A stretch of DNA of 50,086 nt, from IMG/VR virus record IMGVR_UViG_3300017747_005419, positions 1 through 50,086 of that record. One strand, given 5' to 3'. This stretch comes from a virus (taxonomy: Duplodnaviria; Caudoviricetes). The number at the start of each line of letters is the position of its first letter. The stretch's first letter is position 1. Position numbers and translations under genes: made by a program. The notes under the pieces were generated by a model. The model was not told where the DNA came from. It saw nothing but the letters and a program-made list of their open reading frames with translations, and made no database searches. Of the stretch, positions 1 to 50,086 are shown one piece after another.

Positions 1-790
1 ACCTGCAGGTCGAGCGCCGTGCGCACCTCGTGGTGCGCCATGCGCCGTGCTGTGCGTACCGAGCAGGCCACAGGCCTGCACGGCCAGCGTGGTGGTGCTC
101 GGCTGCGCCGAGCCGCTCGACGATGGGGGCCCAGCGTCAGCTGTGGCCCTCGCTGTCCCCAGCTCGGCCACGCAGATGGGTGAGGCACCTCACCCCGAGG
201 GGTGGAGCACCCCCCCCGCAGGGGGGGTGCGTAAGCCCGCCGCCGAGCACCCAAGGGAGGGGTGCTGGCGCAGTCGGTATGCACCGACTGCCGTAGCGGC
301 GGGGCCATATGCCGGCGTTCCGCCGGGGATCGTGCGGATTCCGGGCGTTCCGGCCCGGATCCGCCGTGGGACGGCTGGAACCGTTCCGGTTCCTGCCGGC
401 ACTGCAGACACCGACCATCGTCGGTGTCTCGAGCGCAGCCCCCCGGTGGGGGGCGAGCATGGGGGGGCGCTACCCCCCACGGGCGCGCAGCGCCATGCCC
501 TCCCCATAGCCGGGTTGTTTGTTTCTTGAGCCTCACCCTGTTGGCTCCAGGCACGCCGAGCGCCCGCCGTTTCCGGCGGGCCTCACCACGGAGTCCTCAA
601 CCCTCGACTGCAAGCCCCTTGCCCCGTGGCGGTTACGGTCGCTGCCGTGCCGGGGCCCCGGTTGGGCCGGGGGGCGATCGAGTGCAGGTGTCTTCCGAGC
701 GGCCGGGATCGTTCCCCCCGGCAAGGATGGCGTACGTCGTGATCATGGCACGCCGGCCCCACCGGCGTGCAACCCTCAAGGGCACTTGAA

Positions 791-1144
791 CTATTCGCGA
801 CCCACCCAGGCCCAGTCGTCGATCGGGAAGTCCGCAGGATCCCGATCGTCTCGAGGGTTGGCCTGCCGCCAGTCGAGCCACTGCTCGTTGCAGGCCGCAT
901 GGCCCCAGCCGCCCCAGCCGGTGCGGACCACCGGCCGCTCGTCGAAGTCGCACATGATCAGCCGGCAGTACACGCAGCGCACGTAGCCGTCGTCATCGTC
1001 GAGCTCGGGCTCGTCGTCGGGCAGCTCGAGCGAGACGCAGGTGACGTGCAGCCAGGCGCGCGGGCGACCGTCGATCGGGTCGCCGGCACGGAAGCGCCCT
1101 TTGCACACGACGCATTGGCCGGGGAACTTGGCCGGGAACGCCAT
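791..1144 (-). CDS. small zinc-binding hypothetical protein (two CxxC...HxxC motifs)
   Basis: ATG at 1144 with GAGGAG RBS. MAFPAKFPGQCVVC...HVTC...CVYC...HAAC. Confidence 0.7.
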   Translation of the reverse strand: MAFPAKFPGQCVVCKGRFRAGDPIDGRPRAWLHVTCVSLELPDDEPELDDDDGYVRCVYCRLIMCDFDERPVVRTGWGGWGHAACNEQWLDWRQANPRDDRDPADFPIDDWAWVGRE

Positions 1145-1190
1145 CGAGACTCCTCGTGAGGTATCGTCTCGGCTGCGACGCTGAGACAGG

Positions 1191-1233
1191 GCCGACCCTA
1201 GCGGGTCGGCCCTCGGCGTTCTACGCTGGCCCG
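1191..1233 (+). promoter_or_regulatory. putative leaderless promoter with dyad over the -35 region
   Basis: -10 TACGCT (1222-1227) lies 6 nt before ATG 1234, with no SD. Inverted repeat GCCGACCC-tagc-GGGTCGGC at 1191-1210. Confidence 0.4.
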
Positions 1234-1437
1234 ATGCCTGACGAACCCGTGTCCACCGTGACCACCAAGCCCGAGCCGCCGTCGTCGAACCCGATGCAGC
1301 CGGCGATGAGCCCGAACGCCAACATCCCCCTCGACGACGTGCAGCGCCTCGGCCCCTCCCTCGAGGATCAGGCCAAGGCCGAGGGCGAGCCCGCTCGAGC
1401 ACCGGCCAAGCCGGCGCGAGCGGCGAAGAAGCGCTAG
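1234..1437 (+). CDS. small Pro/Ala-rich hypothetical protein
   Basis: ORF MPDEPVSTVTTKPEPP...AAKKR with high-GC3 codons, followed by a terminator-like hairpin. Confidence 0.6.
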   Translation: MPDEPVSTVTTKPEPPSSNPMQPAMSPNANIPLDDVQRLGPSLEDQAKAEGEPARAPAKPARAAKKR

Positions 1438-1478
1438 AACATCGCCGGGCCCAAAGCGGGCCCCAGGGATGTGTCGTG

Positions 1479-1510
1479 AAGGAGGCTCCTTCGGGAGCCT
1501 CCTTTGCGTT
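1479..1510 (+). terminator. intrinsic terminator-like hairpin
   Basis: AAGGAGGCTCC-TTCG-GGAGCCTCCTT (11 bp, UUCG loop), followed by TGCGTT. Confidence 0.55.
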
Positions 1511-1533
1511 GGGGCCCTGATCTGCGACAATCC

Positions 1534-3660
1534 ATGCATGCTGCATGGATCAAGCCCGTGGTGACCAAGAAGCTGACCGGCAGCTACCGGGTCGGCCCCG
1601 CCGAGCTCAAGCACGTCCGCACCTGGACGAAGGCCGACGCCATCAAAGGCGCCGTCTCGGCCGTGCTCGACCAGGGCGAGTCGAAGCTGCGCGCCCAGCA
1701 GCTCTACGGCGTCAGCCGGCGCACCATCCAGCAGCGGTGCGAAGAGGAGATCAAGCGCCGCCAGGCCCTCAACCCGGACTACCGCCCGCCCGACCTGCCG
1801 GCCGGCGGCTGGGCCAAGAAGGAGCCCGCCCCACAGGTCGACGAGTTCCACAACCTGCAGCTGGTGCCCAAGCTCGCCGTCGTGCCCGACGTCGTCGACG
1901 AGCTCGACGAGTGGGAGGAGCTCGAGGAGCTCGAGAAGGAGCTCGACGAGGACACGGCCGGCGCCTACGTCGGCCCCACCGTCACCAACGAGCGCCGCCG
2001 CGTGCCGGTCGGCGACGAGTTCGACCGCATCTACTTCAACGGCCTCAGCGACTGCCCCGACTGCCTCGTGCACCACGACAGCCCGCCGTTCCACAGCGAG
2101 ATGCGTCGCGCCATGAACGACCCCGACATCAAGCGCCTCGGCTTCAACCTGCCGCCGTACCACGCCAAGTCGACCGTCATCACGATCCGCAACACCGTCG
2201 AGCGCATCGCCCAGAACCCGAACTACCGGCGCATCATCGTGTCGAAGTCGATCGACTTCGCCCGCACGCTCATGGTCGGCATCCAAGACCTGCTGACCAA
2301 CAGCGAGCTCTACGCCAACTGCGAGCGCAACCTCATCGACGACTGGGGCCCGTTCCGCACCGGCGAGAAGGGCGAGCGCTGGAACCAGTCGGCCATGTAC
2401 GTCGCCGGGCGCACCTCGGCCCAGAAGGATCCGACCGTCATCGCCCTCGGCGTCGGTGGCCAAATCTACGGCCGGCGCGCCGACGACATCGTCTTCGACG
2501 ACATCGCCACGGTGGCCAACCAGTCGAACCCCGAGAACGTCGTGAAGATGCTCGAGTGGATCGACAAGGAGGCGCTGTCACGCATCGGCAAGGCCGGCAA
2601 GGCCGGCTGGGTCGGCACCCGTGTGCACGGCGGCGACATCTACAGCCACCTCGCGAAGCGGGTCGGCTACACCTGGGTGCGCTACCCGCTCATCATCGAC
2701 GACGAACAGCAACTCACCCTGTGGCCAGAGCACTTCCCATACGAGCAGGCCATGGTGCACCGCGGCGAGATGTCCGCCCGGGACTTCGCCCTCGTCTACA
2801 TGAACCACGAGCTCCCAGGCTTCGGTGCCAGCTTCACCCCAGAGAACGTCGAGCCATGCTTCGATCATCTGCGCGGCGTTGGGCAGTTCGACCCGAAGTG
2901 GCGGTTGATCGCCGGCCTGGATCCAGCAGGTGGTGGGGCCGGCGGTGGCGTCACCTCGGCGCTTCTCTACGGCGTGGACCTTGAGACGGGCATGCGTTTC
3001 ATCGTCGACCATCAGGCCACCCAAGGTATGCGCGCCCCCGAGCTCAAGGCGCTCATCTTCGACTGGTCCGATCGCTACCCGATCTACGCCTGGCGCGTCG
3101 AGAACAACGCCGTGCAGTCGAACCTCGTGCAGTTCAACGAGGACATCACGCGGCCCCTCGCCCAGCGCGGCACGCGCGTCGAAGGCCACGTCACCACCTC
3201 CAACAAGTGGGATCCGCAGGTCGGTGTCGAGTCGATCGCACCGCTGTTCTCGAGCGGCATGATCTCGATCCCGTGGGCGAACGAACCGAGCCGGCGCATC
3301 ATGCAGCCGCTCATCGACGAGCTCTACACGTTCCCCATCGGCGTCAAGCAGGATCGTGTCATGTCGCTGTGGTTCGCCGAGCTCGGCGTGCGCGACATCC
3401 TGCGGCGCGCTGCTATGCCGCTGTTCGACCAGCGCACCGATCGCTGGCCGAACCGCATCAAGCGCAACCGTCGCATCGTCGACTTCGCCGAAGGCAAGGT
3501 CGAGCGTGTCGGGCTGCACGACCAGCTGCCGACGCGCGTGTTGCGCAACCGTCGCGTCGTCGGCCGGCTCACCGGCCACGGCACGCCGATGCCTCTGCAA
3601 CCCATCAAGACGCCCCTCATCAACGTGGCGGGCTACGTGGAAGGTGACGATCTTGCTTGA
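1534..3660 (+). CDS. terL: terminase large subunit with N-terminal HTH domain
   Basis: Walker A-like LPPYHAKST, GVGGQIYGRRADDIVFDD (Walker B), VGTR coupling motif, RNase H-like GLDPA...VENN...QDRVMSLW. Start uncertain (1504/1534/1558). Confidence 0.9.
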   Translation: MHAAWIKPVVTKKLTGSYRVGPAELKHVRTWTKADAIKGAVSAVLDQGESKLRAQQLYGVSRRTIQQRCEEEIKRRQALNPDYRPPDLPAGGWAKKEPAPQVDEFHNLQLVPKLAVVPDVVDELDEWEELEELEKELDEDTAGAYVGPTVTNERRRVPVGDEFDRIYFNGLSDCPDCLVHHDSPPFHSEMRRAMNDPDIKRLGFNLPPYHAKSTVITIRNTVERIAQNPNYRRIIVSKSIDFARTLMVGIQDLLTNSELYANCERNLIDDWGPFRTGEKGERWNQSAMYVAGRTSAQKDPTVIALGVGGQIYGRRADDIVFDDIATVANQSNPENVVKMLEWIDKEALSRIGKAGKAGWVGTRVHGGDIYSHLAKRVGYTWVRYPLIIDDEQQLTLWPEHFPYEQAMVHRGEMSARDFALVYMNHELPGFGASFTPENVEPCFDHLRGVGQFDPKWRLIAGLDPAGGGAGGGVTSALLYGVDLETGMRFIVDHQATQGMRAPELKALIFDWSDRYPIYAWRVENNAVQSNLVQFNEDITRPLAQRGTRVEGHVTTSNKWDPQVGVESIAPLFSSGMISIPWANEPSRRIMQPLIDELYTFPIGVKQDRVMSLWFAELGVRDILRRAAMPLFDQRTDRWPNRIKRNRRIVDFAEGKVERVGLHDQLPTRVLRNRRVVGRLTGHGTPMPLQPIKTPLINVAGYVEGDDLA

Positions 3661-5449
3661 CCTCGTGGAGCTCCCCGGGCTCTGGACCGACTGGCGTTCG
3701 CGATTCAACGATCGAGCGGCGCGCTACGAAGAGATCGATCGCGTGGTGGCCGGCACGTACGACGTGTTCGACGCCGACGAGCAGACCGCACTCAACGCCT
3801 CGCCGAACTTCATCGAGACGGCACTCTCCGACACCGCCGAAGCGGCGTCGCTGGTGCCGACGGTGCGCTGCACCCCGCACCTCAACAGCGACCTGCAGCG
3901 CAAGCGTGCCGGCATCATGGAACGCATCGGCATGGCGTACATGACCGCCTGGGGCGCCGACCTGTTGATCCCGCACACGGTGCGCAACATGGCCCAGTAC
4001 GGCCTCGGGTGCTGGGTGATCTGGCCCGACTTCGAGCAGCGCATCCCGCTGCTCGAGACGCGCGACCCGCGCACCTGCTTCCCCGAGCCGGGCTATCACG
4101 CAGGCGACAAGGTGCGGCGCTGCATGTTCACGCGCGACGTCTACCTCAGCTCGCTGTGCGCCGAGCACATGACCATCCTCGCCGGGTGGTACCTGTCGAA
4201 GGAGGGCCGCAGCCATCAGCGCATCACGAACCAAACGAAGGTCACGCTCGTCGAGTGGTTCGACGAAGACGAGTACGTCCTCGCCGCCCTCATGGCCAAC
4301 AGCGGCGCCACTGCCGCCGGCTCCAGCGTCCGCTACACCCCCGTCGCCCTCGAGCGCATACCCAACCGTCTCGGTGTCGTGCCCGTGGTGCTCGGTGCCC
4401 GAATCACCGACGACGAGTTCCGCGGTCAGTTCGATCAGGTGCTTGACCTCCAGCGTGCTCACGTACGGCTGAGCTCGCTGGCGCTCGACTACGCCGACCA
4501 GTCGGTGTACTCCGACATCTGGGTGCGCGACCCGATGGGCGAGGTGTCCTTCGGTGGTGGCAGCTTCATCGAGGTCGGCCCCAACGGGGCCATCGGTCGC
4601 GTGCCGCCGGCCTCGAGCTCGCTGAACGTGCAGCGCGACCTGCAGCAGCTCGAGACGGGCATGCACCTCGGCGCGCGCTGGCCGCAGTCGCGCCCCGGCG
4701 AGATCAGCCAGTCGATCGCCTCGGCGAAGTTCCTCGAGTCGGCTGCCGGCATGATGAACACCGCCATCCGCACCTACCACCTGCTGCTGTCGCGCATGTT
4801 CGACCAGGCGCTGCAGATCGCCCTCGAGCTCGACGTGAAGCTCCTCCCGGGCAAGAAGACCATCAGCGGCGTGCTGCGCAACCAGAACTTCCTCGAGGAG
4901 TACGACACCGCCGACATCGAACTGAAGAACCGCATGCGTGCCGAGTACGGCATCGGCCTCGGCCGCACCTCGAGCGAGAGCGCCGTGCTCGCGATCCAAT
5001 ACGCCCAGAACGGGCTCATCAGCCAGGAGCTCGTGCAGGAGTCGATCGAAGGCGTCACCGACCTTGCTCGCGAGCGCGCCCGCATCGACACCGAGAAGCT
5101 GGCCGGCGTGCTGTTCGCCAAGATCCTGCAGGACTCACAGACCGGCGCACTGCCCGACGACCAACTCGTCGAGATCCTGAAGCGTCGCCAGAAAGGCGAC
5201 GACATGGTCGCCCTCTACGAGGAGTTCGTCATCGCACCGAAGAAGGCGCAGATGCAGCCGGGCATCCCCGGCGCCGGCCCCGCCGGCCTCATGCCGGGCA
5301 TGCCGATGGGCACGCCCCCCGGTGCGCCCCCCGGCGCCCCCGCAGGGCCCACACCGCCCCCGGCGCCCGACCCCTCGCAGCTGTCGGCGCGCCTCATCGC
5401 CGGTGACCGCAACGCCTCGCTCATGGCCCAGACCGGCGGTGGCCGGTGA
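3644..5449 (+). CDS. portal protein
   Basis: ~600 aa ORF directly after TerL; podovirus-portal-like segments (DPRTCFPEPG, NRLGVVPVV, RGQFDQV) and a Pro/Gly-rich C-tail. GTG start inferred. Confidence 0.8.
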   Translation: MTILLDLVELPGLWTDWRSRFNDRAARYEEIDRVVAGTYDVFDADEQTALNASPNFIETALSDTAEAASLVPTVRCTPHLNSDLQRKRAGIMERIGMAYMTAWGADLLIPHTVRNMAQYGLGCWVIWPDFEQRIPLLETRDPRTCFPEPGYHAGDKVRRCMFTRDVYLSSLCAEHMTILAGWYLSKEGRSHQRITNQTKVTLVEWFDEDEYVLAALMANSGATAAGSSVRYTPVALERIPNRLGVVPVVLGARITDDEFRGQFDQVLDLQRAHVRLSSLALDYADQSVYSDIWVRDPMGEVSFGGGSFIEVGPNGAIGRVPPASSSLNVQRDLQQLETGMHLGARWPQSRPGEISQSIASAKFLESAAGMMNTAIRTYHLLLSRMFDQALQIALELDVKLLPGKKTISGVLRNQNFLEEYDTADIELKNRMRAEYGIGLGRTSSESAVLAIQYAQNGLISQELVQESIEGVTDLARERARIDTEKLAGVLFAKILQDSQTGALPDDQLVEILKRRQKGDDMVALYEEFVIAPKKAQMQPGIPGAGPAGLMPGMPMGTPPGAPPGAPAGPTPPPAPDPSQLSARLIAGDRNASLMAQTGGGR

Positions 5450-5625
5450 TGGCCGATCTGCATCGCATCGGCCCCGACGACGCCGAGTCGGACTCGTGGT
5501 GGGTGATCTCCGCGAGCGACCTGCGCTCCGCACTGGCGCGCGCTCGAGACGGTGAGGACGTCGACCTCATCGAGGTCGAGCTCTACGCCAACAGCGAAAC
5601 CACCCAGTTCGGAGACGACGACTGA
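5449..5625 (+). CDS. small acidic hypothetical protein (58 aa)
   Basis: TGATG overlaps at both ends. MADLHRIGPDDAESDSWWVISASDLRS...; below the ORF-track cutoff. Confidence 0.65.
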   Translation: MADLHRIGPDDAESDSWWVISASDLRSALARARDGEDVDLIEVELYANSETTQFGDDD

Positions 5626-6032
5626 TGGACATCCCTGAGAAGACCCCGAGCTCGGTGAACCAGCCGGCCTCTGGCACCTACGGCGAAGGTGCCGACCTGG
5701 CGCGCCTGAAGGCGCAGCTGCCGTCACCGTCGGCGCCGATCGGCTCGGGGCCCAACACCGAGCCCGCACCGGCGCCCATGGGCACCACGCCACCGCGCCC
5801 GCCCGACGGCGGGCAGTCGCCCATCGAAGGCCTGCCGGCGTCGCTGTTCACCCAGCCCACCACCCGGCCCCTCGAGCCGGGTACGGCCATGCCGTCGAAC
5901 ACGCCGCAGCCGTCGACGATGACCGGCCAGCAGCAGCGCATCATGATCCTCGACGCCCTCGCCAACGACCCGTCGCGCAGCGAAGAGACGCGCGAGTGGG
6001 CGCGCATGATGATCCGCATTCTGGTGGGCTGA
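5625..6032 (+). CDS. Pro-rich hypothetical virion-associated protein
   Basis: Coupled by TGATG overlaps; GTYGE motif; position after portal. Confidence 0.7.
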   Translation: MDIPEKTPSSVNQPASGTYGEGADLARLKAQLPSPSAPIGSGPNTEPAPAPMGTTPPRPPDGGQSPIEGLPASLFTQPTTRPLEPGTAMPSNTPQPSTMTGQQQRIMILDALANDPSRSEETREWARMMIRILVG

Positions 6033-9000
6033 TGGGCATCCTCGAGGATCTCAAGAACCTCGTCGGCGGCACCGACGAGGAAGCCGCCGCTGCGCGCGAG
6101 CAAGGCATCGGTGGTGCGCTGCGTGCTGCGCCCACCAACGTGGGCAAGGCCGTCAACACGGCCGTGCAGTTCGGCGCTGTCGGTGACGTGTCGTCGACGA
6201 TCGGCATGGCCACCGGGGCCGACCCGGTGTCGGGCTATCGCCAGTCGAAGGAGGAGCGCGGCCTCGGCCTCGCGACCCTGTTCGGCTTCGGTGGCGCAGC
6301 GAGCGCCATGGGCGTGCTGGCCGGCACCGGCCGCATGTCGAAGAAGGTGCGCGAGGCGCTCGACGCCGCACAAAACGCACGCGCCGATGCGCTCGCCGCC
6401 GACCAGGCGCTCGGTGTGCAGCGCATGTTCCGCCCCGAGCCGCTGCCCCAAGCGGTCGAGCAGATCGCCGGCATGCGCCAGACCGGCACGCAGATGCTGC
6501 CGGTGCAGAAGACGATCTCGGAGCTCGCTGCAGCGAACCAGCCCGTGTCGATCTGGAGCAGTCACGCCGCCAACGGCATGATCCGCTACCGCGACACGCA
6601 CGCCTTCCTCGAGGCGTCACCGGATCCGCTCACCGGCTACGCCCGCCACGCTCGCACCCTCGTGCGCACCGACGACCCGGTCGGCCTCGCCCAGGCCGAC
6701 GGGTTCGTGCGCGCCATGGGGCCGCGTTGGGCGAACACCACGCACTACCGCGCAGCCGGCGTGGTCGGCATGGCTGGCGAGGATGCCGAGCGCGCCCAGA
6801 TCGTCATCGCCGGCTTCGAGCTGTCGCGCTTCAACGCCGCCATCGAGAAGGGCGTGTTGGCAAGCACGCAGAAGCACAAGAAGGGGCGCTTGGCCACGCA
6901 GGCGTGGGAGAAGCTGCGCAACGGCGAGCCGCTTATGCCGAAGGAGACAGAGGTGCTCTCCGACGTCATGGAGCAGTTCGCTGATGCCGTGTGGTTCCTC
7001 GACTCGCCCGAGCTCACCGGCACCCCGCTCGCCCACATCACGAAGGTGAACCTCGAAGGCGCCGAGCCTGTCGTCGGCGTGCGCTACAAGCAGTTCGACG
7101 CCGCCTCCATCGATCAGATGACGTGGAAGGAAACGAACCGGCGCATCAGTGCGCTGTTCGCCGGTGACCCCACCGCCATGGTCCCGGTGCTCACCTCGAA
7201 CATCACGAACTTCACGAAGAAGTTCGTCGACGAGCACACCATGGAGTACTTCCGCGACTGGTACCCGCAGGCGCGCGTGTCGACCGGCGAAGCCGCAGCG
7301 CGCGTCGGCATGGACGCCGAGCGCTTCATCGTGCTCACGGCGATCATGTCGCCGGGCCAGCCGTGGGATGCGAACGTGCCGAAGGCCGAAGCGTTCGCAC
7401 GCGCCCTCAAGGATCTCGAGGCGGGCAAGTTCAAGTCGCCGCTGCAGGGCGAGATCCCGCCGAAGATCCGCGCTGCGATCGAGCGCGAGATGAAGGACGC
7501 CGGGATCAAGGCGAAGAAGGGCCAGACCGACGACGGCTCCGAGATCACGCGCCTGTGGGCGGCGATGGCGCGCGGTGACTACTCCGACGGCAAGGGTCAG
7601 ATGATCCCGCTCGCCTCGGCCGTGCAGGCCGTGCTGGTGTCGAAGGCCAAGGATCCGTGGGGCATCTTCACGAAGGGCACGACGCGCACCGCACCCACCA
7701 AGAGCGGGTTGCCGGCGGGCCTCAAGACCGCCGGCATGAAGAAGCTGTTCGAGGAGGGCGCCGATCCCGACGAGCTCTTCGCCATGCGCTCCAACAACCC
7801 GGACCAGCAGCTGAAGGTGCCGTCGTTCACGCATGCGATCGCACGCAGCGACGAAGAGGATCTGCTCGGCCAAGGCGAGTACATGGCCAAGCTGATGCAC
7901 GGTGGCGGCATCTTCCGCGAGGGCCTCACCGATGCCGAGGTGATGAAGTCGCTGCGCGGCGAGCTCCCCGTCGTCGTCGACCGCCAGGCGTTCAAGATCG
8001 CCATGGGTTTCAGCGTCCTGCCCGACACGTTCCTGTCGGCACAGAAGGACGTGTTCGATTCGCTCGCTCAGGCGTATCGCAACGCTTCGCTTGAGCTCGG
8101 CGTGGTGCCCGCTCTCGGGCGCCACCTGCTGCCCGAGGAGCTGCAGGCAGCGACGTGGGTGCAGTACCGCATGCAGGGCCAGGTGAAGTTCGAGACGGGC
8201 GAGATCCCGCAGGGCTTCGACGTGCCCGAGTCGATGAACACGAACCTCAACCGTGCACGCGGCACGCGCCGCTGGGAGGCGGGCATGACGCGCCCGTCGC
8301 CGAACACGGTGCTCGCCGGCTACACCGAAGGCGCCGGCCCCGACCTCATCTGGGACCACAGTGTGTGGGATCTCATCACCGGCAACGCCGACCGGCTGCC
8401 GTGGCACGGCGTCGACGCTCTCGACCAGGGCACCAACTACGGCCGCTTCTACACGAAGGTCGTCGACTGGTTCGCCGATCCGAACCCGGAGACGCGCAAG
8501 CGTGCCGACTCGCCGCTGCGCGAGATCGACGTGCACATGGCACCCGACGGCACGATGAAGATCCTGTCGCCCGACACGCGCCCCGTCGTGTCGGGCGCAC
8601 TCAACGCCCGCTACCCGATCATGGGCAAGCTCGAGTTCGACGAGGGCCCCAACGAGCAGGTGATGGCGCCGTCGTTCCCGGCGCCCGTGCCCGATGCTCG
8701 CGCCATCCTCGACAAGCTCACCGAGTCGACGGTGCACCGCGCGAAGCCCGAGCTGCGCGACGACACCGGCGCAGCGTTCTTCCCGACGAACGCACCGAAC
8801 ACGCTCGGCCTCGACGGCAACCACATGTGGGTGTCGACGGTGGCGTCGATGAACGCAGGCGACCAGTTCGGTGTCGCTGCGATGCGACAGGTGCACGCCG
8901 AGCTCACCGCTGCCGGCATCAAGGCCGAGATCACGTTGACCGATCCCTACATCGGCATCACGCGCCCACCGCTCACGCCCGACAAGGCGGGCGCCATGGT

Positions 9001-9862
9001 GCCGCTGTGGGATCCCGAAGAGGCGCGCCAGGCGGCGATCCTGCGCTTCGAAACCAACGACGATCTGCAGGCTGCAGCGCAGTGGATGCTCATCAAGAAC
9101 GAGGACGGTGTCGCCAACTACAAGCGCATCTTCCAAGAGGAGATCCTCGACTCGCGCTACTACGTCGACAACGACATCTCGGCACCGCCGGGCACCACGG
9201 CGGTGTACGAGCACCACTTCAAAGACGCCCAGGGCCGCGTGCTCGTGAACCTCAACACGGCAGGCGACCAGTTCTGGTCGAACAGCCGCAAGGTGTACCT
9301 GCCCGAGGAGATGGCCAGCTTCGTCACGCCGGCGTTCACCACCGGCCTGCAGCCGGGCGCACCGATGCACACCATCGACCCGTGGGCCACCGTGCCGCCG
9401 ATCGAAGGGCTCGAGGTGCGCGGCGTCAAGCCGACCGACGACGCATGGTCCGACATCGAGGTGCGTTCACCGTTCGGCCTCTACGAGGTGCGCACCCGCG
9501 ACGCCGAAGGCAAGTGGTCGACGTGGAAGAAGCCGAAGGAGTTCGCCGTCTACATCCCCGACGACGGCACCCAGCCGCAGATCGCGATCGGCACCGACAC
9601 GATCCCGGGTGTCGACCCGACGCGCATCGTGCGCGTGCGCGCCGGCAAAGAGCCCGAGTTCCACATGACGGGCGACAAGAAGGGCGAGATCAAGGTCGAC
9701 CCCGACACGAAGAAAGAGATTTGGCGCAACGTCACCCAGATGATCCCGCACACCAACGAGCTCGGTGAAGCGGACGCTGTGTACGGTCGCCACGTCTACG
9801 AGCTCCTGCGTCGCGTCGGCTTCGACGGCCCGATGCGAGCAACCGAATGGAAGCGCACATGA
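6032..9862 (+). CDS. large putative internal virion/ejection protein with a DUF7178/HhH-glycosylase-like domain
   Basis: ~1276 aa. Motifs RDWY, AIMSPGQPWDAN, KVPSF, VVVDR, LAQAYR, ELQAATWV; the family assignment is from recall only. Confidence 0.6.
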   Translation: MGILEDLKNLVGGTDEEAAAAREQGIGGALRAAPTNVGKAVNTAVQFGAVGDVSSTIGMATGADPVSGYRQSKEERGLGLATLFGFGGAASAMGVLAGTGRMSKKVREALDAAQNARADALAADQALGVQRMFRPEPLPQAVEQIAGMRQTGTQMLPVQKTISELAAANQPVSIWSSHAANGMIRYRDTHAFLEASPDPLTGYARHARTLVRTDDPVGLAQADGFVRAMGPRWANTTHYRAAGVVGMAGEDAERAQIVIAGFELSRFNAAIEKGVLASTQKHKKGRLATQAWEKLRNGEPLMPKETEVLSDVMEQFADAVWFLDSPELTGTPLAHITKVNLEGAEPVVGVRYKQFDAASIDQMTWKETNRRISALFAGDPTAMVPVLTSNITNFTKKFVDEHTMEYFRDWYPQARVSTGEAAARVGMDAERFIVLTAIMSPGQPWDANVPKAEAFARALKDLEAGKFKSPLQGEIPPKIRAAIEREMKDAGIKAKKGQTDDGSEITRLWAAMARGDYSDGKGQMIPLASAVQAVLVSKAKDPWGIFTKGTTRTAPTKSGLPAGLKTAGMKKLFEEGADPDELFAMRSNNPDQQLKVPSFTHAIARSDEEDLLGQGEYMAKLMHGGGIFREGLTDAEVMKSLRGELPVVVDRQAFKIAMGFSVLPDTFLSAQKDVFDSLAQAYRNASLELGVVPALGRHLLPEELQAATWVQYRMQGQVKFETGEIPQGFDVPESMNTNLNRARGTRRWEAGMTRPSPNTVLAGYTEGAGPDLIWDHSVWDLITGNADRLPWHGVDALDQGTNYGRFYTKVVDWFADPNPETRKRADSPLREIDVHMAPDGTMKILSPDTRPVVSGALNARYPIMGKLEFDEGPNEQVMAPSFPAPVPDARAILDKLTESTVHRAKPELRDDTGAAFFPTNAPNTLGLDGNHMWVSTVASMNAGDQFGVAAMRQVHAELTAAGIKAEITLTDPYIGITRPPLTPDKAGAMVPLWDPEEARQAAILRFETNDDLQAAAQWMLIKNEDGVANYKRIFQEEILDSRYYVDNDISAPPGTTAVYEHHFKDAQGRVLVNLNTAGDQFWSNSRKVYLPEEMASFVTPAFTTGLQPGAPMHTIDPWATVPPIEGLEVRGVKPTDDAWSDIEVRSPFGLYEVRTRDAEGKWSTWKKPKEFAVYIPDDGTQPQIAIGTDTIPGVDPTRIVRVRAGKEPEFHMTGDKKGEIKVDPDTKKEIWRNVTQMIPHTNELGEADAVYGRHVYELLRRVGFDGPMRATEWKRT

Positions 9863-12800
9863 GCATGCTCGAGAACTTCTCGGTGCCGGATCTGGCCACC
9901 GTCGACCTGGCGCGGCCGAACCTCACCCTCGACACCGGCGGCATCGAGGCGAAGCTGCAGTCGATCAACAACTCGACGCAGCTGTGGGCACTGCCGGCGC
10001 TGCCCGACGTCGTCAAGCTCGACCTCGCCAGCTACGGCGGGTTCGGTGCGTCACCGATCAACGAGTTCATCACCGGCCTCGCATCGGACATCGCTGCGCA
10101 GACCACCACCACGATCGCACCGCCGTCGGTCGACACGACGGCGTTCACCAACGCCACCAACACGCAGGTCGCGCAAGCGGTGTCGTCGCCGCTGCCGCAG
10201 GCGCCGCCGAACGTGCTGTTCGCACCCGAGGACGACTTCTCGTCCACGTTCCAGACCGCCTTCACGAAGCTCGCCGGCATCAGCGGGCCGAAGCGCCTCG
10301 CCACCGACAGCGTCGTGTCGATGAAGGCCGAAGCGATCAAGCGCGGCCTCATCCCCGCCGACACCCCACTCGACGGCTCGTGGGGTCGCCAGTGGAACGG
10401 CGTGCGCAGCGAGCTCATGAACGAGCAGTTCCGCGAGGTGCTCGCCGGTGACCGTCCCCTCGGCATGCCGATCTCGGGCGACGACGGCGTCATGGGTCTG
10501 CTCAACAAGTGGGCGTCACCGACGGGCCTCATCGGCTTGGCCACGCAGCTCGACTTCATCCCCGACTTCAAGCAGGTGGCGAGCGAGACGGAGCAATGGG
10601 GCAACAAGTGGCGCCGCTGGTGGCAGAACAAGACGTCGCCGCGCGACTTCATCGATGCGGTCACCGGACCCATCGACGACGTCGCCTTCCCGATCATCAA
10701 CACCGCCCTGCTCTTCACCGGCGTCAGCGGCGTCGTCACCTACGGCCGCGCTGTCGGCATGGGCTCGCGGTTGAACGCCGCCGCACAGGCGGGGCGCGGC
10801 ATCTCGATGTTCGCTGGCGTCACCGGTCTGCCTACCACCGGGGCACGCATCCTCGGCACCGGTGCGCGTGCGTTCGACGTCGCCGCTGAGGTGAAGCGCA
10901 TGCAGCAGGCGTCGCTCATCGCCACCCGCCTGCAGAAGGCCGGCGGCATCGCCGGCCAGCTCGGCGCCGGCCTCGAGAAGTGGCGCCAGCTGAGCTCGAC
11001 GGTGCTCATGAAGAAGGCGGTGCAGTCGGGCATGAAGGTCGGCTTCGCCGGCCGCGTCGAAGAGTTCCTGCTGCCCGATCGTCAGCTCGGCATCGGGCTC
11101 ACCGGTGAAACCGGTGGGACCACCGAGCAGCGCGCGGCGACGTTCGACGACTGGTGGAACCGCAAGATCGACAACCCGTGGTCGATGGCTGCGTACAGCG
11201 TCGCCGAGGTGGCGTTGTCGCCGACCAACATCTTCAAGCAAGGCTCGATCGTGGGCCCGCTGAAGTCGGGCACCAACCGCATGCTCGACGCCGTCGTGGG
11301 CACCACCAACGACCGCTACAACGCCGTCAGCTTCGTCACCGCTGCCGCCGAGCAGATCCGTGCCACCAACCCGAAGCGCGCCGACGAGATCCTCAGCAGC
11401 GTGCGCGCCGGCAAGGGCAAGCAGGCGCTCATCGACATCTACGGCGGTGGCGACGAGTGGCGCGCCGGCAAGGTCGTCAACTGGCTGCAGTACAACGCCG
11501 CACTCAACAGCTACGCCCGCAAGGAAGCGGCGCTCGCCATCGGCGAGGTGCACGGGCCCGCCTACGAGCGGGCGTTTCGTGCGTTCCGCATGTCGGCACT
11601 CAACCAGGCGCGCGGCGCCGACTTCGATCTCGACACCGAGTTCGGGCGCGACGCCTACCGTGCGCTCGCCTCGAAGATCGCCGCCGTCGACGAGGCACCC
11701 ACCGCCGCTGCAGCGCGACGTAAGAAGATTTGGGACGACCTCGCTGAGATCCACGAGGAGACGCCCGAAGGGCTCGCGCTGCGCGCTCGCGCCAAGACCG
11801 ACCTCGAGCAGCACGCCAAGGTCCGCCAGGGCACGTTCAAGGATCTGATGGAAGGGCTCGAGCCAGAGGATCTGGCGCGCGAGATCGGCGACGCCTGGCC
11901 GACGATCGACAACTGGGACGCCTTCGAATCGAGCATGCGTCAGCTCGAGGATGCGACCGCCTTCGCACCCGACGGCGCCGTGCTGCGCTCGGTGCAGGAC
12001 ATCCGCACCGGTGAGTTCGCTCACCCGCTGCTGATGGACGACCTCGGCGACATGATCAACAACCCGAAGTTCACCGGCCGGCCGCTCGAGTGGTTCGATC
12101 GCACCAAGGCCCAGATGCAGGAGGGCCGCGGTCGGCTGACGGTGGCGCGCAAGGATGCGGTCACGGCCGGCGCCATCGAGGCGTACATCGATCAGATCAA
12201 CTGGCTGAAGGCGCGCCAGGTGGCGATCGGCATGAACGACGTCGGCGTGACCGGCCTGCCGCTCAACACCGAGCGGTGGGGCCAAGGCCTCGGCGACTAC
12301 GCCAACTCGGTCGGCAAGGCCGTTGCCGATCTCGATGCGAACGACATCAAGGCGTGGATCAAGGACACGCCGTCGATCGGTGGGTTGCGCAGCGTGGCCA
12401 CGCAGTGGGCCGAGACGGTGACGTGGACGGCGCGCAACGGCGTCGACCACATGGACGCTCACGGCTTCCTCACCCGCAAGCTCGACGAGCTCCAGAACAA
12501 CGACACGTTCTGGAGCCGCGCCGGTGTCGAGAAGTGGAACGGGCCGCAGCAGTACACGCTCGACGAGAAGGTCAAGAAGCTGCAGGAGCGCATCGAGTTC
12601 GTGGCCAAGGACGTCGTCGTCGACCCCGAGCTCGCCGCCCGCCTCGACGCCGCCGGCTACAAGCCGGTGTTCGGTTCCGACTTCACGGTGCCCACCGACA
12701 TCATGGACCTCGCCGGGCCGTTGCCCGAGATCAAGCGCCTCGACCTCGCACGCAAGAGCCTCGGCACCTTCGTCGGCCACGATCGTTCGTTTCACACGGT

Positions 12801-15108
12801 GCAGGCGCAGATGCGACGCGACCGCTTCGACCGGCTCATCCCGGCGGTGCTGAAGCGCCAGCTCGACAACGGCGTCGACATCGGGCCTCGTGGCGTCGAC
12901 ATCATCAACGACCCGACCAACGTCGGCGTGCAGTCGCTGTGGAAGGACTTGCAGGCCGAGGCTCGCCGCATCGTCGAAGCGAACAACGAGGCGGCGCGCG
13001 TGCAGTCGCAGGCCGGGTTCCTCACGTCGCTGTTCGGCCGCGCCGGCCTCACCGGCATGCCGTCGTCGCCGTACCGCATGAGCGAGAAGCAGATCCGTGC
13101 CGCTCTCGGCGAAGGACTCAGCGACGCCGGCATCAAGGCCGTCGTGGGGGCCCTCCTGCGGGCCCAGAACACCGGCTGGGAGTATCGGGGCCTCCTCACC
13201 CTCGAGGACGCCATGGTGTCCAACAGCTGGCTCCGTGGGGGCCTCAAGGCGCTGTCGGGTCACACCGCCGAGACGGACTTCGCTGCGTGGGCGCGCACGG
13301 CCGGCGTCGGCCCGAAGGCGATCCGCCCGGTGACGGCCACGCTGGCCCAGCCGCTGCAGGCGTTCCGCGAGATGGACTTCGCCAACAAGCACCGGCTCGC
13401 CTACGCGATCGCCGGCACCGGCATCGCCCTGCAGTCCAACGAGCAGATGGGTGGCGACAACCCCTTCGTCGCTGGCGCCGTGGGCGCAGCCACCGGCGCC
13501 GTCATGGGGCCGCGCATCGTCAACCCGCGCAACGTCATCCGCGCCTACGCCGCCTTCCAGGCCCAGTCGGTCGCGATGGGTGCGGGCGTCGAAGACCAGA
13601 ACCAGCGCATCGGCATCGCCCTCGGGGCCGGCCTCCTCGCCGGCACCGGTGCGAAGCGTGGCGCCTCCAAGGCCATCCACTTCCTCGACAACAAGGGCTG
13701 GGCCGAGTACTCGCGGCTCGGCCGCACGGCGCGCGTCACGCGCGACCGTCTGCGCTTCGCCCTCAACCCGATCTGGGACGCCCAGCGCTACACCGAGGGC
13801 ATCACGCAGGCCGTCATGGCCGACCTCCCACCGGGGGTCACGCTGCCGGTCACCGCACGCCCCATGCAGCGCCTCCTGCGCGACTACCCGGGGCTCACCG
13901 CCGACGATGCGACGCGCCACTGGCGCGAGGCGAGCGGGCACATCTGGGACCACGACACGCTCGACTCCATGCAGGACTGGTTCAGCGACCGCGGCATCAT
14001 GGGCTTCAGCCCCACCGAGTGGCACGCCGCAGCGTTCGGTCAGCTCACGCGCCAAGGCATGGACGAGGTGTCGGCGGTCGCCGCCGTCGAGAAGGCGTTC
14101 CTGTTCGGCATGCGACGCAGCGGACTCGAGAGCTCGGTCAACTTCGTCTTCTTCCCGTTCAGCTTCCAGAAGCACCTCGTCGGCAACATGGCCCGCTTCG
14201 CCGCCCAGGACATGGGCCGCGTCACGCTGATGCACGACTCGATCAAGGTGTGGGACGCGCTCAACGAGCGCTACGACCTCCCCGAGCGGTGGCGCGCACA
14301 CCTGCCGATCCTGTCGCAGGTGCGCAAGTTCAACCCGTTCGCCTACGGCATCACGCCCGGCGAGTTCGGTGGCGTCAACCGTGCCACCTACGAGGCGTTC
14401 AAGCGCCTCGACGGTGTCAACGAGGCGCACGATGCGGTGGCCAACGCCTTCCTCCCCCAGGGCATGCACGTCAACACCGAGTCGGGCTTCGACAACTGGC
14501 AGTCGTACAAGGGCAAGGTGCAGCGGCTCCTGCCGATCTGGCGCGAAGCCGAGGACATGTACCAGGAGGTGCTCGTCGAGCAGCTCCACACGTTCGGCAG
14601 CGAAGAGCACATCTCGAAGCAGACCGAGATCGATCGCGGTTGGGCCGAGCACGGCAAGCTCAACGACAGCATCAACGAGATGCTGCGCTCCAACGGGCTC
14701 GAGTACTCCAAGGTGATGCGCGCCGAACAGGGCTCGGCCCTGTTCGAGGTGAAGCAGCTGATTCAAGACCAGCGCTACGCCCTCGAGACGAAGTACCCGG
14801 CGTGGCGGCGCAGCAAGGAAGAGTCGACGCTGCGCGCCGTCGAACGCAACAGCGAGCTGCGCAAGATCATCAACAGCCCCCAGGACGACGTCGAGGCGAA
14901 CGCCGCCGACTTCGCCTCCCAACTCGACTTCCTGTCGGGCGTGCTCGGCTTCAATGTGGAGACGGAAACAGAGCAGCTCACCGCCGAGCAGTTCGACACG
15001 ATCCGGCGCACCGCCATCAGCAAGGCACGACAGACCCCGGGCTTCCAGACCATCTACCGGGCCTACTACCAACGGCTCTTCGGCCCGATCGAGAAGGAAC
15101 TGCGATGA
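9859..15108 (+). CDS. very large putative internal virion/ejection protein
   Basis: ~1749 aa, helical Ala/Gly-rich, with a FFPFSF motif near the C-terminus; ATGA overlap with upstream gene. Confidence 0.6.
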   Translation: MSMLENFSVPDLATVDLARPNLTLDTGGIEAKLQSINNSTQLWALPALPDVVKLDLASYGGFGASPINEFITGLASDIAAQTTTTIAPPSVDTTAFTNATNTQVAQAVSSPLPQAPPNVLFAPEDDFSSTFQTAFTKLAGISGPKRLATDSVVSMKAEAIKRGLIPADTPLDGSWGRQWNGVRSELMNEQFREVLAGDRPLGMPISGDDGVMGLLNKWASPTGLIGLATQLDFIPDFKQVASETEQWGNKWRRWWQNKTSPRDFIDAVTGPIDDVAFPIINTALLFTGVSGVVTYGRAVGMGSRLNAAAQAGRGISMFAGVTGLPTTGARILGTGARAFDVAAEVKRMQQASLIATRLQKAGGIAGQLGAGLEKWRQLSSTVLMKKAVQSGMKVGFAGRVEEFLLPDRQLGIGLTGETGGTTEQRAATFDDWWNRKIDNPWSMAAYSVAEVALSPTNIFKQGSIVGPLKSGTNRMLDAVVGTTNDRYNAVSFVTAAAEQIRATNPKRADEILSSVRAGKGKQALIDIYGGGDEWRAGKVVNWLQYNAALNSYARKEAALAIGEVHGPAYERAFRAFRMSALNQARGADFDLDTEFGRDAYRALASKIAAVDEAPTAAAARRKKIWDDLAEIHEETPEGLALRARAKTDLEQHAKVRQGTFKDLMEGLEPEDLAREIGDAWPTIDNWDAFESSMRQLEDATAFAPDGAVLRSVQDIRTGEFAHPLLMDDLGDMINNPKFTGRPLEWFDRTKAQMQEGRGRLTVARKDAVTAGAIEAYIDQINWLKARQVAIGMNDVGVTGLPLNTERWGQGLGDYANSVGKAVADLDANDIKAWIKDTPSIGGLRSVATQWAETVTWTARNGVDHMDAHGFLTRKLDELQNNDTFWSRAGVEKWNGPQQYTLDEKVKKLQERIEFVAKDVVVDPELAARLDAAGYKPVFGSDFTVPTDIMDLAGPLPEIKRLDLARKSLGTFVGHDRSFHTVQAQMRRDRFDRLIPAVLKRQLDNGVDIGPRGVDIINDPTNVGVQSLWKDLQAEARRIVEANNEAARVQSQAGFLTSLFGRAGLTGMPSSPYRMSEKQIRAALGEGLSDAGIKAVVGALLRAQNTGWEYRGLLTLEDAMVSNSWLRGGLKALSGHTAETDFAAWARTAGVGPKAIRPVTATLAQPLQAFREMDFANKHRLAYAIAGTGIALQSNEQMGGDNPFVAGAVGAATGAVMGPRIVNPRNVIRAYAAFQAQSVAMGAGVEDQNQRIGIALGAGLLAGTGAKRGASKAIHFLDNKGWAEYSRLGRTARVTRDRLRFALNPIWDAQRYTEGITQAVMADLPPGVTLPVTARPMQRLLRDYPGLTADDATRHWREASGHIWDHDTLDSMQDWFSDRGIMGFSPTEWHAAAFGQLTRQGMDEVSAVAAVEKAFLFGMRRSGLESSVNFVFFPFSFQKHLVGNMARFAAQDMGRVTLMHDSIKVWDALNERYDLPERWRAHLPILSQVRKFNPFAYGITPGEFGGVNRATYEAFKRLDGVNEAHDAVANAFLPQGMHVNTESGFDNWQSYKGKVQRLLPIWREAEDMYQEVLVEQLHTFGSEEHISKQTEIDRGWAEHGKLNDSINEMLRSNGLEYSKVMRAEQGSALFEVKQLIQDQRYALETKYPAWRRSKEESTLRAVERNSELRKIINSPQDDVEANAADFASQLDFLSGVLGFNVETETEQLTAEQFDTIRRTAISKARQTPGFQTIYRAYYQRLFGPIEKELR

Positions 15109-17090
15109 CCAAAGACGAGCTCCTGGCCCGGCTGAAGAAGGGCGGCATCAACGAGGCGCACGCCAAGCAGATCGCCGATGGCATCGACCCCGACACGCTG
15201 ACGCGCCTCGACGACGCTGCCGGCGGGCAGCTCATCGACGAGTACCAGCGTCAGCGCATGGTGTCGCCCAACACCACGGGCCGTGTCGCACCGAAGGTCG
15301 ACGTCAAGAAGGTCATCGCTGCAGCACCAGCGATCGCAGCGCAAGCGCGCGCTGCGTCGACGGTGCGCAACGCCACCACCGCTGCGGGCAAGTCCGACGA
15401 GACGGCCGACCAGGACGCCCAGTCGGCGCGTCTGCTCGTCGAAGCACAGCAGACCCCGGCGAACGCTCGCACGCCCGAGCAGCAGGAGCGCATCAACCGG
15501 TACCTGCAGCAGAACCCCGGCCAGTCGGAGAACTCGATCGCCGATCTCGCAGCAGGCAAGCTCGCTGCGGGCAACGAGGCCGAGCTCAAGGATCGGCTGA
15601 TGCAACAGCTCGGCGTCGACGAGGCCGGGCTCGACGCCATCCAGCGCGCTGCGGCCGCACGCATGGGCAGTGATCTGCCGTACTCGGTGATGTTCAACCT
15701 GGCGCGCGGCGACCAGGAGTTCCTGAAGATCGCCGATGAGACGAAGGCCAAGCGCAACGGCTACGCCGTCGGCTCCTACAACGCCTACACCGACCCGTTC
15801 ACCGGCAAGCAGGTGATGGTGCGCGCCGGCACCGACGAGGCGCTGCGGACGAAGATCCCCGGCTTCGGCGACTACGGCCGTGCGGCGACGCGCACGGTCG
15901 TCGACTCGAGCGAACGCTTCGCCGGCAAGATGGGCTTCGAGAACATCTACGGGCTGTTCGCCTACACGCTCGGTGTCTTCGATGCGAACCAAGAGCCGAC
16001 GATCACCGATTGGTCCGAAACCGACGACGCCGAGGCGGTGTGGAACAGCAACGCCGCGAGCGGTCGCGCTGCCGACCCGGGCTCGGTGCGTCGCAACTTC
16101 GCCCGCAACCAGCTCCAGAAGATGGGCAAGATGCCGCCGCGCTTCCTGCCCGACGGCACGCTCAACCCGGTGTACCAACCGCGCACCGGTGGCCAGATCC
16201 CCACCTCGGCCGACTCGGTGAGCTTCACGTCGATCTATCAGGACATGTGGAACAACCCCGAGAAGTACGTCGACGACGACTTCTGGACCACCAACGACGC
16301 CGCCTACAAACAGGCCCTGTGGGATGCGAAGAACGCCACCGACAGCGATGCGGCGATGATGTCGGACCTCAAGCGCGAGCGCATGTACGAAGAGCTCAAG
16401 CCGAAGCTCGACGCCTACCTCGCCGAGTTCGGCGACGAGAACTCGCTCGCTGCGATCGTGGCCGTGCACAACGCCGATCTCGGTCGCAAGATGGCGCGTG
16501 GGCTCGAGCTCACCGACGAGGATCTCTACAACGCCTCGCTCGTGTTCGGCGGGCTCGACCCCGCCGACGTCGGCATCGTGCGCGACGGCCTCGGCCGCTA
16601 CCAGATGCGCAGCGAAGCCAACAAGGCTGCGAAGGGCCCGACGATCATCCAGCCCGATCGCGAGAAGATCACCCAGGGCATGCAGGAGCTGTACCGCTCG
16701 ATGTTCCACGCCGACCCCAACGGCGACGAGCTCGGTGCGCTCGTCGAACAGATCGCCGGCCAGTACATCAGCTCGCAGTACTCGAAGACCGATTTCGATC
16801 CGCAGGCAGCAGCGACCGCTGCGTTGCGCGGCACCGACATCTACAGCCAGCTCTACGGCAACCGCCCGTCGGGCATGTCGGACGCCGACTACAGCGCCCA
16901 GTTCGAACGCACCGGCCAAGCCATGCTCGGCGGCATGCAGGCACCAGGAGCGGCCATCCAGGCCGGTCTGCGCAACAACGATGCGAACCTCACCGCTGCG
17001 GTGATCAACGCCGACAAGAAGAGCTGGGAGAACAGCTCGTTCCTCGAGCAGTTCTACCGTTCCATGAACATCGCGAATGAGATGACCTGA
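15105..17090 (+). CDS. putative internal virion protein
   Basis: ATG at 15105 (ATGA overlap, AAGGA RBS). MTKDELLARLKKGG..., 661 aa. Confidence 0.6.
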   Translation: MTKDELLARLKKGGINEAHAKQIADGIDPDTLTRLDDAAGGQLIDEYQRQRMVSPNTTGRVAPKVDVKKVIAAAPAIAAQARAASTVRNATTAAGKSDETADQDAQSARLLVEAQQTPANARTPEQQERINRYLQQNPGQSENSIADLAAGKLAAGNEAELKDRLMQQLGVDEAGLDAIQRAAAARMGSDLPYSVMFNLARGDQEFLKIADETKAKRNGYAVGSYNAYTDPFTGKQVMVRAGTDEALRTKIPGFGDYGRAATRTVVDSSERFAGKMGFENIYGLFAYTLGVFDANQEPTITDWSETDDAEAVWNSNAASGRAADPGSVRRNFARNQLQKMGKMPPRFLPDGTLNPVYQPRTGGQIPTSADSVSFTSIYQDMWNNPEKYVDDDFWTTNDAAYKQALWDAKNATDSDAAMMSDLKRERMYEELKPKLDAYLAEFGDENSLAAIVAVHNADLGRKMARGLELTDEDLYNASLVFGGLDPADVGIVRDGLGRYQMRSEANKAAKGPTIIQPDREKITQGMQELYRSMFHADPNGDELGALVEQIAGQYISSQYSKTDFDPQAAATAALRGTDIYSQLYGNRPSGMSDADYSAQFERTGQAMLGGMQAPGAAIQAGLRNNDANLTAAVINADKKSWENSSFLEQFYRSMNIANEMT

Positions 17091-18196
17091 TGCCCCAAGC
17101 ACTGCCCAAAGACGGCACCCTCATCACCGACGACGATGGCCACAAGTGGGTCATCTACAAGCTCGGCAACTGGTACATGACGTTCGACCTGGGCGACCCG
17201 GCGAACTACGGCGACTACGACCTCGCCGGCTTCCAAGAAGAAGGCGCCCGCTACTTCGGCGGCGTCGACATCTTGTCGCTGCAGAACATGATCGGCGGCG
17301 GCAAGACCGAGGTGCTCACCTCGGCGCAGAACGGCTTCGGGTCGATGGCTGCGTTCTGGGAGTCGGCGCTCAAGGTGTTGGGCAACCCCGACGCTCGCAA
17401 CGACGCCGAGATCCAGAAGATCATCGTCACCCGCATGCAGCGCCCGACGATGTCGGAGACGGAGTTCCGTGCGCTCCTGCAGGGCACGAAGTGGTACCAG
17501 CAGCGCACCGAGAAGCAGCGCACCTGGAACGACATGGGCGAGGCCGATCGCAAGCGCGAGGTCGACGACACCAAGGCGAAGCTGCGCGAGTCGTACCTCG
17601 AGACGTTCGGTCGCTACCCCGACGACAGCATGATCGACGGGTGGGCGAACGACGTCGCCTCGGGCCAGCTCGGCTACGGCGCCGTCATCGATGCGATGCG
17701 TCGCCAGGCAGCCGGCGACCCCGAGTCGCCGTGGTCGCGCACGCTGCGCTCCGAGGACGAGAACCGTCGACGTCGCGGCCAGGAGATCACCGACCTCACC
17801 GGCCAGCTGCGCCAGCAGGCCGAGCGGTGGGGCGTGCGTCTCACCGACGAGTCGCTGAAGGCGTGGTCGAACGACATCGTGACGCGCAACAAGTCCGAGG
17901 TGGACTTCGAAGAGCTCATGAAGGATCAGGCGATGGCCCTGTATCCGAACAAGCCGCGCGAGCTCGCCACGGTCGACTACGCCCAGTCGTGGATGTCGTC
18001 GTACTCACGGCTGCTCGAGAAGTCCGACGCCACGGTGTTCAACCCGTTGGTGCAGTCGGCGATGCAGCGAGGTGTCAACCTCGCTGACTTCGAGGTCGAG
18101 CTGCGCAAGCGGCCCGAGTGGATGGAAACCAAGAACGCACAGGACCAACTCGCCGGCAGCGTGTCGCGCATTGGTCAGCAGATGGGGATGGTCTGA
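17090..18196 (+). CDS. putative internal virion protein
   Basis: 368 aa helical ORF with TGATG coupling; contains LQGTKWYQ and ELRKRPEW segments. Confidence 0.6.
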   Translation: MPQALPKDGTLITDDDGHKWVIYKLGNWYMTFDLGDPANYGDYDLAGFQEEGARYFGGVDILSLQNMIGGGKTEVLTSAQNGFGSMAAFWESALKVLGNPDARNDAEIQKIIVTRMQRPTMSETEFRALLQGTKWYQQRTEKQRTWNDMGEADRKREVDDTKAKLRESYLETFGRYPDDSMIDGWANDVASGQLGYGAVIDAMRRQAAGDPESPWSRTLRSEDENRRRRGQEITDLTGQLRQQAERWGVRLTDESLKAWSNDIVTRNKSEVDFEELMKDQAMALYPNKPRELATVDYAQSWMSSYSRLLEKSDATVFNPLVQSAMQRGVNLADFEVELRKRPEWMETKNAQDQLAGSVSRIGQQMGMV

Positions 18197-19266
18197 TGCC
18201 GGTCAACGCACTCGACAAGGTCTACGCAGCGTTCCCGTGGCTGCGCGATCTCGGCATCGGCAACGAGATCGTGGGGTGGGTGCAGGACGGCTACACCGAC
18301 GACGCCCTCATCGGCCTCGTGCGCCAGACCACGCAGTGGTCGACGATGTTCGCCGGCATCAAGCGCCCCGACGGCACGCTGCGTTTCAACGAGGGCCAGT
18401 ACCTCAACGTGAAGGATGCCTACTCGACGTTGATCTTCAACTACACCGGCAAGCGCGTCACGAGCGCAGCGCAGATCCAAGGGCTCATCGAGAACGAGGT
18501 GTCGCCTGACGAGATGGAGAAGCGCCTGCAGGTGTACGACACCATCAAGCGCGACGGTGGCTCGGTGCGCTCGGCGTTCTACGTCTATGCCGGCATGCGG
18601 CTCAGCGACGACGACCTCTACGAGTACGCCGTCGACCCCACGAAGAAGAGCCAGCTCGATGCGCAGTACACGCAGCAGAGCTCGGCCACGAACCTCACCT
18701 ACGACATGTGGATCACGCGCGCCACCGAGGTGGGTCTGCAGAACGTCACCGACCAGCTGCTCGCACTGCGCGACCAAGGCGTGGCCACCGACGAGGCGAT
18801 CCGTCGCGTGCAGTCGATCAACCCGGACGCTGCGCGCCAGATGACCGATCTGCTCTACCACGGTGGTGATCCGTCGGGCGGCAACTTCTTGCCGCTCAAC
18901 GATCTGATGCGTGCGTTCGAGTACGCCCTCATCGGCTCGGCTGCCACCGAGCAGGGCTTCGCTCTGCCCGATGCGCAGCGCATCGAGGCGTTCCGCAAGG
19001 CGGGCATCGATCGCGCCAAGGCGCTCGACGTGTACGGGTCGTTCAGCTCGCAGCTGGGCAAGATCCAGGGCATGACGTCGCGCATCGGCCAGCAGTTCGG
19101 CCAGGCCGAGTGGGAGAACGCCCAGTTCCTCCGCAGCGGCGCCGAGATGGCGGTGCTCGGCCAGGCTGCCGCCCAGGAGGCGGCGTTCGGCAAGGCCAAC
19201 AACAGCGGCGAGTTCGGCTTCGACGCCGCCGGCCGGCTGCGCCAGCGAGGGCTCGCCCTGACGTGA
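18196..19266 (+). CDS. putative internal virion protein
   Basis: ATG at 18196 (TGATG). MPVNALDKVY...FAG...EGQYL...VSPDE; last gene of the coupled block. Confidence 0.6.
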   Translation: MPVNALDKVYAAFPWLRDLGIGNEIVGWVQDGYTDDALIGLVRQTTQWSTMFAGIKRPDGTLRFNEGQYLNVKDAYSTLIFNYTGKRVTSAAQIQGLIENEVSPDEMEKRLQVYDTIKRDGGSVRSAFYVYAGMRLSDDDLYEYAVDPTKKSQLDAQYTQQSSATNLTYDMWITRATEVGLQNVTDQLLALRDQGVATDEAIRRVQSINPDAARQMTDLLYHGGDPSGGNFLPLNDLMRAFEYALIGSAATEQGFALPDAQRIEAFRKAGIDRAKALDVYGSFSSQLGKIQGMTSRIGQQFGQAEWENAQFLRSGAEMAVLGQAAAQEAAFGKANNSGEFGFDAAGRLRQRGLALT

Positions 19267-19267
19267 C

Positions 19268-19359
19268 CTGGTTGCTGGCGCCGTGTTCCACGGCTCCCCT
19301 TGGTCTTGGGGGCTGTTCAGCCTCTACCGCTCTCGTGGGCTCGAGTCCCACCAACCAGC
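19268..19359 (+). ncRNA. atypical tRNA-like structure
   Basis: Perfect 7-bp acceptor-like stem CTGGTTG/CAACCAG abutting a T-arm GTGGG-CTCGAGT-CCCAC. Central stem ACGGCTCCC/GGGGGCTGT with 9-nt loop CTTGGTCTT. D-arm non-canonical; no CCA. Confidence 0.55.
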
Positions 19360-19393
19360 AACTGCCCGCAAGGTACCGCCCGACGTGAGGTGC

Positions 19394-19423
19394 TTGACGA
19401 TGCATGCAGCCTGCATGTATGTT
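19394..19423 (+). promoter_or_regulatory. sigmaA-like promoter for scaffold/capsid genes with palindromic spacer
   Basis: TTGACG-N18-TATGTT. Spacer is the imperfect dyad ATGCATGCAG-C-CTGCATGTAT. Confidence 0.6.
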
Positions 19424-19487
19424 GCGCGTCACCTGCTCGACGGACCCCCGGGTCGAGCGGCGTTGACCTCGGGGAGTGGAGCGCACC

Positions 19488-19961
19488 ATGACTGCCGACA
19501 TTGATCCCAATGCGACAGGGGGCCAGCTCCGCACACAGCTGGAGAACACCCTCTCCGAGAACCGCACGATGCGCGACGAGCTCCTGGGCCTCAAGGCCGA
19601 GAAGATCATCGCCACCAAGGGCTACAGCGGGACGCTGAAACCCGAGGATCTCAAGGGTGTGGCGCTGGACCAGCTCGAGGCCAAGGCCGACGAGCTGCAC
19701 ACAGCCCGGCTCTCCGACCTCACGAACCTCGCCACCGAGCGGTTCACGGCCCAGGGATACCAGGGCCAGGAGCTCGAGCGGATGGTCACCGAGTTCGTGC
19801 AGGGCAAGCCGACGACGCACCCCGACGCCGCAGCGACAAACCGCGCGAGGGCCACGGGCGCAGCGGTGGGAACCCCCCCGCCGATCGTCAACCCCGATGG
19901 CCTCTCGGCGCGTCAGAAGATGCTCGAGGGCCTGAAGGCGCAAGGCAACAAGCGCAAGTAG
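19488..19961 (+). CDS. capsid scaffolding protein (putative)
   Basis: Coiled-coil-rich 157 aa ORF directly upstream of the major capsid gene; GGAG RBS. Confidence 0.65.
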   Translation: MTADIDPNATGGQLRTQLENTLSENRTMRDELLGLKAEKIIATKGYSGTLKPEDLKGVALDQLEAKADELHTARLSDLTNLATERFTAQGYQGQELERMVTEFVQGKPTTHPDAAATNRARATGAAVGTPPPIVNPDGLSARQKMLEGLKAQGNKRK

Positions 19962-20003
19962 CCCGCCCCTCCTCGAGGGGCTCAGCCCCTCCCAGGAGAC
20001 ATC

Positions 20004-20948
20004 ATGCCGTCGGGTTCGTTGACCCTTCTCGAAGCCGCCAAGAGTGGCTCCGACCTGCTCCACGATGGCGTCGTCGAGACGCTCATCCAAGAGAGCCCCC
20101 TGCTCGAGATGCTGCCCGTGATCACGATCAAGGGCAACGCCATCAAGCACCGCGTCGAGGGCGATCTGCCCACGCCGGCCTACCGCCAGGTGAACGCCAC
20201 CTACAGCCGCTCGTGGGGCTCGGACCTCGAGCACTTCTGGGGCGTCACGATCCTCGGTGGTGAGGTCTTCATCGACAACTTCATCATCAACACGATGGGC
20301 AACGAGTGGGACGAGAAGGCCCGCCAGTACGCCAAGTTCGCGAAGGCGATGAGCCGCACCTTCGACGCCGACTTCTTCGACGCCGACGGCACCTCGAACA
20401 AGTTCAAGGGCGTCAACCAGCTCATCACCGAGGGCTTCGGCCTCACCGTTGCGGCGAACAACAACCACGCCGACGGTGGCACCCTCACCCTCGACGACAT
20501 GGACATCGCCTTCGACCTGTTGCGCGACCAGTCGATGCCCGATGCGATCCTGTGCAACCGCACGCACCGTCGCAAGGTCACGTCGCTGGCCCGCACCGCC
20601 GTCACCGGCGTGTCGTTGATCGACGTCGGCACCGACGTGTTCGGCCGCAAGGTCAACATGTACAACGGCGTCGGCATGCGCATCATCGGCGACGACATCA
20701 ACGGCACCGCCATCCTCGGCTACGACGAGACGCGTGGCGGCTCGGCGGTGCGCTCGAGCATGTACTTCGTCGCCTTCGGCGAGGACAAGGTGTCGCTGCT
20801 CCTCGGAGCCGGCGGCTCCTTCTCGGTGCGCGACTTCGGTGAAACCGAAGCCGCCCCCGGCCACCTCGGCCGCGTCGAGTGCTACCCAGGCATCGCGATC
20901 TGGTCGCCCTACTCCATCGTGCGCCTGCAGGGCATCGCGAACGCCTGA
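20004..20948 (+). CDS. major capsid protein (HK97 fold)
   Basis: 314 aa, AGGAG RBS. LTLLEAAK...ESPLLEMLP...LP..YRQVN...FKG...TLDDMD...YNGV pattern typical of phage MCPs. Confidence 0.85.
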   Translation: MPSGSLTLLEAAKSGSDLLHDGVVETLIQESPLLEMLPVITIKGNAIKHRVEGDLPTPAYRQVNATYSRSWGSDLEHFWGVTILGGEVFIDNFIINTMGNEWDEKARQYAKFAKAMSRTFDADFFDADGTSNKFKGVNQLITEGFGLTVAANNNHADGGTLTLDDMDIAFDLLRDQSMPDAILCNRTHRRKVTSLARTAVTGVSLIDVGTDVFGRKVNMYNGVGMRIIGDDINGTAILGYDETRGGSAVRSSMYFVAFGEDKVSLLLGAGGSFSVRDFGETEAAPGHLGRVECYPGIAIWSPYSIVRLQGIANA

Positions 20949-20989
20949 GCTCTCGAGCTCCGAACACCACCTCGTAGAAGGAGAACGAA

Positions 20990-21379
20990 ATGCCAGGAAC
21001 CCTCGCATCCGACTCGCTCGCCGTCGTGCTGCACTCTGCAGCGATCACGTCGGCGACCACGACCACGGGCACCGGCCAGTACGTCGGCTGGCCCGGTGAC
21101 GTCCAGGTCGAAGCCGACCCGGGCACCATGACCGGCACCCACACCTGCGACATCGAGATCCAGGGCAGCGACGTGTCGAACTTCGGTTCGGGCGTCGTGA
21201 AGCTCGGGCGCTTCGCGCAGATCAGCCAGGCGGCGACCGCCACCCAGCGCATGAACGTGTACTGCAACAAGAAGTACATGCGTGCGGTGATCGTCACCGC
21301 CGGCACCGTGACCGCCGACAACGTCGTCGTCACCGTGCGGCCCCCGCACTACCAGCGCACGCCCGACACCACGGCGTGA
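20990..21379 (+). CDS. putative capsid cement/decoration protein
   Basis: 129 aa beta-rich ORF right after MCP, AAGGAG RBS, IEIQGSD...KYMRAV. Confidence 0.55.
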   Translation: MPGTLASDSLAVVLHSAAITSATTTTGTGQYVGWPGDVQVEADPGTMTGTHTCDIEIQGSDVSNFGSGVVKLGRFAQISQAATATQRMNVYCNKKYMRAVIVTAGTVTADNVVVTVRPPHYQRTPDTTA

Positions 21380-21609
21380 TGAACGGGGACTCGCGCACCG
21401 AGTTCCAGAAGCGTGTCGGTGTCGGAGAGCGTGCTCGGTTCGCTCTCCGACACCGCGGCACGTCCCGCGTCCGCCCGACGTTGATCGAAGAGGGCAAGCG
21501 CGCCGGCCAGGTGGGCGGTCATCACACCGACCACTGGGACGGCCGAGTCGACGCCACACCCCAGCCGCGGCCCATCCGGGTCAAGGCCTTCTCGCAGTCG
21601 GAGGACTGA
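21376..21609 (+). CDS. hypothetical protein
   Basis: Coupled 77 aa ORF filling the gap between structural genes. Confidence 0.6.
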   Translation: MMNGDSRTEFQKRVGVGERARFALRHRGTSRVRPTLIEEGKRAGQVGGHHTDHWDGRVDATPQPRPIRVKAFSQSED

Positions 21610-21612
21610 CCC

Positions 21613-22065
21613 ATGGCCATCACCGCAAGCGGCCTCTTCGTGCCCACCTTCCTCGACGTGTTCGATGCGACGCAGCTCGCACTGAACCTCGTGGGCGACA
21701 CCATCAAGGGTGCGCTCTACACCAACTCGGTCACGCCGAACTTCTCGACCGACACCGCCTACTCGTCGGCGCCGTACACGAGCAACGAGGTGACCGGCAC
21801 CGGCTACACCGCCGGTGGCGCCACGCTCGCCACGAAGAGCTTCACGGAGTCGCCCACGGGCACCCTGATGTTCGACGTGTCGACGGATCCGAACTGGACC
21901 TCGAGCACGATCACGGCGCGCGGCATGCTCGTCTACGACGACACGCTGGCGGGCAAGAACGTGATCGGCCTCGTGAACTTCGGCGCCGACTACAGCACCA
22001 CGTCGGGCACGTTCACCGTCCAGCTCGCTGCCACCGGGTTGTTCTACATCGACATCACCCCCTGA
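21613..22065 (+). CDS. virion structural protein (fibre/spike base-like)
   Basis: GGAGGA RBS. IKGALYT...NEVTGTGYTAGGATL...FGAD motif common in phage structural proteins. Confidence 0.7.
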   Translation: MAITASGLFVPTFLDVFDATQLALNLVGDTIKGALYTNSVTPNFSTDTAYSSAPYTSNEVTGTGYTAGGATLATKSFTESPTGTLMFDVSTDPNWTSSTITARGMLVYDDTLAGKNVIGLVNFGADYSTTSGTFTVQLAATGLFYIDITP

Positions 22066-22068
22066 GCC

Positions 22069-22770
22069 ATGGCGCTCTCGAGGACGAACCGGGGCACGAA
22101 GTCGTTGTCGCTGGCCGTGCAGGCCACCGACACGCTCGTCTCCGATTCGTTCTCGCCCGCCGCCGGCTCGCTGCTGGTGGTGTTGTTCGACGAGTACACG
22201 CGCGATGCGACGCCGTCGCTCACGATGTCGTCGACCTTCAGTGGGCAGGGGGCATGGACCACCTACAGCTTCACCGCCACCGACGACGGCTTCGGCAACT
22301 TCTTCGTCGGGCGCATCGCCGTCTCGGTATGTGGGGCGTCGCCTGGCACTGGCACCGTCACCTGCACGCGGCGCGCCGGCAGCGTTTCGATGAGCATGTT
22401 CGCCGAGTTCATCGAGGTGTCGGGCCAGAACGCAGTGGCGCAGTCGAAGACGAACGTGGGCACGGGTTCGACGCTGGCGCTGAACTTCGATAGCGCACCG
22501 GCGGCGAGCTCGATGGTGTTCGCCTCGTGCATCGATGGCGGCTCTGGCGCCATCGATGTGCCGAGCGGGTTCACGATGCTCGGTGCGTTCGCACTCGACA
22601 CCTCGTGGCGCGTCGAGCACGCCGAGGATCTGGCCTCGGCGGCGCAGAACAACTCGTGGTCGAACCTCGGGTCGTTCAACAACGGTGCGGTCGGCATCGA
22701 GATCAGTGAGCAGTCGGGCTATCCGATCACCAAGCGGTGGGGCGGCGTAACAGGCAAAGGACGTTGGTGA
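22069..22770 (+). CDS. minor virion/fibre protein
   Basis: Ser/Thr/Gly-rich beta protein. SFSPAAGSLLVV resembles SFTPAANSLLVV in 23282-24964. Confidence 0.65.
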   Translation: MALSRTNRGTKSLSLAVQATDTLVSDSFSPAAGSLLVVLFDEYTRDATPSLTMSSTFSGQGAWTTYSFTATDDGFGNFFVGRIAVSVCGASPGTGTVTCTRRAGSVSMSMFAEFIEVSGQNAVAQSKTNVGTGSTLALNFDSAPAASSMVFASCIDGGSGAIDVPSGFTMLGAFALDTSWRVEHAEDLASAAQNNSWSNLGSFNNGAVGIEISEQSGYPITKRWGGVTGKGRW

Positions 22771-22771
22771 C

Positions 22772-23278
22772 ATGGCAGCTTCAGACGCACAGCCGATGCC
22801 GGTGCGCAACCGCGCCTATCGCGAGACGTTCCCGATGTTCACCTCGGCCGGCGCACTCGTCACCACGGGCACGATGACGGTGACGATCTCGAAGGACGCC
22901 GGCACGTTCGGCAACCCTTCGGCCGGCGCGACGACGGCCACGCAGATCGCCACCTCGAGCGGCGTGTGGTACGTCGATCTCAGCTCGACCGACATGAACT
23001 GCGAGACGTTGGTGATCAAGTGCACCGACGGCACGAACCCGCCGACGATCATCGTCATCAAGCCCTACGAGATCAAGCAGCTGTCGGGCGTGCCCGGGTT
23101 CAGCGACGGCTTCAACGGCATCGAGGAGCTCCTCTCGCACCTGCTGGCCATGTCGCGCAACAAGATGCTGACCACGTCCTCGAGCGTGACGCTCTACCAG
23201 GACGACGGCACGACCGTGCAGGCGTCGCACACCCACTCCGACGATGGGACGACCTACACCCGTAACGAACTGGCGTAG
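22772..23278 (+). CDS. virion structural protein
   Basis: 168 aa, TISKDAG...GVWYVDL...VTLYQDDGTT; lies in the structural block. Confidence 0.65.
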   Translation: MAASDAQPMPVRNRAYRETFPMFTSAGALVTTGTMTVTISKDAGTFGNPSAGATTATQIATSSGVWYVDLSSTDMNCETLVIKCTDGTNPPTIIVIKPYEIKQLSGVPGFSDGFNGIEELLSHLLAMSRNKMLTTSSSVTLYQDDGTTVQASHTHSDDGTTYTRNELA

Positions 23279-23281
23279 GCC

Positions 23282-24964
23282 ATGGCCTTCGCCGTCACCC
23301 ACCGCGCCACTTCGACGGGCGGCACCACCGATGCGGCGACGCGTGCATCGGCGTCGTTCACGCCGGCAGCCAACTCGCTGCTGGTCGTGTTCGCACAGGT
23401 CGAGGGCAACGCTGCGGGCACCGCCGAGGTGCCCTCGTGGTCGATCTCGAACACCGGTGGCCTGACCTTCACGAAGCGGGTCGAGTCACCGTCGCTCAGC
23501 GCCGCGTACTACGGCACGATCGTGTGCTGGACCGCTCAGGTGGGCGGCAGCCCGTCGGCGATGACGGTGACCGTCGACCCCTACTCGGGCTCGAGCACCG
23601 GCTGGATCTCGATGTCGGTCTTCGACGTCACCGGCCACGACACCACGACCCCGATCGTGCAGTCCGCCGCCGAGAACGAGGACAACAACTACGCCACGCC
23701 GGGCACCAACATCTCGCGCACCACCACGGTGACGCTCGGCAGTGCGGCGGACACCGACAACCTGCTCCTCGCCGGCTTCGCCGGCACGTCCGATGCGGGC
23801 TCGATCCCGTCGACGCCGACGTCGTTCACGAGCATCGGTTCAGCGGCCGGCCCCTACGAGTCGATCCGCACCGCCTACCGCACGAGCACCACCCAGACGA
23901 CGGTGGCTTCGACGGCGACGTGCTACTTCAACTTCGGCGCCGTCGTCGAGATCGCTGCGGCCGGTGGCGGCTCCGACGCCACGGTGAGTGCGGCGGCGAT
24001 CGCCGCCACGGCCTCGGTGCCCACGCCGACGATCACGCGCACCGCCACGGTCGCTGCCACGGCGATCGCTGCGACCGCCGCCCTCCCGGCGCCGACGATC
24101 GTGCGCAGTGCCACGGTGCCAGCTGCGGCCATCGCAGCCACCGCTGCGGTGCCGACCCCGACCATCGTCCGCTCGGCCACCGTGGTGGCCACGGCGATCG
24201 CTGCGGTGGCGGGCGTTCCCACGCCCACCATCGCGCGCTCAGCTACCGTCGCTGCGGCAGCCATCGCAGCGACGGCCTCGGTCCCCACCCCCACCGTCAC
24301 GGTGGGCGGGGATGCCACGGTGAGTGCTGCAGCGATCGCCGCGACGGCGGGGGTGCCAACCCCGACCGTGACCCGCTCTGCGACGGTCACCGTCGCTGCG
24401 GTGGCTGCCACCGCTGCCGTGCCGGCCCCGACGGTCACCAGGAGCGCCACGGTGGCCGCTGCTGCGATCGCAGCGACCGCTGGGGTACCTACACCCACCA
24501 TCGTGCGCACGAGCCCGTTCCGGGCCTCTGTGTCGGGCCGGATGATGCCGACCGGCCTCACCAACCGCGCCACCCGGCAGATGCATGCAGGGCGCATCTA
24601 CCTCAGCTTGGGGAATGCGGTCGTCACCCCGGCCGCGATCGCTGCCACAGTTGGGGTACCCGCCCCGACGATCACCCGCTCGGCCACCGTCACCGTGGTG
24701 GCCATCGCCGCCGTCGTCACCGTGCCGGCACCCACCGTCGACGTCCCTTCGCCGAGCGCCACCGTCGTCGTGCAGGCCATCGCCTGCACCGTCGGCTTCG
24801 GCGCCACCGTCGACATCCCGACCACCGTGGTGGTCGAAGCGATCGCTGCCATCGCCGGGTTCCCGACGTTGCCGCGCATCCAGGCGCTGCGGCGCCAAGA
24901 CTGGACCCGCCTTCGCGTCAACACCGACGCCACACTCCCCGAGGTGCGCCACCGTGGCCGTTGA
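23282..24964 (+). CDS. fibre protein with ~22-aa Ala/Thr/Val/Pro repeats
   Basis: Beta-rich N-domain followed by repeats ATVxAxAIAATAxVPTPTIxRS. Confidence 0.7.
   Translation: MAFAVTHRATSTGGTTDAATRASASFTPAANSLLVVFAQVEGNAAGTAEVPSWSISNTGGLTFTKRVESPSLSAAYYGTIVCWTAQVGGSPSAMTVTVDPYSGSSTGWISMSVFDVTGHDTTTPIVQSAAENEDNNYATPGTNISRTTTVTLGSAADTDNLLLAGFAGTSDAGSIPSTPTSFTSIGSAAGPYESIRTAYRTSTTQTTVASTATCYFNFGAVVEIAAAGGGSDATVSAAAIAATASVPTPTITRTATVAATAIAATAALPAPTIVRSATVPAAAIAATAAVPTPTIVRSATVVATAIAAVAGVPTPTIARSATVAAAAIAATASVPTPTVTVGGDATVSAAAIAATAGVPTPTVTRSATVTVAAVAATAAVPAPTVTRSATVAAAAIAATAGVPTPTIVRTSPFRASVSGRMMPTGLTNRATRQMHAGRIYLSLGNAVVTPAAIAATVGVPAPTITRSATVTVVAIAAVVTVPAPTVDVPSPSATVVVQAIACTVGFGATVDIPTTVVVEAIAAIAGFPTLPRIQALRRQDWTRLRVNTDATLPEVRHRGR
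23978..24870 (+). repeat. degenerate in-frame tandem repeat (~66 bp)
   Basis: About a dozen copies of the ATV..AIAA.A.VP.PT unit, interrupted once near 24510-24615. Confidence 0.75.
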
Positions 24965-27900
24965 TTTCGCGACCCTCTTCCAGACCTTCTACCCGCCGGG
25001 CCCCGGCCGGCAGTACGTGAACCCTTCGACGGGCAGCGACTCGAACGCCGGCACGGCCGGGTCACCGAAGCGCACCATCAGCGCAGCCCAGTCCGCCCTC
25101 GGGTCGGCCGGCGGCATCGTGTGGTGCGCCGACGGGGTGTACCCGTCGGGTCAGGTCATCTCGGGCACCTACGCACTGAACTCGCGCCTGCTCGTGATGG
25201 CCCAGAACATCGAAGGCGCAACGATCGTCTGCAACAGCAACGACGGCATCGCCATCAGCGGCCGAGGCATCGGGGTCTACGGGTTCCACATCACCGGCAA
25301 CGGCGACACCGGCTCGTTCGTGTACCAGAAGTGCATCCTGATCTACGGCGGCGCCACCTACGTGTCGGTGTGGAAGAACTACTGCTTGAAAGGCTGCGAG
25401 GCAGGCATCGGCGTGCCGTCGCAGAACCTCGTCAGCGACTACATCGACATTTGCTACAACACCGTCGAAGAGTGCGGGCGTTGGTTCTTCAACGCGGGCT
25501 CGGGCATTTCGATGTACGAGTGCCGCCAGGCCGACAACAACCCGGGCCCGCACATCAACGTCATCGGGAACCGCTGCTTCCACAACTACAACAACACGAG
25601 CACGGCCAACACCGACGGCAACGGCATCATCATCGACGACTTCTTCAACAGCCAGAACGGCTACAGCAACGACCACCGTGGGCTCGTCGTGGTGGCCGGC
25701 AACCTGTGCGTCGACAACGGCGGGCGCGGCACGCACAGCCCGTGGTCGACGAACGTGTGGCATGCGTTCAACACCTGTGCCGACAACATGTGGCAGGTCG
25801 AGCCGGGCTCGCGCGGCGGCGAGTGCGCCGTCGGCGGCAGCCTCAGCAAGCTGAACTGCAACGTCATCTGCCCCGACTCGGGGCGCTATGCGAACGGCCA
25901 GATCGTCTCGTCGTACTTCCACACCTCGTCCGACTTCGGTGGGCGCTTCATCGGCTCCTACGTCGGCGACAACACCGCACTCGCCGGCTCGTACTTCGGC
26001 AGCAACGACGGGTCGGTGCGCAACCGCACCGGTGAAGGCAAGAACTACTTCAAGGACACGACGCCGACGCTCGCACCGCGCACGCTCGAGCTCGCCGACC
26101 AGTGGCGCCCCGAGGGCGGCAGCGGCGCCGTCGAGACGACGGTGCTCACCCAGGCCGAGTACGACATCTTGTCGCGCTGGCCCGACATGTTCGGCGACTA
26201 CCGCCCGGCGCGCACCACCGGGTGGGCGCACGGCTTCGCCGAGCCTTCGGCGACGACACCGCCGACAGGCTCGCACCCCTACACCGGCCCCGGCTCGGGT
26301 GCCGGTTCCGTCGTGTCGAGCTCGAGTGGTGGCACCGGCTACGGCGGCACCATCACCAACGTCATCTACCGCATGCTCGGCATTGACGGCACGGTGATCA
26401 ACGCACGCGCCGTCATCATCGTGCCGGGTGGTTCGGCGCCGGCGAACGGTCGCAACGTGATCGCGATCTGCCACGCCGCCGACGGCCTCGAGTCGGGCGG
26501 CGGGATCCAGGCCGACTCGGTCGGCGGTGACATCTCGACGTTGATCTCGTCGGGCTACGTGGTGGTGTGCGTCGACAACGAAGGGCTTAACGACTCGTCG
26601 ACCGGCAACACGAAGCCGAACCCGTACATCAACCGCAACAGTGCGGGCCGCGGCGTCATCGATGCGGTGCGCGCCACCGCCTCGCTCACGTCGATCTCGG
26701 GCCACGTCGCTGCGTGGGGCTGGAGCCAGGGTGGTGCCACCGCTCTCGCTGCAGGCGAGCTCCACAAGCAGGGCTACGGCGACCTGCACAACATGCTCGC
26801 CGTCGCTGTCGACGCCGTGCACCCCGAGAACTTCGTGTCGGGGTACTACAACCAGGGCTGGGCTGCGGGCTACTGCCAGGGCATCTGCATGGGCGCCTGG
26901 TACGAGGGCCGCACACTGAACCTCGCGAGCATCTTCAACGGTTCGATCGCGAGCAACATCAGCGCCGGCATCTACGACAACTTCGACGTCGAGTCGCTGC
27001 CCGGCGGGTTCATCACGAACCCGACGAGCGTGACGGCGTGGGCGACGGCGCTGCGCACCAACTCGTTCGGCTACGTGCGGTCGTCGAAGGTGCTGCTGAT
27101 GCCGGCGAGCGCCGGCATCGACGGCGGCTACGTGGCCAACGACGCCTACTACAACCGGGCGGTCGCAGCGGGCACGAGCATCGATCGCACCAACGTGTCG
27201 GCGGACCACTCGGGTGCGCCGGCCGCTGCAGCGTCGACGGCGCGCGCCTGGATCGCAGCGAACATCGACGCCGAGGATCTCTCGAGCGGCAGCGTCGCAC
27301 CGACGGCGAGCTTCACCTACTCGCCGAGCTCGATCACCGTCGGCCAGGCCGTCACCTTCTCCGACGCCTCGGCCGGTGTGCCGACGTCGTGGGAGTGGGC
27401 GTTCGGCGACGGGACGGGCGTCGACCTCCCCGAGCCAGGGCTCAACTCGGCCGGCCACTTCAGTGGCCGCATCCTGCGCGACGGTCAACCCCTCGAAGGG
27501 GTGGTCGTCAAGGCGGTGAACATCCTCTGCAGCGGCTGGCCGCGCATCCCGGTGCTCGACACCCTCGGTGGCGCCGACGGCACCGAGGTGATGATCGACA
27601 CCACCGACGTCAACGGCGACTGGTCGATCACCGGGCTCGATTCCGGCAAGGACTACATGCTGAAGATTTTCCCGCCGTCGTTGTGCGACGCCTACGGCGA
27701 GATGTCGAACCCGGTGTACATCACGAGCGAAGCGGGCTACGTCAACGACAGCGGCAACCCGTTCATGAGCACGCGCGCCGCCCCGGGCTCCGACACGTAT
27801 GCGGTCTACGGTGCGGGCCGCTACCTGTTCGACATGCCGGTGCACGTCTTCCCGGCGGTCGGCGGGGCACTCGACGGTGCCTCTGGGTACAGCGACCTCA

Positions 27901-28901
27901 ACGTGCTCTTCTACACGCGCGAGGGTTCGTTCCCCACGAGCAACGGCACCCACAGCGGGTGCACCTCGGGGGCTGGGCCGACCGGGTCGACCTTGCAGAA
28001 CCCGACCCACACCTACACCGCTCCGGGCACCTACGTGGTGCAGCTGACGGCGACGAACGCCGTCGGCTCGTCGACGAGCTCGCAGACGGTCACCGTCACC
28101 GCCCAGCCGACCGGCGGTGGCCTCACGCTGCAAGCCGAGGACGCCTCGCTCACCACCGCCTACCCGGGCGACCCCTACGCCATCCACATCGTGGCCGAGA
28201 ACCCGGGCTACACCGGCACGGGCTACGCCGGCTACCACGGCCAGACCGGCGAGAAGCTGACGTGGTCGTTCACCGCACCGAACGGTGCGGGCACCTATGC
28301 GATCACGTTCCGCTACCGCTGCATCGAAGCGGTGACGCGCACCGTGTGGGTGAACGGCACCAGCCAGGGCACCCTGTCGCTGCCGGCGTCGGCGTCAGCG
28401 TTCACCCAGAACAGCTGGGGCACGAGCGTCACGATCACCGTGGCACTCTCGGCCGGGGCGAACACGCTCGAGCTGCGCCACGCAGGCGCCAACTTCTCGG
28501 GCTACCTCGACGTCGACTCGGTGAGCCTCACCGGTGGCGGCACTGCGGCCACCGTGGTGGCCACCGCCATCGGTGCCGTGGCCGCACTGCCCGGCGTGTC
28601 GATCGGTACCGCCACCGTCGTCGACGCCCGACCCACCCCGCCGAGCATCGCCTGCGCCGTCGGGGCGCATTCGCTCGTCGGCTTCCAGGCGACGGCCACC
28701 GTCACCCCGGCGGCGATCGCAGCGACCGCCGGCATCGACAACACCGGGCTCTACGGCGACATCCCGATCATCCACGTCACCATCGAAGCGCAGAGCATCG
28801 CAGCGCGGGCAGGCTTCCCTGCGGCCGACATCGAAGCGATGCGCCTCCTCGCCGGCCGCTACCGGCTCCTCGGCAACACCCGTCAACGGACCACAGGATG
28901 A
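24954..28901 (+). CDS. multi-domain fibre/receptor-binding protein: beta-helix + secretory-lipase-type hydrolase + split PKD + CBM35/CBM6-like + AIAA repeats
   Basis: GTG at 24954 with GAGGTG RBS. YVNPSTGSDSNAGT..P.RTI, DGNGIIID (beta-helix); GYVVVCVDNEGL, GWSQGG (hydrolase); WAFGDG and QNPTHTY (PKD); QAEDA...GYTGTGY...LDVDSV (CBM). Confidence 0.8.
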   Translation: MAVDFATLFQTFYPPGPGRQYVNPSTGSDSNAGTAGSPKRTISAAQSALGSAGGIVWCADGVYPSGQVISGTYALNSRLLVMAQNIEGATIVCNSNDGIAISGRGIGVYGFHITGNGDTGSFVYQKCILIYGGATYVSVWKNYCLKGCEAGIGVPSQNLVSDYIDICYNTVEECGRWFFNAGSGISMYECRQADNNPGPHINVIGNRCFHNYNNTSTANTDGNGIIIDDFFNSQNGYSNDHRGLVVVAGNLCVDNGGRGTHSPWSTNVWHAFNTCADNMWQVEPGSRGGECAVGGSLSKLNCNVICPDSGRYANGQIVSSYFHTSSDFGGRFIGSYVGDNTALAGSYFGSNDGSVRNRTGEGKNYFKDTTPTLAPRTLELADQWRPEGGSGAVETTVLTQAEYDILSRWPDMFGDYRPARTTGWAHGFAEPSATTPPTGSHPYTGPGSGAGSVVSSSSGGTGYGGTITNVIYRMLGIDGTVINARAVIIVPGGSAPANGRNVIAICHAADGLESGGGIQADSVGGDISTLISSGYVVVCVDNEGLNDSSTGNTKPNPYINRNSAGRGVIDAVRATASLTSISGHVAAWGWSQGGATALAAGELHKQGYGDLHNMLAVAVDAVHPENFVSGYYNQGWAAGYCQGICMGAWYEGRTLNLASIFNGSIASNISAGIYDNFDVESLPGGFITNPTSVTAWATALRTNSFGYVRSSKVLLMPASAGIDGGYVANDAYYNRAVAAGTSIDRTNVSADHSGAPAAAASTARAWIAANIDAEDLSSGSVAPTASFTYSPSSITVGQAVTFSDASAGVPTSWEWAFGDGTGVDLPEPGLNSAGHFSGRILRDGQPLEGVVVKAVNILCSGWPRIPVLDTLGGADGTEVMIDTTDVNGDWSITGLDSGKDYMLKIFPPSLCDAYGEMSNPVYITSEAGYVNDSGNPFMSTRAAPGSDTYAVYGAGRYLFDMPVHVFPAVGGALDGASGYSDLNVLFYTREGSFPTSNGTHSGCTSGAGPTGSTLQNPTHTYTAPGTYVVQLTATNAVGSSTSSQTVTVTAQPTGGGLTLQAEDASLTTAYPGDPYAIHIVAENPGYTGTGYAGYHGQTGEKLTWSFTAPNGAGTYAITFRYRCIEAVTRTVWVNGTSQGTLSLPASASAFTQNSWGTSVTITVALSAGANTLELRHAGANFSGYLDVDSVSLTGGGTAATVVATAIGAVAALPGVSIGTATVVDARPTPPSIACAVGAHSLVGFQATATVTPAAIAATAGIDNTGLYGDIPIIHVTIEAQSIAARAGFPAADIEAMRLLAGRYRLLGNTRQRTTG

Positions 28902-28905
28902 CCCC

Positions 28906-29817
28906 ATGACAACCTCCACCCTGGTCCTGCGGGATCTGATCGACCAGACCCTCGACGAGCTCTACTACGAGCTCGAGAAGCCACGCCCGACGGCGCTCGG
29001 CGTGGCCGTCGACGACAGCCAGACGTCGCTCACCCTCGTCGGCCACGAGCTCGTCGCGGTGTCCGACCTCATCGAGGTCGGCACCGAGCTGATGGCGGTC
29101 ACGGCGAAGACGTCCGATGCGAACCCGACGTTCACGGTGATCCGTGGCTACTCGTCGACGACCCCTGCAGCGCACGCCACCACCGACGTGGTGCTCGTCA
29201 ACCCGTACTGGACGCGCTCGCTCGCGACGCGTGCACTGCAGCAGTTCTTCACCGGGCCGGCGCCCGTGCACCTCCCGCTGATCCGCTCCGAGGTGATGAA
29301 CACCGACCAGTCCTCGGCCGGCGTCAGCCAGCAGCTCATCCCCCTCGACCCGGACGTGATGCGTGTGCTGTCGGTGCGCTACCAGTCGCCCACGTCGGGG
29401 CGCATCGTCGACATCCCCGGGTGGCGCTTCGAGGACAACCTCCCGACGGCGGTGACGAGCTCGGGCATGGGCCTGCGTGTCGGTGCTGCCATCAGCTCCA
29501 CCGACGACCTCCTGGTGGCCATGACGTGCCGCTACGCCTGGACCGGCGACGGTGAGGCGGCAACGATCCAGATCCCGGCCGGGGCTGAGGACATCCCGCC
29601 CATGTATGCCGCAGCGCGACTGCTGTCGGGCCGCGAGGTGTCACGCCTCGAGCTCGACCGGCTCGTCGAGTCGGGCGGCGAGCAGGGCGCCCGCCAGGGC
29701 TCCAACATCGGCCTCGTCCGCCTGCGCTGGCAAGAGGTCTACCGTCGCATCGACGAAGCCAAGCGCACCATCACCGTTCCCCGACCCATCGTCTACCGAC
29801 GTTTCCAGCGAGGCTGA
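28906..29817 (+). CDS. putative head-tail adaptor protein
   Basis: ATG at 28906 with AGGA RBS. Helical N-terminus (LRDLIDQTL), EVGTELM...RGY..T..AAH insert; position upstream of tail genes. Confidence 0.5.
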   Translation: MTTSTLVLRDLIDQTLDELYYELEKPRPTALGVAVDDSQTSLTLVGHELVAVSDLIEVGTELMAVTAKTSDANPTFTVIRGYSSTTPAAHATTDVVLVNPYWTRSLATRALQQFFTGPAPVHLPLIRSEVMNTDQSSAGVSQQLIPLDPDVMRVLSVRYQSPTSGRIVDIPGWRFEDNLPTAVTSSGMGLRVGAAISSTDDLLVAMTCRYAWTGDGEAATIQIPAGAEDIPPMYAAARLLSGREVSRLELDRLVESGGEQGARQGSNIGLVRLRWQEVYRRIDEAKRTITVPRPIVYRRFQRG

Positions 29818-29822
29818 TCACC

Positions 29823-30740
29823 ATGGCACGCAAGTATCAGAACTTCATCTCGGGCACGCTCGGCACGGGCATCTCGAGCACCGACACAGCGCTCTCGTCG
29901 ACGGGGCTGAGTGCCATGACGGCCGTGTCGAACCCCGACGTCATGGCCGTCATCTTGGACCCCGCAGGGGTCAACGGTGCGCCCGAGATCATCCACGTCG
30001 TGGCGCACTCGGCCTCGGCGACGACGGCCACGGTGCTGCGTGGCCAGGAGGGCACGACGGCGCGCTCGCACAACTCGGGCGTGGCGTGGGTGCACGGCAT
30101 CACCGACACCGACGTCGAACGCCTCGACACGATCGAGGCGAACGGGTGGGTGACCGAGGCGCGCCTCGTCGACGGTGCGGTGGCTGCGGCGAAGATCGCA
30201 GCGAACGCCGTGGTGGCCGGCAAGATCGCCGCCGGTGCGATCAACAACGCCAACGCTTTCGCCACCGGCGTCGTCGACGCTGCAGCGATCGGTGCCGGCG
30301 CCGTCGGCACCAGCGAGCTGGCCGACGGTTCGGTGACCTCAGCCAAGCTGGCCGTGCTGTCGACCGGACGATGGGCGAGCGGCTCGGTGTCGCTCACCGG
30401 CGGCTCGTTCGTCACGCTGACGTGGACCTCCGAATCGGAGGACGACCTGAGCTCGGCGGCGCCGAGCTTCACCAACTGGACCGCTCCAGCGGCGGGCGTC
30501 TACGTCTTCCATGCGACGATCGTGCCGGCGGCAGGCCCGGGGGCCACGGGTCAGATCGCCGCTGTCGTCAACAGCGCGATCGTTCACCCGCTCGCCCTCG
30601 CCAACTCGTCGAGCCAACAGGGCGGCACCTGGACGCTGGTGCTCGGTGCCGGCGACACGGTCTACATCGCTGTGCTCGCAGCGAGCACGATCACCAACAA
30701 CAGCGGTGCTCTGCGCATCGTGCGGCTGGGTTTGGTGTGA
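29823..30740 (+). CDS. tail fibre-like protein
   Basis: EII.V...TVLRGQEGTTARSH N-domain, AV.A.KIA repeats, C1q-like C-terminus (APAAGVY...LGAGDTV). Confidence 0.65.
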   Translation: MARKYQNFISGTLGTGISSTDTALSSTGLSAMTAVSNPDVMAVILDPAGVNGAPEIIHVVAHSASATTATVLRGQEGTTARSHNSGVAWVHGITDTDVERLDTIEANGWVTEARLVDGAVAAAKIAANAVVAGKIAAGAINNANAFATGVVDAAAIGAGAVGTSELADGSVTSAKLAVLSTGRWASGSVSLTGGSFVTLTWTSESEDDLSSAAPSFTNWTAPAAGVYVFHATIVPAAGPGATGQIAAVVNSAIVHPLALANSSSQQGGTWTLVLGAGDTVYIAVLAASTITNNSGALRIVRLGLV

Positions 30741-31453
30741 GCTCGCACCCCGAGCTCGTCGCACGGCGCGAAGCGTTCTTCGATGCCGTCGAGCGCGAGC
30801 TCGGGCTGCCGCGCCCATCGGTCGTGACCGATACGCGCGACGGCGAGCAGCAGGTGATCTTCTTCGTGCAGTGGAAGAACTACCTCGCCGGTCGCAAGCC
30901 GGCGCGCGCCATCGAGGCAGCGAACCCGTACGCCCTCGGTGCGTGGTGCCCACCCGAGCTCGGTGAGTGGCAGGTCAAAGGTTCGAAGCACATGTTGCAG
31001 GCCGACGGGTACAGCCACACCGAGGACTGGGACTGGAACCTGCCCACCAACGACGACCCACGCATCGAACGCCTCCTGCACCCGCTCGCCGCACGCTTCG
31101 GCTTCGCCTTCCCGGTGCCGAAGGAGAACTGGCACGCCGAGTGGTGGGTGAAGGACGGCCGTGGTGGCTCGGTCATCCTCGAGCGATACGACAAGATTCC
31201 AGAGCCCGACCCTGTGGTGCCCCCGCCACCGAAGGAGCGAGAGATGCCCTACCTGATCATCATCGGCAGCCAGCCAGGCGACGCCTGGTTCGCCGTGTAC
31301 CCCTCGGGCCTGGTGCGCCACATCGGCGGCACCGAGGCCGGGTTCTACGTCGGCGACGGCGCCACCGTGAAGGTGCCCACGCTCGTCGAGCAGGACGACG
31401 AGGCCTACAAGGGCCTCATCGGCCAGAGCGGCACCGCTTGGCGGCGCTCGTGA
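30737..31453 (+). CDS. endolysin, M15-family zinc peptidase with Pro linker and C-terminal domain
   Basis: GTG at 30737 (GTGA overlap). TR...QQ, AANP, SKH...D, FGF.FPV..ENWH are M15 motifs. Confidence 0.75.
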   Translation: MSSHPELVARREAFFDAVERELGLPRPSVVTDTRDGEQQVIFFVQWKNYLAGRKPARAIEAANPYALGAWCPPELGEWQVKGSKHMLQADGYSHTEDWDWNLPTNDDPRIERLLHPLAARFGFAFPVPKENWHAEWWVKDGRGGSVILERYDKIPEPDPVVPPPPKEREMPYLIIIGSQPGDAWFAVYPSGLVRHIGGTEAGFYVGDGATVKVPTLVEQDDEAYKGLIGQSGTAWRRS

Positions 31454-33621
31454 CCGGATACCTGGGCGGCGCCGCCCTCGGCACGACGGCCCTCGCCGGC
31501 ACGCACGTCTGGTCGGTCATCAGCCTCGCCATCACGGCGCCGGGCGTGTCGACCACCGACGACAACGTGACGGTGGTGTGGACCTACAGCGACAGCTTGG
31601 GCTACGCCCAGGCTGCGTGGCGCGTGCGCCTCCTCACCCCACTCGACGTGGTGCTCGACGACTCGGGGTGGATGACCGGCACCGACCTGTCGCACCTCGT
31701 CGACTACACGCTGTCGGGGAACTCGAGCTACGTGGCCGAGGTGTCGGTGCGCAACACCGACAGCCAGGTGGCCACCACCACCCGGGCCTTCCTCGCCGAG
31801 GGTGTGCCGTCGGTGACGATCGTGAACCCCGACGTCGGCAAGCTGTGGGACGTGGCCATCAACGGCGTCGGCTACCAGCTGCTCACCGAGGGCGATGCGC
31901 AGTACAAGCGCCAGACGGTCGCCCTCGATGCGCCACGCTTCGCCACGGCCGAGACGCCCCTCAACGGGGCGATCGAGCGGTACACGTTCATCGCCGACTC
32001 GGACCTGTCCGGCGGCGCCGGCCAGACCGAGGGCGATCGCACCTCGAGCTCGCCGACGCGCTACCGCGACGGCCGCGGCGTCGACCCGTTCACCACCCCC
32101 GGCGTGGTGGGCCTGCTGCCCACCACCACCAAGGCGCTGACCGCCACCAACGCCGGGCTGAAGCTGGCGCCCGTAGGCGCCTCGCTGTACGCCGTCACGG
32201 GCGACAAGCAGCTGTCATACCTCTCGACGCTCGGCGGCGCCGCCACGGCGCTCACCGTGGCTGCAGCGGGGACGATCACGAGCCTCACCTCCGACGGCAG
32301 CAAGTGGTACGCCGCCGACGGGACCGGCGTGTGGCGTGGGACCACGACGGACCCCGGCGCTGCATGGAGTGCCGAGAACGCCGTCGAGGTGTGCTGGGCC
32401 GGGTCGCGCATCTGCGCAGCGGTCATCGGCAGCGGCACCACGCCGAACGTGCTGAAGACGCTGACCGATGCCGGCGCCGTCGAGGCGACGCACCTGACGC
32501 TGCCCGAGGGCCAGACGATCACCGCCCTCACCCCGGGCGGCGCCTACCTGTACTTCGCCGTGTACGCCGGCAACGTCGGCGCCATCTACGCCTGGCAGAT
32601 CGGCTCGAGCGATGCGCCCCGGGTGGTGTGGAACCTCCCCAACGGTGAGTCACCTCGGGGCTTGTTCTGGTACCAGGGCCAGCTGATGGTGCGCGCCTCG
32701 CGCAACGGCCTCGGCGTCATCTACCGCTGCCCGACGAACGACTCGGGTGCCATCACCCCCGTGCTCCTCGCCGAGCCGCTCGACCCCGTCGTCGACGGGG
32801 TGGGCTCGGGCTTCACGGCGCGCGGTGCGTTCGTGTACTGGGGGTGGTCGGCGATGTCGAGCACCACCTCGGGCGTCGGCATCATCAACCTCACCACCGG
32901 CGGGTGGTGCAAGGGCCTCGAGGCCATCGACTCGGGCGGCTCCGCTGTGAGCTCGTGCGAGCTGTGGCAGGGCAAGCTGGCCTTCGCCGTGCGCGGCCTC
33001 GGCATCTACGTGGAGGACGACGAGCTCGTCGACAGCGGGTGGTTCACGACGTCGGTGCGCGACGGCGCCTCGGCGCTCGAGAAGGTGTGGTCGGAGGTGA
33101 CGCTGCAGGCCGAGCCGCTGACCCTCGACGCCGAGATCGACGTCGAGTACTCCGTCGACCGCGGCCAGTCGTTCATCGCCTTGCCGGGCGGCACGATGAC
33201 CGGCAACGGCACGGTGCGCAAGACGGCCACGCTCGGTGTCACCTCGAGCAACCTGTCGTGGAAGGTCACGCTCACCGGCGGTGGTGCGCGCCTCACCATG
33301 GTGCAGTCGAAGGTGCACATCCTCGGCCTGGCCGACCAGCTGCTGATGCTGCCCATCGACTGCCGCGACGACATCCGTGCGGCGAGCGGCGCGCGCACCG
33401 GTCGCACGATCGGTGCCGGCGTGGCCCTCGTGCGCTCCCTGGAGGCGCTTGCGCAGACCCAGGTGGTGGTACAGGACATCGACTGGCCCCAGACGGGGCT
33501 CGTGGAGTCCTACGAGGTGCTGAAGGTGGACGTCGACGCCAAGTTCAAGCGTGAGGCACGCACCTCGGTCAACTCGCTCGGGTTGACCGCCATGGTGACG
33601 CTGCGTCGGAGCCTGCGATGA
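31450..33621 (+). CDS. tail nozzle/stabilisation-like beta-propeller protein with N-terminal Fn3-like domain
   Basis: GTG at 31450; 723 aa beta-rich repeats. SGGAGQ...GVDPFT.PG, C-terminal SGWFTTS...KVW typical of short-tail nozzles. Confidence 0.55.
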   Translation: MTGYLGGAALGTTALAGTHVWSVISLAITAPGVSTTDDNVTVVWTYSDSLGYAQAAWRVRLLTPLDVVLDDSGWMTGTDLSHLVDYTLSGNSSYVAEVSVRNTDSQVATTTRAFLAEGVPSVTIVNPDVGKLWDVAINGVGYQLLTEGDAQYKRQTVALDAPRFATAETPLNGAIERYTFIADSDLSGGAGQTEGDRTSSSPTRYRDGRGVDPFTTPGVVGLLPTTTKALTATNAGLKLAPVGASLYAVTGDKQLSYLSTLGGAATALTVAAAGTITSLTSDGSKWYAADGTGVWRGTTTDPGAAWSAENAVEVCWAGSRICAAVIGSGTTPNVLKTLTDAGAVEATHLTLPEGQTITALTPGGAYLYFAVYAGNVGAIYAWQIGSSDAPRVVWNLPNGESPRGLFWYQGQLMVRASRNGLGVIYRCPTNDSGAITPVLLAEPLDPVVDGVGSGFTARGAFVYWGWSAMSSTTSGVGIINLTTGGWCKGLEAIDSGGSAVSSCELWQGKLAFAVRGLGIYVEDDELVDSGWFTTSVRDGASALEKVWSEVTLQAEPLTLDAEIDVEYSVDRGQSFIALPGGTMTGNGTVRKTATLGVTSSNLSWKVTLTGGGARLTMVQSKVHILGLADQLLMLPIDCRDDIRAASGARTGRTIGAGVALVRSLEALAQTQVVVQDIDWPQTGLVESYEVLKVDVDAKFKREARTSVNSLGLTAMVTLRRSLR

Positions 33622-34073
33622 CCGCCGGTGACGTGGCGGTGCTGCTCGGCGTGATGATCGGTGGGCTCACCGGCCTGACGGCGTTCGTGGCGGCGGTGTT
33701 CCGCATCGCCAAGGCGATGGCCGACGACGTGCGCGCCATCAACCGGGCGGTGAACCACCAGGATCCCGGCGAGCCGACGCTCATCGATCGCGTGAAGAAG
33801 CTCGGCGAGGATCAGGCGGTGCACGTCGAAGCGGCGAAGGGCATCGCAGCGCGCGTCGAGGTGATCGAGACGTGGAACAGCAACCGCCACATCCAGAACC
33901 AGAACGAGCTCAGGCGCATCAACAGCACGCTCACCACGGTGCTCGAGCGCCTCGACAAGGTCGAGGAGCGCCAAGGCGTGGCCGAGGACAAGGCCACCGA
34001 ACGCTTCGACGCCTCGCCGCTGCCGTTGCCGGCAGTGATCGAGCTGCACCACCGCCTAGACCCATCAGAATAG
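33618..34073 (+). CDS. membrane-anchored coiled-coil protein
   Basis: N-terminal TM segment followed by heptad-like region; lies in the lysis region. Confidence 0.65.
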   Translation: MTAGDVAVLLGVMIGGLTGLTAFVAAVFRIAKAMADDVRAINRAVNHQDPGEPTLIDRVKKLGEDQAVHVEAAKGIAARVEVIETWNSNRHIQNQNELRRINSTLTTVLERLDKVEERQGVAEDKATERFDASPLPLPAVIELHHRLDPSE

Positions 34074-34085
34074 TTAGGAGAACAC

Positions 34086-34181
34086 ATGTTCGCACTGACC
34101 CTCGCCGACAAGGTGACGATCAACATGGTGTTGTTGATCGTGATCCTCGTCGTGCTCCTCATCCCGTTCGCACGCCGATGA
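34086..34181 (+). CDS. 31-aa membrane microprotein
   Basis: AGGAG RBS. MFALTLADKVTINMVLLIVILVVLLIPFARR; ATGA overlap with the next gene. Confidence 0.6.
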   Translation: MFALTLADKVTINMVLLIVILVVLLIPFARR

Positions 34182-34468
34182 ACGAGACTCTCGAGCGTCT
34201 CAAGACGCTGTTCACCGCAGCCCCCACCTGGCTGGTGCTCGCTGCCGCCATCGTCGTCGAGGTGCGCGACTCGATCGCCGAGGTGTTCCCCGGCATCGGG
34301 GAAGACGTCGCCGGCATCGCCGCTCCGATCCTCGCCGTGCTCGCCGTCGCCGTGCTCATCGTGCGGCGCGTCACCACGGTCATCAAGGCCGACCGCGGTC
34401 TGCTCCCCGTCGTCAACCCCACGCCGCTCAACACGCAAGCGCCGGGCCCGATGGACGGCGGTGCATGA
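34178..34468 (+). CDS. holin (putative)
   Basis: 96 aa with two TM segments followed by RR; lies in the lysis cassette. Confidence 0.6.
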   Translation: MNETLERLKTLFTAAPTWLVLAAAIVVEVRDSIAEVFPGIGEDVAGIAAPILAVLAVAVLIVRRVTTVIKADRGLLPVVNPTPLNTQAPGPMDGGA

Positions 34469-35380
34469 ATGCCCACCAACGATGAGCTGCGAGCGATGCT
34501 GGCCGCTGCCGAGTCCAAGGTGCAGCAGGGTGTCAGCGAGCTCTTCAACGTGCTCGGGCACATGGCCGCGATCCCCGCACTACCACCACCGGTGGTTCCC
34601 CCAACCGTGCCGCCTCCAGTTCCCCCCCCGCCAGTAGCACCGTGGACCGTCGGGGTCGACAGCTCGAAGTGGGGGCTCGTGCACGCCACCGACTTCGACG
34701 TGCCGGCGCCGCTCGGTTCGTGGCGCACCTACGACCAGGCACCCGTGCCGGGCTACCCGTTCATCCGCGCCTACAGCGACGGGTGGGAGGACACCAACGG
34801 CAAGCCGGTGGCGCGCGGCGGGCGCGGCGGCAACAGCCGCTATCACCCGTCGACGGTGATGGAGGTGCGCAACGGGCAGCTGATCAAGAACCTGTACAAC
34901 GACGGCCAAGGCGAACGCTCTGCGGCGTTCGTCGTCGGCGGCAACCAGCTCAGCGGGCGCTATGCGATCAACTTCGTGGCCGACCCGCTGCCCGGGTTCA
35001 AGACGGCGTACCTGTTGTGGCCCGAGCGCGATGACCTGTGGCCACGGATGGGTGAGCTCGACTTCCCCGAGGGCTCGCTCAACGGAGTCATCGCCGGCTT
35101 CATGCACCGCCAGGATGCGACGTCGGGATCCGACCAGGACTTCGTGCGCACCTCGGCGCGCTACACCGAGCCGCACACGGCCGTCATCGAGTGGGAGGCC
35201 GGCAAGCGGGTGGCCTACTACCTCGACGGCACCATCGTCGGCGAGTGGACGAACCGGATCCCGAAGGGGCCGATGCACTGGGTCGTGCAGACCGAGGCGA
35301 ACATCGGCGGCGAGCGTGCGCCGGTCGGCACGCGAGGCCAGCTGAAGATCAACTGGCTGGCCATGTGGAAGAGGCTCTGA
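34469..35380 (+). CDS. GH16-like glycoside hydrolase with N-terminal helix and poly-Pro linker
   Basis: AYLLWP...GELDFPEG (ExDxxE)...HTAVIEW...YYLDG...PMHW. Confidence 0.75.
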   Translation: MPTNDELRAMLAAAESKVQQGVSELFNVLGHMAAIPALPPPVVPPTVPPPVPPPPVAPWTVGVDSSKWGLVHATDFDVPAPLGSWRTYDQAPVPGYPFIRAYSDGWEDTNGKPVARGGRGGNSRYHPSTVMEVRNGQLIKNLYNDGQGERSAAFVVGGNQLSGRYAINFVADPLPGFKTAYLLWPERDDLWPRMGELDFPEGSLNGVIAGFMHRQDATSGSDQDFVRTSARYTEPHTAVIEWEAGKRVAYYLDGTIVGEWTNRIPKGPMHWVVQTEANIGGERAPVGTRGQLKINWLAMWKRL

Positions 35381-35491
35381 CGGCAGTTGCGCAGTGCCCT
35401 CGAGGGCACTAAACCACCGGCTCCATGAACACCTTCCGGCGGGGCGACTACCACCACAGGCTGCAGCGTTCGTTGAGCGCCCGACATGCGA

Positions 35492-35525
35492 AGAGGGCCC
35501 CCCGAAGGGGGCCCTCTCGTCTTTG
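35492..35525. terminator. bidirectional terminator between convergent arms
   Basis: AGAGGGCCCCC-CGAA-GGGGGCCCTCT (11 bp) followed by CGTCTTTGT. Confidence 0.75.
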
Positions 35526-35711
35526 TCAGGTGGTGCGCTTGTAGATGGCGAGGCGACGGTGACCGTCGTGGTCCTGCGGTGGGAGCACCCGCTGCAGGGT
35601 CCACGACCCTTCGTCGTCTTCGATGACGTCGGGGGGGACGTTGTGCGTGTCGAGCACCTCGACGGAGCCGAGGTCGTCGACGAAGCGGCACAGCGCCCGG
35701 ATGGTGGGCAT
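35526..35711 (-). CDS. hypothetical protein
   Basis: AAGGAG RBS. MPTIRALCRFVDDLGSVEVL... Confidence 0.65.
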   Translation of the reverse strand: MPTIRALCRFVDDLGSVEVLDTHNVPPDVIEDDEGSWTLQRVLPPQDHDGHRRLAIYKRTT

Positions 35712-35713
35712 GG

Positions 35714-36346
35714 TTACTCCTTCCTGAGGTTCTCCAGGGGCACGGTGGTGAACGGGGACTTGGTCCACTCGTCCCACAGGACGGTGGCGTAGGGGGCCAT
35801 CGTCTCGGGGGTGCGACCGTAGCTGTGCATCGACACGACGATGCCGGCGCGCTTGGTGCCGGCGTACACGACGCGCGAGTCCAGGCTGATCGGCGCCCGT
35901 GCTTCGAGTGCAGCGCGGATCTGGGGCCCGATGAGGGAGTCGACGTGGGCTGCGGCGCGGTGTTCTCCGTTGAGCCACGCCTTGGCGTCGTGCTCTTCGA
36001 GCAGCAACGTGACGACGACCGGGTCGGGCACCGGGCGGGTGCCCGGCAGCGTCGGCACCTCCTCGGGCGCTGGGGTGTCGGTGGTGTAGGTGACTTCGAC
36101 CCCGTGCGTCACCTCGGGGATGTCGGCGTAGTACTCGTCTTCTTCGTAGTCGGGGACGTTGTCGTCGATGTCGGTCATGGCTTCCTTCGGTTGGGTGTAC
36201 GGGATCTGGTTGTGCATGGCCTGCACGCGCCCGATGACCGAGCGCAACTCTTCGGCCGGCGTGTCGTCATACGGGCCGTACTCGACGCCGTCGATCACGC
36301 AGGCGTGCTCGTCGACCTCGCCGCAGTTCTCGCAGGGCTGGATCAT
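35714..36346 (-). CDS. hypothetical protein, SH3-like C-terminus, possible second start at 36178
   Basis: MIQPCENCG...; internal AAGGAAGCC-ATG at 36178; C-terminal SRVVY...GIVV...VLWD...V..ENL. Confidence 0.6.
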   Translation of the reverse strand: MIQPCENCGEVDEHACVIDGVEYGPYDDTPAEELRSVIGRVQAMHNQIPYTQPKEAMTDIDDNVPDYEEDEYYADIPEVTHGVEVTYTTDTPAPEEVPTLPGTRPVPDPVVVTLLLEEHDAKAWLNGEHRAAAHVDSLIGPQIRAALEARAPISLDSRVVYAGTKRAGIVVSMHSYGRTPETMAPYATVLWDEWTKSPFTTVPLENLRKE

Positions 36347-36501
36347 GCGGACACCGCACGATCCTCGAGCTCGGCCTCGAGCTCGAGCGCCCGACGACCG
36401 GCCTCTGCGCTGCCCTCGTGGTCGAGCACCCACCAGGCGGCTTCGAGCTCGGCGAGCAGGTCAGGGGTCGTCAAACTTCTTGGGGGAACAGGTGTACGCA
36501 T
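36343..36501 (-). CDS. hypothetical protein (52 aa)
   Basis: GAAGGAGCCACA-ATG. MRTPVPPRSLTTPDLLAELEAAWW...; ATGA overlap downstream. Confidence 0.65.
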   Translation of the reverse strand: MRTPVPPRSLTTPDLLAELEAAWWVLDHEGSAEAGRRALELEAELEDRAVSA

Positions 36502-36624
36502 TGTGGCTCCTTCAGTGAGTGTTTGCAGGGGCTGGACTCCCCGTGACTCGGACGCAACCGGTCATACGGGCCCGGATCGTCAGTGCACTGGTGCACCAGG
36601 CGGGACGATCACCCCTCGTCGAAC

Positions 36625-36654
36625 AGTGTATGTGCATTCGTCATATCGGCGCAA
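36625..36654 (-). promoter_or_regulatory. sigmaA-like promoter
   Basis: TTGCGC-N18-TACACT upstream of a structured ~115-nt leader. Confidence 0.5.
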
Positions 36655-36994
36655 GTCCTGGCCTGGGGCGCAGCGACTCGAGCAGCCCCCCAGGGGTCTG
36701 CACGAACCAGTACCACTCGCCCGGGTTCGACTTGCCGACCCGCTTCACGATCAGCACGCCGTGCGTGGCACCGGCGTTGAGCATCTCGGCGCGCAGCTCG
36801 TCTTGGAACTGGGCGAGCGTGATGCGCTTCACCGCCTTCACCTCGAACACGACGTGCGGCAGCTCCTTCACCACGATGTCGCCCTTGTCGAACATGCCGG
36901 CGCCGGCACGACGCTCGGCCGTGAAGCCGATCTCGTTGAGGTAGTTGACGACGGCCGTCTCGGCCTTCGTGCCCTTCTGCTTCGAGGCGCTCAT
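36641..36994 (-). CDS. Holliday junction resolvase (Hjc-like PD-(D/E)XK)
   Basis: MSASKQKGTKAETAVVNYL...ERR...DKGDI...VFEVK. Confidence 0.8.
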   Translation of the reverse strand: MSASKQKGTKAETAVVNYLNEIGFTAERRAGAGMFDKGDIVVKELPHVVFEVKAVKRITLAQFQDELRAEMLNAGATHGVLIVKRVGKSNPGEWYWFVQTPGGLLESLRPRPGLAPI

Positions 36995-37128
36995 TGCGTT
37001 CCTGCCAGTTTGTTCAGCACGTCGAGGGCGTTGAGGAGGTGCCGCTTGTCGTCGGGCCACAGCCCGGCGCTTTCGGCCAACACGAGGTTGACGTAGGCCG
37101 CAGCCTTGCGGGCGTTGCTGTTGCTCAC
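36991..37128 (-). CDS. hypothetical protein (45 aa)
   Basis: GTG start with GAGGA RBS; overlaps neighbours on both sides. Confidence 0.55.
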   Translation of the reverse strand: MSNSNARKAAAYVNLVLAESAGLWPDDKRHLLNALDVLNKLAGTQ

Positions 37129-37310
37129 TGGTTCCTCTTCTCGTGGTTGCGCACGTAGTCGCGCACCATCTTGCGCACCGCCGAAGCGACCGTGCGATCG
37201 TCGGCAGCCACCGCCGCCTTGAACGCCTCGTACAGCTCGGCGTCGAGCTCGACGATCATGCGAGCGTGCGTGTCGCGCCACTCAGGGGTGCGCGAGTTGG
37301 ACTTGGCCAT
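37125..37310 (-). CDS. ribbon-helix-helix DNA-binding protein
   Basis: RMIVELDAELYEAFKAAVAADDRTVASAVRKMVRDYV. Confidence 0.75.
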   Translation of the reverse strand: MAKSNSRTPEWRDTHARMIVELDAELYEAFKAAVAADDRTVASAVRKMVRDYVRNHEKRNQ

Positions 37311-38269
37311 CAGGGTTTCCATCCTCCGTTGATCGCCTCGGTGAAGTCCTTGAACACCGGCGGCACGCGCAGCTGGATGACCTGCGACCCGCTGCCCATG
37401 GCCATCGATCGGTTGTCGGCAGCCTGGCCGAGCATCGTCGAGAACCGCGTGCGGGCGCTCTCGCCGGCCGCATCGTTGTCGAAGCACAACGTGATCTCGA
37501 AGTGCTTGGCCACGAGCTCATCAGCCCAGTCCTGGCGCAGCGTGCTGGCGCCGCCAGGGAGGCCGTACACGCTCGTCTGGAGCGTGTTGGCGTACGCAGT
37601 CCAGCAGTCGGGCTCGCCTTCGACGACGAGGGCCCTCGGCCACCTCTCGGTGTAGAACGGATCGGGGCGGTACAGCTGTGCGCCGAAGCGCGAGCCCTTC
37701 ATCGACACCTTGTCGCCGGTCGACGTGTTGCGCACCTTCACGCCCACTACGCGCCCGTCGGGGTGGCGATGCGGGATCCACAAGGCGTTGGCGGCAGCGC
37801 GCACGCCGAAGCGATCGAGCACCATCGGCTCGATGCTCCAGCGGCGTGTCGCGAAGGCGATGGCGTCGTGCACCCAGCCGAGCTGACGGGCACCGTGCCC
37901 GTCGATGAGGAGCGGCACCGACTCGCTCAGGAAGCGGTCGGTGAGGTCGGTGTACTCGATCTCGCGCACCGGCGCCGCCGCCTGACGGATCGCCTTCGGC
38001 ACCTCCTCGGCGTCGACGTCGAGCGTGCGCGCCAGGTAGCGCACCGTCGCCGTGTAGCCCGAGCCGAGCACACGCATGGCGAGATCGATCGTGGAGCCGC
38101 GCCGGCCGCAGCCGTAGCAGTAGAAGTGACCGTCCTCGTAGAGGTGACACGACGCCGTCTTGTCGAAGTCGTGCTCGGGATCGGGGCAGTTGATCTTGCC
38201 GGTGCGGTCGGGCGGCTCGAGGTCGAGGGCCTCGAGCACCGCCCGCCAGTCGATGCGCTGCTCACTCAT
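37310..38269 (-). CDS. DNA primase (CHC2 zinc finger + TOPRIM)
   Basis: CP..EH.D..AS...FYCYGC; VVEGEPD, LPG, LCFDNDAAG, KDFTE. Confidence 0.9.
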   Translation of the reverse strand: MSEQRIDWRAVLEALDLEPPDRTGKINCPDPEHDFDKTASCHLYEDGHFYCYGCGRRGSTIDLAMRVLGSGYTATVRYLARTLDVDAEEVPKAIRQAAAPVREIEYTDLTDRFLSESVPLLIDGHGARQLGWVHDAIAFATRRWSIEPMVLDRFGVRAAANALWIPHRHPDGRVVGVKVRNTSTGDKVSMKGSRFGAQLYRPDPFYTERWPRALVVEGEPDCWTAYANTLQTSVYGLPGGASTLRQDWADELVAKHFEITLCFDNDAAGESARTRFSTMLGQAADNRSMAMGSGSQVIQLRVPPVFKDFTEAINGGWKP

Positions 38270-38711
38270 ATTCGATCTCGCCGCCGTTGTCGCGCACCCA
38301 CTTCATCATCGGGGCGTGGATCGTGTCGCAGTAGTCGTTGCCCTGCAGGCGCCACGCCACGATCGTCGCCCACTCCTCCGAGCCGAGCATGTTGATCGGC
38401 ACGTCGTCCTTCACCACCGACGGGATCTCGAGCGCCTCGTGCATGTGCTCGAACACGGCGACGAGCTTCAACGAGTCGTTCTCGTCGACCGCCTCCTTGG
38501 CGAGCTTCAGCATCTCGAGCATCGCCTCGATGAACCCGAGGGCGATGACCTTCTCCGCTTCACCGTCGAACGGCAGCGGGCCGGTGAGCTGCTCGGGTGC
38601 GATGTTGATGGCCAAGAACTCGGTGTCGGTCTTCTCGAAGAACTCGCGGAACATCGGCGGGATCGCATCGCGCGCCGACTGGGGCAGCTGGTTGTAGGTG
38701 AGCTTGTCCAT
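38262..38711 (-). CDS. hypothetical protein
   Basis: ATG at 38711 (TGATG). MDKLTYNQLPQSARDAIPP..., 149 aa. Confidence 0.7.
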   Translation of the reverse strand: MDKLTYNQLPQSARDAIPPMFREFFEKTDTEFLAINIAPEQLTGPLPFDGEAEKVIALGFIEAMLEMLKLAKEAVDENDSLKLVAVFEHMHEALEIPSVVKDDVPINMLGSEEWATIVAWRLQGNDYCDTIHAPMMKWVRDNGGEIEYE

Positions 38712-39088
38712 CACGCCATGCCTTTCTTCGCCATGAGCTCCTCGAGCGCCGGCTGCATCTCGGCTGGCGCCGCATCGATGCACGCCTTCAGGAGGCCCCT
38801 GCTGAGATCGCGTTCGATCTCCTCGAGGCGTTCGCTGAACGGGTTCGGCGCCCCCGCGATCATCTGCTTCATGATCGGGACGTACTGGTCGAGCAGCACG
38901 GCCTTCTGGGCCGTGTGGCTCTTGGCGTCGGCCTGGGGGTGGCAGAGCTCGTCGAACAGCGCCTGGCACTCGAGGTACAGCTGGATGTCGTTCGTCTCGA
39001 CGGCGCCGATCATCACGTCGGCGATGTCGCGCATCGCCTTGGCGAACGCCATCGCTGCAGGCGGGTTCGGGATGGGAATGGTGGTCAT
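38711..39088 (-). CDS. hypothetical helical protein
   Basis: GAAGGAGCCACAACC-ATG; 125 aa. Confidence 0.7.
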   Translation of the reverse strand: MTTIPIPNPPAAMAFAKAMRDIADVMIGAVETNDIQLYLECQALFDELCHPQADAKSHTAQKAVLLDQYVPIMKQMIAGAPNPFSERLEEIERDLSRGLLKACIDAAPAEMQPALEELMAKKGMA

Positions 39089-39103
39089 GGTTGTGGCTCC
39101 TTC

Positions 39104-39934
39104 TCAGAGTGGTCGTATGCGCAAGGTCTGCTCGTCGAACGAGTGACCTACCCCGCCGAGGTGGAGTCCACCATCGGTGCGCGTCTTGAGGAACTGCAGC
39201 TGTATCAGACCGTCGTTGAAGGCGCCGGGCTTCAAGCTGGGCCGGTAACCGGCCAGAACGTAGTCAGCGGCCGTGGGGCCACCGTAGCGAGCGTCCTTCA
39301 GCTTGACGGGGGTCCACCCGCCGCCTTCGCTGTCGCTCATGTTGAGCTGATGCAGCACGACGATCGCGATGTCGCGTTCGCGTGCGAAGTCTTTGAGTTT
39401 GCGGCTGATCGCGTCGAGCCCTTCGGACGCCGTCATCGAGGCGCTCTTCACGAGCTCCATGTAGTCGATGATGATCAACCGCGGCTTCACGCCGAGCCAC
39501 ATGGCCTCGGCTTCGTCGAGGGCATCGCCCATCTGGCGAATCGTCATGCCGGGCGTGTCGACGATGGTCAGGTACGGGAAGTCGCGGTGCAGCTGGTCGA
39601 GCGCACTCGACTCGCCGTGGGTGCGCAGATCCCACTCGATGTGCCGGGTCGGCGTGTTCGAGTGGATGGCGGCGATGCGCGAAGCGATGAAGCGCCCCTG
39701 CATCTCGAGCGAGAAGAACACCTGCGGAACACGCCGTGCCATCTCTGCGACGTTGCACGCCCAGGCCGTCTTGCCGACACCCGAGCGGGCGAGGAACATG
39801 CAGACCTCACCGAGGGCGATGCCCTCGGTGCGCGAGTCGAAGTACGGGAAGCCGATGGGGATGCGGGCATCCTCACGGGCAGCCCACTCGCGATGGGACT
39901 CGATCGTTTCGTAGAGAGGCACGACGTGCTTCAC
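39104..39934 (-). CDS. DnaB-like replicative helicase (ATPase domain only)
   Basis: ARSGVGKT, FSLEM, IIIDYM, LHQLN, ADYV, KTR. Confidence 0.9.
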   Translation of the reverse strand: MKHVVPLYETIESHREWAAREDARIPIGFPYFDSRTEGIALGEVCMFLARSGVGKTAWACNVAEMARRVPQVFFSLEMQGRFIASRIAAIHSNTPTRHIEWDLRTHGESSALDQLHRDFPYLTIVDTPGMTIRQMGDALDEAEAMWLGVKPRLIIIDYMELVKSASMTASEGLDAISRKLKDFARERDIAIVVLHQLNMSDSEGGGWTPVKLKDARYGGPTAADYVLAGYRPSLKPGAFNDGLIQLQFLKTRTDGGLHLGGVGHSFDEQTLRIRPL

Positions 39935-39936
39935 GG

Positions 39937-40398
39937 CTACGCCTCGGCGTCGGTGACGTTGACGTTGACGGGGTCGGAGTGCGAGTACCCGGCATCGTCA
40001 TCGGAGTGGTTCAGGTTGACGCCCACGCCACCGGCGATCGACTCGACATTGACGACGACGTCACCCGTCTCGGCGTCCTCGTGCACGAGCGGCATCGGCT
40101 CGACGCTCGGGAGGTTGTGGTACACCTCGTCGATCGGTTCGAAGGTGGCTGCGAACACGTCCGCCGGCCACACCGCGATCTTGCCGGCGGCACCACGGCC
40201 GCGCACGACGACGTCGCCAACGGCGATCGACGGCGAGTTGAGCGCAGCGTGCACGATCACCTGCGGGGCGGCGTTGACCAACCCCTTGTTAATCACCTTC
40301 ACACGCGTCTCGCCGCACAGTGCGACGAGCTCGTCGACGTTCTTGCCGTCGAACACCACGGCCTCATAGGTCATGGCGACCTTGCGATAGATGGTCAT
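39937..40398 (-). CDS. conserved phage hypothetical protein
   Basis: ATG at 40398. YRK...EAVVFDG.N...GDVVV...VF..TFE motif family; acidic tail. Confidence 0.7.
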   Translation of the reverse strand: MTIYRKVAMTYEAVVFDGKNVDELVALCGETRVKVINKGLVNAAPQVIVHAALNSPSIAVGDVVVRGRGAAGKIAVWPADVFAATFEPIDEVYHNLPSVEPMPLVHEDAETGDVVVNVESIAGGVGVNLNHSDDDAGYSHSDPVNVNVTDAEA

Positions 40399-40631
40399 GC
40401 TTCCTCTTCCTCGTAGACGTAGTTGGCACCTCGAGCGACGTTGGTCATCCGCTCGCGTTGTTCGTCGGTGATAGCCGACATGGTGGTGCGCACCATCGGA
40501 TCGATCTCGACGCCGTTGAGCGTCGAGATCCGTTCGGGCGGTGGCCACTCGAGGCCGAGAGCGGAGCACGGAATGGTCCGTGCTCCGCTCACGAAGTTGA
40601 GCTTGACGAAGTCGTCGGCGAACGTGGTCAC
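40395..40631 (-). CDS. hypothetical protein
   Basis: GTG at 40631. GLEWPPPE...SAITDEQR...RGANY. Confidence 0.65.
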   Translation of the reverse strand: MTTFADDFVKLNFVSGARTIPCSALGLEWPPPERISTLNGVEIDPMVRTTMSAITDEQRERMTNVARGANYVYEEEEA

Positions 40632-41284
40632 GCACGCCCCTGCATCTGCAGCGCCTGCAGGATGTGCTGGGGCGGCTTGTTGTAGTTGCCGTTCAACCAC
40701 AGGGCGATGTCCTTGCCGTTGCTGCCCTTCATCCAGGCGTGCACGTAGTCGGGCGAGTTGGGGCCGCGCTTCTGGCCGCGCACGTCACGCCAGTTGGCGG
40801 GCTCGTTGAGGAGGCTCTCCCACTGCTGCTGCGGGCCCAGCGTGCCGCCCTGGGGCGGCTGGGGTGCGAAGCCCTGCTGGGGCGGCGTGAAGCCCTGCTG
40901 GGGCTGCGGTGCGTACTGGGGCTGGGCGTACGCCTGCGCCTGTGGTGCGGCCGCTTGAGGGGCGTACTGCGGCTGGGGCGGGGCGGCGAAGGTCTGCTGC
41001 GGGGGCGGCGCCATGCCGCCCACCTGGACGGGCTGCGCGCCCATCTGGGTCTGCAGCGCCTGCGACGCTGCAGCGGTGTCGGCGAAGCTGGCGACACGCT
41101 CGCAGTGCGCCAACGTCAGCTCGATCCACCACTCGGCGTGCGCAGCGGCCACGTTGCGCCACTGCACGGCGACGTCGCCGCCTTCGACGATGCCTGCCAC
41201 GTAGTCGGGGTTCGACCGCATGTCGGCCCCGGCCTCTTTCAGCGCAACGTGGACCGCGATCGTGCGGTCCTTCTCGGTCATCAT
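40628..41284 (-). CDS. putative ssDNA-binding protein with Gln/Pro linker and C-terminal PDF-like motif
   Basis: C-terminus WRDVRGQKRGPNSPDYVH...ALWL; lies in the replication module. Confidence 0.55.
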   Translation of the reverse strand: MMTEKDRTIAVHVALKEAGADMRSNPDYVAGIVEGGDVAVQWRNVAAAHAEWWIELTLAHCERVASFADTAAASQALQTQMGAQPVQVGGMAPPPQQTFAAPPQPQYAPQAAAPQAQAYAQPQYAPQPQQGFTPPQQGFAPQPPQGGTLGPQQQWESLLNEPANWRDVRGQKRGPNSPDYVHAWMKGSNGKDIALWLNGNYNKPPQHILQALQMQGRA

Positions 41285-41502
41285 GATGTGCTCGTTTCGA
41301 TTGGGGCCACGCTGGGCCCAGTTGGCTCGCTCGATGGCGAGAGCTCTGGCAGCAGCCCGTGCAACACCGTGAGGTGCACGAGGCGGCGTGCGAGGGTGTC
41401 GACGACGTCGTCGTCGTCGAGGTCGATTTCGGTGAACCACGGTCGCGCCGAGGTCTTGATGCATGCGACGAAGTCCTCGAAGAGGGCGAGGTGCTTGCTC
41501 AC
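41281..41502 (-). CDS. hypothetical protein
   Basis: GTGA overlap start. VSKHLALFEDFVACIKT... Confidence 0.55.
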   Translation of the reverse strand: MSKHLALFEDFVACIKTSARPWFTEIDLDDDDVVDTLARRLVHLTVLHGLLPELSPSSEPTGPSVAPIETSTS

Positions 41503-41672
41503 CACGGGCCCACGTTCTCGGCGTCCTGCAGGATGCCGATCGTGAACACGTAGACGAAGTCGGCACCACCACCGAAGTAGTCGCGCCGCGGCTTGATGCG
41601 CCCCTTCGCGACCCAGCGGTGGATGGTGCGCTCGGACACGCCGAGGCGTGCCGCAGCTTCGCGCGTGTTCAT
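41499..41672 (-). CDS. excisionase/MerR-type HTH DNA-binding protein
   Basis: MNTREAAARLGVSERTIHRWVAKGRI. Confidence 0.8.
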   Translation of the reverse strand: MNTREAAARLGVSERTIHRWVAKGRIKPRRDYFGGGADFVYVFTIGILQDAENVGPW

Positions 41673-41872
41673 CGCGGGTAGTTCTGGTCGCGTCGCGCCT
41701 CGGCACGCGCCTGCTCGTTCTCCCACCGCTTCTGCAGCTCGCGCTCTGCCTCGGGCAGGTGATACAGCTCCGGGTGGTCGCGTCGATGCTTGGTGGCTTG
41801 GCGTTCGGCCCACCACAGGCCGAACAGGAACAGGCCGACGAGGCCGGCGATGACAGCTTCGGCGCTCATCAC
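41669..41872 (-). CDS. small membrane protein
   Basis: N-terminal TM segment AVIAGLVGLFLFGLWW followed by a charged tail. Confidence 0.6.
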   Translation of the reverse strand: MMSAEAVIAGLVGLFLFGLWWAERQATKHRRDHPELYHLPEAERELQKRWENEQARAEARRDQNYPR

Positions 41873-42195
41873 GACCCCTGGTGGGTGCCCTCGACGCCGG
41901 CCTCTTCGCGACGCGCTGTGCGTGCGTTCAGCCAGTGCAGGGCCTCTTCGATGTGGGTGATGGCGAGGCTGTTCTCGCGGCAGCGGAACTGCCCGCTGTT
42001 GTAGTACTCGAGGCGCTGCACTGCAGCGCGCAGCACCGTCTCGACGAACGTGCCGTTGGGCTCCGTCCGCTCATGGTCGCGGCCCAGTGGGCCGTTCTGC
42101 CAGTTGATGGCGAGCCCGACGCCGTAGACGTGGCCACCGGCCGGTCGGCCGTTCTCGTCGTTCTCGTTCACGCAGGTGATCTGCTGGTTGTTCAT
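41869..42195 (-). CDS. tad1: Tad1-family anti-defence nucleotide-signal sponge
   Basis: WQNGP...NG...E..L...RL..Y.SG.F.CRENSLAITHIEEALHWL..RT..R...GVEGT matches my recollection of the Tad1 pattern; AAGGAGCC RBS. Confidence 0.75.
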   Translation of the reverse strand: MNNQQITCVNENDENGRPAGGHVYGVGLAINWQNGPLGRDHERTEPNGTFVETVLRAAVQRLEYYNSGQFRCRENSLAITHIEEALHWLNARTARREEAGVEGTHQGS

Positions 42196-43091
42196 GCCTG
42201 GCTCCTTGGGGTGATCTGCAGCGGCGCTGCATCGTTGTCGTAGCCCTCGCCGAACTTGCACCGCTCCCAGTGATCACACCAGCGCTTGTCGCACAGGAAA
42301 TGATCGGTGTTCGGGTACCACGGGCCGTCGTTGTCGAGCAGCGTTGCGACGAGCGTCGCCTTGTCGAACACGCGCTGGATGTGCGCTGCGTTGCGATCGG
42401 CGATGCGCGTCTCGAACTTCATGTCGTAGGTCATCACGTCGAAGGCGAAGCGGGTGATGGGCAGCTGCGCCTGCTGGTGCACGAGGGCGTACAGGTGCGG
42501 CCAGAAGGCCAGGTACCACGCCGGTTGGTTGTTGGCGCGCGCCGACTCCTTGCCCTTCTTCCACGGTCGCCCGGCCGTCTTGTGATCGCGCAGCCAGTGC
42601 GTGCCGTCGCGCAGATCCTCGAGCACGAGGTCGATGGTGCCATGCGCGATCCACTCGCCTCCGAGGGGGAACCAGAACGGCACCTCGATGCCGAGCACGC
42701 GGTAGTGCTCGGGCTTCAGCGGGCGGATGTCGAGGTAGTACTTGGTCATCGCCTGCGCCCCGGCGAGGGCGGCGCTCATGCTGCCGAACTTGTCCCATTC
42801 GAGGACGTGGCCCGCCGCCTTGGCGGCGTCGACCTCGGTGACGAAGGCGACCTCGGTCGCTGCGTTGATGATGCCCATGTCGGGGAACGGGTCGTCGAAG
42901 TGGCGCACGTAGAACTCGGCGAGCCCGCCGTGGTAGCCGGTGCCGACGATGCGCGGCTCGGACCAACCACCGCCGTGCTCGCGGTCGAAGGCGAGACGCA
43001 TGTTGCACACGTCGGCCTGGCCGAGCATGGACTGGCGCACGGCCTTGTGGCCGGCGCCGGCCAAGTTGAACGGGTCGAGGAGCTCGATCAC
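42192..43091 (-). CDS. Cas4/RecB-like PD-(D/E)XK exonuclease
   Basis: GTG at 43091. GTGYH, GIE, GTIDLV, DHKT, Q..WY; one N-terminal Cys plus CDKRWCDHWERC. Confidence 0.85.
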   Translation of the reverse strand: MIELLDPFNLAGAGHKAVRQSMLGQADVCNMRLAFDREHGGGWSEPRIVGTGYHGGLAEFYVRHFDDPFPDMGIINAATEVAFVTEVDAAKAAGHVLEWDKFGSMSAALAGAQAMTKYYLDIRPLKPEHYRVLGIEVPFWFPLGGEWIAHGTIDLVLEDLRDGTHWLRDHKTAGRPWKKGKESARANNQPAWYLAFWPHLYALVHQQAQLPITRFAFDVMTYDMKFETRIADRNAAHIQRVFDKATLVATLLDNDGPWYPNTDHFLCDKRWCDHWERCKFGEGYDNDAAPLQITPRSQA

Positions 43092-43264
43092 TGGATCACC
43101 CCGTTCGGCCCCTCGGGCTGGTCCTGCCGGAAGACGCACTCGGCAACGATGGACCCAGGGCTGTGGCCGAAGTGGACCGTTCCGTGGAACCGCATGCGGT
43201 AGCACAGCGGTCGGCCGCGCAACACATGCAGGGCGAGGATGAGGCGCTCGCGAACCAGCTTCAT
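43088..43264 (-). CDS. hypothetical protein (58 aa)
   Basis: ATGA/GTGA overlaps on both sides. MKLVRERLILALHVLRGRPLCYR... Confidence 0.55.
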   Translation of the reverse strand: MKLVRERLILALHVLRGRPLCYRMRFHGTVHFGHSPGSIVAECVFRQDQPEGPNGVIQ

Positions 43265-43905
43265 CGCTGCGCCGCCTTGCGACGCTGCGGGCCGACGACC
43301 TTGCCGTTGACGACGCGGCGCCTCTTGTCGGCGGGGTCGCCGGGCTTGATGCGGGTGCCGTACTGGCTGGGGTGCAGCAGCCCGTTCTTGACGGCGTTGC
43401 GGAGGTGGCGCTGCACCTGCGAGTGGCGGATGCCGCCCAACGCCTCGCCGATCTCGCGGTAGCTCTTGCCCTGCACGTACAGGCGGGCAGCCAGCGACTG
43501 CTGGGCGCCCGTGTCCTCGAACACCTGGGGGGTCACGGTCGGCTTCAGGCCGACACGCTCGAGGAGCTCGTTGATGCGGATCTGCGTCATGCCTTCGGCG
43601 CGCAGCGCCTTCCAGATGCGGTAGCGCGGCACGCCGTCGAGGTGCATGCGCAGCACCACGGGGCGCAGGTTGCCCTGGCCCACTACCGTGCGCAGATCCT
43701 CGTCGGTGAAGGCGTGCACGTCGGCGAGGCGGGCGATGGCAGCCAGGTCCGGGTCGGGGCCCGCTGCGTCACCGATCAGCTCGACCGCCTGGGCGACCGA
43801 GTCGAAGTGGTGCACGGCGAGCCACAGCGGGTTCAGGGTGCGCCGAAGCTCTCGGGTGAGCACGGCGATCTCGTGAAGCTCGGTGGTGGCGGCTGGGGAG
43901 AGCAT
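43261..43905 (-). CDS. HTH transcriptional regulator
   Basis: LYVQGKSYREIGEALGGIRHSQVQRHL (sigma4/LuxR-like HTH); first gene of the leftward operon. Confidence 0.7.
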   Translation of the reverse strand: MLSPAATTELHEIAVLTRELRRTLNPLWLAVHHFDSVAQAVELIGDAAGPDPDLAAIARLADVHAFTDEDLRTVVGQGNLRPVVLRMHLDGVPRYRIWKALRAEGMTQIRINELLERVGLKPTVTPQVFEDTGAQQSLAARLYVQGKSYREIGEALGGIRHSQVQRHLRNAVKNGLLHPSQYGTRIKPGDPADKRRRVVNGKVVGPQRRKAAQR

Positions 43906-43911
43906 GGCGTC

Positions 43912-43940
43912 ACCGTAGCCTGCTAAGGTCCAGCTCGCAA
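43912..43940. promoter_or_regulatory. overlapping oppositely oriented promoters
   Basis: Minus strand TTGCGA-N17-TACGGT, then 6 nt, then ATG 43905 (leaderless). Plus strand extended -10 TGcTAAGGT at 43921-43929. Confidence 0.5.
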
Positions 43941-43974
43941 GTTCTTGGGTCTGTGCTAAAGAAGGAGCTGTCCA

Positions 43975-44220
43975 GTGGAATGTCCACGTTGCGGGCTACC
44001 CCGTGAGGGGTGTGACCTGCTGTTTTGTCCCGAATGCGGGAAGTTGTGGTCGCGCGATGACCTCTCGAGTGTCCAGCTGCAGGGGCCGGCGGGCATGAGC
44101 CCCCGCGTCGAACGCTTCCTGGCCACCGGGGACGCCGACTACACCGACGCCCGGATCCCGATCGCGGTGACCGACCGGGCCAACGCCGACCTGCCACGCC
44201 ACATCGGCGGTGACGCATGA
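43975..44220 (+). CDS. zinc-ribbon protein
   Basis: AAGGAG RBS, GTG start. CPRC...CPEC. Confidence 0.7.
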   Translation: MECPRCGLPREGCDLLFCPECGKLWSRDDLSSVQLQGPAGMSPRVERFLATGDADYTDARIPIAVTDRANADLPRHIGGDA

Positions 44221-44333
44221 GCACGCTGCCGCTGTGGGTCCGATGGTCGTGCCTGCTTGCGTTCCTCGTCGTCGTGGTGCTCTTCTTCCTGCACAAGGGC
44301 ACCGACTGGGACGACTATGAGGAGGGCCAGTGA
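44217..44333 (+). CDS. 38-aa membrane microprotein
   Basis: MSTLPLWVRWSCLLAFLVVVVLFFLHKGTDWDDYEEGQ; overlaps on both sides. Confidence 0.6.
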   Translation: MSTLPLWVRWSCLLAFLVVVVLFFLHKGTDWDDYEEGQ

Positions 44334-44695
44334 GCGGTCAACGCTGGCGCACGCTGCGCGTCGCCGATCTCGAGAAGCGCCTGCGCCCCGAGCAGGGCAC
44401 GCCGATCGAGTTGCCGGCCGACGCCAAGTGGGCCGTCCTGGTGCCCCCAGGGGCGCCCAACAGCCTCGTCGACCTCGTCTGGCTGGGTGAGATCGGCATG
44501 CGCATGCCAGGGCGCCTGCGGTGCGCCACGACGCCCGACGGGCGCGTCTATGCGGGCACCGAGCACACGCCGCTGCGCGACGGACTCGCCGCAGCGGCCC
44601 ACGGCCAGCTGGCGGCGTGGCGCGCCGAGCACGGCGCCGAGCTCGAGAAGCGGTACCCACCGGTCGCGCCGGCGTTGAAAGGACTGTGGCTGTGA
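44330..44695 (+). CDS. hypothetical protein
   Basis: GAGGAGG RBS, GTG start, 121 aa. Confidence 0.65.
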   Translation: MSGQRWRTLRVADLEKRLRPEQGTPIELPADAKWAVLVPPGAPNSLVDLVWLGEIGMRMPGRLRCATTPDGRVYAGTEHTPLRDGLAAAAHGQLAAWRAEHGAELEKRYPPVAPALKGLWL

Positions 44696-44850
44696 GCACT
44701 CCCATGTTCGACCTGCCCGAGCACTGGTGGATCCCGGTCAACAAGAACCACGACGGGCCCGTTTACGAGGACGGGCCCGCCTTCGACCACTTCTGCTGCG
44801 CCTGCGGTGATCACGACTGCAACAAGGCCGCACCGTTGAGGTCGGACTGA
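44692..44850 (+). CDS. small Cys/His-rich protein
   Basis: GTG at 44692. HWW...CCACGDHDC. Confidence 0.55.
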   Translation: MSTPMFDLPEHWWIPVNKNHDGPVYEDGPAFDHFCCACGDHDCNKAAPLRSD

Positions 44851-45170
44851 TGGCTGTGAGGTTCGAGACGGCCGACGAATGGATGGACGCCGCGGCGCAG
44901 CTCACGCTGCACCCCGACTGGTCGGTGCGCGTCGAGGTGCTCGTCCCCTGGTGGGAGGTAGCGGTCCACTTCGATCATCGCGCCCTCGACTCGCACGCTC
45001 CGCACGAGCGCGAACGCCGCATCAGGTTCACGTACTCCGTGGCCATCCCGACGCCTGAGCCGGTCAAGTACCTGCACCACCTGTGGCGCCGGTCGTGGCA
45101 GCACGAGGCCGACGAGTGGTTCCGCCACAACGGCGAGCTGGTCGACGATCCGCATGCGAGGTGGCTCTGA
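44850..45170 (+). CDS. hypothetical protein
   Basis: TGATG coupling. C-terminal HEADEWFRHNGELVDDPH. Confidence 0.7.
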   Translation: MAVRFETADEWMDAAAQLTLHPDWSVRVEVLVPWWEVAVHFDHRALDSHAPHERERRIRFTYSVAIPTPEPVKYLHHLWRRSWQHEADEWFRHNGELVDDPHARWL

Positions 45171-45421
45171 TGGCGATGCCGAAGAAGCTCCGACCGCGCC
45201 GACGCATCAACATCCCGCCCGAGGCGGTGATGGCGTCGACGACGGCGCGCTGGCTGTGGCAATACGCCCGCTCCGACATCACGTTCACGATCGCCACGGT
45301 GGCCGCGCGCTCGGGCATTCCCGAGGCGACGTTCGAGCCCACGGTGGCGTGGTTCGTCGGCCAGAAGTGGATCGAGCGGGTGCCGAACCAGACGCAGGTG
45401 GTCTACGTCGGACGGGTCTGA
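45170..45421 (+). CDS. small winged-HTH-like protein
   Basis: FTIATVAARSGIPEATFEPTVAWFVGQKWIER. Confidence 0.6.
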   Translation: MAMPKKLRPRRRINIPPEAVMASTTARWLWQYARSDITFTIATVAARSGIPEATFEPTVAWFVGQKWIERVPNQTQVVYVGRV

Positions 45422-45488
45422 TACCGTCGCCGACGGCTGACAGGATCGCTCGGGCTGTTCGGATGGCTCCTTCCGGCCCGGGACGCGC

Positions 45489-45526
45489 AAGAGCCCCAGC
45501 ACGAGAGTGCTGGGGCTCTTTGCGTT
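45489..45526. terminator. bidirectional terminator hairpin
   Basis: AAGAGCCCCAGCAC-GAGA-GTGCTGGGGCTCTT (14 bp) between convergent operons. Confidence 0.75.
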
Positions 45527-45539
45527 GGGAGCCATCCCG

Positions 45540-45616
45540 TGGAGGCGGCGGGGATCGAACCCGTGGGATACTGGGGGTCTAAGGGCCCCAGCAGGTGCAC
45601 CAGCACCACCGCCCCC
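45540..45616 (-). tRNA. atypical tRNA-like RNA with alanine identity (G3.U70, A73) and 9-nt loop centred on UUA
   Basis: GGGGGCG/CGCCTCC-A acceptor; GGTGC-TGGT-GCACC D-like arm; TGCTGGGG-CCCTTAGAC-CCCCAGTA; T-arm ACGGG-TTCGATC-CCCGC; no encoded CCA. Confidence 0.7.
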
Positions 45617-45621
45617 TGGTG

Positions 45622-45762
45622 TCAGCGCACCGGCCGTTGTGCCAGGTTGCTGCCCCGCTGGGGCTCGTTGCCGTGCAGGTAGACCCTGTGCTCATCGACC
45701 TCGTCGTCGGTGCCTTCGAACCCGCAGTACGGGCACCAAACCGTGACGTGACTGCGGTTCAT
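45622..45762 (-). CDS. small C2H2-like zinc-finger protein
   Basis: GGAGGT RBS. CPYC...H...H. Confidence 0.6.
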   Translation of the reverse strand: MNRSHVTVWCPYCGFEGTDDEVDEHRVYLHGNEPQRGSNLAQRPVR

Positions 45763-46157
45763 CGGGTACCTCCGAGGTGGTTGGCGGACTTCGGCGTGAG
45801 GTCGTTCTCGAGGCCGGCGAACGGGTCGGCCTCGCGTTCGGCGTCGCGTTCGGCTGCCAGCTTGATGGCGTCGCGTGCGACGCTGCGCAGCACCTTCGCC
45901 GCCTTCGGGGCGTCGTAGGCCAGCTGGTCGACGAGCGCCGGGGTCCAGAGCCCCCAGAGGCCGGTGGCGGCAGGCGTGGCCTGCAGCACCTTGAGCGGGT
46001 CGCCGTCGAACAGCACCACGAGGAACGACTCGACGTAGGCGTTGCGCTCCGCCTTGGCCACGGCGCCACCTTCGTGGCCGAGTGGCCACTGGCGGCTGTG
46101 GCGCTCCTTGATGGCCGCACGGGCGGCGAGGTGGTTGAGGACGGTGGTCTTGCTCAT
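45759..46157 (-). CDS. hypothetical protein
   Basis: GAAGGAGCCACCCG-ATG. MSKTTVLNHLAARAAIKE... Confidence 0.7.
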   Translation of the reverse strand: MSKTTVLNHLAARAAIKERHSRQWPLGHEGGAVAKAERNAYVESFLVVLFDGDPLKVLQATPAATGLWGLWTPALVDQLAYDAPKAAKVLRSVARDAIKLAAERDAEREADPFAGLENDLTPKSANHLGGTR

Positions 46158-46432
46158 CGGGTGGCTCCTTCGGTGTCGGTGACGACCTGGCGGATGGCGG
46201 CATCGCGCGTGCGGTGCCCGAACGTGGACCGGAACTTGGGGCCGTTGGACGCCCACAGGGTGTCCCAGGTGCTCTTCGTTTCGGCGCCGTGCAGCACGTA
46301 GCCGAGCACGGCGTCGTCACTGGTGCGGTGCACCACGTAGGCCGGGACGGCCTCGCGTGTGCCCTTCAGGTCGATGGCCTTGAGACGCACGCCCGGCACC
46401 TGGGTGCCGAGGCTGCGGTTGCGGTTGGTCAT
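46154..46432 (-). CDS. hypothetical protein
   Basis: GGGGAG RBS. MTNRNRSLG...VLGYV...W...RTRDAAI. Confidence 0.7.
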   Translation of the reverse strand: MTNRNRSLGTQVPGVRLKAIDLKGTREAVPAYVVHRTSDDAVLGYVLHGAETKSTWDTLWASNGPKFRSTFGHRTRDAAIRQVVTDTEGATR

Positions 46433-46433
46433 C

Positions 46434-46739
46434 TCACTCCCCCTTCGGGTCGAGCTCGCACGCCCCGGCGCCGTGGCGGTAGCCGCAGGCGTTGCAGAAC
46501 GATGAGCGGGCGATGATGGCCCAGTCGGGCAGGTCGACGAGCACGTCGCAGTCGCGGTCGATGGCGACGATGAGGTCGAGGGCGGCACGGTGGTCGACAC
46601 CGAACACGACGGTGTCGCCGGTCAGGTTGTCGACGCCTTCGAACACGATGACCGTGTCGGTGAGGCTGCCGGTGCGGTAGTCCTCGACGAGCACGAGCGT
46701 GCCGTTGGGGACGTAGTCGATGGAATCGAGGGTGGTCAT
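46434..46739 (-). CDS. hypothetical protein with C-terminal CxxC..H....C
   Basis: GAAGGAGCCACCC-ATG. MTTLDSIDYVPNGTLVLVED... Confidence 0.7.
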   Translation of the reverse strand: MTTLDSIDYVPNGTLVLVEDYRTGSLTDTVIVFEGVDNLTGDTVVFGVDHRAALDLIVAIDRDCDVLVDLPDWAIIARSSFCNACGYRHGAGACELDPKGE

Positions 46740-46818
46740 GGGTGGCTCCTTCAGGTGAGGCCGAGCGCCTCTGGGAACCACCGGCCCGAAGGCCGGTAGC
46801 TCCCCGCGATGCTCAGCG
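46737..46818 (-). ncRNA. structured intergenic RNA motif, copy F
   Basis: cgcUGAgcaUCGCG-[GGGAGCUACCGGCC UUCG GGCCGGUGGUUCCC]-A-[GAGGC GCUCG GCCUC]-accug-AAGGAGCCACCC-AUG. Confidence 0.75.
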
Positions 46819-47070
46819 TGGGGCGTGCACGTAGATCGGGTCGCCGTGCAGGATGTGCACGACCCGACCGGTGTCGAGGGTGAGCGAGGTGAACTCGTTG
46901 TCGTCCTCGATGGCGTCGATGCGGTGCGCCGTGTAGGCGGTGCCCTCGGCGTTGACGAGGGCGTAGCGGTCACGGAAGCTCAGCGCCCGGTGAGGGGTGC
47001 GCCGCACGTTGCCGAGGTGGAACGGGTGGATCGTGTGCCCTTCGAGCGGGTCGAACGGGAGGTGGTTCAT
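46813..47070 (-). CDS. hypothetical protein
   Basis: GAAGGAGCCACCC-ATG. MNHLPFDPLEGHTIH... Confidence 0.7.
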   Translation of the reverse strand: MNHLPFDPLEGHTIHPFHLGNVRRTPHRALSFRDRYALVNAEGTAYTAHRIDAIEDDNEFTSLTLDTGRVVHILHGDPIYVHAPR

Positions 47071-47096
47071 GGGTGGCTCCTTCGGTGTTGGGATTG

Positions 47097-47126
47097 ACAC
47101 TACACGGTGCTGTGCTCACCTTGCAA
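47097..47126 (-). promoter_or_regulatory. sigmaA-like promoter embedded in a hairpin
   Basis: TTGCAA-N18-TAGTGT. The -35 box is the centre of dyad GCTGTG(A)CTCACC-TTGCAA-GGTGAGCACAGC. Confidence 0.5.
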
Positions 47127-47132
47127 GGTGAG

Positions 47133-47921
47133 TCACAGCCAGCCGTGCTTCTTGGCGCACACCGGGCCGATGCCCCGGGCCACCGACGCCTCGTCTTCGA
47201 GGGGACGGGAGCACAGGCCACAGGTGCCGGTGAGCTGGCCGTACCGCTCTGCAGCGGCGCGGGGGTCGGCCAGGATGGCCGTGAGCTGCTCGACGAGCCG
47301 ACCGGCGTAGGTGCGGCCCGGCGCTTGCTTGCCGTACCGCTCACCGCTGCCGTACTCGGCGGCGTCCTTCACGAACACCCAGCCAGCCCAGTTGCCACGC
47401 TCGACGTTGTCGATCTCGAGCTTCAGCCGGGTGTCGCCACCAGGGACCGCATAGCGGCCACTGGGGAGCCCGGACAGGTCGAGGCCGGCGTCGGCCTGCG
47501 TGGCCCGTGGGCGGGCCGGTGGTGGCGTGCGTGCGAGGTCGTAGAGCACCTCGCCGCGCACCTTGGCGGGCCCGAGGATCGGGCCGAGGTTGACGTCAGC
47601 GGTGCTGCCGTCGGCCTTCGTGACGACCACGGTGGTGCCCTCGGCACCGCGTGGCCCTCGAACCACCCACTTGCCCGTGTGGTCGTTCTTCGCCCACCGG
47701 TAGGTGGGCCCGTCCGACGTGTAGGTGTGGGTGGTGCCCTCGCCGCCCCCTGCGGGGCGCTCGGGCGCTTCCACCGAGCTGGGCCCGGGAGCTCGACGCA
47801 GCAGCGCGAGCGGGCCTTCGGTGGGCGCTGGTCCGCATTCCCAACAGGGACCGCCGAACAGCGGGTCGTGGTCCGTCCCCTTGCACGTCGTGCAGTTGGG
47901 GTCGGAGTAGGTGGTGATCAT
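47133..47921 (-). CDS. DUF6011-like zinc-binding protein
   Basis: C-terminal CGLCSRPLEDEASVARGIGPVC; N-terminal CTTC...CWEC. Confidence 0.75.
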   Translation of the reverse strand: MITTYSDPNCTTCKGTDHDPLFGGPCWECGPAPTEGPLALLRRAPGPSSVEAPERPAGGGEGTTHTYTSDGPTYRWAKNDHTGKWVVRGPRGAEGTTVVVTKADGSTADVNLGPILGPAKVRGEVLYDLARTPPPARPRATQADAGLDLSGLPSGRYAVPGGDTRLKLEIDNVERGNWAGWVFVKDAAEYGSGERYGKQAPGRTYAGRLVEQLTAILADPRAAAERYGQLTGTCGLCSRPLEDEASVARGIGPVCAKKHGWL

Positions 47922-47994
47922 GATGGCTCCTTTCGATGCTGACGCATCTGAGAACCACCGGCCTGTCGGCCGGTAGCTCTCCGCTGGGTCAGCG
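47919..47994 (-). ncRNA. structured intergenic RNA motif, copy E
   Basis: cgcUGAccCAGCG-[GAGAGCUACCGGCC GACA GGCCGGUGGUUCUC]-A-[GAUGC GUCA GCAUC]-ga-AAGGAGCCAUC-AUG. Confidence 0.75.
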
Positions 47995-48456
47995 CTGCAG
48001 TGCGTCGAAGGCTGCGTAGAGCAGCTCGACGGCGTGCTCGTCGCTGGCTTCCCACTCCCGGGCGAGGGGCGGGTTGTCCGACTCTTCGAGGGTGTTGAGC
48101 GCGGCCCGGTTCTGGGCCCACCCAGCGACCGCCTCGGCGCCCAGGAGGCGCTTGAGGATGTCGAGCTGGCGCCGCGCTTGGTCCTCGGCGTCGGCCACGG
48201 CCTCGATGAACGAGGAGTGGCTGTCGGTGTCGAGGTGCCAGCACACGAGGTGCTCGAACAGCGTGTTCGGCTCGGCGTAACGGTCGGGCACCTCGGCCAG
48301 GTCGATCTCGCCGAGCGTGAGCCCTTCGACGTCGAAGTCGAAGTCGCCCACGCCGTCGATGAAGCACTGGCTCACGGCCGAGGCGTTCTCGGCCTCCACC
48401 TCGACGGTGCCGAAGTAGCGGCCGAACTGGAGGAGGGTTGCGCGGTAGGTGTTCAT
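47989..48456 (-). CDS. hypothetical protein
   Basis: AAGGAGCCATCACC-ATG. MNTYRATLLQFGRYFGTVEVEAENA... Confidence 0.7.
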   Translation of the reverse strand: MNTYRATLLQFGRYFGTVEVEAENASAVSQCFIDGVGDFDFDVEGLTLGEIDLAEVPDRYAEPNTLFEHLVCWHLDTDSHSSFIEAVADAEDQARRQLDILKRLLGAEAVAGWAQNRAALNTLEESDNPPLAREWEASDEHAVELLYAAFDALQR

Positions 48457-48537
48457 GGTGATGGCTCCTTGGTGTTGCTGATGCTGACTGCATCTGGCTG
48501 CCACCCCCGAAGGGGTGGCACCCCGTTGCGTTCAGCT
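48454..48537 (-). ncRNA. structured intergenic RNA motif, copy D
   Basis: agcUGAacgCAACG-[GGGUGCCACCCC UUCG GGGGUGGCAGCC]-A-[GAUGC AGUCA GCAUC]-agcaacacc-AAGGAGCCAUCACC-AUG. Confidence 0.75.
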
Positions 48538-48777
48538 GAACTTGGTCGCGCTGACGATGCGGTTGTGGCCTCGGAACTTCACGATGGTGAAGACGTGCAG
48601 GCCGCACTCGTTGCCGGTGAGCTGGTGGCCGACGGTGCTGTTGGCCAGCGTGCGCAGGCGCACGGTGGAGTGGTCGTCGAGCTCGATCGACAGCTCCCAC
48701 GTTGGGTTGCCCGACGACGAGCAACGCAGGCGCTGGGCGTCCACGATGCGACCGCTGATGATGTTCTTGGTGGTCAT
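48532..48777 (-). CDS. small beta-rich hypothetical protein
   Basis: AAGGAGCCATC-ATG. S.SGNP.W motif. Confidence 0.7.
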   Translation of the reverse strand: MTTKNIISGRIVDAQRLRCSSSGNPTWELSIELDDHSTVRLRTLANSTVGHQLTGNECGLHVFTIVKFRGHNRIVSATKFS

Positions 48778-48860
48778 GATGGCTCCTTGGTTGCGAAGGC
48801 TGAGACGCCTTCGCCCAACCCACCGTCAACGGACGGTGAGCTGGACGCTGTGTCTCAGCG
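48775..48860 (-). ncRNA. structured intergenic RNA motif, copy C (most divergent)
   Basis: cgcUGAgacaCAGCG-[UCCAGCUCACCGUC CGUU GACGGUGGGUUGGG]-C-[GAAGGC GUCUCA GCCUUC]-gcaacc-AAGGAGCCAUC-AUG. Confidence 0.75.
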
Positions 48861-49124
48861 GCCGGGCACTCGAACCGAGTGCTGCTCCAGGCGACGGCAG
48901 AGCGTCGCCAGGATGTTGTGGCGGGCCCGGTCGTTGTAGATCGCCGCCTTGTGGTTGCCGATCGCATCGGCGAACGGCTGCACGAACTGACCGGCGATGT
49001 CGATGGTCGTCCGGTTGAACCGGATCCCCGGGCCGGTGAGCCCGGCGTGCTGGATCGCGGCCTCGGCCTCGGCGATGTGGCTGCGGGTGAGGCCCTTGAG
49101 GGTGATGCCCTGGTGGGTGTGCAT
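48855..49124 (-). CDS. hypothetical protein
   Basis: AAGGAGCCATC-ATG; 89 aa. Confidence 0.7.
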   Translation of the reverse strand: MHTHQGITLKGLTRSHIAEAEAAIQHAGLTGPGIRFNRTTIDIAGQFVQPFADAIGNHKAAIYNDRARHNILATLCRRLEQHSVRVPGR

Positions 49125-49205
49125 GATGGCTCCTTGGGTTGGTGATGCTTAGCAGCATCTGGCTGCCCACCTCATGGGAGGTGGGCACCCCGCTGGCGCT
49201 CAGCG
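49122..49205 (-). ncRNA. structured intergenic RNA motif, copy B
   Basis: cgcUGAgcgcCAGCG-[GGGUGCCCACCUC CCAU GAGGUGGGCAGCC]-A-[GAUGC UGCUAA GCAUC]-accaaccc-AAGGAGCCAUC-AUG. Confidence 0.75.
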
Positions 49206-49490
49206 TTCGAGGATGACGACTTTCTCGCCCGGGTAGACGTCGACAGCCTCGTCGTGCAGCTGCAGGCGCACGGCTTGGGTGCCGTAGCGCTCGCCGTCGA
49301 CGGTGGTGATGTCGAGCACCTCGCGGTAGCTCTTGCGTGTCCAGCGTCCGAGGGTGTCGGGGCTGTAGGTCACGAGGGTGTCGCCTTGGGCGACCCGATG
49401 GGCCGACACGATGAGGAGCGGTGCGTCGTCGTTGACGTGCTCCCAGTAGCCGCAGCCCTGGTTGCTGTCGAGGGGTGGGTTGATGGTCAT
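49200..49490 (-). CDS. hypothetical protein
   Basis: AAGGAGCCATCC-ATG. MTINPPLDSNQGCGYWEH... Confidence 0.7.
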   Translation of the reverse strand: MTINPPLDSNQGCGYWEHVNDDAPLLIVSAHRVAQGDTLVTYSPDTLGRWTRKSYREVLDITTVDGERYGTQAVRLQLHDEAVDVYPGEKVVILER

Positions 49491-49570
49491 GGATGGCTCC
49501 TTGGTGTGCGATGCCTGAGGGCATCTGGCTGCCCTCCAGTCGCCTGGAGGGCACCCCGCTGGCCTCAGCT
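49488..49570 (-). ncRNA. structured intergenic RNA motif, copy A
   Basis: agcUGAggcCAGCG-[GGGUGCCCUCCAG GCGA CUGGAGGGCAGCC]-A-[GAUGC CCUCAG GCAUC]-gcacacc-AAGGAGCCAUCC-AUG. Confidence 0.75.
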
Positions 49571-49927
49571 GCGCTTGCTGGCTTCGACGTCGTCGATGAC
49601 CGCCCCGAGGGCTCCGAGCAGGGCTCGGGCCTCGGTGAGGCTGACGAAGACGCTGACGTCGCCGAACTGCACGGCGACGGTGTCGCGGTACAACCGGAGG
49701 GCGTCGACCTCGCACGCCTCGTTGCCTGCGAGCAGGCTCTGGGGCGTGTGGATGTTCACCTTGTGGTGGTCGTGGTCGGGCGAGGTGTACTCGGTGACCT
49801 CGACGTGGGTGCCGTCGAGCACCCACGTGTGGGTGGTGGCCTCGAAGGTCGGGATCCCGTCACCGGCCTCCTCGTAGCGGTTGGCTTCGACTCGGACGGT
49901 GGTGGTGGGTTCGATGGTGATGCTCAT
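49565..49927 (-). CDS. hypothetical protein
   Basis: AAGGAGCCATC-ATG; 120 aa. Confidence 0.7.
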   Translation of the reverse strand: MSITIEPTTTVRVEANRYEEAGDGIPTFEATTHTWVLDGTHVEVTEYTSPDHDHHKVNIHTPQSLLAGNEACEVDALRLYRDTVAVQFGDVSVFVSLTEARALLGALGAVIDDVEASKRS

Positions 49928-50086
49928 GATGGCTCCTTGGTGTCCAGCGGTGTCGCTGGCCGAGGTGACCAGGGCGAGGATGCTGGGGTCGGCTCACGGC
50001 CGGGCTGCTGTAGCTCGGGCTCATGCCACCCGCTACCGGCCCTAGCCGGGGCGCTGTGGATCTGCCAGCGGTTGTCGTCTTGGTCA

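Follow-up and report, generated by a model that had tools for sequence, protein, structure and literature searches.

A pseudoknot-forming RNA motif between early genes of high-GC tailed phages, probably a signal for mRNA cutting or insulation

Introduction

In phage T7, early transcripts are processed at the RNase III sites R0.3 to R1.3, each a stretch of imperfect double-stranded RNA, about two helical turns long, that lies between early cistrons. Repeated stem-loop modules also occur in T4-type phages, where they form the PeSL (promoter-early stem-loop) cassettes.

Type II hammerhead ribozymes (RF02276) are clustered and flank single prophage or phage genes in the examples described by Perreault et al. 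2011 (PMC3088659). According to that account and PMC6765202, a proposed role of such clusters around single genes of prophages is the processing of long phage transcripts. In the portion of PMC3203893 that deals with Cluster K mycobacteriophages, the SAS is an asymmetric 13-bp repeat that contains AGGAG, lies 3-8 bp before starts in one orientation and is found in the non-structural arm; the ESAS consists of imperfect 17-bp inverted repeats, whose departures from symmetry are described as unsupportive of RNA pairing, a DNA-binding protein being favoured instead. Both elements are recorded from Cluster K mycobacteriophages and Cluster EF Microbacterium phages in the relevant sections of these sources (PMC3203893, PMC7302621).

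Results and discussion

The window analysed here, a stretch of 50,086 nucleotides, is the complete 50-kb genome of a high-GC phage, with six repeats at its right end on the minus strand. ORFs and codon-position GC delimit an array of eleven small leftward genes (45622..49927, minus strand), of which genes 1-6 occupy 49927-49565, 49490-49200, 49124-48855, 48777-48532, 48456-47989 and 47921-47133, and genes 7-11 occupy 47070-46813, 46739-46434, 46432-46154, 46157-45759 and 45761-45622. Gene 47921-47133 encodes a 262-aa protein with DUF6011 (Pfam match); the nine proteins of genes 1-5 and 7-10, compared with PHROGs, gave no match. Between the array and a convergent plus-strand gene cluster lies a perfect 14-bp hairpin (45489..45520), likely the end of the transcription unit, which went uncalled by the terminator scan because it has no T run of 5.

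Minus-strand reading together with the ORF list placed six spacers of 67-77 nt exactly where the earlier note had put them. Each runs from a TGA stop to the next ATG: c1, 49564-49491; c2, 49199-49125; c3, 48854-48778; c4, 48531-48457; c5, 47988-47922; and c6, 46812-46740. The gene upstream of each spacer ends in (A/C)GC-TGA. The 12-14 bp hairpin with a 4-nt loop described in the note is present in every spacer, and the loops (GCGA, CCAU, CGUU, UUCG, GACA and UUCG) include the GCGA and the two UUCG that it had named. A second hairpin of 5-6 bp begins one nucleotide further on, with the stem GAUGC/GCAUC in four of the six copies and GAAGGC/GCCUUC or GAGGC/GCCUC in the others; it is followed by 2-9 A/C-rich nucleotides, AAGGAGCCAYC, 0-3 nt and AUG. 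The claimed CAGCG box is exact in four copies and departs from that sequence in c4 (CAACG) and c6 (UCGCG).

The repeats are structured RNA. The two hairpins just described, here called P2 and H3, hold, and the loop of H3 pairs with the stop-codon stretch (GCUGAG.., here called X), the product being either a pseudoknot or, alternatively, one long hairpin. The three-hairpin drawing of the earlier note has to be revised accordingly, as its first hairpin is wrong and the pseudoknot is absent from it. That first hairpin (GCUG/CAGC) loses pairs in c4 and c6 with no compensatory change, and across 34 members 54.4% of its cells are paired versus 56.3% after shuffling, with 487 of 500 shuffles as high. 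Complementarity between the H3 loop and the stop-codon stretch is seen in pairs such as UGAGG/CCUCA, UGAGAC/GUCUCA, UGAC/GUCA and UGAGC/GCUCG. Among the window copies, an in-register permutation test of this pairing found 10 of 720 permutations as good, and an unconstrained duplex-energy test was not significant (277/720).

In copy c1 (49508..49572; all six copies are on the minus strand), the 5' strand of the pseudoknot, CUGAGG (49568-49563), includes the stop codon and is followed by the CAGC box (49561-49558), P2 (49556-49527) and H3, whose 5' strand (49525-49521) and 3' strand (49514-49510) enclose the loop CCUCAG (49520-49515), the 3' strand of the pseudoknot. Copy c2 (49142..49206; P2 49190-49161) has an imperfect pseudoknot, UGAGC/GCUAA, with a single G.A mismatch. 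Copy c3 (48793..48861; P2 48847-48812) combines the H3 stem GAAGGC/GCCUUC with the pseudoknot UGAGAC/GUCUCA. In c4 (48478..48539; P2 48523-48496, UUCG loop), the copy with the CAACG box, the pseudoknot is a short UGA/UCA (3 bp), or GCUGA/UCAGC if the top of H3 is open. Copy c5 (47933..47996; P2 47983-47948) pairs UGAC/GUCA, or GCUGAC/GUCAGC, and c6 (46756..46820; P2 46806-46771, UUCG loop), with the UCGCG box, has the H3 stem GAGGC/GCCUC and the pseudoknot UGAGC/GCUCG. The pseudoknot measures 4-6 bp in c1, c3, c5 and c6.

The element is not private to this genome but is a family carried by other phages as well. Records whose large terminase is 46-54% identical have it in the corresponding array, which diverges from terL, and all copies lie between two same-strand small ORFs in the orientation of transcription. 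An alignment of 34 copies from seven records, hand-assembled from chosen copies in a way that favours the structure, had 92.2% of cells paired versus 69.0 ± 1.0 after shuffling (0/500 as high), with both-side changes in 21 of 24 pairs; slid controls gave 37-52%, and ten relatives alone gave 94.6% against 77.6%. P2 was paired in 94% of cells, with both-side changes in 12 of 13 pairs. The helix between X and the H3 loop reached 83.9%, with both-side changes in six of seven pairs, one of which appears as AU 15, UA 8 and GC 7 times. Conserved unpaired positions number about four, all within (C/U)AGC; this alone offers few nucleotides that a nuclease or a catalytic core could recognise, a point against the processing reading preferred below.

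A covariance model, R1, was built from the relatives' copies with zero window sequences and searched against the 50-kb window with filters off. It placed the six window copies 1, 2, 3, 5, 9 and 19 among 74 matches, at about 10-28 bits: c1 (27.7 bits, E 2.6e-5, rank 1), c4 (23.3 bits, E 3.3e-4, rank 2) and c2 (20.1 bits, E 0.0021, rank 3) are clear, and c3 (17.3 bits, E 0.011, rank 5), c6 (14.0 bits, E 0.07, rank 9) and c5 (10.1 bits, E 0.68, rank 19) are weak. Because of these low scores, and because a 798-kb control contained one unrelated locus at 24.5 bits, c5 and c6 are assigned to the family by layout and not by score. The layout recurs in all six copies, each being intercistronic and in sense orientation, with the box, P2, an H3 loop paired to X, the A/C-rich linker and the Shine-Dalgarno sequence.

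Strand asymmetry, G.U pairs and covariation all support the earlier suggestion of RNA-level selection on the transcribed strand. Each spacer is more stable than its own shuffles (folding z -3.5 to -5.5), and in six of six copies RNA of the minus strand exceeds that of the plus strand in stability, by 3.5-15 kcal/mol. The minimum-energy folds of the six copies contain 0, 0, 3, 0, 2 and 4 G.U pairs. With R1, sense copies reached 52-83 bits and the corresponding antisense sequences 16-41 bits.

These observations bear on the idea of a DNA-level element, be it a protein-binding palindrome, a PeSL-like recombination hotspot that shuffles cassettes or a small mobile palindrome. Near-identical copies do adjoin unrelated genes: c5 and c6 share 86% identity over 42 nt, and two copies in the relatives L172 (3536-3602) and L171 (2359-2425), which have different downstream genes, are almost the same in sequence from the box on. 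Moreover, the similar-looking ESAS repeats were ascribed to DNA-binding proteins in the Cluster K description (PMC3203893). A binding site, however, would conserve sequence, whereas the stems differ almost wholly among copies and retain their pairing; the G.U pairs and the sense/antisense asymmetry are as expected of RNA or one single strand and not of a DNA duplex; all copies share the single orientation of transcription; and integrase and transposase families are absent among the 20 larger ORFs scanned. We therefore regard a DNA-level element as very unlikely. The PeSL cassettes, named in the earlier note as the DNA-level analogue, are likewise repeated intergenic stem-loop modules bounding small ORFan early genes, with similar copies beside unrelated genes; unlike them, the window spacers have no promoter consensus, and the evidence for pairing is RNA-level.

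An integron attC cassette array was also considered. In attC arrays an IntI-type tyrosine recombinase is nearby, and the cores RYYYAAC/GTTRRRY stand at the ends of each imperfect palindrome. The candidate was rejected on the absence of the integrase family from the same 20 ORFs and on the element's ends, GCUGA.. and ..UCAGC, which are not attC cores.

The window contains ten copies of the Shine-Dalgarno block AAGGAGCCAYC, every one on the minus strand within 45462-49938, against a chance expectation of 0.03. Nine copies have an ATG 0-3 nt downstream, and the copy at 45462-45472 has no start codon. Like the SAS as characterised in Cluster K, it is an unusually conserved block that lies a few bases ahead of the ATG, has a single orientation and accompanies non-structural genes only, and a variable-spacer inverted repeat directly upstream of it recalls the ESAS. 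The AGGAGCC core is common to the block and the published Cluster K consensus GGGATAGGAGCCC (PMC3203893); since AAGGAGCCAYC otherwise differs in sequence from GGGATAGGAGCCC, as printed there, we treat the block as an analogue of the SAS and not a member. The window family further differs from the ESAS, on that source's description (PMC3203893), in that its arms covary strongly and keep pairing, and from both elements as so described in its second hairpin and its pseudoknot to the stop codon.

The strong GC-rich hairpins (-38 to -50 kcal/mol) immediately 3' of stop codons could suggest terminators or attenuators that need neither a factor nor a U-tract and would give a falling expression gradient along the array; such U-less terminators have been proposed for Actinobacteria. 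U-tract terminators can be set aside, as the earlier note held: the GC-rich hairpin is there, and a scan of 45300-50086 found no U-tract terminator-like site and no sigma-70-like promoter. As for the U-less kind, relatives at 53-54% GC likewise have no U run after P2; six to ten terminators in series, with the promoter consensus absent between them, would silence the distal genes; and termination leaves H3, the pseudoknot and the CAGC box unexplained. Termination is accordingly a most improbable function for the family.

A close parallel among known elements is with type II hammerheads. In line with the earlier claim that the fold is unfamiliar, no copy matched any family in Rfam 15; the same search returned 20 hammerheads in relatives. 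Hammerhead_II (RF02276) had no match in the window at the gathering score and none in 45300-50086 at E<=10. Hammerhead_II scored above the gathering score in neighbouring spacers of motif-bearing arrays of relatives, so that the two element types share slot, strand and size within the same arrays of L171, L172 and L174. Hammerheads and motif copies number four and five in L172, four and three in L171, and six and one in L174; this co-residence represents two lineages only, L171/L172 (close relatives) and L174. In both element types, two tandem hairpins follow the stop, the stop-proximal strand pairs with a 3' partner, and a short leader and a Shine-Dalgarno sequence come next. That partner is the loop of the second hairpin in the motif and a strand beyond the second hairpin in the hammerhead. 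The motif also differs in having no CUGANGA, GAAA or UH core, and reading of c1-c6 found neither GAAA nor CUGANGA. Self-cleavage of the motif is putative and argued by analogy.

A new self-cleaving ribozyme class in the hammerhead's intercistronic slot is a candidate, at low odds. It would account for the position, strand and size (about 60-70 nt) shared with Hammerhead_II in L171, L172 and L174, and for a compact pseudoknotted fold with strong covariation. Known families are all unmatched at E up to 5-10: the window array had no ribozyme family at E<=10, and Hammerhead_II was the sole one at E<=5 in the L200 and L172 arrays (Rfam 15, covering twister, twister-sister, pistol, hatchet, HDV-like, hairpin, VS and glmS). 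On the other side, known small ribozymes typically have roughly ten or more invariant core nucleotides, and single-stranded conservation here is limited to (C/U)AGC. The P2 internal loop conserved in L176, L183 and L200 is missing in window copies c3, c5 and c6, and no feature marks a cleavage site.

Our preferred reading is an RNA-level processing, stabilising or insulating module between cistrons, a new motif of a known functional kind. That it is a so far undescribed signal for mRNA cutting or insulation is probable; that it separates cistrons on the early mRNA, with a cut by a nuclease, we hold tentatively, at a probability of roughly 0.45. The processing function proposed in the earlier note gains weight because motif and type II hammerhead ribozymes occupy the same arrays in relatives, and the function itself is argued by analogy. 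The presence of both element types in one operon could just as well reflect two different jobs; among 113 flanking proteins, no homologous pair was preceded by a hammerhead in one record and by the motif in the other.

The six spacers are copies of a structured motif that punctuates the polycistronic early transcript in high-GC tailed phages of one clade, each copy spanning one gene's stop codon to the next gene's ribosome-binding site. The motif begins with the 5' strand X, usually with the stop codon, and the conserved (C/U)AGC; P2 follows, with a base of 3-4 bp, often beyond an internal loop or mismatch, and a variable upper stem of 7-14 bp; and a short H3 comes directly after it. Pairing of the H3 loop with X forms a kissing-type pseudoknot, and opening of H3 one long imperfect hairpin. 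An unstructured A/C-rich linker and a strong Shine-Dalgarno sequence lie 3' of H3. On the processing model, the cut would be made in or beside the motif by a nuclease of host or phage origin, with RNase III, E and P as candidates, the upstream message retaining a stable 3' structure and the downstream message opening with a clean, unstructured ribosome-binding site. Type II hammerheads may perform the same task in the same arrays of related phages.

The T7 sites offer a parallel, since both they and the motif are repeated hairpins of about 55-65 nt between consecutive early genes at a genome end. The long-hairpin conformer, which is the minimum-energy fold in four of six trimmed copies and also the RNAalifold consensus, is T7-like in its 12-14 bp upper stem, internal loop (here with conserved sequence) and 5-8 bp lower stem. 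The proposed outcome is similar as well, a 3' hairpin stabilising the upstream message. The sequences, however, are unrelated, H3 and the pseudoknot have no T7 counterpart, and an RNase III cut is putative, by analogy.

The same features might instead make a non-cleaving insulator or translational-coupling device, whose fold sequesters the GC-rich flanks and leaves the A/C-rich leader and Shine-Dalgarno sequence open; the stop codon in X would be brought near the next ribosome-binding site, and a terminating ribosome would melt the helix between X and the H3 loop and pass to the next start. X and the stop overlap in 24 of 34 copies, 33 of 34 have the stop inside X or <=25 nt upstream of it, the linker up to the Shine-Dalgarno sequence is 89% A+C, and that sequence is unpaired in the minimum-energy folds of five of the six window copies. 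Two mutually exclusive pairings (H3, and CA:UG with the outer helix) are each compatible with the alignment, as a switch requires, and the Shine-Dalgarno block is invariant within each phage, each phage having its own version. Yet the Shine-Dalgarno sequence is neither masked nor freed by either conformer, which leaves no regulatory logic in view; in 9 of 34 copies the stop precedes X by 3-22 nt; the same-array hammerheads argue for cistron separation and against coupling; and the truly coupled genes of the window array (ATGA overlaps at 46154 and 45759) do without the element. Such a device seems to us rather unlikely.

Pieces resembling tRNA or tmRNA also occur in motif and hammerhead arrays. 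In the window, a tmRNA-like piece comprising the tRNA-like domain only lies just past the last array gene (45537..45616, minus strand); it matches RF00023 with E 3.7e-8 and 27 bits, short of the gathering score (47), and its counterparts in relatives score 61.6 and 60.3 bits.

A folded spacer repeated through the early gene array

The window (50,086 bp, linear, the whole IMG/VR virus record) has a CheckV completeness of 100% and a GC content of 65–71%. Its plus strand carries the large terminase gene (terL, 1504–3660), together with a portal-like gene, a capsid gene and tail-type genes, and genes for a primase and a DnaB-type helicase, plus an exonuclease-like gene, lie on the minus strand of its right third. 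The outermost part of this minus-strand arm consists of eleven small genes, running from 49927 leftward to 45622, and this is where the motif is found. When ten array genes were scanned against PHROGs (all but 45761–45622), a DUF6011 protein was the sole family match. Among 50,697 cultured phage records, there was no DNA match to window 46000–50086, and the capsid protein displayed at most 35.5% identity to any record.

Reading of the minus strand recovered, exactly in place, the six spacers that the earlier note had described as sharing one layout (c1–c6, within 46740–49564). The gene before each spacer ends in (A/C)GC-UGA. Each spacer contains a long hairpin of 12–14 bp with a 4-nt loop (P2) and, 1 nt on, a short hairpin of 5–6 bp (H3), followed by 2–9 A/C-rich nucleotides, AAGGAGCCAYC and, close by, an AUG. 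The CAGCG box attributed to every copy holds except in c4 (CAACG) and c6 (UCGCG). AAGGAGCCAYC occurs 10 times in the window against 0.03 expected, on the minus strand only and within 45462–49938 only.

Shuffled sequences folded worse than the spacers (z −3.5 to −5.5). Selection at the RNA level, as previously suggested, was borne out by a comparison of strands: the transcribed strand outfolds its complement in 6/6 copies, and its G·U pairs would be A·C on the other strand. A DNA-level element is very improbable; against a simple duplex-DNA binding site, the stems change sequence while keeping their pairs, and the signal is strand-specific. The region contains no U-tract terminator, as had also been noted, and a terminator acting without a U-tract is scarcely credible. 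No sigma-70 consensus was found in the window array region.

A predicted pairing of the H3 loop with the stop-codon region

The three-hairpin fold proposed earlier opened with a GCUG/CAGC hairpin, which had to be abandoned, as c4 and c6 break the pairing without compensation. Across the family this hairpin was paired at 54.4% versus 56.3% in shuffled alignments, no better than chance. A complementarity overlooked in that proposal links the H3 loop to X, the 5′ strand near or containing the stop codon (UGAGG/CCUCA, UGAGAC/GUCUCA, UGAC/GUCA and UGAGC/GCUCG). The long imperfect hairpin resulting from X:loop pairing was favoured by ViennaRNA in three of the six copies, and in four once they were trimmed. 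With the window copies only, 10 of 720 permutations scored equal or better in an in-register test, and an unconstrained duplex-energy test, in which cognate pairs of X and 3′ flank were set against non-cognate ones, gave no significant difference (277/720). The window by itself gives modest support for the X:H3-loop pairing.

RNAalifold, by which pseudoknots cannot be drawn, returned a nested consensus in which X and the loop form an outer helix, the CA of the box pairs with the UG of H3 (both invariant), and P2 follows. H3 is 100% paired; three of its four pairs covary, and the two outer pairs switch between GC and AU. The X:loop helix is common to the pseudoknotted and nested forms, and the partner of UG differs between them, being the upstream or the downstream CA. 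Kissing-loop complexes show that a loop of 6–7 nt can, sterically, be wholly paired to a second strand; where the loop has only 4 nt, the top of H3 would need to open. The motif may adopt either one pseudoknotted fold or two conformers.

Relatives keep the pairs with different sequences

The terminase, terL, was the only query that reached relatives. The protein identified 18 IMG/VR loci at 46–54% identity and a further list of 23 loci in metagenomes, for the most part on contigs already found; the metagenome scan added one locus, L200, and none closer to the window. An exact-pattern scan of IMG/VR with GCAGCCAGATGC..GCATC gave 76 single matches, none in a hairpin and Shine-Dalgarno context, and a scan with CCAAGGAGCCATCATG gave 57 loci, of which the sole two-match locus (L164) lacked hairpins. 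A scan of IMG/VR with the core type of the related locus L176 matched only its own contig. Of the 29 loci returned by the DUF6011-protein search, none repeated the AAGGAGCC start block of the window along a single strand, and the 337-aa exonuclease-like protein yielded no related loci.

In the relatives, a similar small-gene array lies upstream of terL and is encoded on the other strand. Many of their spacers, different in sequence, comprise X, a (C/U)AGC box and two adjoining hairpins, the first long and the second short, with the loop of the short one pairing to X. An A/C-rich linker follows, and then a strong Shine-Dalgarno sequence particular to each phage. A loose descriptor search served only to locate copies, as its 97 candidates were mostly false (GC-rich coding DNA). 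In an ungapped alignment of ten equal-length copies, 94.6% of cells were paired versus 77.6% after shuffling, and both sides had changed in 15/24 pairs. The covariance model built from these ten copies (R1), containing zero window sequence, found more copies in L176, in L183, part of a complete 51-kb genome that has terminal repeats, and in L200, which holds ten. L174 has a single copy (24.8 bits, filters off).

Among 74 window matches to R1, the six copies ranked 1, 2, 3, 5, 9 and 19 (27.7, 23.3, 20.1, 17.3, 14.0 and 10.1 bits, respectively). In 798 kb of control sequence from 86 unrelated viral loci, R1 gave one match, of 24.5 bits, which by eye was not a copy; because this score is as high as those of the middle window copies, c3, c5 and c6 are not carried by score alone. 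The L176-type core gave 30 matches, by eye coding or chance, in 185,579 species genomes (one per prokaryotic species). R1 accepted one of the 30, the candidate L226, at a locus edge (29.9 bits).

The observation that the stems vary yet stay paired extended to the larger family. In an alignment of 34 copies from seven records, whose rows were hand-picked by the analyst, 92.2% of cells were paired versus 69.0 ± 1.0% after shuffling and 37–52% in slid controls, and 21/24 pairs were doubly changed. The X:loop helix by itself was 83.9% paired with 6/7 pairs doubly changed, a figure that includes a penalty to the structure, as c3 and c5 are one column off register in the pseudoknot. At the level of sequence comparison, the relatives settle the predicted X:loop pairing.

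Some copies are nearly identical beside unrelated genes. L172 3536–3602 and L171 2359–2425 differ in the stop-proximal strand alone, and c5 and c6 (47943–47984 and 46766–46807) share 86% identity over 42 nt; in both cases the adjoining genes are unrelated. Such pairs suggest that genes may have been exchanged by recombination inside the motif.

Hammerheads and tRNA-like pieces in the same arrays

At Rfam gathering scores, the relatives' arrays contain 20 type II hammerheads (six in L174, four each in L171 and L172, three each in L173 and L177), and six further ones were found by Rfam in L209, L192 and L207. All hammerheads found sit on the array strand. The gene chain of L172 has four hammerhead spacers and then five motif spacers, L171 has four hammerhead and three motif spacers, and L174 has six hammerheads, a tmRNA-like piece and one motif copy, in that order. 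The window, L200, L176 and L183 carry the motif without hammerheads in the sequence available. A test of whether the two elements are interchangeable, run on 113 flanking proteins, found no gene that is preceded by a hammerhead in one phage and has a homologue preceded by the motif elsewhere. Perreault et al. describe single prophage genes flanked by multiple hammerheads and propose that long phage transcripts are cut to gene-length mRNAs (PMC3088659). Bacterial self-cleaving ribozymes are reported to cluster together, which has been exploited to find new classes (PMC6765202, a review, and PMC5737381).

Truncated tmRNA-like elements with the tRNA-like domain only, lacking ~280–300 model positions, occur in the window (45537–45616, minus strand, 27 bits against a gathering score of 47), L174 (790–891, minus strand, 61.6 bits) and L176 (3389–3469, plus strand, 60.3 bits). 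In the window, the piece follows the last array gene and precedes the terminal hairpin. Additionally, a 140-nt spacer in the motif part of L172 is weakly tRNA-like at 2495–2564 on the minus strand (RF00005, 21.5 bits, E 0.48) and also mascRNA-like (20.7 bits), both scores being below gathering. A hammerhead-like spacer in L171 (2990–3069, minus strand), whose core has an extra A (CUGAAUGAG), was unreported at the Rfam gathering score and may be a variant or decayed ribozyme.

A putative separator of early cistrons

The upstream gene's stop codon overlaps X in 24/34 copies, and lies inside X or ≤25 nt upstream of it in 33/34. Between H3 and the Shine-Dalgarno sequence, the linker has an A+C content of 89%. 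We propose that the motif acts on mRNA as a cistron separator, in which a stable folded block would close the upstream message and the downstream message would open with an unstructured leader and a strong Shine-Dalgarno sequence. The early RNase III sites of T7 offer a parallel. By analogy with these sites and with the hammerhead neighbours, a cut may occur in or beside the folded block. We give nuclease-processed punctuation of the early transcript a probability of roughly 45%. The same block and leader could serve as an insulator or coupling device that does not cleave, which we consider unlikely. Sequencing runs searched for the window sequence comprised one DNA run with it and no RNA run.

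The motif could instead be a new self-cleaving ribozyme, a thirteenth small self-cleaving class consisting of a pseudoknotted RNA of ~60 nt whose minimal core is (C/U)AGC and which phages use interchangeably with type II hammerheads. Early polycistronic transcripts would then be cut into single-gene messages, with the cut timed by the ribosome terminating at the stop codon within the pseudoknot. We regard this as quite improbable; only ~4 unpaired positions are conserved, which speaks against a catalytic core. The remaining odds fall to something else.

Relation to known elements

The earlier note did not recognise the fold, and no copy matched a family in Rfam 15, with the window array searched at E ≤ 10. 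Similarly, the motif was unmatched in the whole window at gathering score and in the L200 and L172 arrays at E ≤ 5. Judged by literature searches and Rfam 15 the motif is undescribed, and the supplements of PMC5737381 (224 motifs) might hold a relative outside Rfam; 'RAGATH' is absent from the main text of PMC5737381 and PMC6765202. The nearest described elements are the clustered prophage hammerheads and the SAS/ESAS of Cluster K and EF actinophages (PMC3203893 and PMC7302621). AAGGAGCCAYC of the window acts like a SAS, and shares AGGAGCC with the Cluster K consensus. The decisive difference concerns the ESAS, whose arms do not covary, whereas the arms of the window motif do. We class the motif as a new RNA structure with a role of an already familiar type.

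What hammerheads do in bacteria and phages is an open question. Arrays in which hammerheads, tRNA-like pieces and another structured element occupy equivalent positions offer a direct test of whether phages punctuate their early transcripts. Cleavage by a host nuclease would make the motif a portable processing signal in high-GC hosts, and self-cleavage would make it a new ribozyme class. As a putative natural cistron insulator, in which an A/C-rich leader with a strong Shine-Dalgarno sequence comes after a structured block, it could lend its design to synthetic operons. The motif is also a practical marker for delimiting small ORFan genes in phage genomes from metagenomes, and may explain the puzzling ESAS-type repeats in cultured actinophages, where RNA pairing had been dismissed.

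Other features of the window

Four small plus-strand genes (44217–45421), one of which by eye resembles a small DNA-binding protein, converge on the leftward array. A perfect 14-bp hairpin (45489–45520) divides the two and seems to end the array; just beyond it, the tenth exact AAGGAGCCATC copy (45462–45472, minus strand) has no start codon after it. The minus-strand spacer that separates the DUF6011 gene from its downstream neighbour (47071–47132) lacks the motif and has another, 7-bp hairpin (CTCACCTTGCAAGGTGAG), together with a weak promoter-like TTGCAA-N18-TAGTGT, below the call of the consensus scan. On the plus strand, the portal-like to capsid interval contains ORFs of 1288 aa (5996–9862), with a DUF7178 match, and 1753 aa (9847–15108), with no match in Pfam or PHROGs. 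The non-coding left end (180–500, plus strand) holds many short inverted repeats of G-runs and C-runs, for example at ~205–230 and 440–480, and may correspond to a packaging or terminal region. A 1438-aa plus-strand ORF (24585–28901) with PKD, CBM35 and secretory-lipase-type domains probably encodes an enzyme that is attached to the tail and acts on the host surface.

Follow-up and report, generated by a model that had tools for sequence, protein, structure and literature searches.

An intergenic RNA element with two competing predicted folds recurs along a phage ORFan operon and mostly holds the upstream stop codon in its basal helix

The window analyzed here, the whole stretch of 50,086 nucleotides, carries an operon of ten small leftward genes, mostly ORFans, at 45759..49927 on the minus strand, as delimited from its open reading frames. 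Eight of nine operon proteins had no Pfam or PHROG family, and the gene at 47133-47921 was assigned to DUF6011. The operon is located at the genome end, upstream of the replication genes. No promoter-like or terminator-like sites were found inside the array by a scan limited, for promoters, to the sigma-70 type, and we infer that the array is read as one polycistronic transcript. Six gaps of this same-strand array, with about 75-80 nt from stop to start, hold copies of a repeated element. The last junctions of the operon, at 46432/46434 and 46154-46157, are element-free, and the genes there abut or overlap.

All elements are read on the minus strand of the window. Element A (49488..49572), between genes 49565-49927 and 49200-49490, shows the layout. 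The stop codon UGA of the upstream gene (49567-49565) is included in the 5' strand of a basal helix, P1 (approximately 49569-49560), which is followed by an apical hairpin, H1 (49556-49527), by the 3' strand of P1 (approximately 49523-49513), by an alternative hairpin, H2 (49525-49510), which overlaps that strand, and then by the SD sequence AAGGAG (49502-49497) and the AUG (49490-49488). Downstream of every element, an A/C-rich unstructured leader leads to a strong SD sequence and an AUG; the 9 nt following H2 are 82% A+C, and H2 lies 8-20 nt upstream of the SD sequence.

The copies were scored with two covariance models, R1, trained on window copies A, B, D, E and F with C left out, and R2, trained on 11 copies that all came from relatives, with the window copies left out. 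Element A, in which the stop segment and its partner read CUGAGG/CCUCAG, scored 96.1 bits with R1 and 57.2 bits with R2. In element B (49122..49207, between genes 49200-49490 and 48855-49124; 79.7 and 55.4 bits), P1 is GCUGAGC/GCUAAGC, in which the G of UGA faces an A as the single mismatch, and a three-hairpin fold is predicted to be the stabler one (+8.0 kcal/mol). The most divergent window copy is element C (48775..48862, between genes 48855-49124 and 48532-48777), with 8 bp in P1 (GCUGAGAC/GUCUCAGC) and 8 bp in H2 (GCGAAGGC/GCCUUCGC). Element D (48454..48539, between genes 48532-48777 and 47989-48456; 80.6 and 42.9 bits) combines GCUGA/UCAGC with GCA/UGC in P1. Element E (47919..47997, between genes 47989-48456 and 47133-47921; 59.8 and 34.6 bits) has P1 GCUGAC/GUCAGC and a 14-bp H1 with two G.U pairs, and element F (46737..46820, between genes 46813-47070 and 46434-46739; 78.3 and 42.7 bits) has P1 GCUGAGC/GCUCGGC with one U.G pair. 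The junction at 47071..47135 (minus strand), between genes 47133-47921 and 46813-47070, is predicted to form a simpler hairpin that lacks H2 and whose basal helix likewise takes in the stop UGA. R1 gave it just 18.3 bits, and we class it as a variant that is either degenerate or unrelated.

R1 picked up the untrained copy C at 44.0 bits (E 1.9e-7), and R2, built from relatives only, recovered the six copies of the window, with scores of 32.3-57.2 bits, the lowest being that of C. Of 63 sources searched, 8 viral records contained the element on the sense strand, in 30 copies that all lie upstream of the large terminase (TerL) and on the strand opposite to it, and two records of metagenome-assembled genomes (MAGs) gave one extra copy each beyond these 30. 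The TerL identity to the uncultured phages that also have the element is 52-54%. Rfam gave no match at the gathering score over the whole window and none at E<=1 over 46600-50086. These comparisons show that the six repeats are, as judged from sequence, paralogous copies of one mRNA-sense RNA element, and that the element family is common to distantly related uncultured phages. The copies counted below include both paralogues and orthologues and are not independent samples.

In the predicted structures, fold I is one irregular hairpin that spans 48-62 nt and contains 17-25 bp (median 22). The 5' strand of P1 covers the stop codon together with the 1-2 sense nucleotides before it and the 4-6 nt that follow. 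Above P1 lie a purine-rich internal loop and then the very stable H1, often closed by cUUCGg, and fold I also has a conserved 1x1 mismatch. The 3' partner of P1 is the region that a first-pass annotation of the window had named the loop and 3' strand of its hairpin 2. The complementarities between this region and the stop segment that the annotation had listed for A to F are all present. In register, the cognate strands of the six window copies form 48 pairs, compared with a mean of 32.7 over the 720 possible strand matchings, and the identity permutation alone reaches 48. Over the 30 copies, cognate P1 strands form 8.2 of 10 pairs and non-cognate strands 6.16, with none of 100,000 permutations equal to this, in an alignment that was fitted to the structure by a covariance model and thus favours cognate pairs. 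An ungapped register, which lessens this bias though not wholly, gives 8.63 versus 6.58 of 11 pairs, again with 0/100,000 permutations equal. In alignment A8 (34 rows, 4 of them antisense), P1 is 85.3% paired versus 60.7% when shuffled and 35-43% in slid controls; the covariation is 0.680 versus 0.226 shuffled (0/500), and both-sided changes occur at 9 of the 10 P1 pairs. Unconstrained duplex energies do not discriminate (cognate -12.7 versus non-cognate -12.4 kcal/mol, with 291 of 720 permutations as good), because the GC-rich strands also pair off-register, and thus the signal is register-specific.

The pairing was originally read as a kissing loop; taken literally, H2 would stay folded and its loop would contact the stop codon as a pseudoknot or as an anticodon-like UCA loop. 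The four nucleotides of the H2 loop are indeed the best-covarying partners of the stop region. But the complementarity also includes nucleotides of the H2 stem (columns 60-63 and 70-71) and runs coaxially into CA/UG and H1, and a closed stem would be expected to bar full pairing of a 4-nt loop. Since the pairing takes the whole loop together with stem nucleotides, H2 cannot stay intact. The predicted P1 pairing is nested and closes a hairpin around H1, and a kissing loop is in our view scarcely credible.

In fold II, H1 is retained, and the 3' strand of P1 folds onto the next 5-6 nt to form H2; in many copies, fold II also has a 5' local hairpin, H0, formed from the stop region. H2 is predicted in all 30 copies, and its cognate arms form 5.77 of 6 pairs versus 4.75 (0/100,000 permutations equal). 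P1 and H2 share nucleotides and are therefore mutually exclusive. The predicted energies of the two folds differ by a mean of -0.1 kcal/mol over the 30 copies; fold I is predicted to be the stabler one in 15, and the difference is at most 3 kcal/mol in 21. In two examples, changes in the region common to both helices are compensated on both sides. In element F, the region 2 change UG to GG is offset in P1 by a region 1 change, CA to UC, and in H2 by a region 3 change, CA to CC (GCAUC to GCCUC). In L172, CA..UG..CA has become GU..AC..GU, which keeps both folds. All these comparisons show that every copy has two conserved folds that exclude each other, as predicted from covariation and folding energies, and they lend sequence support to the two-state switch that the first-pass annotation had offered as its other option. 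H0 was its candidate for the alternative state, as a local hairpin CGCUG/CAGCG. A 4-5-bp H0 is predicted in all six window copies and is of the GCUG/CAGC type in A, B, C and E, while D and F fold otherwise. No compensatory change was found in H0; copies with CUAA lose the pairing, with CAGC unchanged.

The position of the stop codon is part of this architecture. As had been pointed out, GC-UGA closes each of the six upstream genes, preceded by A in elements A and D and by C in elements B, C, E and F; of the 27 other long high-GC3 frames of the window, 1 ends this way. In 23 of the 30 copies, including the six of the window, the stop codon falls within the 5' strand of P1, with the conserved CA, itself present in 27 of 30, 4-7 nt to its 3' side. 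Spacer lengths covary across P1: in A, B, D, E and F, the distances are 3, 4, 3, 2 and 3 nt from stop to CA and likewise 3, 4, 3, 2 and 3 nt from UG to UCA. Two copies (L138:1157 and L138:1558) have UAA at the stop position, and both have UUA opposite. In the remaining 7 of 30, the in-frame stop lies 0, 10, 10, 11, 12, 17 or 30 nt from CA with P1 kept, which indicates that P1 has no strict need of a stop inside it. We propose that the stop is found in P1 partly because the helix extends upstream to the limit of coding constraint. Where the stop does lie inside the 5' strand, a ribosome on it would have to melt P1; the earlier suggestion that a terminating ribosome unfolds the pairing follows from this geometry.

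The pairing pattern further supports action at the RNA level. Among 600 cells there are 61 G.U and 9 A.C, and this excess points to selection on one transcribed strand, showing a strand-specific structure that, to judge from the substitutions, acts as RNA in the mRNA sense. This bias speaks against a DNA-level role, either as cassette recombination junctions (PeSL-like or attC-like) or as inverted-repeat protein sites (ESAS-like). Such a role would suit the comparison of L078 and L079, which are otherwise 99% identical: their gene-plus-element cassettes differ, and similarity within the mosaic array is confined to isolated islands formed by the element copies, with approximately placed breakpoints. 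Unlike protein half-sites, the stem sequences and spacings show compensated variation; no promoter was found, and the SAS consensus is absent from the sites. Integron attC sites end in an inverse core RYYYAAC and a core GTTRRRY; the two boxes occur together in none of the six copies. Element C has one incidental attC box match on each strand. We regard a DNA-level role as highly improbable, and recombination at the repeats as more probably a by-product.

Transcription attenuation or pausing would make fold I a U-tract-less terminator that a closely following ribosome prevents from folding. In favour, fold I is a highly stable, GC-rich hairpin with loops of the UUCG type, and the layout of the regions (1:2 versus 2:3) is attenuator-like. 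However, no U-tract was found in the 30 copies, with a mean of 1.1 U (maximum 3) in the 9 nt after fold I and 0.6 (maximum 2) after H2, and the array has no terminator-like site. Mycobacterial RNA polymerase, which may not be that of the host, does not terminate at U-tract-less hairpins, as reported in PMC3993855. We consider this reading very unlikely.

A protein operator, for example one bound by a phage or host RNA-binding protein for early-gene shut-off, would have H2 or the conserved CAGC/UG internal-loop region as the recognized part and P1 as an anti-operator. C14 A15 G16 C17 and U60 G61 are strongly conserved and almost without covariation in the 30 copies despite the divergence of TerL, with C17 and G61 the same in all of them, and the short distance from H2 to the SD sequence would suit such a site. 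The need to pair in both folds also accounts for these conserved bases, however, and no candidate RNA-binding protein was identified; an operator seems quite unlikely.

The first-pass annotation had linked the switch to initiation at the next gene. In a translational device actuated by termination, P1 would melt, H2 would snap shut and translation of gene n+1 would be tied to that of gene n, either because a compact H1/H2 brings the stop near the SD sequence for hand-over, reinitiation or shunt-like transfer, or because the toggle gates de novo initiation. The fixed place of the stop in P1, the compensatory change at the stop codon itself, the conservation of two near-isoenergetic folds and the restriction of the last codon to NGC in all six window copies would fit this; so would four of the seven exceptions, whose stops lie 10-12 nt upstream of CA, where a ribosome would presumably still cover part of P1. 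Folding predictions gave no such link. The SD sequence and start codon are free in both folds, and with the stop region blocked (n=25 of 30) the predicted accessibility of the SD sequence did not rise (0.51 to 0.42), while that of the start codon went from 0.56 to 0.62. Each downstream gene also has a strong SD sequence of its own. According to the review PMC12548453, coupling weakens with distance, which counts against coupling across the gaps seen here, and structure right after the stop correlates negatively with coupling. We judge a translational device to be unlikely.

We tentatively favour, at a little short of an even chance, a reading of the element by analogy as a module for mRNA processing, stability and insulation that is toggled by the terminating ribosome and punctuates the polycistronic early mRNA. 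Fold I would be a two-turn double-stranded target of the RNase III type, comparable to those between the cistrons of the T7 early operon. Cleavage in the internal-loop region would leave the upstream mRNA capped at its 3' end by H1 and the downstream mRNA capped at its 5' end by H2. A ribosome on the stop codon would melt P1, and the freed 3' strand would fold into H2. We propose that, since the ribosome-binding site is free in either fold, ORFan cassettes could be expressed independently of their neighbours. A pure processing site has no obvious need for a second fold of equal energy or for a fixed stop distance, and both would be explained no less well by a translation-sensing switch. That the element is a termination sensor, with each ribosome that finishes gene n flipping the long hairpin into H1 plus H2, is possible but doubtful. 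If true, the state of the switch would set the fate of the downstream cistron, through cleavage or protection or through ribosome hand-over, and interchangeable ORFan cassettes would carry a portable, self-contained module for coupling and punctuation in which the stop codon is a structural part.

Several known systems resemble the element in part. In coliphage T7, the RNase III sites repeated between the early genes are irregular hairpins, about two helical turns long and interrupted by an internal loop to which the RNA ends map, and the processed ends are left with hairpins. The element, a putative site of this kind, is similar to these in architecture and context (gaps of a polycistronic early operon at a genome end) and has no sequence similarity to them; unlike the T7 sites, its basal helix holds the upstream stop codon and a competing H2 is conserved. 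In the 35S RNA shunt of cauliflower mosaic virus, which is eukaryotic, a long stable hairpin has an ORF terminating on one side of its base and the next site of initiation just past the other. The element shares this stop-at-hairpin-base layout but is bacterial, with a downstream gene that has its own strong SD sequence.

The SAS/ESAS of Cluster K are likewise repeated SD-containing motifs just upstream of the starts of non-structural genes, with AGGAGCC in both and with a variable-spacer inverted repeat upstream. The 13-nt SAS consensus (GGGATAGGAGCCC), for which the criterion is at most 2 mismatches 3-7 nt upstream of the start codon, was not found at the elements even at 3 mismatches; the window has 11 matches with at most 3 mismatches, versus 14 expected by chance. 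ESAS are imperfect inverted repeats of 17 bp; their departures give no support to RNA pairing, and the authors who described them favoured DNA-binding sites, whereas the departures of the element are compensatory and G.U-biased, supporting RNA. The PeSL cassettes of T4-type phages, as described in PMC4122927, are similar in having repeated intergenic stem-loop motifs that flank ORFans in a hyperplastic region, and their mosaic indels at the repeats may have a counterpart in the L078 and L079 array; PeSL is there a composite of terminator and early promoter, whereas the element array has no promoter-like or U-tract site. Ribosome-sensed folds, such as attenuators and the RNA unfolding that couples translation in f1 genes VII/IX and rpmI-rplT (PMC12548453), also have three competing regions of which the first is occupied by the ribosome, but the element lacks a terminator or an SD-masking helix as output. 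The element would also sense a ribosome that terminates at an ordinary stop codon rather than one stalled in a leader peptide.

The leftward operon of about 10 small genes at the right end of the window (49927 to 45759; the array) was found to contain six copies of an intergenic RNA element, all on the minus strand: A (49488-49572), B (49122-49207), C (48775-48862), D (48454-48539), E (47919-47997) and F (46737-46820). The six gaps share a common plan, in which GC-UGA, a few nt, CAGCG, a long GC hairpin (H1) and AGA-UGC in the 5' part are followed in the 3' part by a short hairpin (H2), an A/C-rich spacer, AAGGAGCCAYC and AUG. The first-pass annotation had described complementarity between the stop segment of each upstream gene and the loop or 3' strand of H2, and in the minus-strand reading all of the pairings that it listed are present. 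GC-UGA ends six of six upstream genes, compared with one of the 27 other long high-GC3 frames of the window. The final codon of these genes is CGC in four and AGC in two, which indicates that the RNA constrains the C-terminal residue of the protein. The covariation claimed for the stop segment was also observed, as the in-register cognate 5' and 3' strands of the six copies form 48 bp compared with a mean of 32.7 over 720 permutations, and the true strand assignment alone among all 720 reached 48 bp. Unconstrained duplex energy did not discriminate among the six copies (cognate -12.7 and non-cognate -12.4 kcal/mol; 291 of 720 permutations as good), and register-specific tests were therefore used in its place. 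The one junction of the upper array that lacks the full element (47071-47135, minus strand) carries a simpler hairpin, 13 bp long and with a loop of the GNRA type; here too the stop UGA lies within the basal helix, and H2 is absent. The last genes of the operon, on the minus strand, meet by a 4-nt overlap or a 1-nt gap at 46154-46157 and 46432-46436 with no element there, so the operon combines directly coupled and element-separated junctions.

Covariance models showed that the element belongs to a family. One model (R1), trained on five window copies (A, B, D, E and F), picks up C at 44 bits, with other sense-strand window scores at or below 18.8 bits, and gives weak matches upstream of the large terminase gene (TerL), on the strand opposite TerL, in relatives with 52-54% TerL identity. 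A second model (R2), built from 11 relatives' copies and no window copy, recovers six of six window copies (57.2, 55.4, 42.9, 42.7, 34.6 and 32.3 bits). Over 63 sources (731 kb), R2 detected 30 sense-strand copies in eight records, namely six in the window, five each in the relatives' loci L079 and L090, four each in L083 and L138, three in L078, two in L160 and one in L081, together with four weaker antisense echoes. Two MAG records each add one further copy among the 150 candidates scored per genome in four MAG genomes, and R2 applied to the whole records of five relatives found no copy beyond those in loci already counted. A single copy (L172:6810-6895, minus strand) lies beside a 40%-identical TerL in a chromosome-level MAG labelled Gemmatimonadota. 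The Rfam search returned no matches. IMG/VR scans with the patterns GGCAGCCAGATGC..GCATC and CCAAGGAGCCATCATG gave 72 loci, of which all but L072 matched in the SD-AUG part alone; L072 scored 39 bits with R1, the sole such score among the 72, and was judged unconvincing as a member. The TerL relatives about 46% identical (L085-L092) were rejected as members, having short simple pre-SD hairpins only (17-22 bits). The original observation is confirmed and broadened to a family.

The kissing loop or pseudoknot proposed earlier had to be abandoned. In RNAfold predictions the pairing is nested and requires no pseudoknot, and the stop region and the hairpin-2 region close one irregular hairpin around H1. 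Besides the H2 loop, the partners of the stop region are UGC and 1-2 nt on the 3' arm of H2. Because this basal helix (P1) uses up nucleotides of the H2 stem, P1 and H2 are mutually exclusive; each is retained by compensatory change, which upholds the suggestion of a two-state RNA. In 96-nt contexts (Z-scores of -2.9 to -4.6), the minimum-energy structure is the extended fold in A, D, E and F and the three-hairpin fold (H1, H2 and the local 5' hairpin CGCUG/CAGCG, H0) in B and C, and slightly shifted ends change the winner to three hairpins for A, B and E and to the extended fold for C, D and F. Constrained folding of the 30 copies gave a mean difference, extended minus H2 fold, of -0.1 kcal/mol; the extended fold is favoured in 15 of the 30, and the gap is at most 3 kcal/mol in 21. 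The extended fold contains 17-25 bp (median 22) over 48-62 nt, and the median distance from its end to the start codon is 24 nt; the H1 loop is frequently cUUCGg or comparably stable. All 30 copies are predicted to form H2 (5-7 bp, with a loop of 3-6 nt), and the 9-nt leader 3' of H2 is 82% A+C. The local hairpin H0, also noted in the first-pass annotation, is predicted in 20 of the 30, but is lost uncompensated wherever the stop region is not C-UGA, so selection on H0 cannot be asserted. MAFFT with RNAalifold on the six copies yielded only H0 and part of H1, with the 3' half misaligned, and covariance-model alignments were used instead.

The covariation figures, which are not clean probabilities since the alignment is model-fitted and the copies are related, were as follows: across the 30 copies, P1 has 8.2 of 10 cognate pairs compared with 6.16 non-cognate (0 of 100,000 permutations as high), and 8.63 of 11 compared with 6.58 when ungapped and anchored on the conserved CA and UG only (0 of 100,000); in an alignment of 34 rows, four of them antisense, paired cells amount to 85.3% compared with 60.7% shuffled, the covariation score is 0.680 compared with 0.226 (0 of 500), shifting the partners by 1-3 columns leaves 35-43% paired, and both sides change in 9 of 10 P1 pairs. 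The effect in P1 is large and survives the ungapped test. P1 also holds a conserved mismatch, x opposite the C or U 3' of UG. The H2 arms, read with the same caution, form 5.77 of 6 cognate pairs compared with 4.75, a value that none of 100,000 permutations attained, and at four positions A-U is exchanged for G-C. The strand shared by the two folds can change with both of its partners: in element F, UG is replaced by GG, and CA becomes UC in region 1 (the P1 partner) and CC in region 3 (the H2 partner), so both compensate, and the L172 copy has GU..AC..GU in place of CA..UG..CA with both folds retained. In 20 well-paired column pairs (600 cells), G.U occurs 61 times compared with nine for A.C, an excess which shows that selection acts on the transcribed sense strand and hence on RNA. 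An RNA operator bound by a protein is considered quite unlikely.

A role at the DNA level, against which the G.U excess speaks, is highly improbable; what recalls it is the behaviour of the elements in recombination. The loci L078 and L079 are 99% identical across structural genes and mosaic in the array (L078:1-5400 and L079:1-6100), where element copies form isolated islands of similarity (L078 2346-2418 and L079 3521-3595, 96%, with non-matching flanks). Such islands are expected if recombination between elements adds or removes cassettes of gene plus element, which suggests gain and loss of cassettes by this route. We regard this recombination as an evolutionary by-product of an RNA element, one that may account for the shuffling of the lineage's ORFan cassettes. 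A second repeat family of about 80-110 nt, 72-77% identical, was observed between array and TerL in L078 (2986-3070, 3367-3468 and 4164-4265) and L079 (3994-4091, 4344-4417, 4759-4865 and 5194-5285).

In 23 of the 30 copies, including six of six in the window, the in-frame stop codon is located 4-7 nt upstream of the conserved CA (6 nt in 15, 7 nt in six). The stop is UGA in 20 copies, UAA in five and UAG in five, and the two UAA copies at the canonical position (L138:1157 and L138:1558) have UUA opposite, indicating compensation at the stop codon itself. Seven copies keep P1 with the stop elsewhere, at 0, 10, 10, 11, 12, 17 and 30 nt from CA, the frame call being ambiguous for both copies at 10 nt. 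UGA readthrough or selenocysteine insertion was rejected, as 10 of the 30 copies use UAA or UAG and the changes in H1 are compensatory rather than codon-preserving. P1 fades into coding sequence: of the 30 sense copies, 25 are paired at the column opposite the last wobble base and 18 at the column after it. The helix may simply extend upstream to a limit set by coding constraint, or the fold may be mechanistically coupled to termination; either way, a ribosome on the stop codon necessarily unwinds P1. The earlier interpretation was partly right, in positing a two-state RNA opened by the terminating ribosome, and wrong on topology.

Opening of P1 by the ribosome would be the basis of a translational switch actuated by termination, a reading that we hold to be unlikely: predictions gave no consistent unmasking of the SD by a terminating ribosome. 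A coupler acting by SD masking was rejected, since blocking the stop region took predicted SD accessibility from 0.51 to 0.42 (n=25). In three relatives' copies (L078:2341-2425, L079:3190-3277 and L079:3516-3602, minus strand), the 3' strand of the middle helix is CCUCCC or UUCCC and anti-SD-like, and the SD is predicted to become less accessible once the stop region is blocked (in one example, 0.74 falls to 0.37), unlike in the window copies. Attenuation, which would exploit the two exclusive folds in transcription, is very doubtful. The element is not a canonical terminator, as the 9 nt that follow contain on average 1.1 U after the extended hairpin and 0.6 after H2, with no terminator-like site; a U-tract requirement is reported for mycobacterial RNA polymerase (PMC3993855). 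A scan of the array for sigma-70-like promoters found none, and a PeSL was rejected because no promoter is present. SAS/ESAS were ruled out by definition, and an attC site was rejected on test of the element copies.

The window is a complete virus record from IMG/VR, 50,086 bp long and with a GC content of 67.8%, and the stretch was found in one sequencing run, of freshwater metagenome DNA, and in no listed RNA run. Structural genes run rightward from TerL (1504-3660), and a DnaB-like helicase (39104-39934) and a Toprim primase (37310-37825) are leftward. Eight of nine array proteins had no Pfam or PHROG family match; the exception (47133-47921, minus strand) has a C-terminal DUF6011 (E 6.7e-15) and matches phrog_636, and its translation contains a CxxC-rich N-terminal stretch. 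About 950 nt without a convincing ORF and dense in GC-rich hairpins (1-790 and 49928-50086) span both record ends, adjoin the array on its upstream side if the map is circular, and may be a packaging, end or promoter region. Between the window TerL and those of cultured Streptomyces phages, identity is only about 31-33%. Of four TerL relatives within GTDB genomes, three are in Acidimicrobiia MAGs, and blastn against cultured phages gave no matches for the array or for one relative's element. The element is a marker of an uncultured freshwater phage lineage, probably infecting Actinomycetota.

Three features appear to be new: two mutually exclusive folds each maintained by compensatory change, almost equal predicted energies of the two, and a switching helix that incorporates the upstream stop codon, whereby the RNA constrains the protein's last codon too. 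No equivalent element was found in Rfam or in the literature searched, in which few subscription journals were represented. A functional toggle would be a compact natural module reporting that the upstream gene has been translated to its end, relevant to how translational coupling is coordinated with mRNA processing in operons, and possibly a portable insulator for synthetic operons of high-GC bacteria.

Structured intercistronic RNA is already known as a kind, for example the RNase III sites of phage T7 and REP-like stabilisers. We tentatively favour, at slightly less than an even chance, a processing, capping and insulation module of the RNase III type. Cleavage in the region of the internal loop would give the upstream mRNA a 3' cap in the form of H1, and the freed 3' strand would refold as H2 and so cap the 5' end of the downstream mRNA; both conserved folds would then have a role. 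In addition, the module would shield each ribosome-binding site from the upstream ORFan, whichever it is. In architecture and genomic context, the extended fold resembles the intercistronic RNase III sites of the T7 early operon as generally described.
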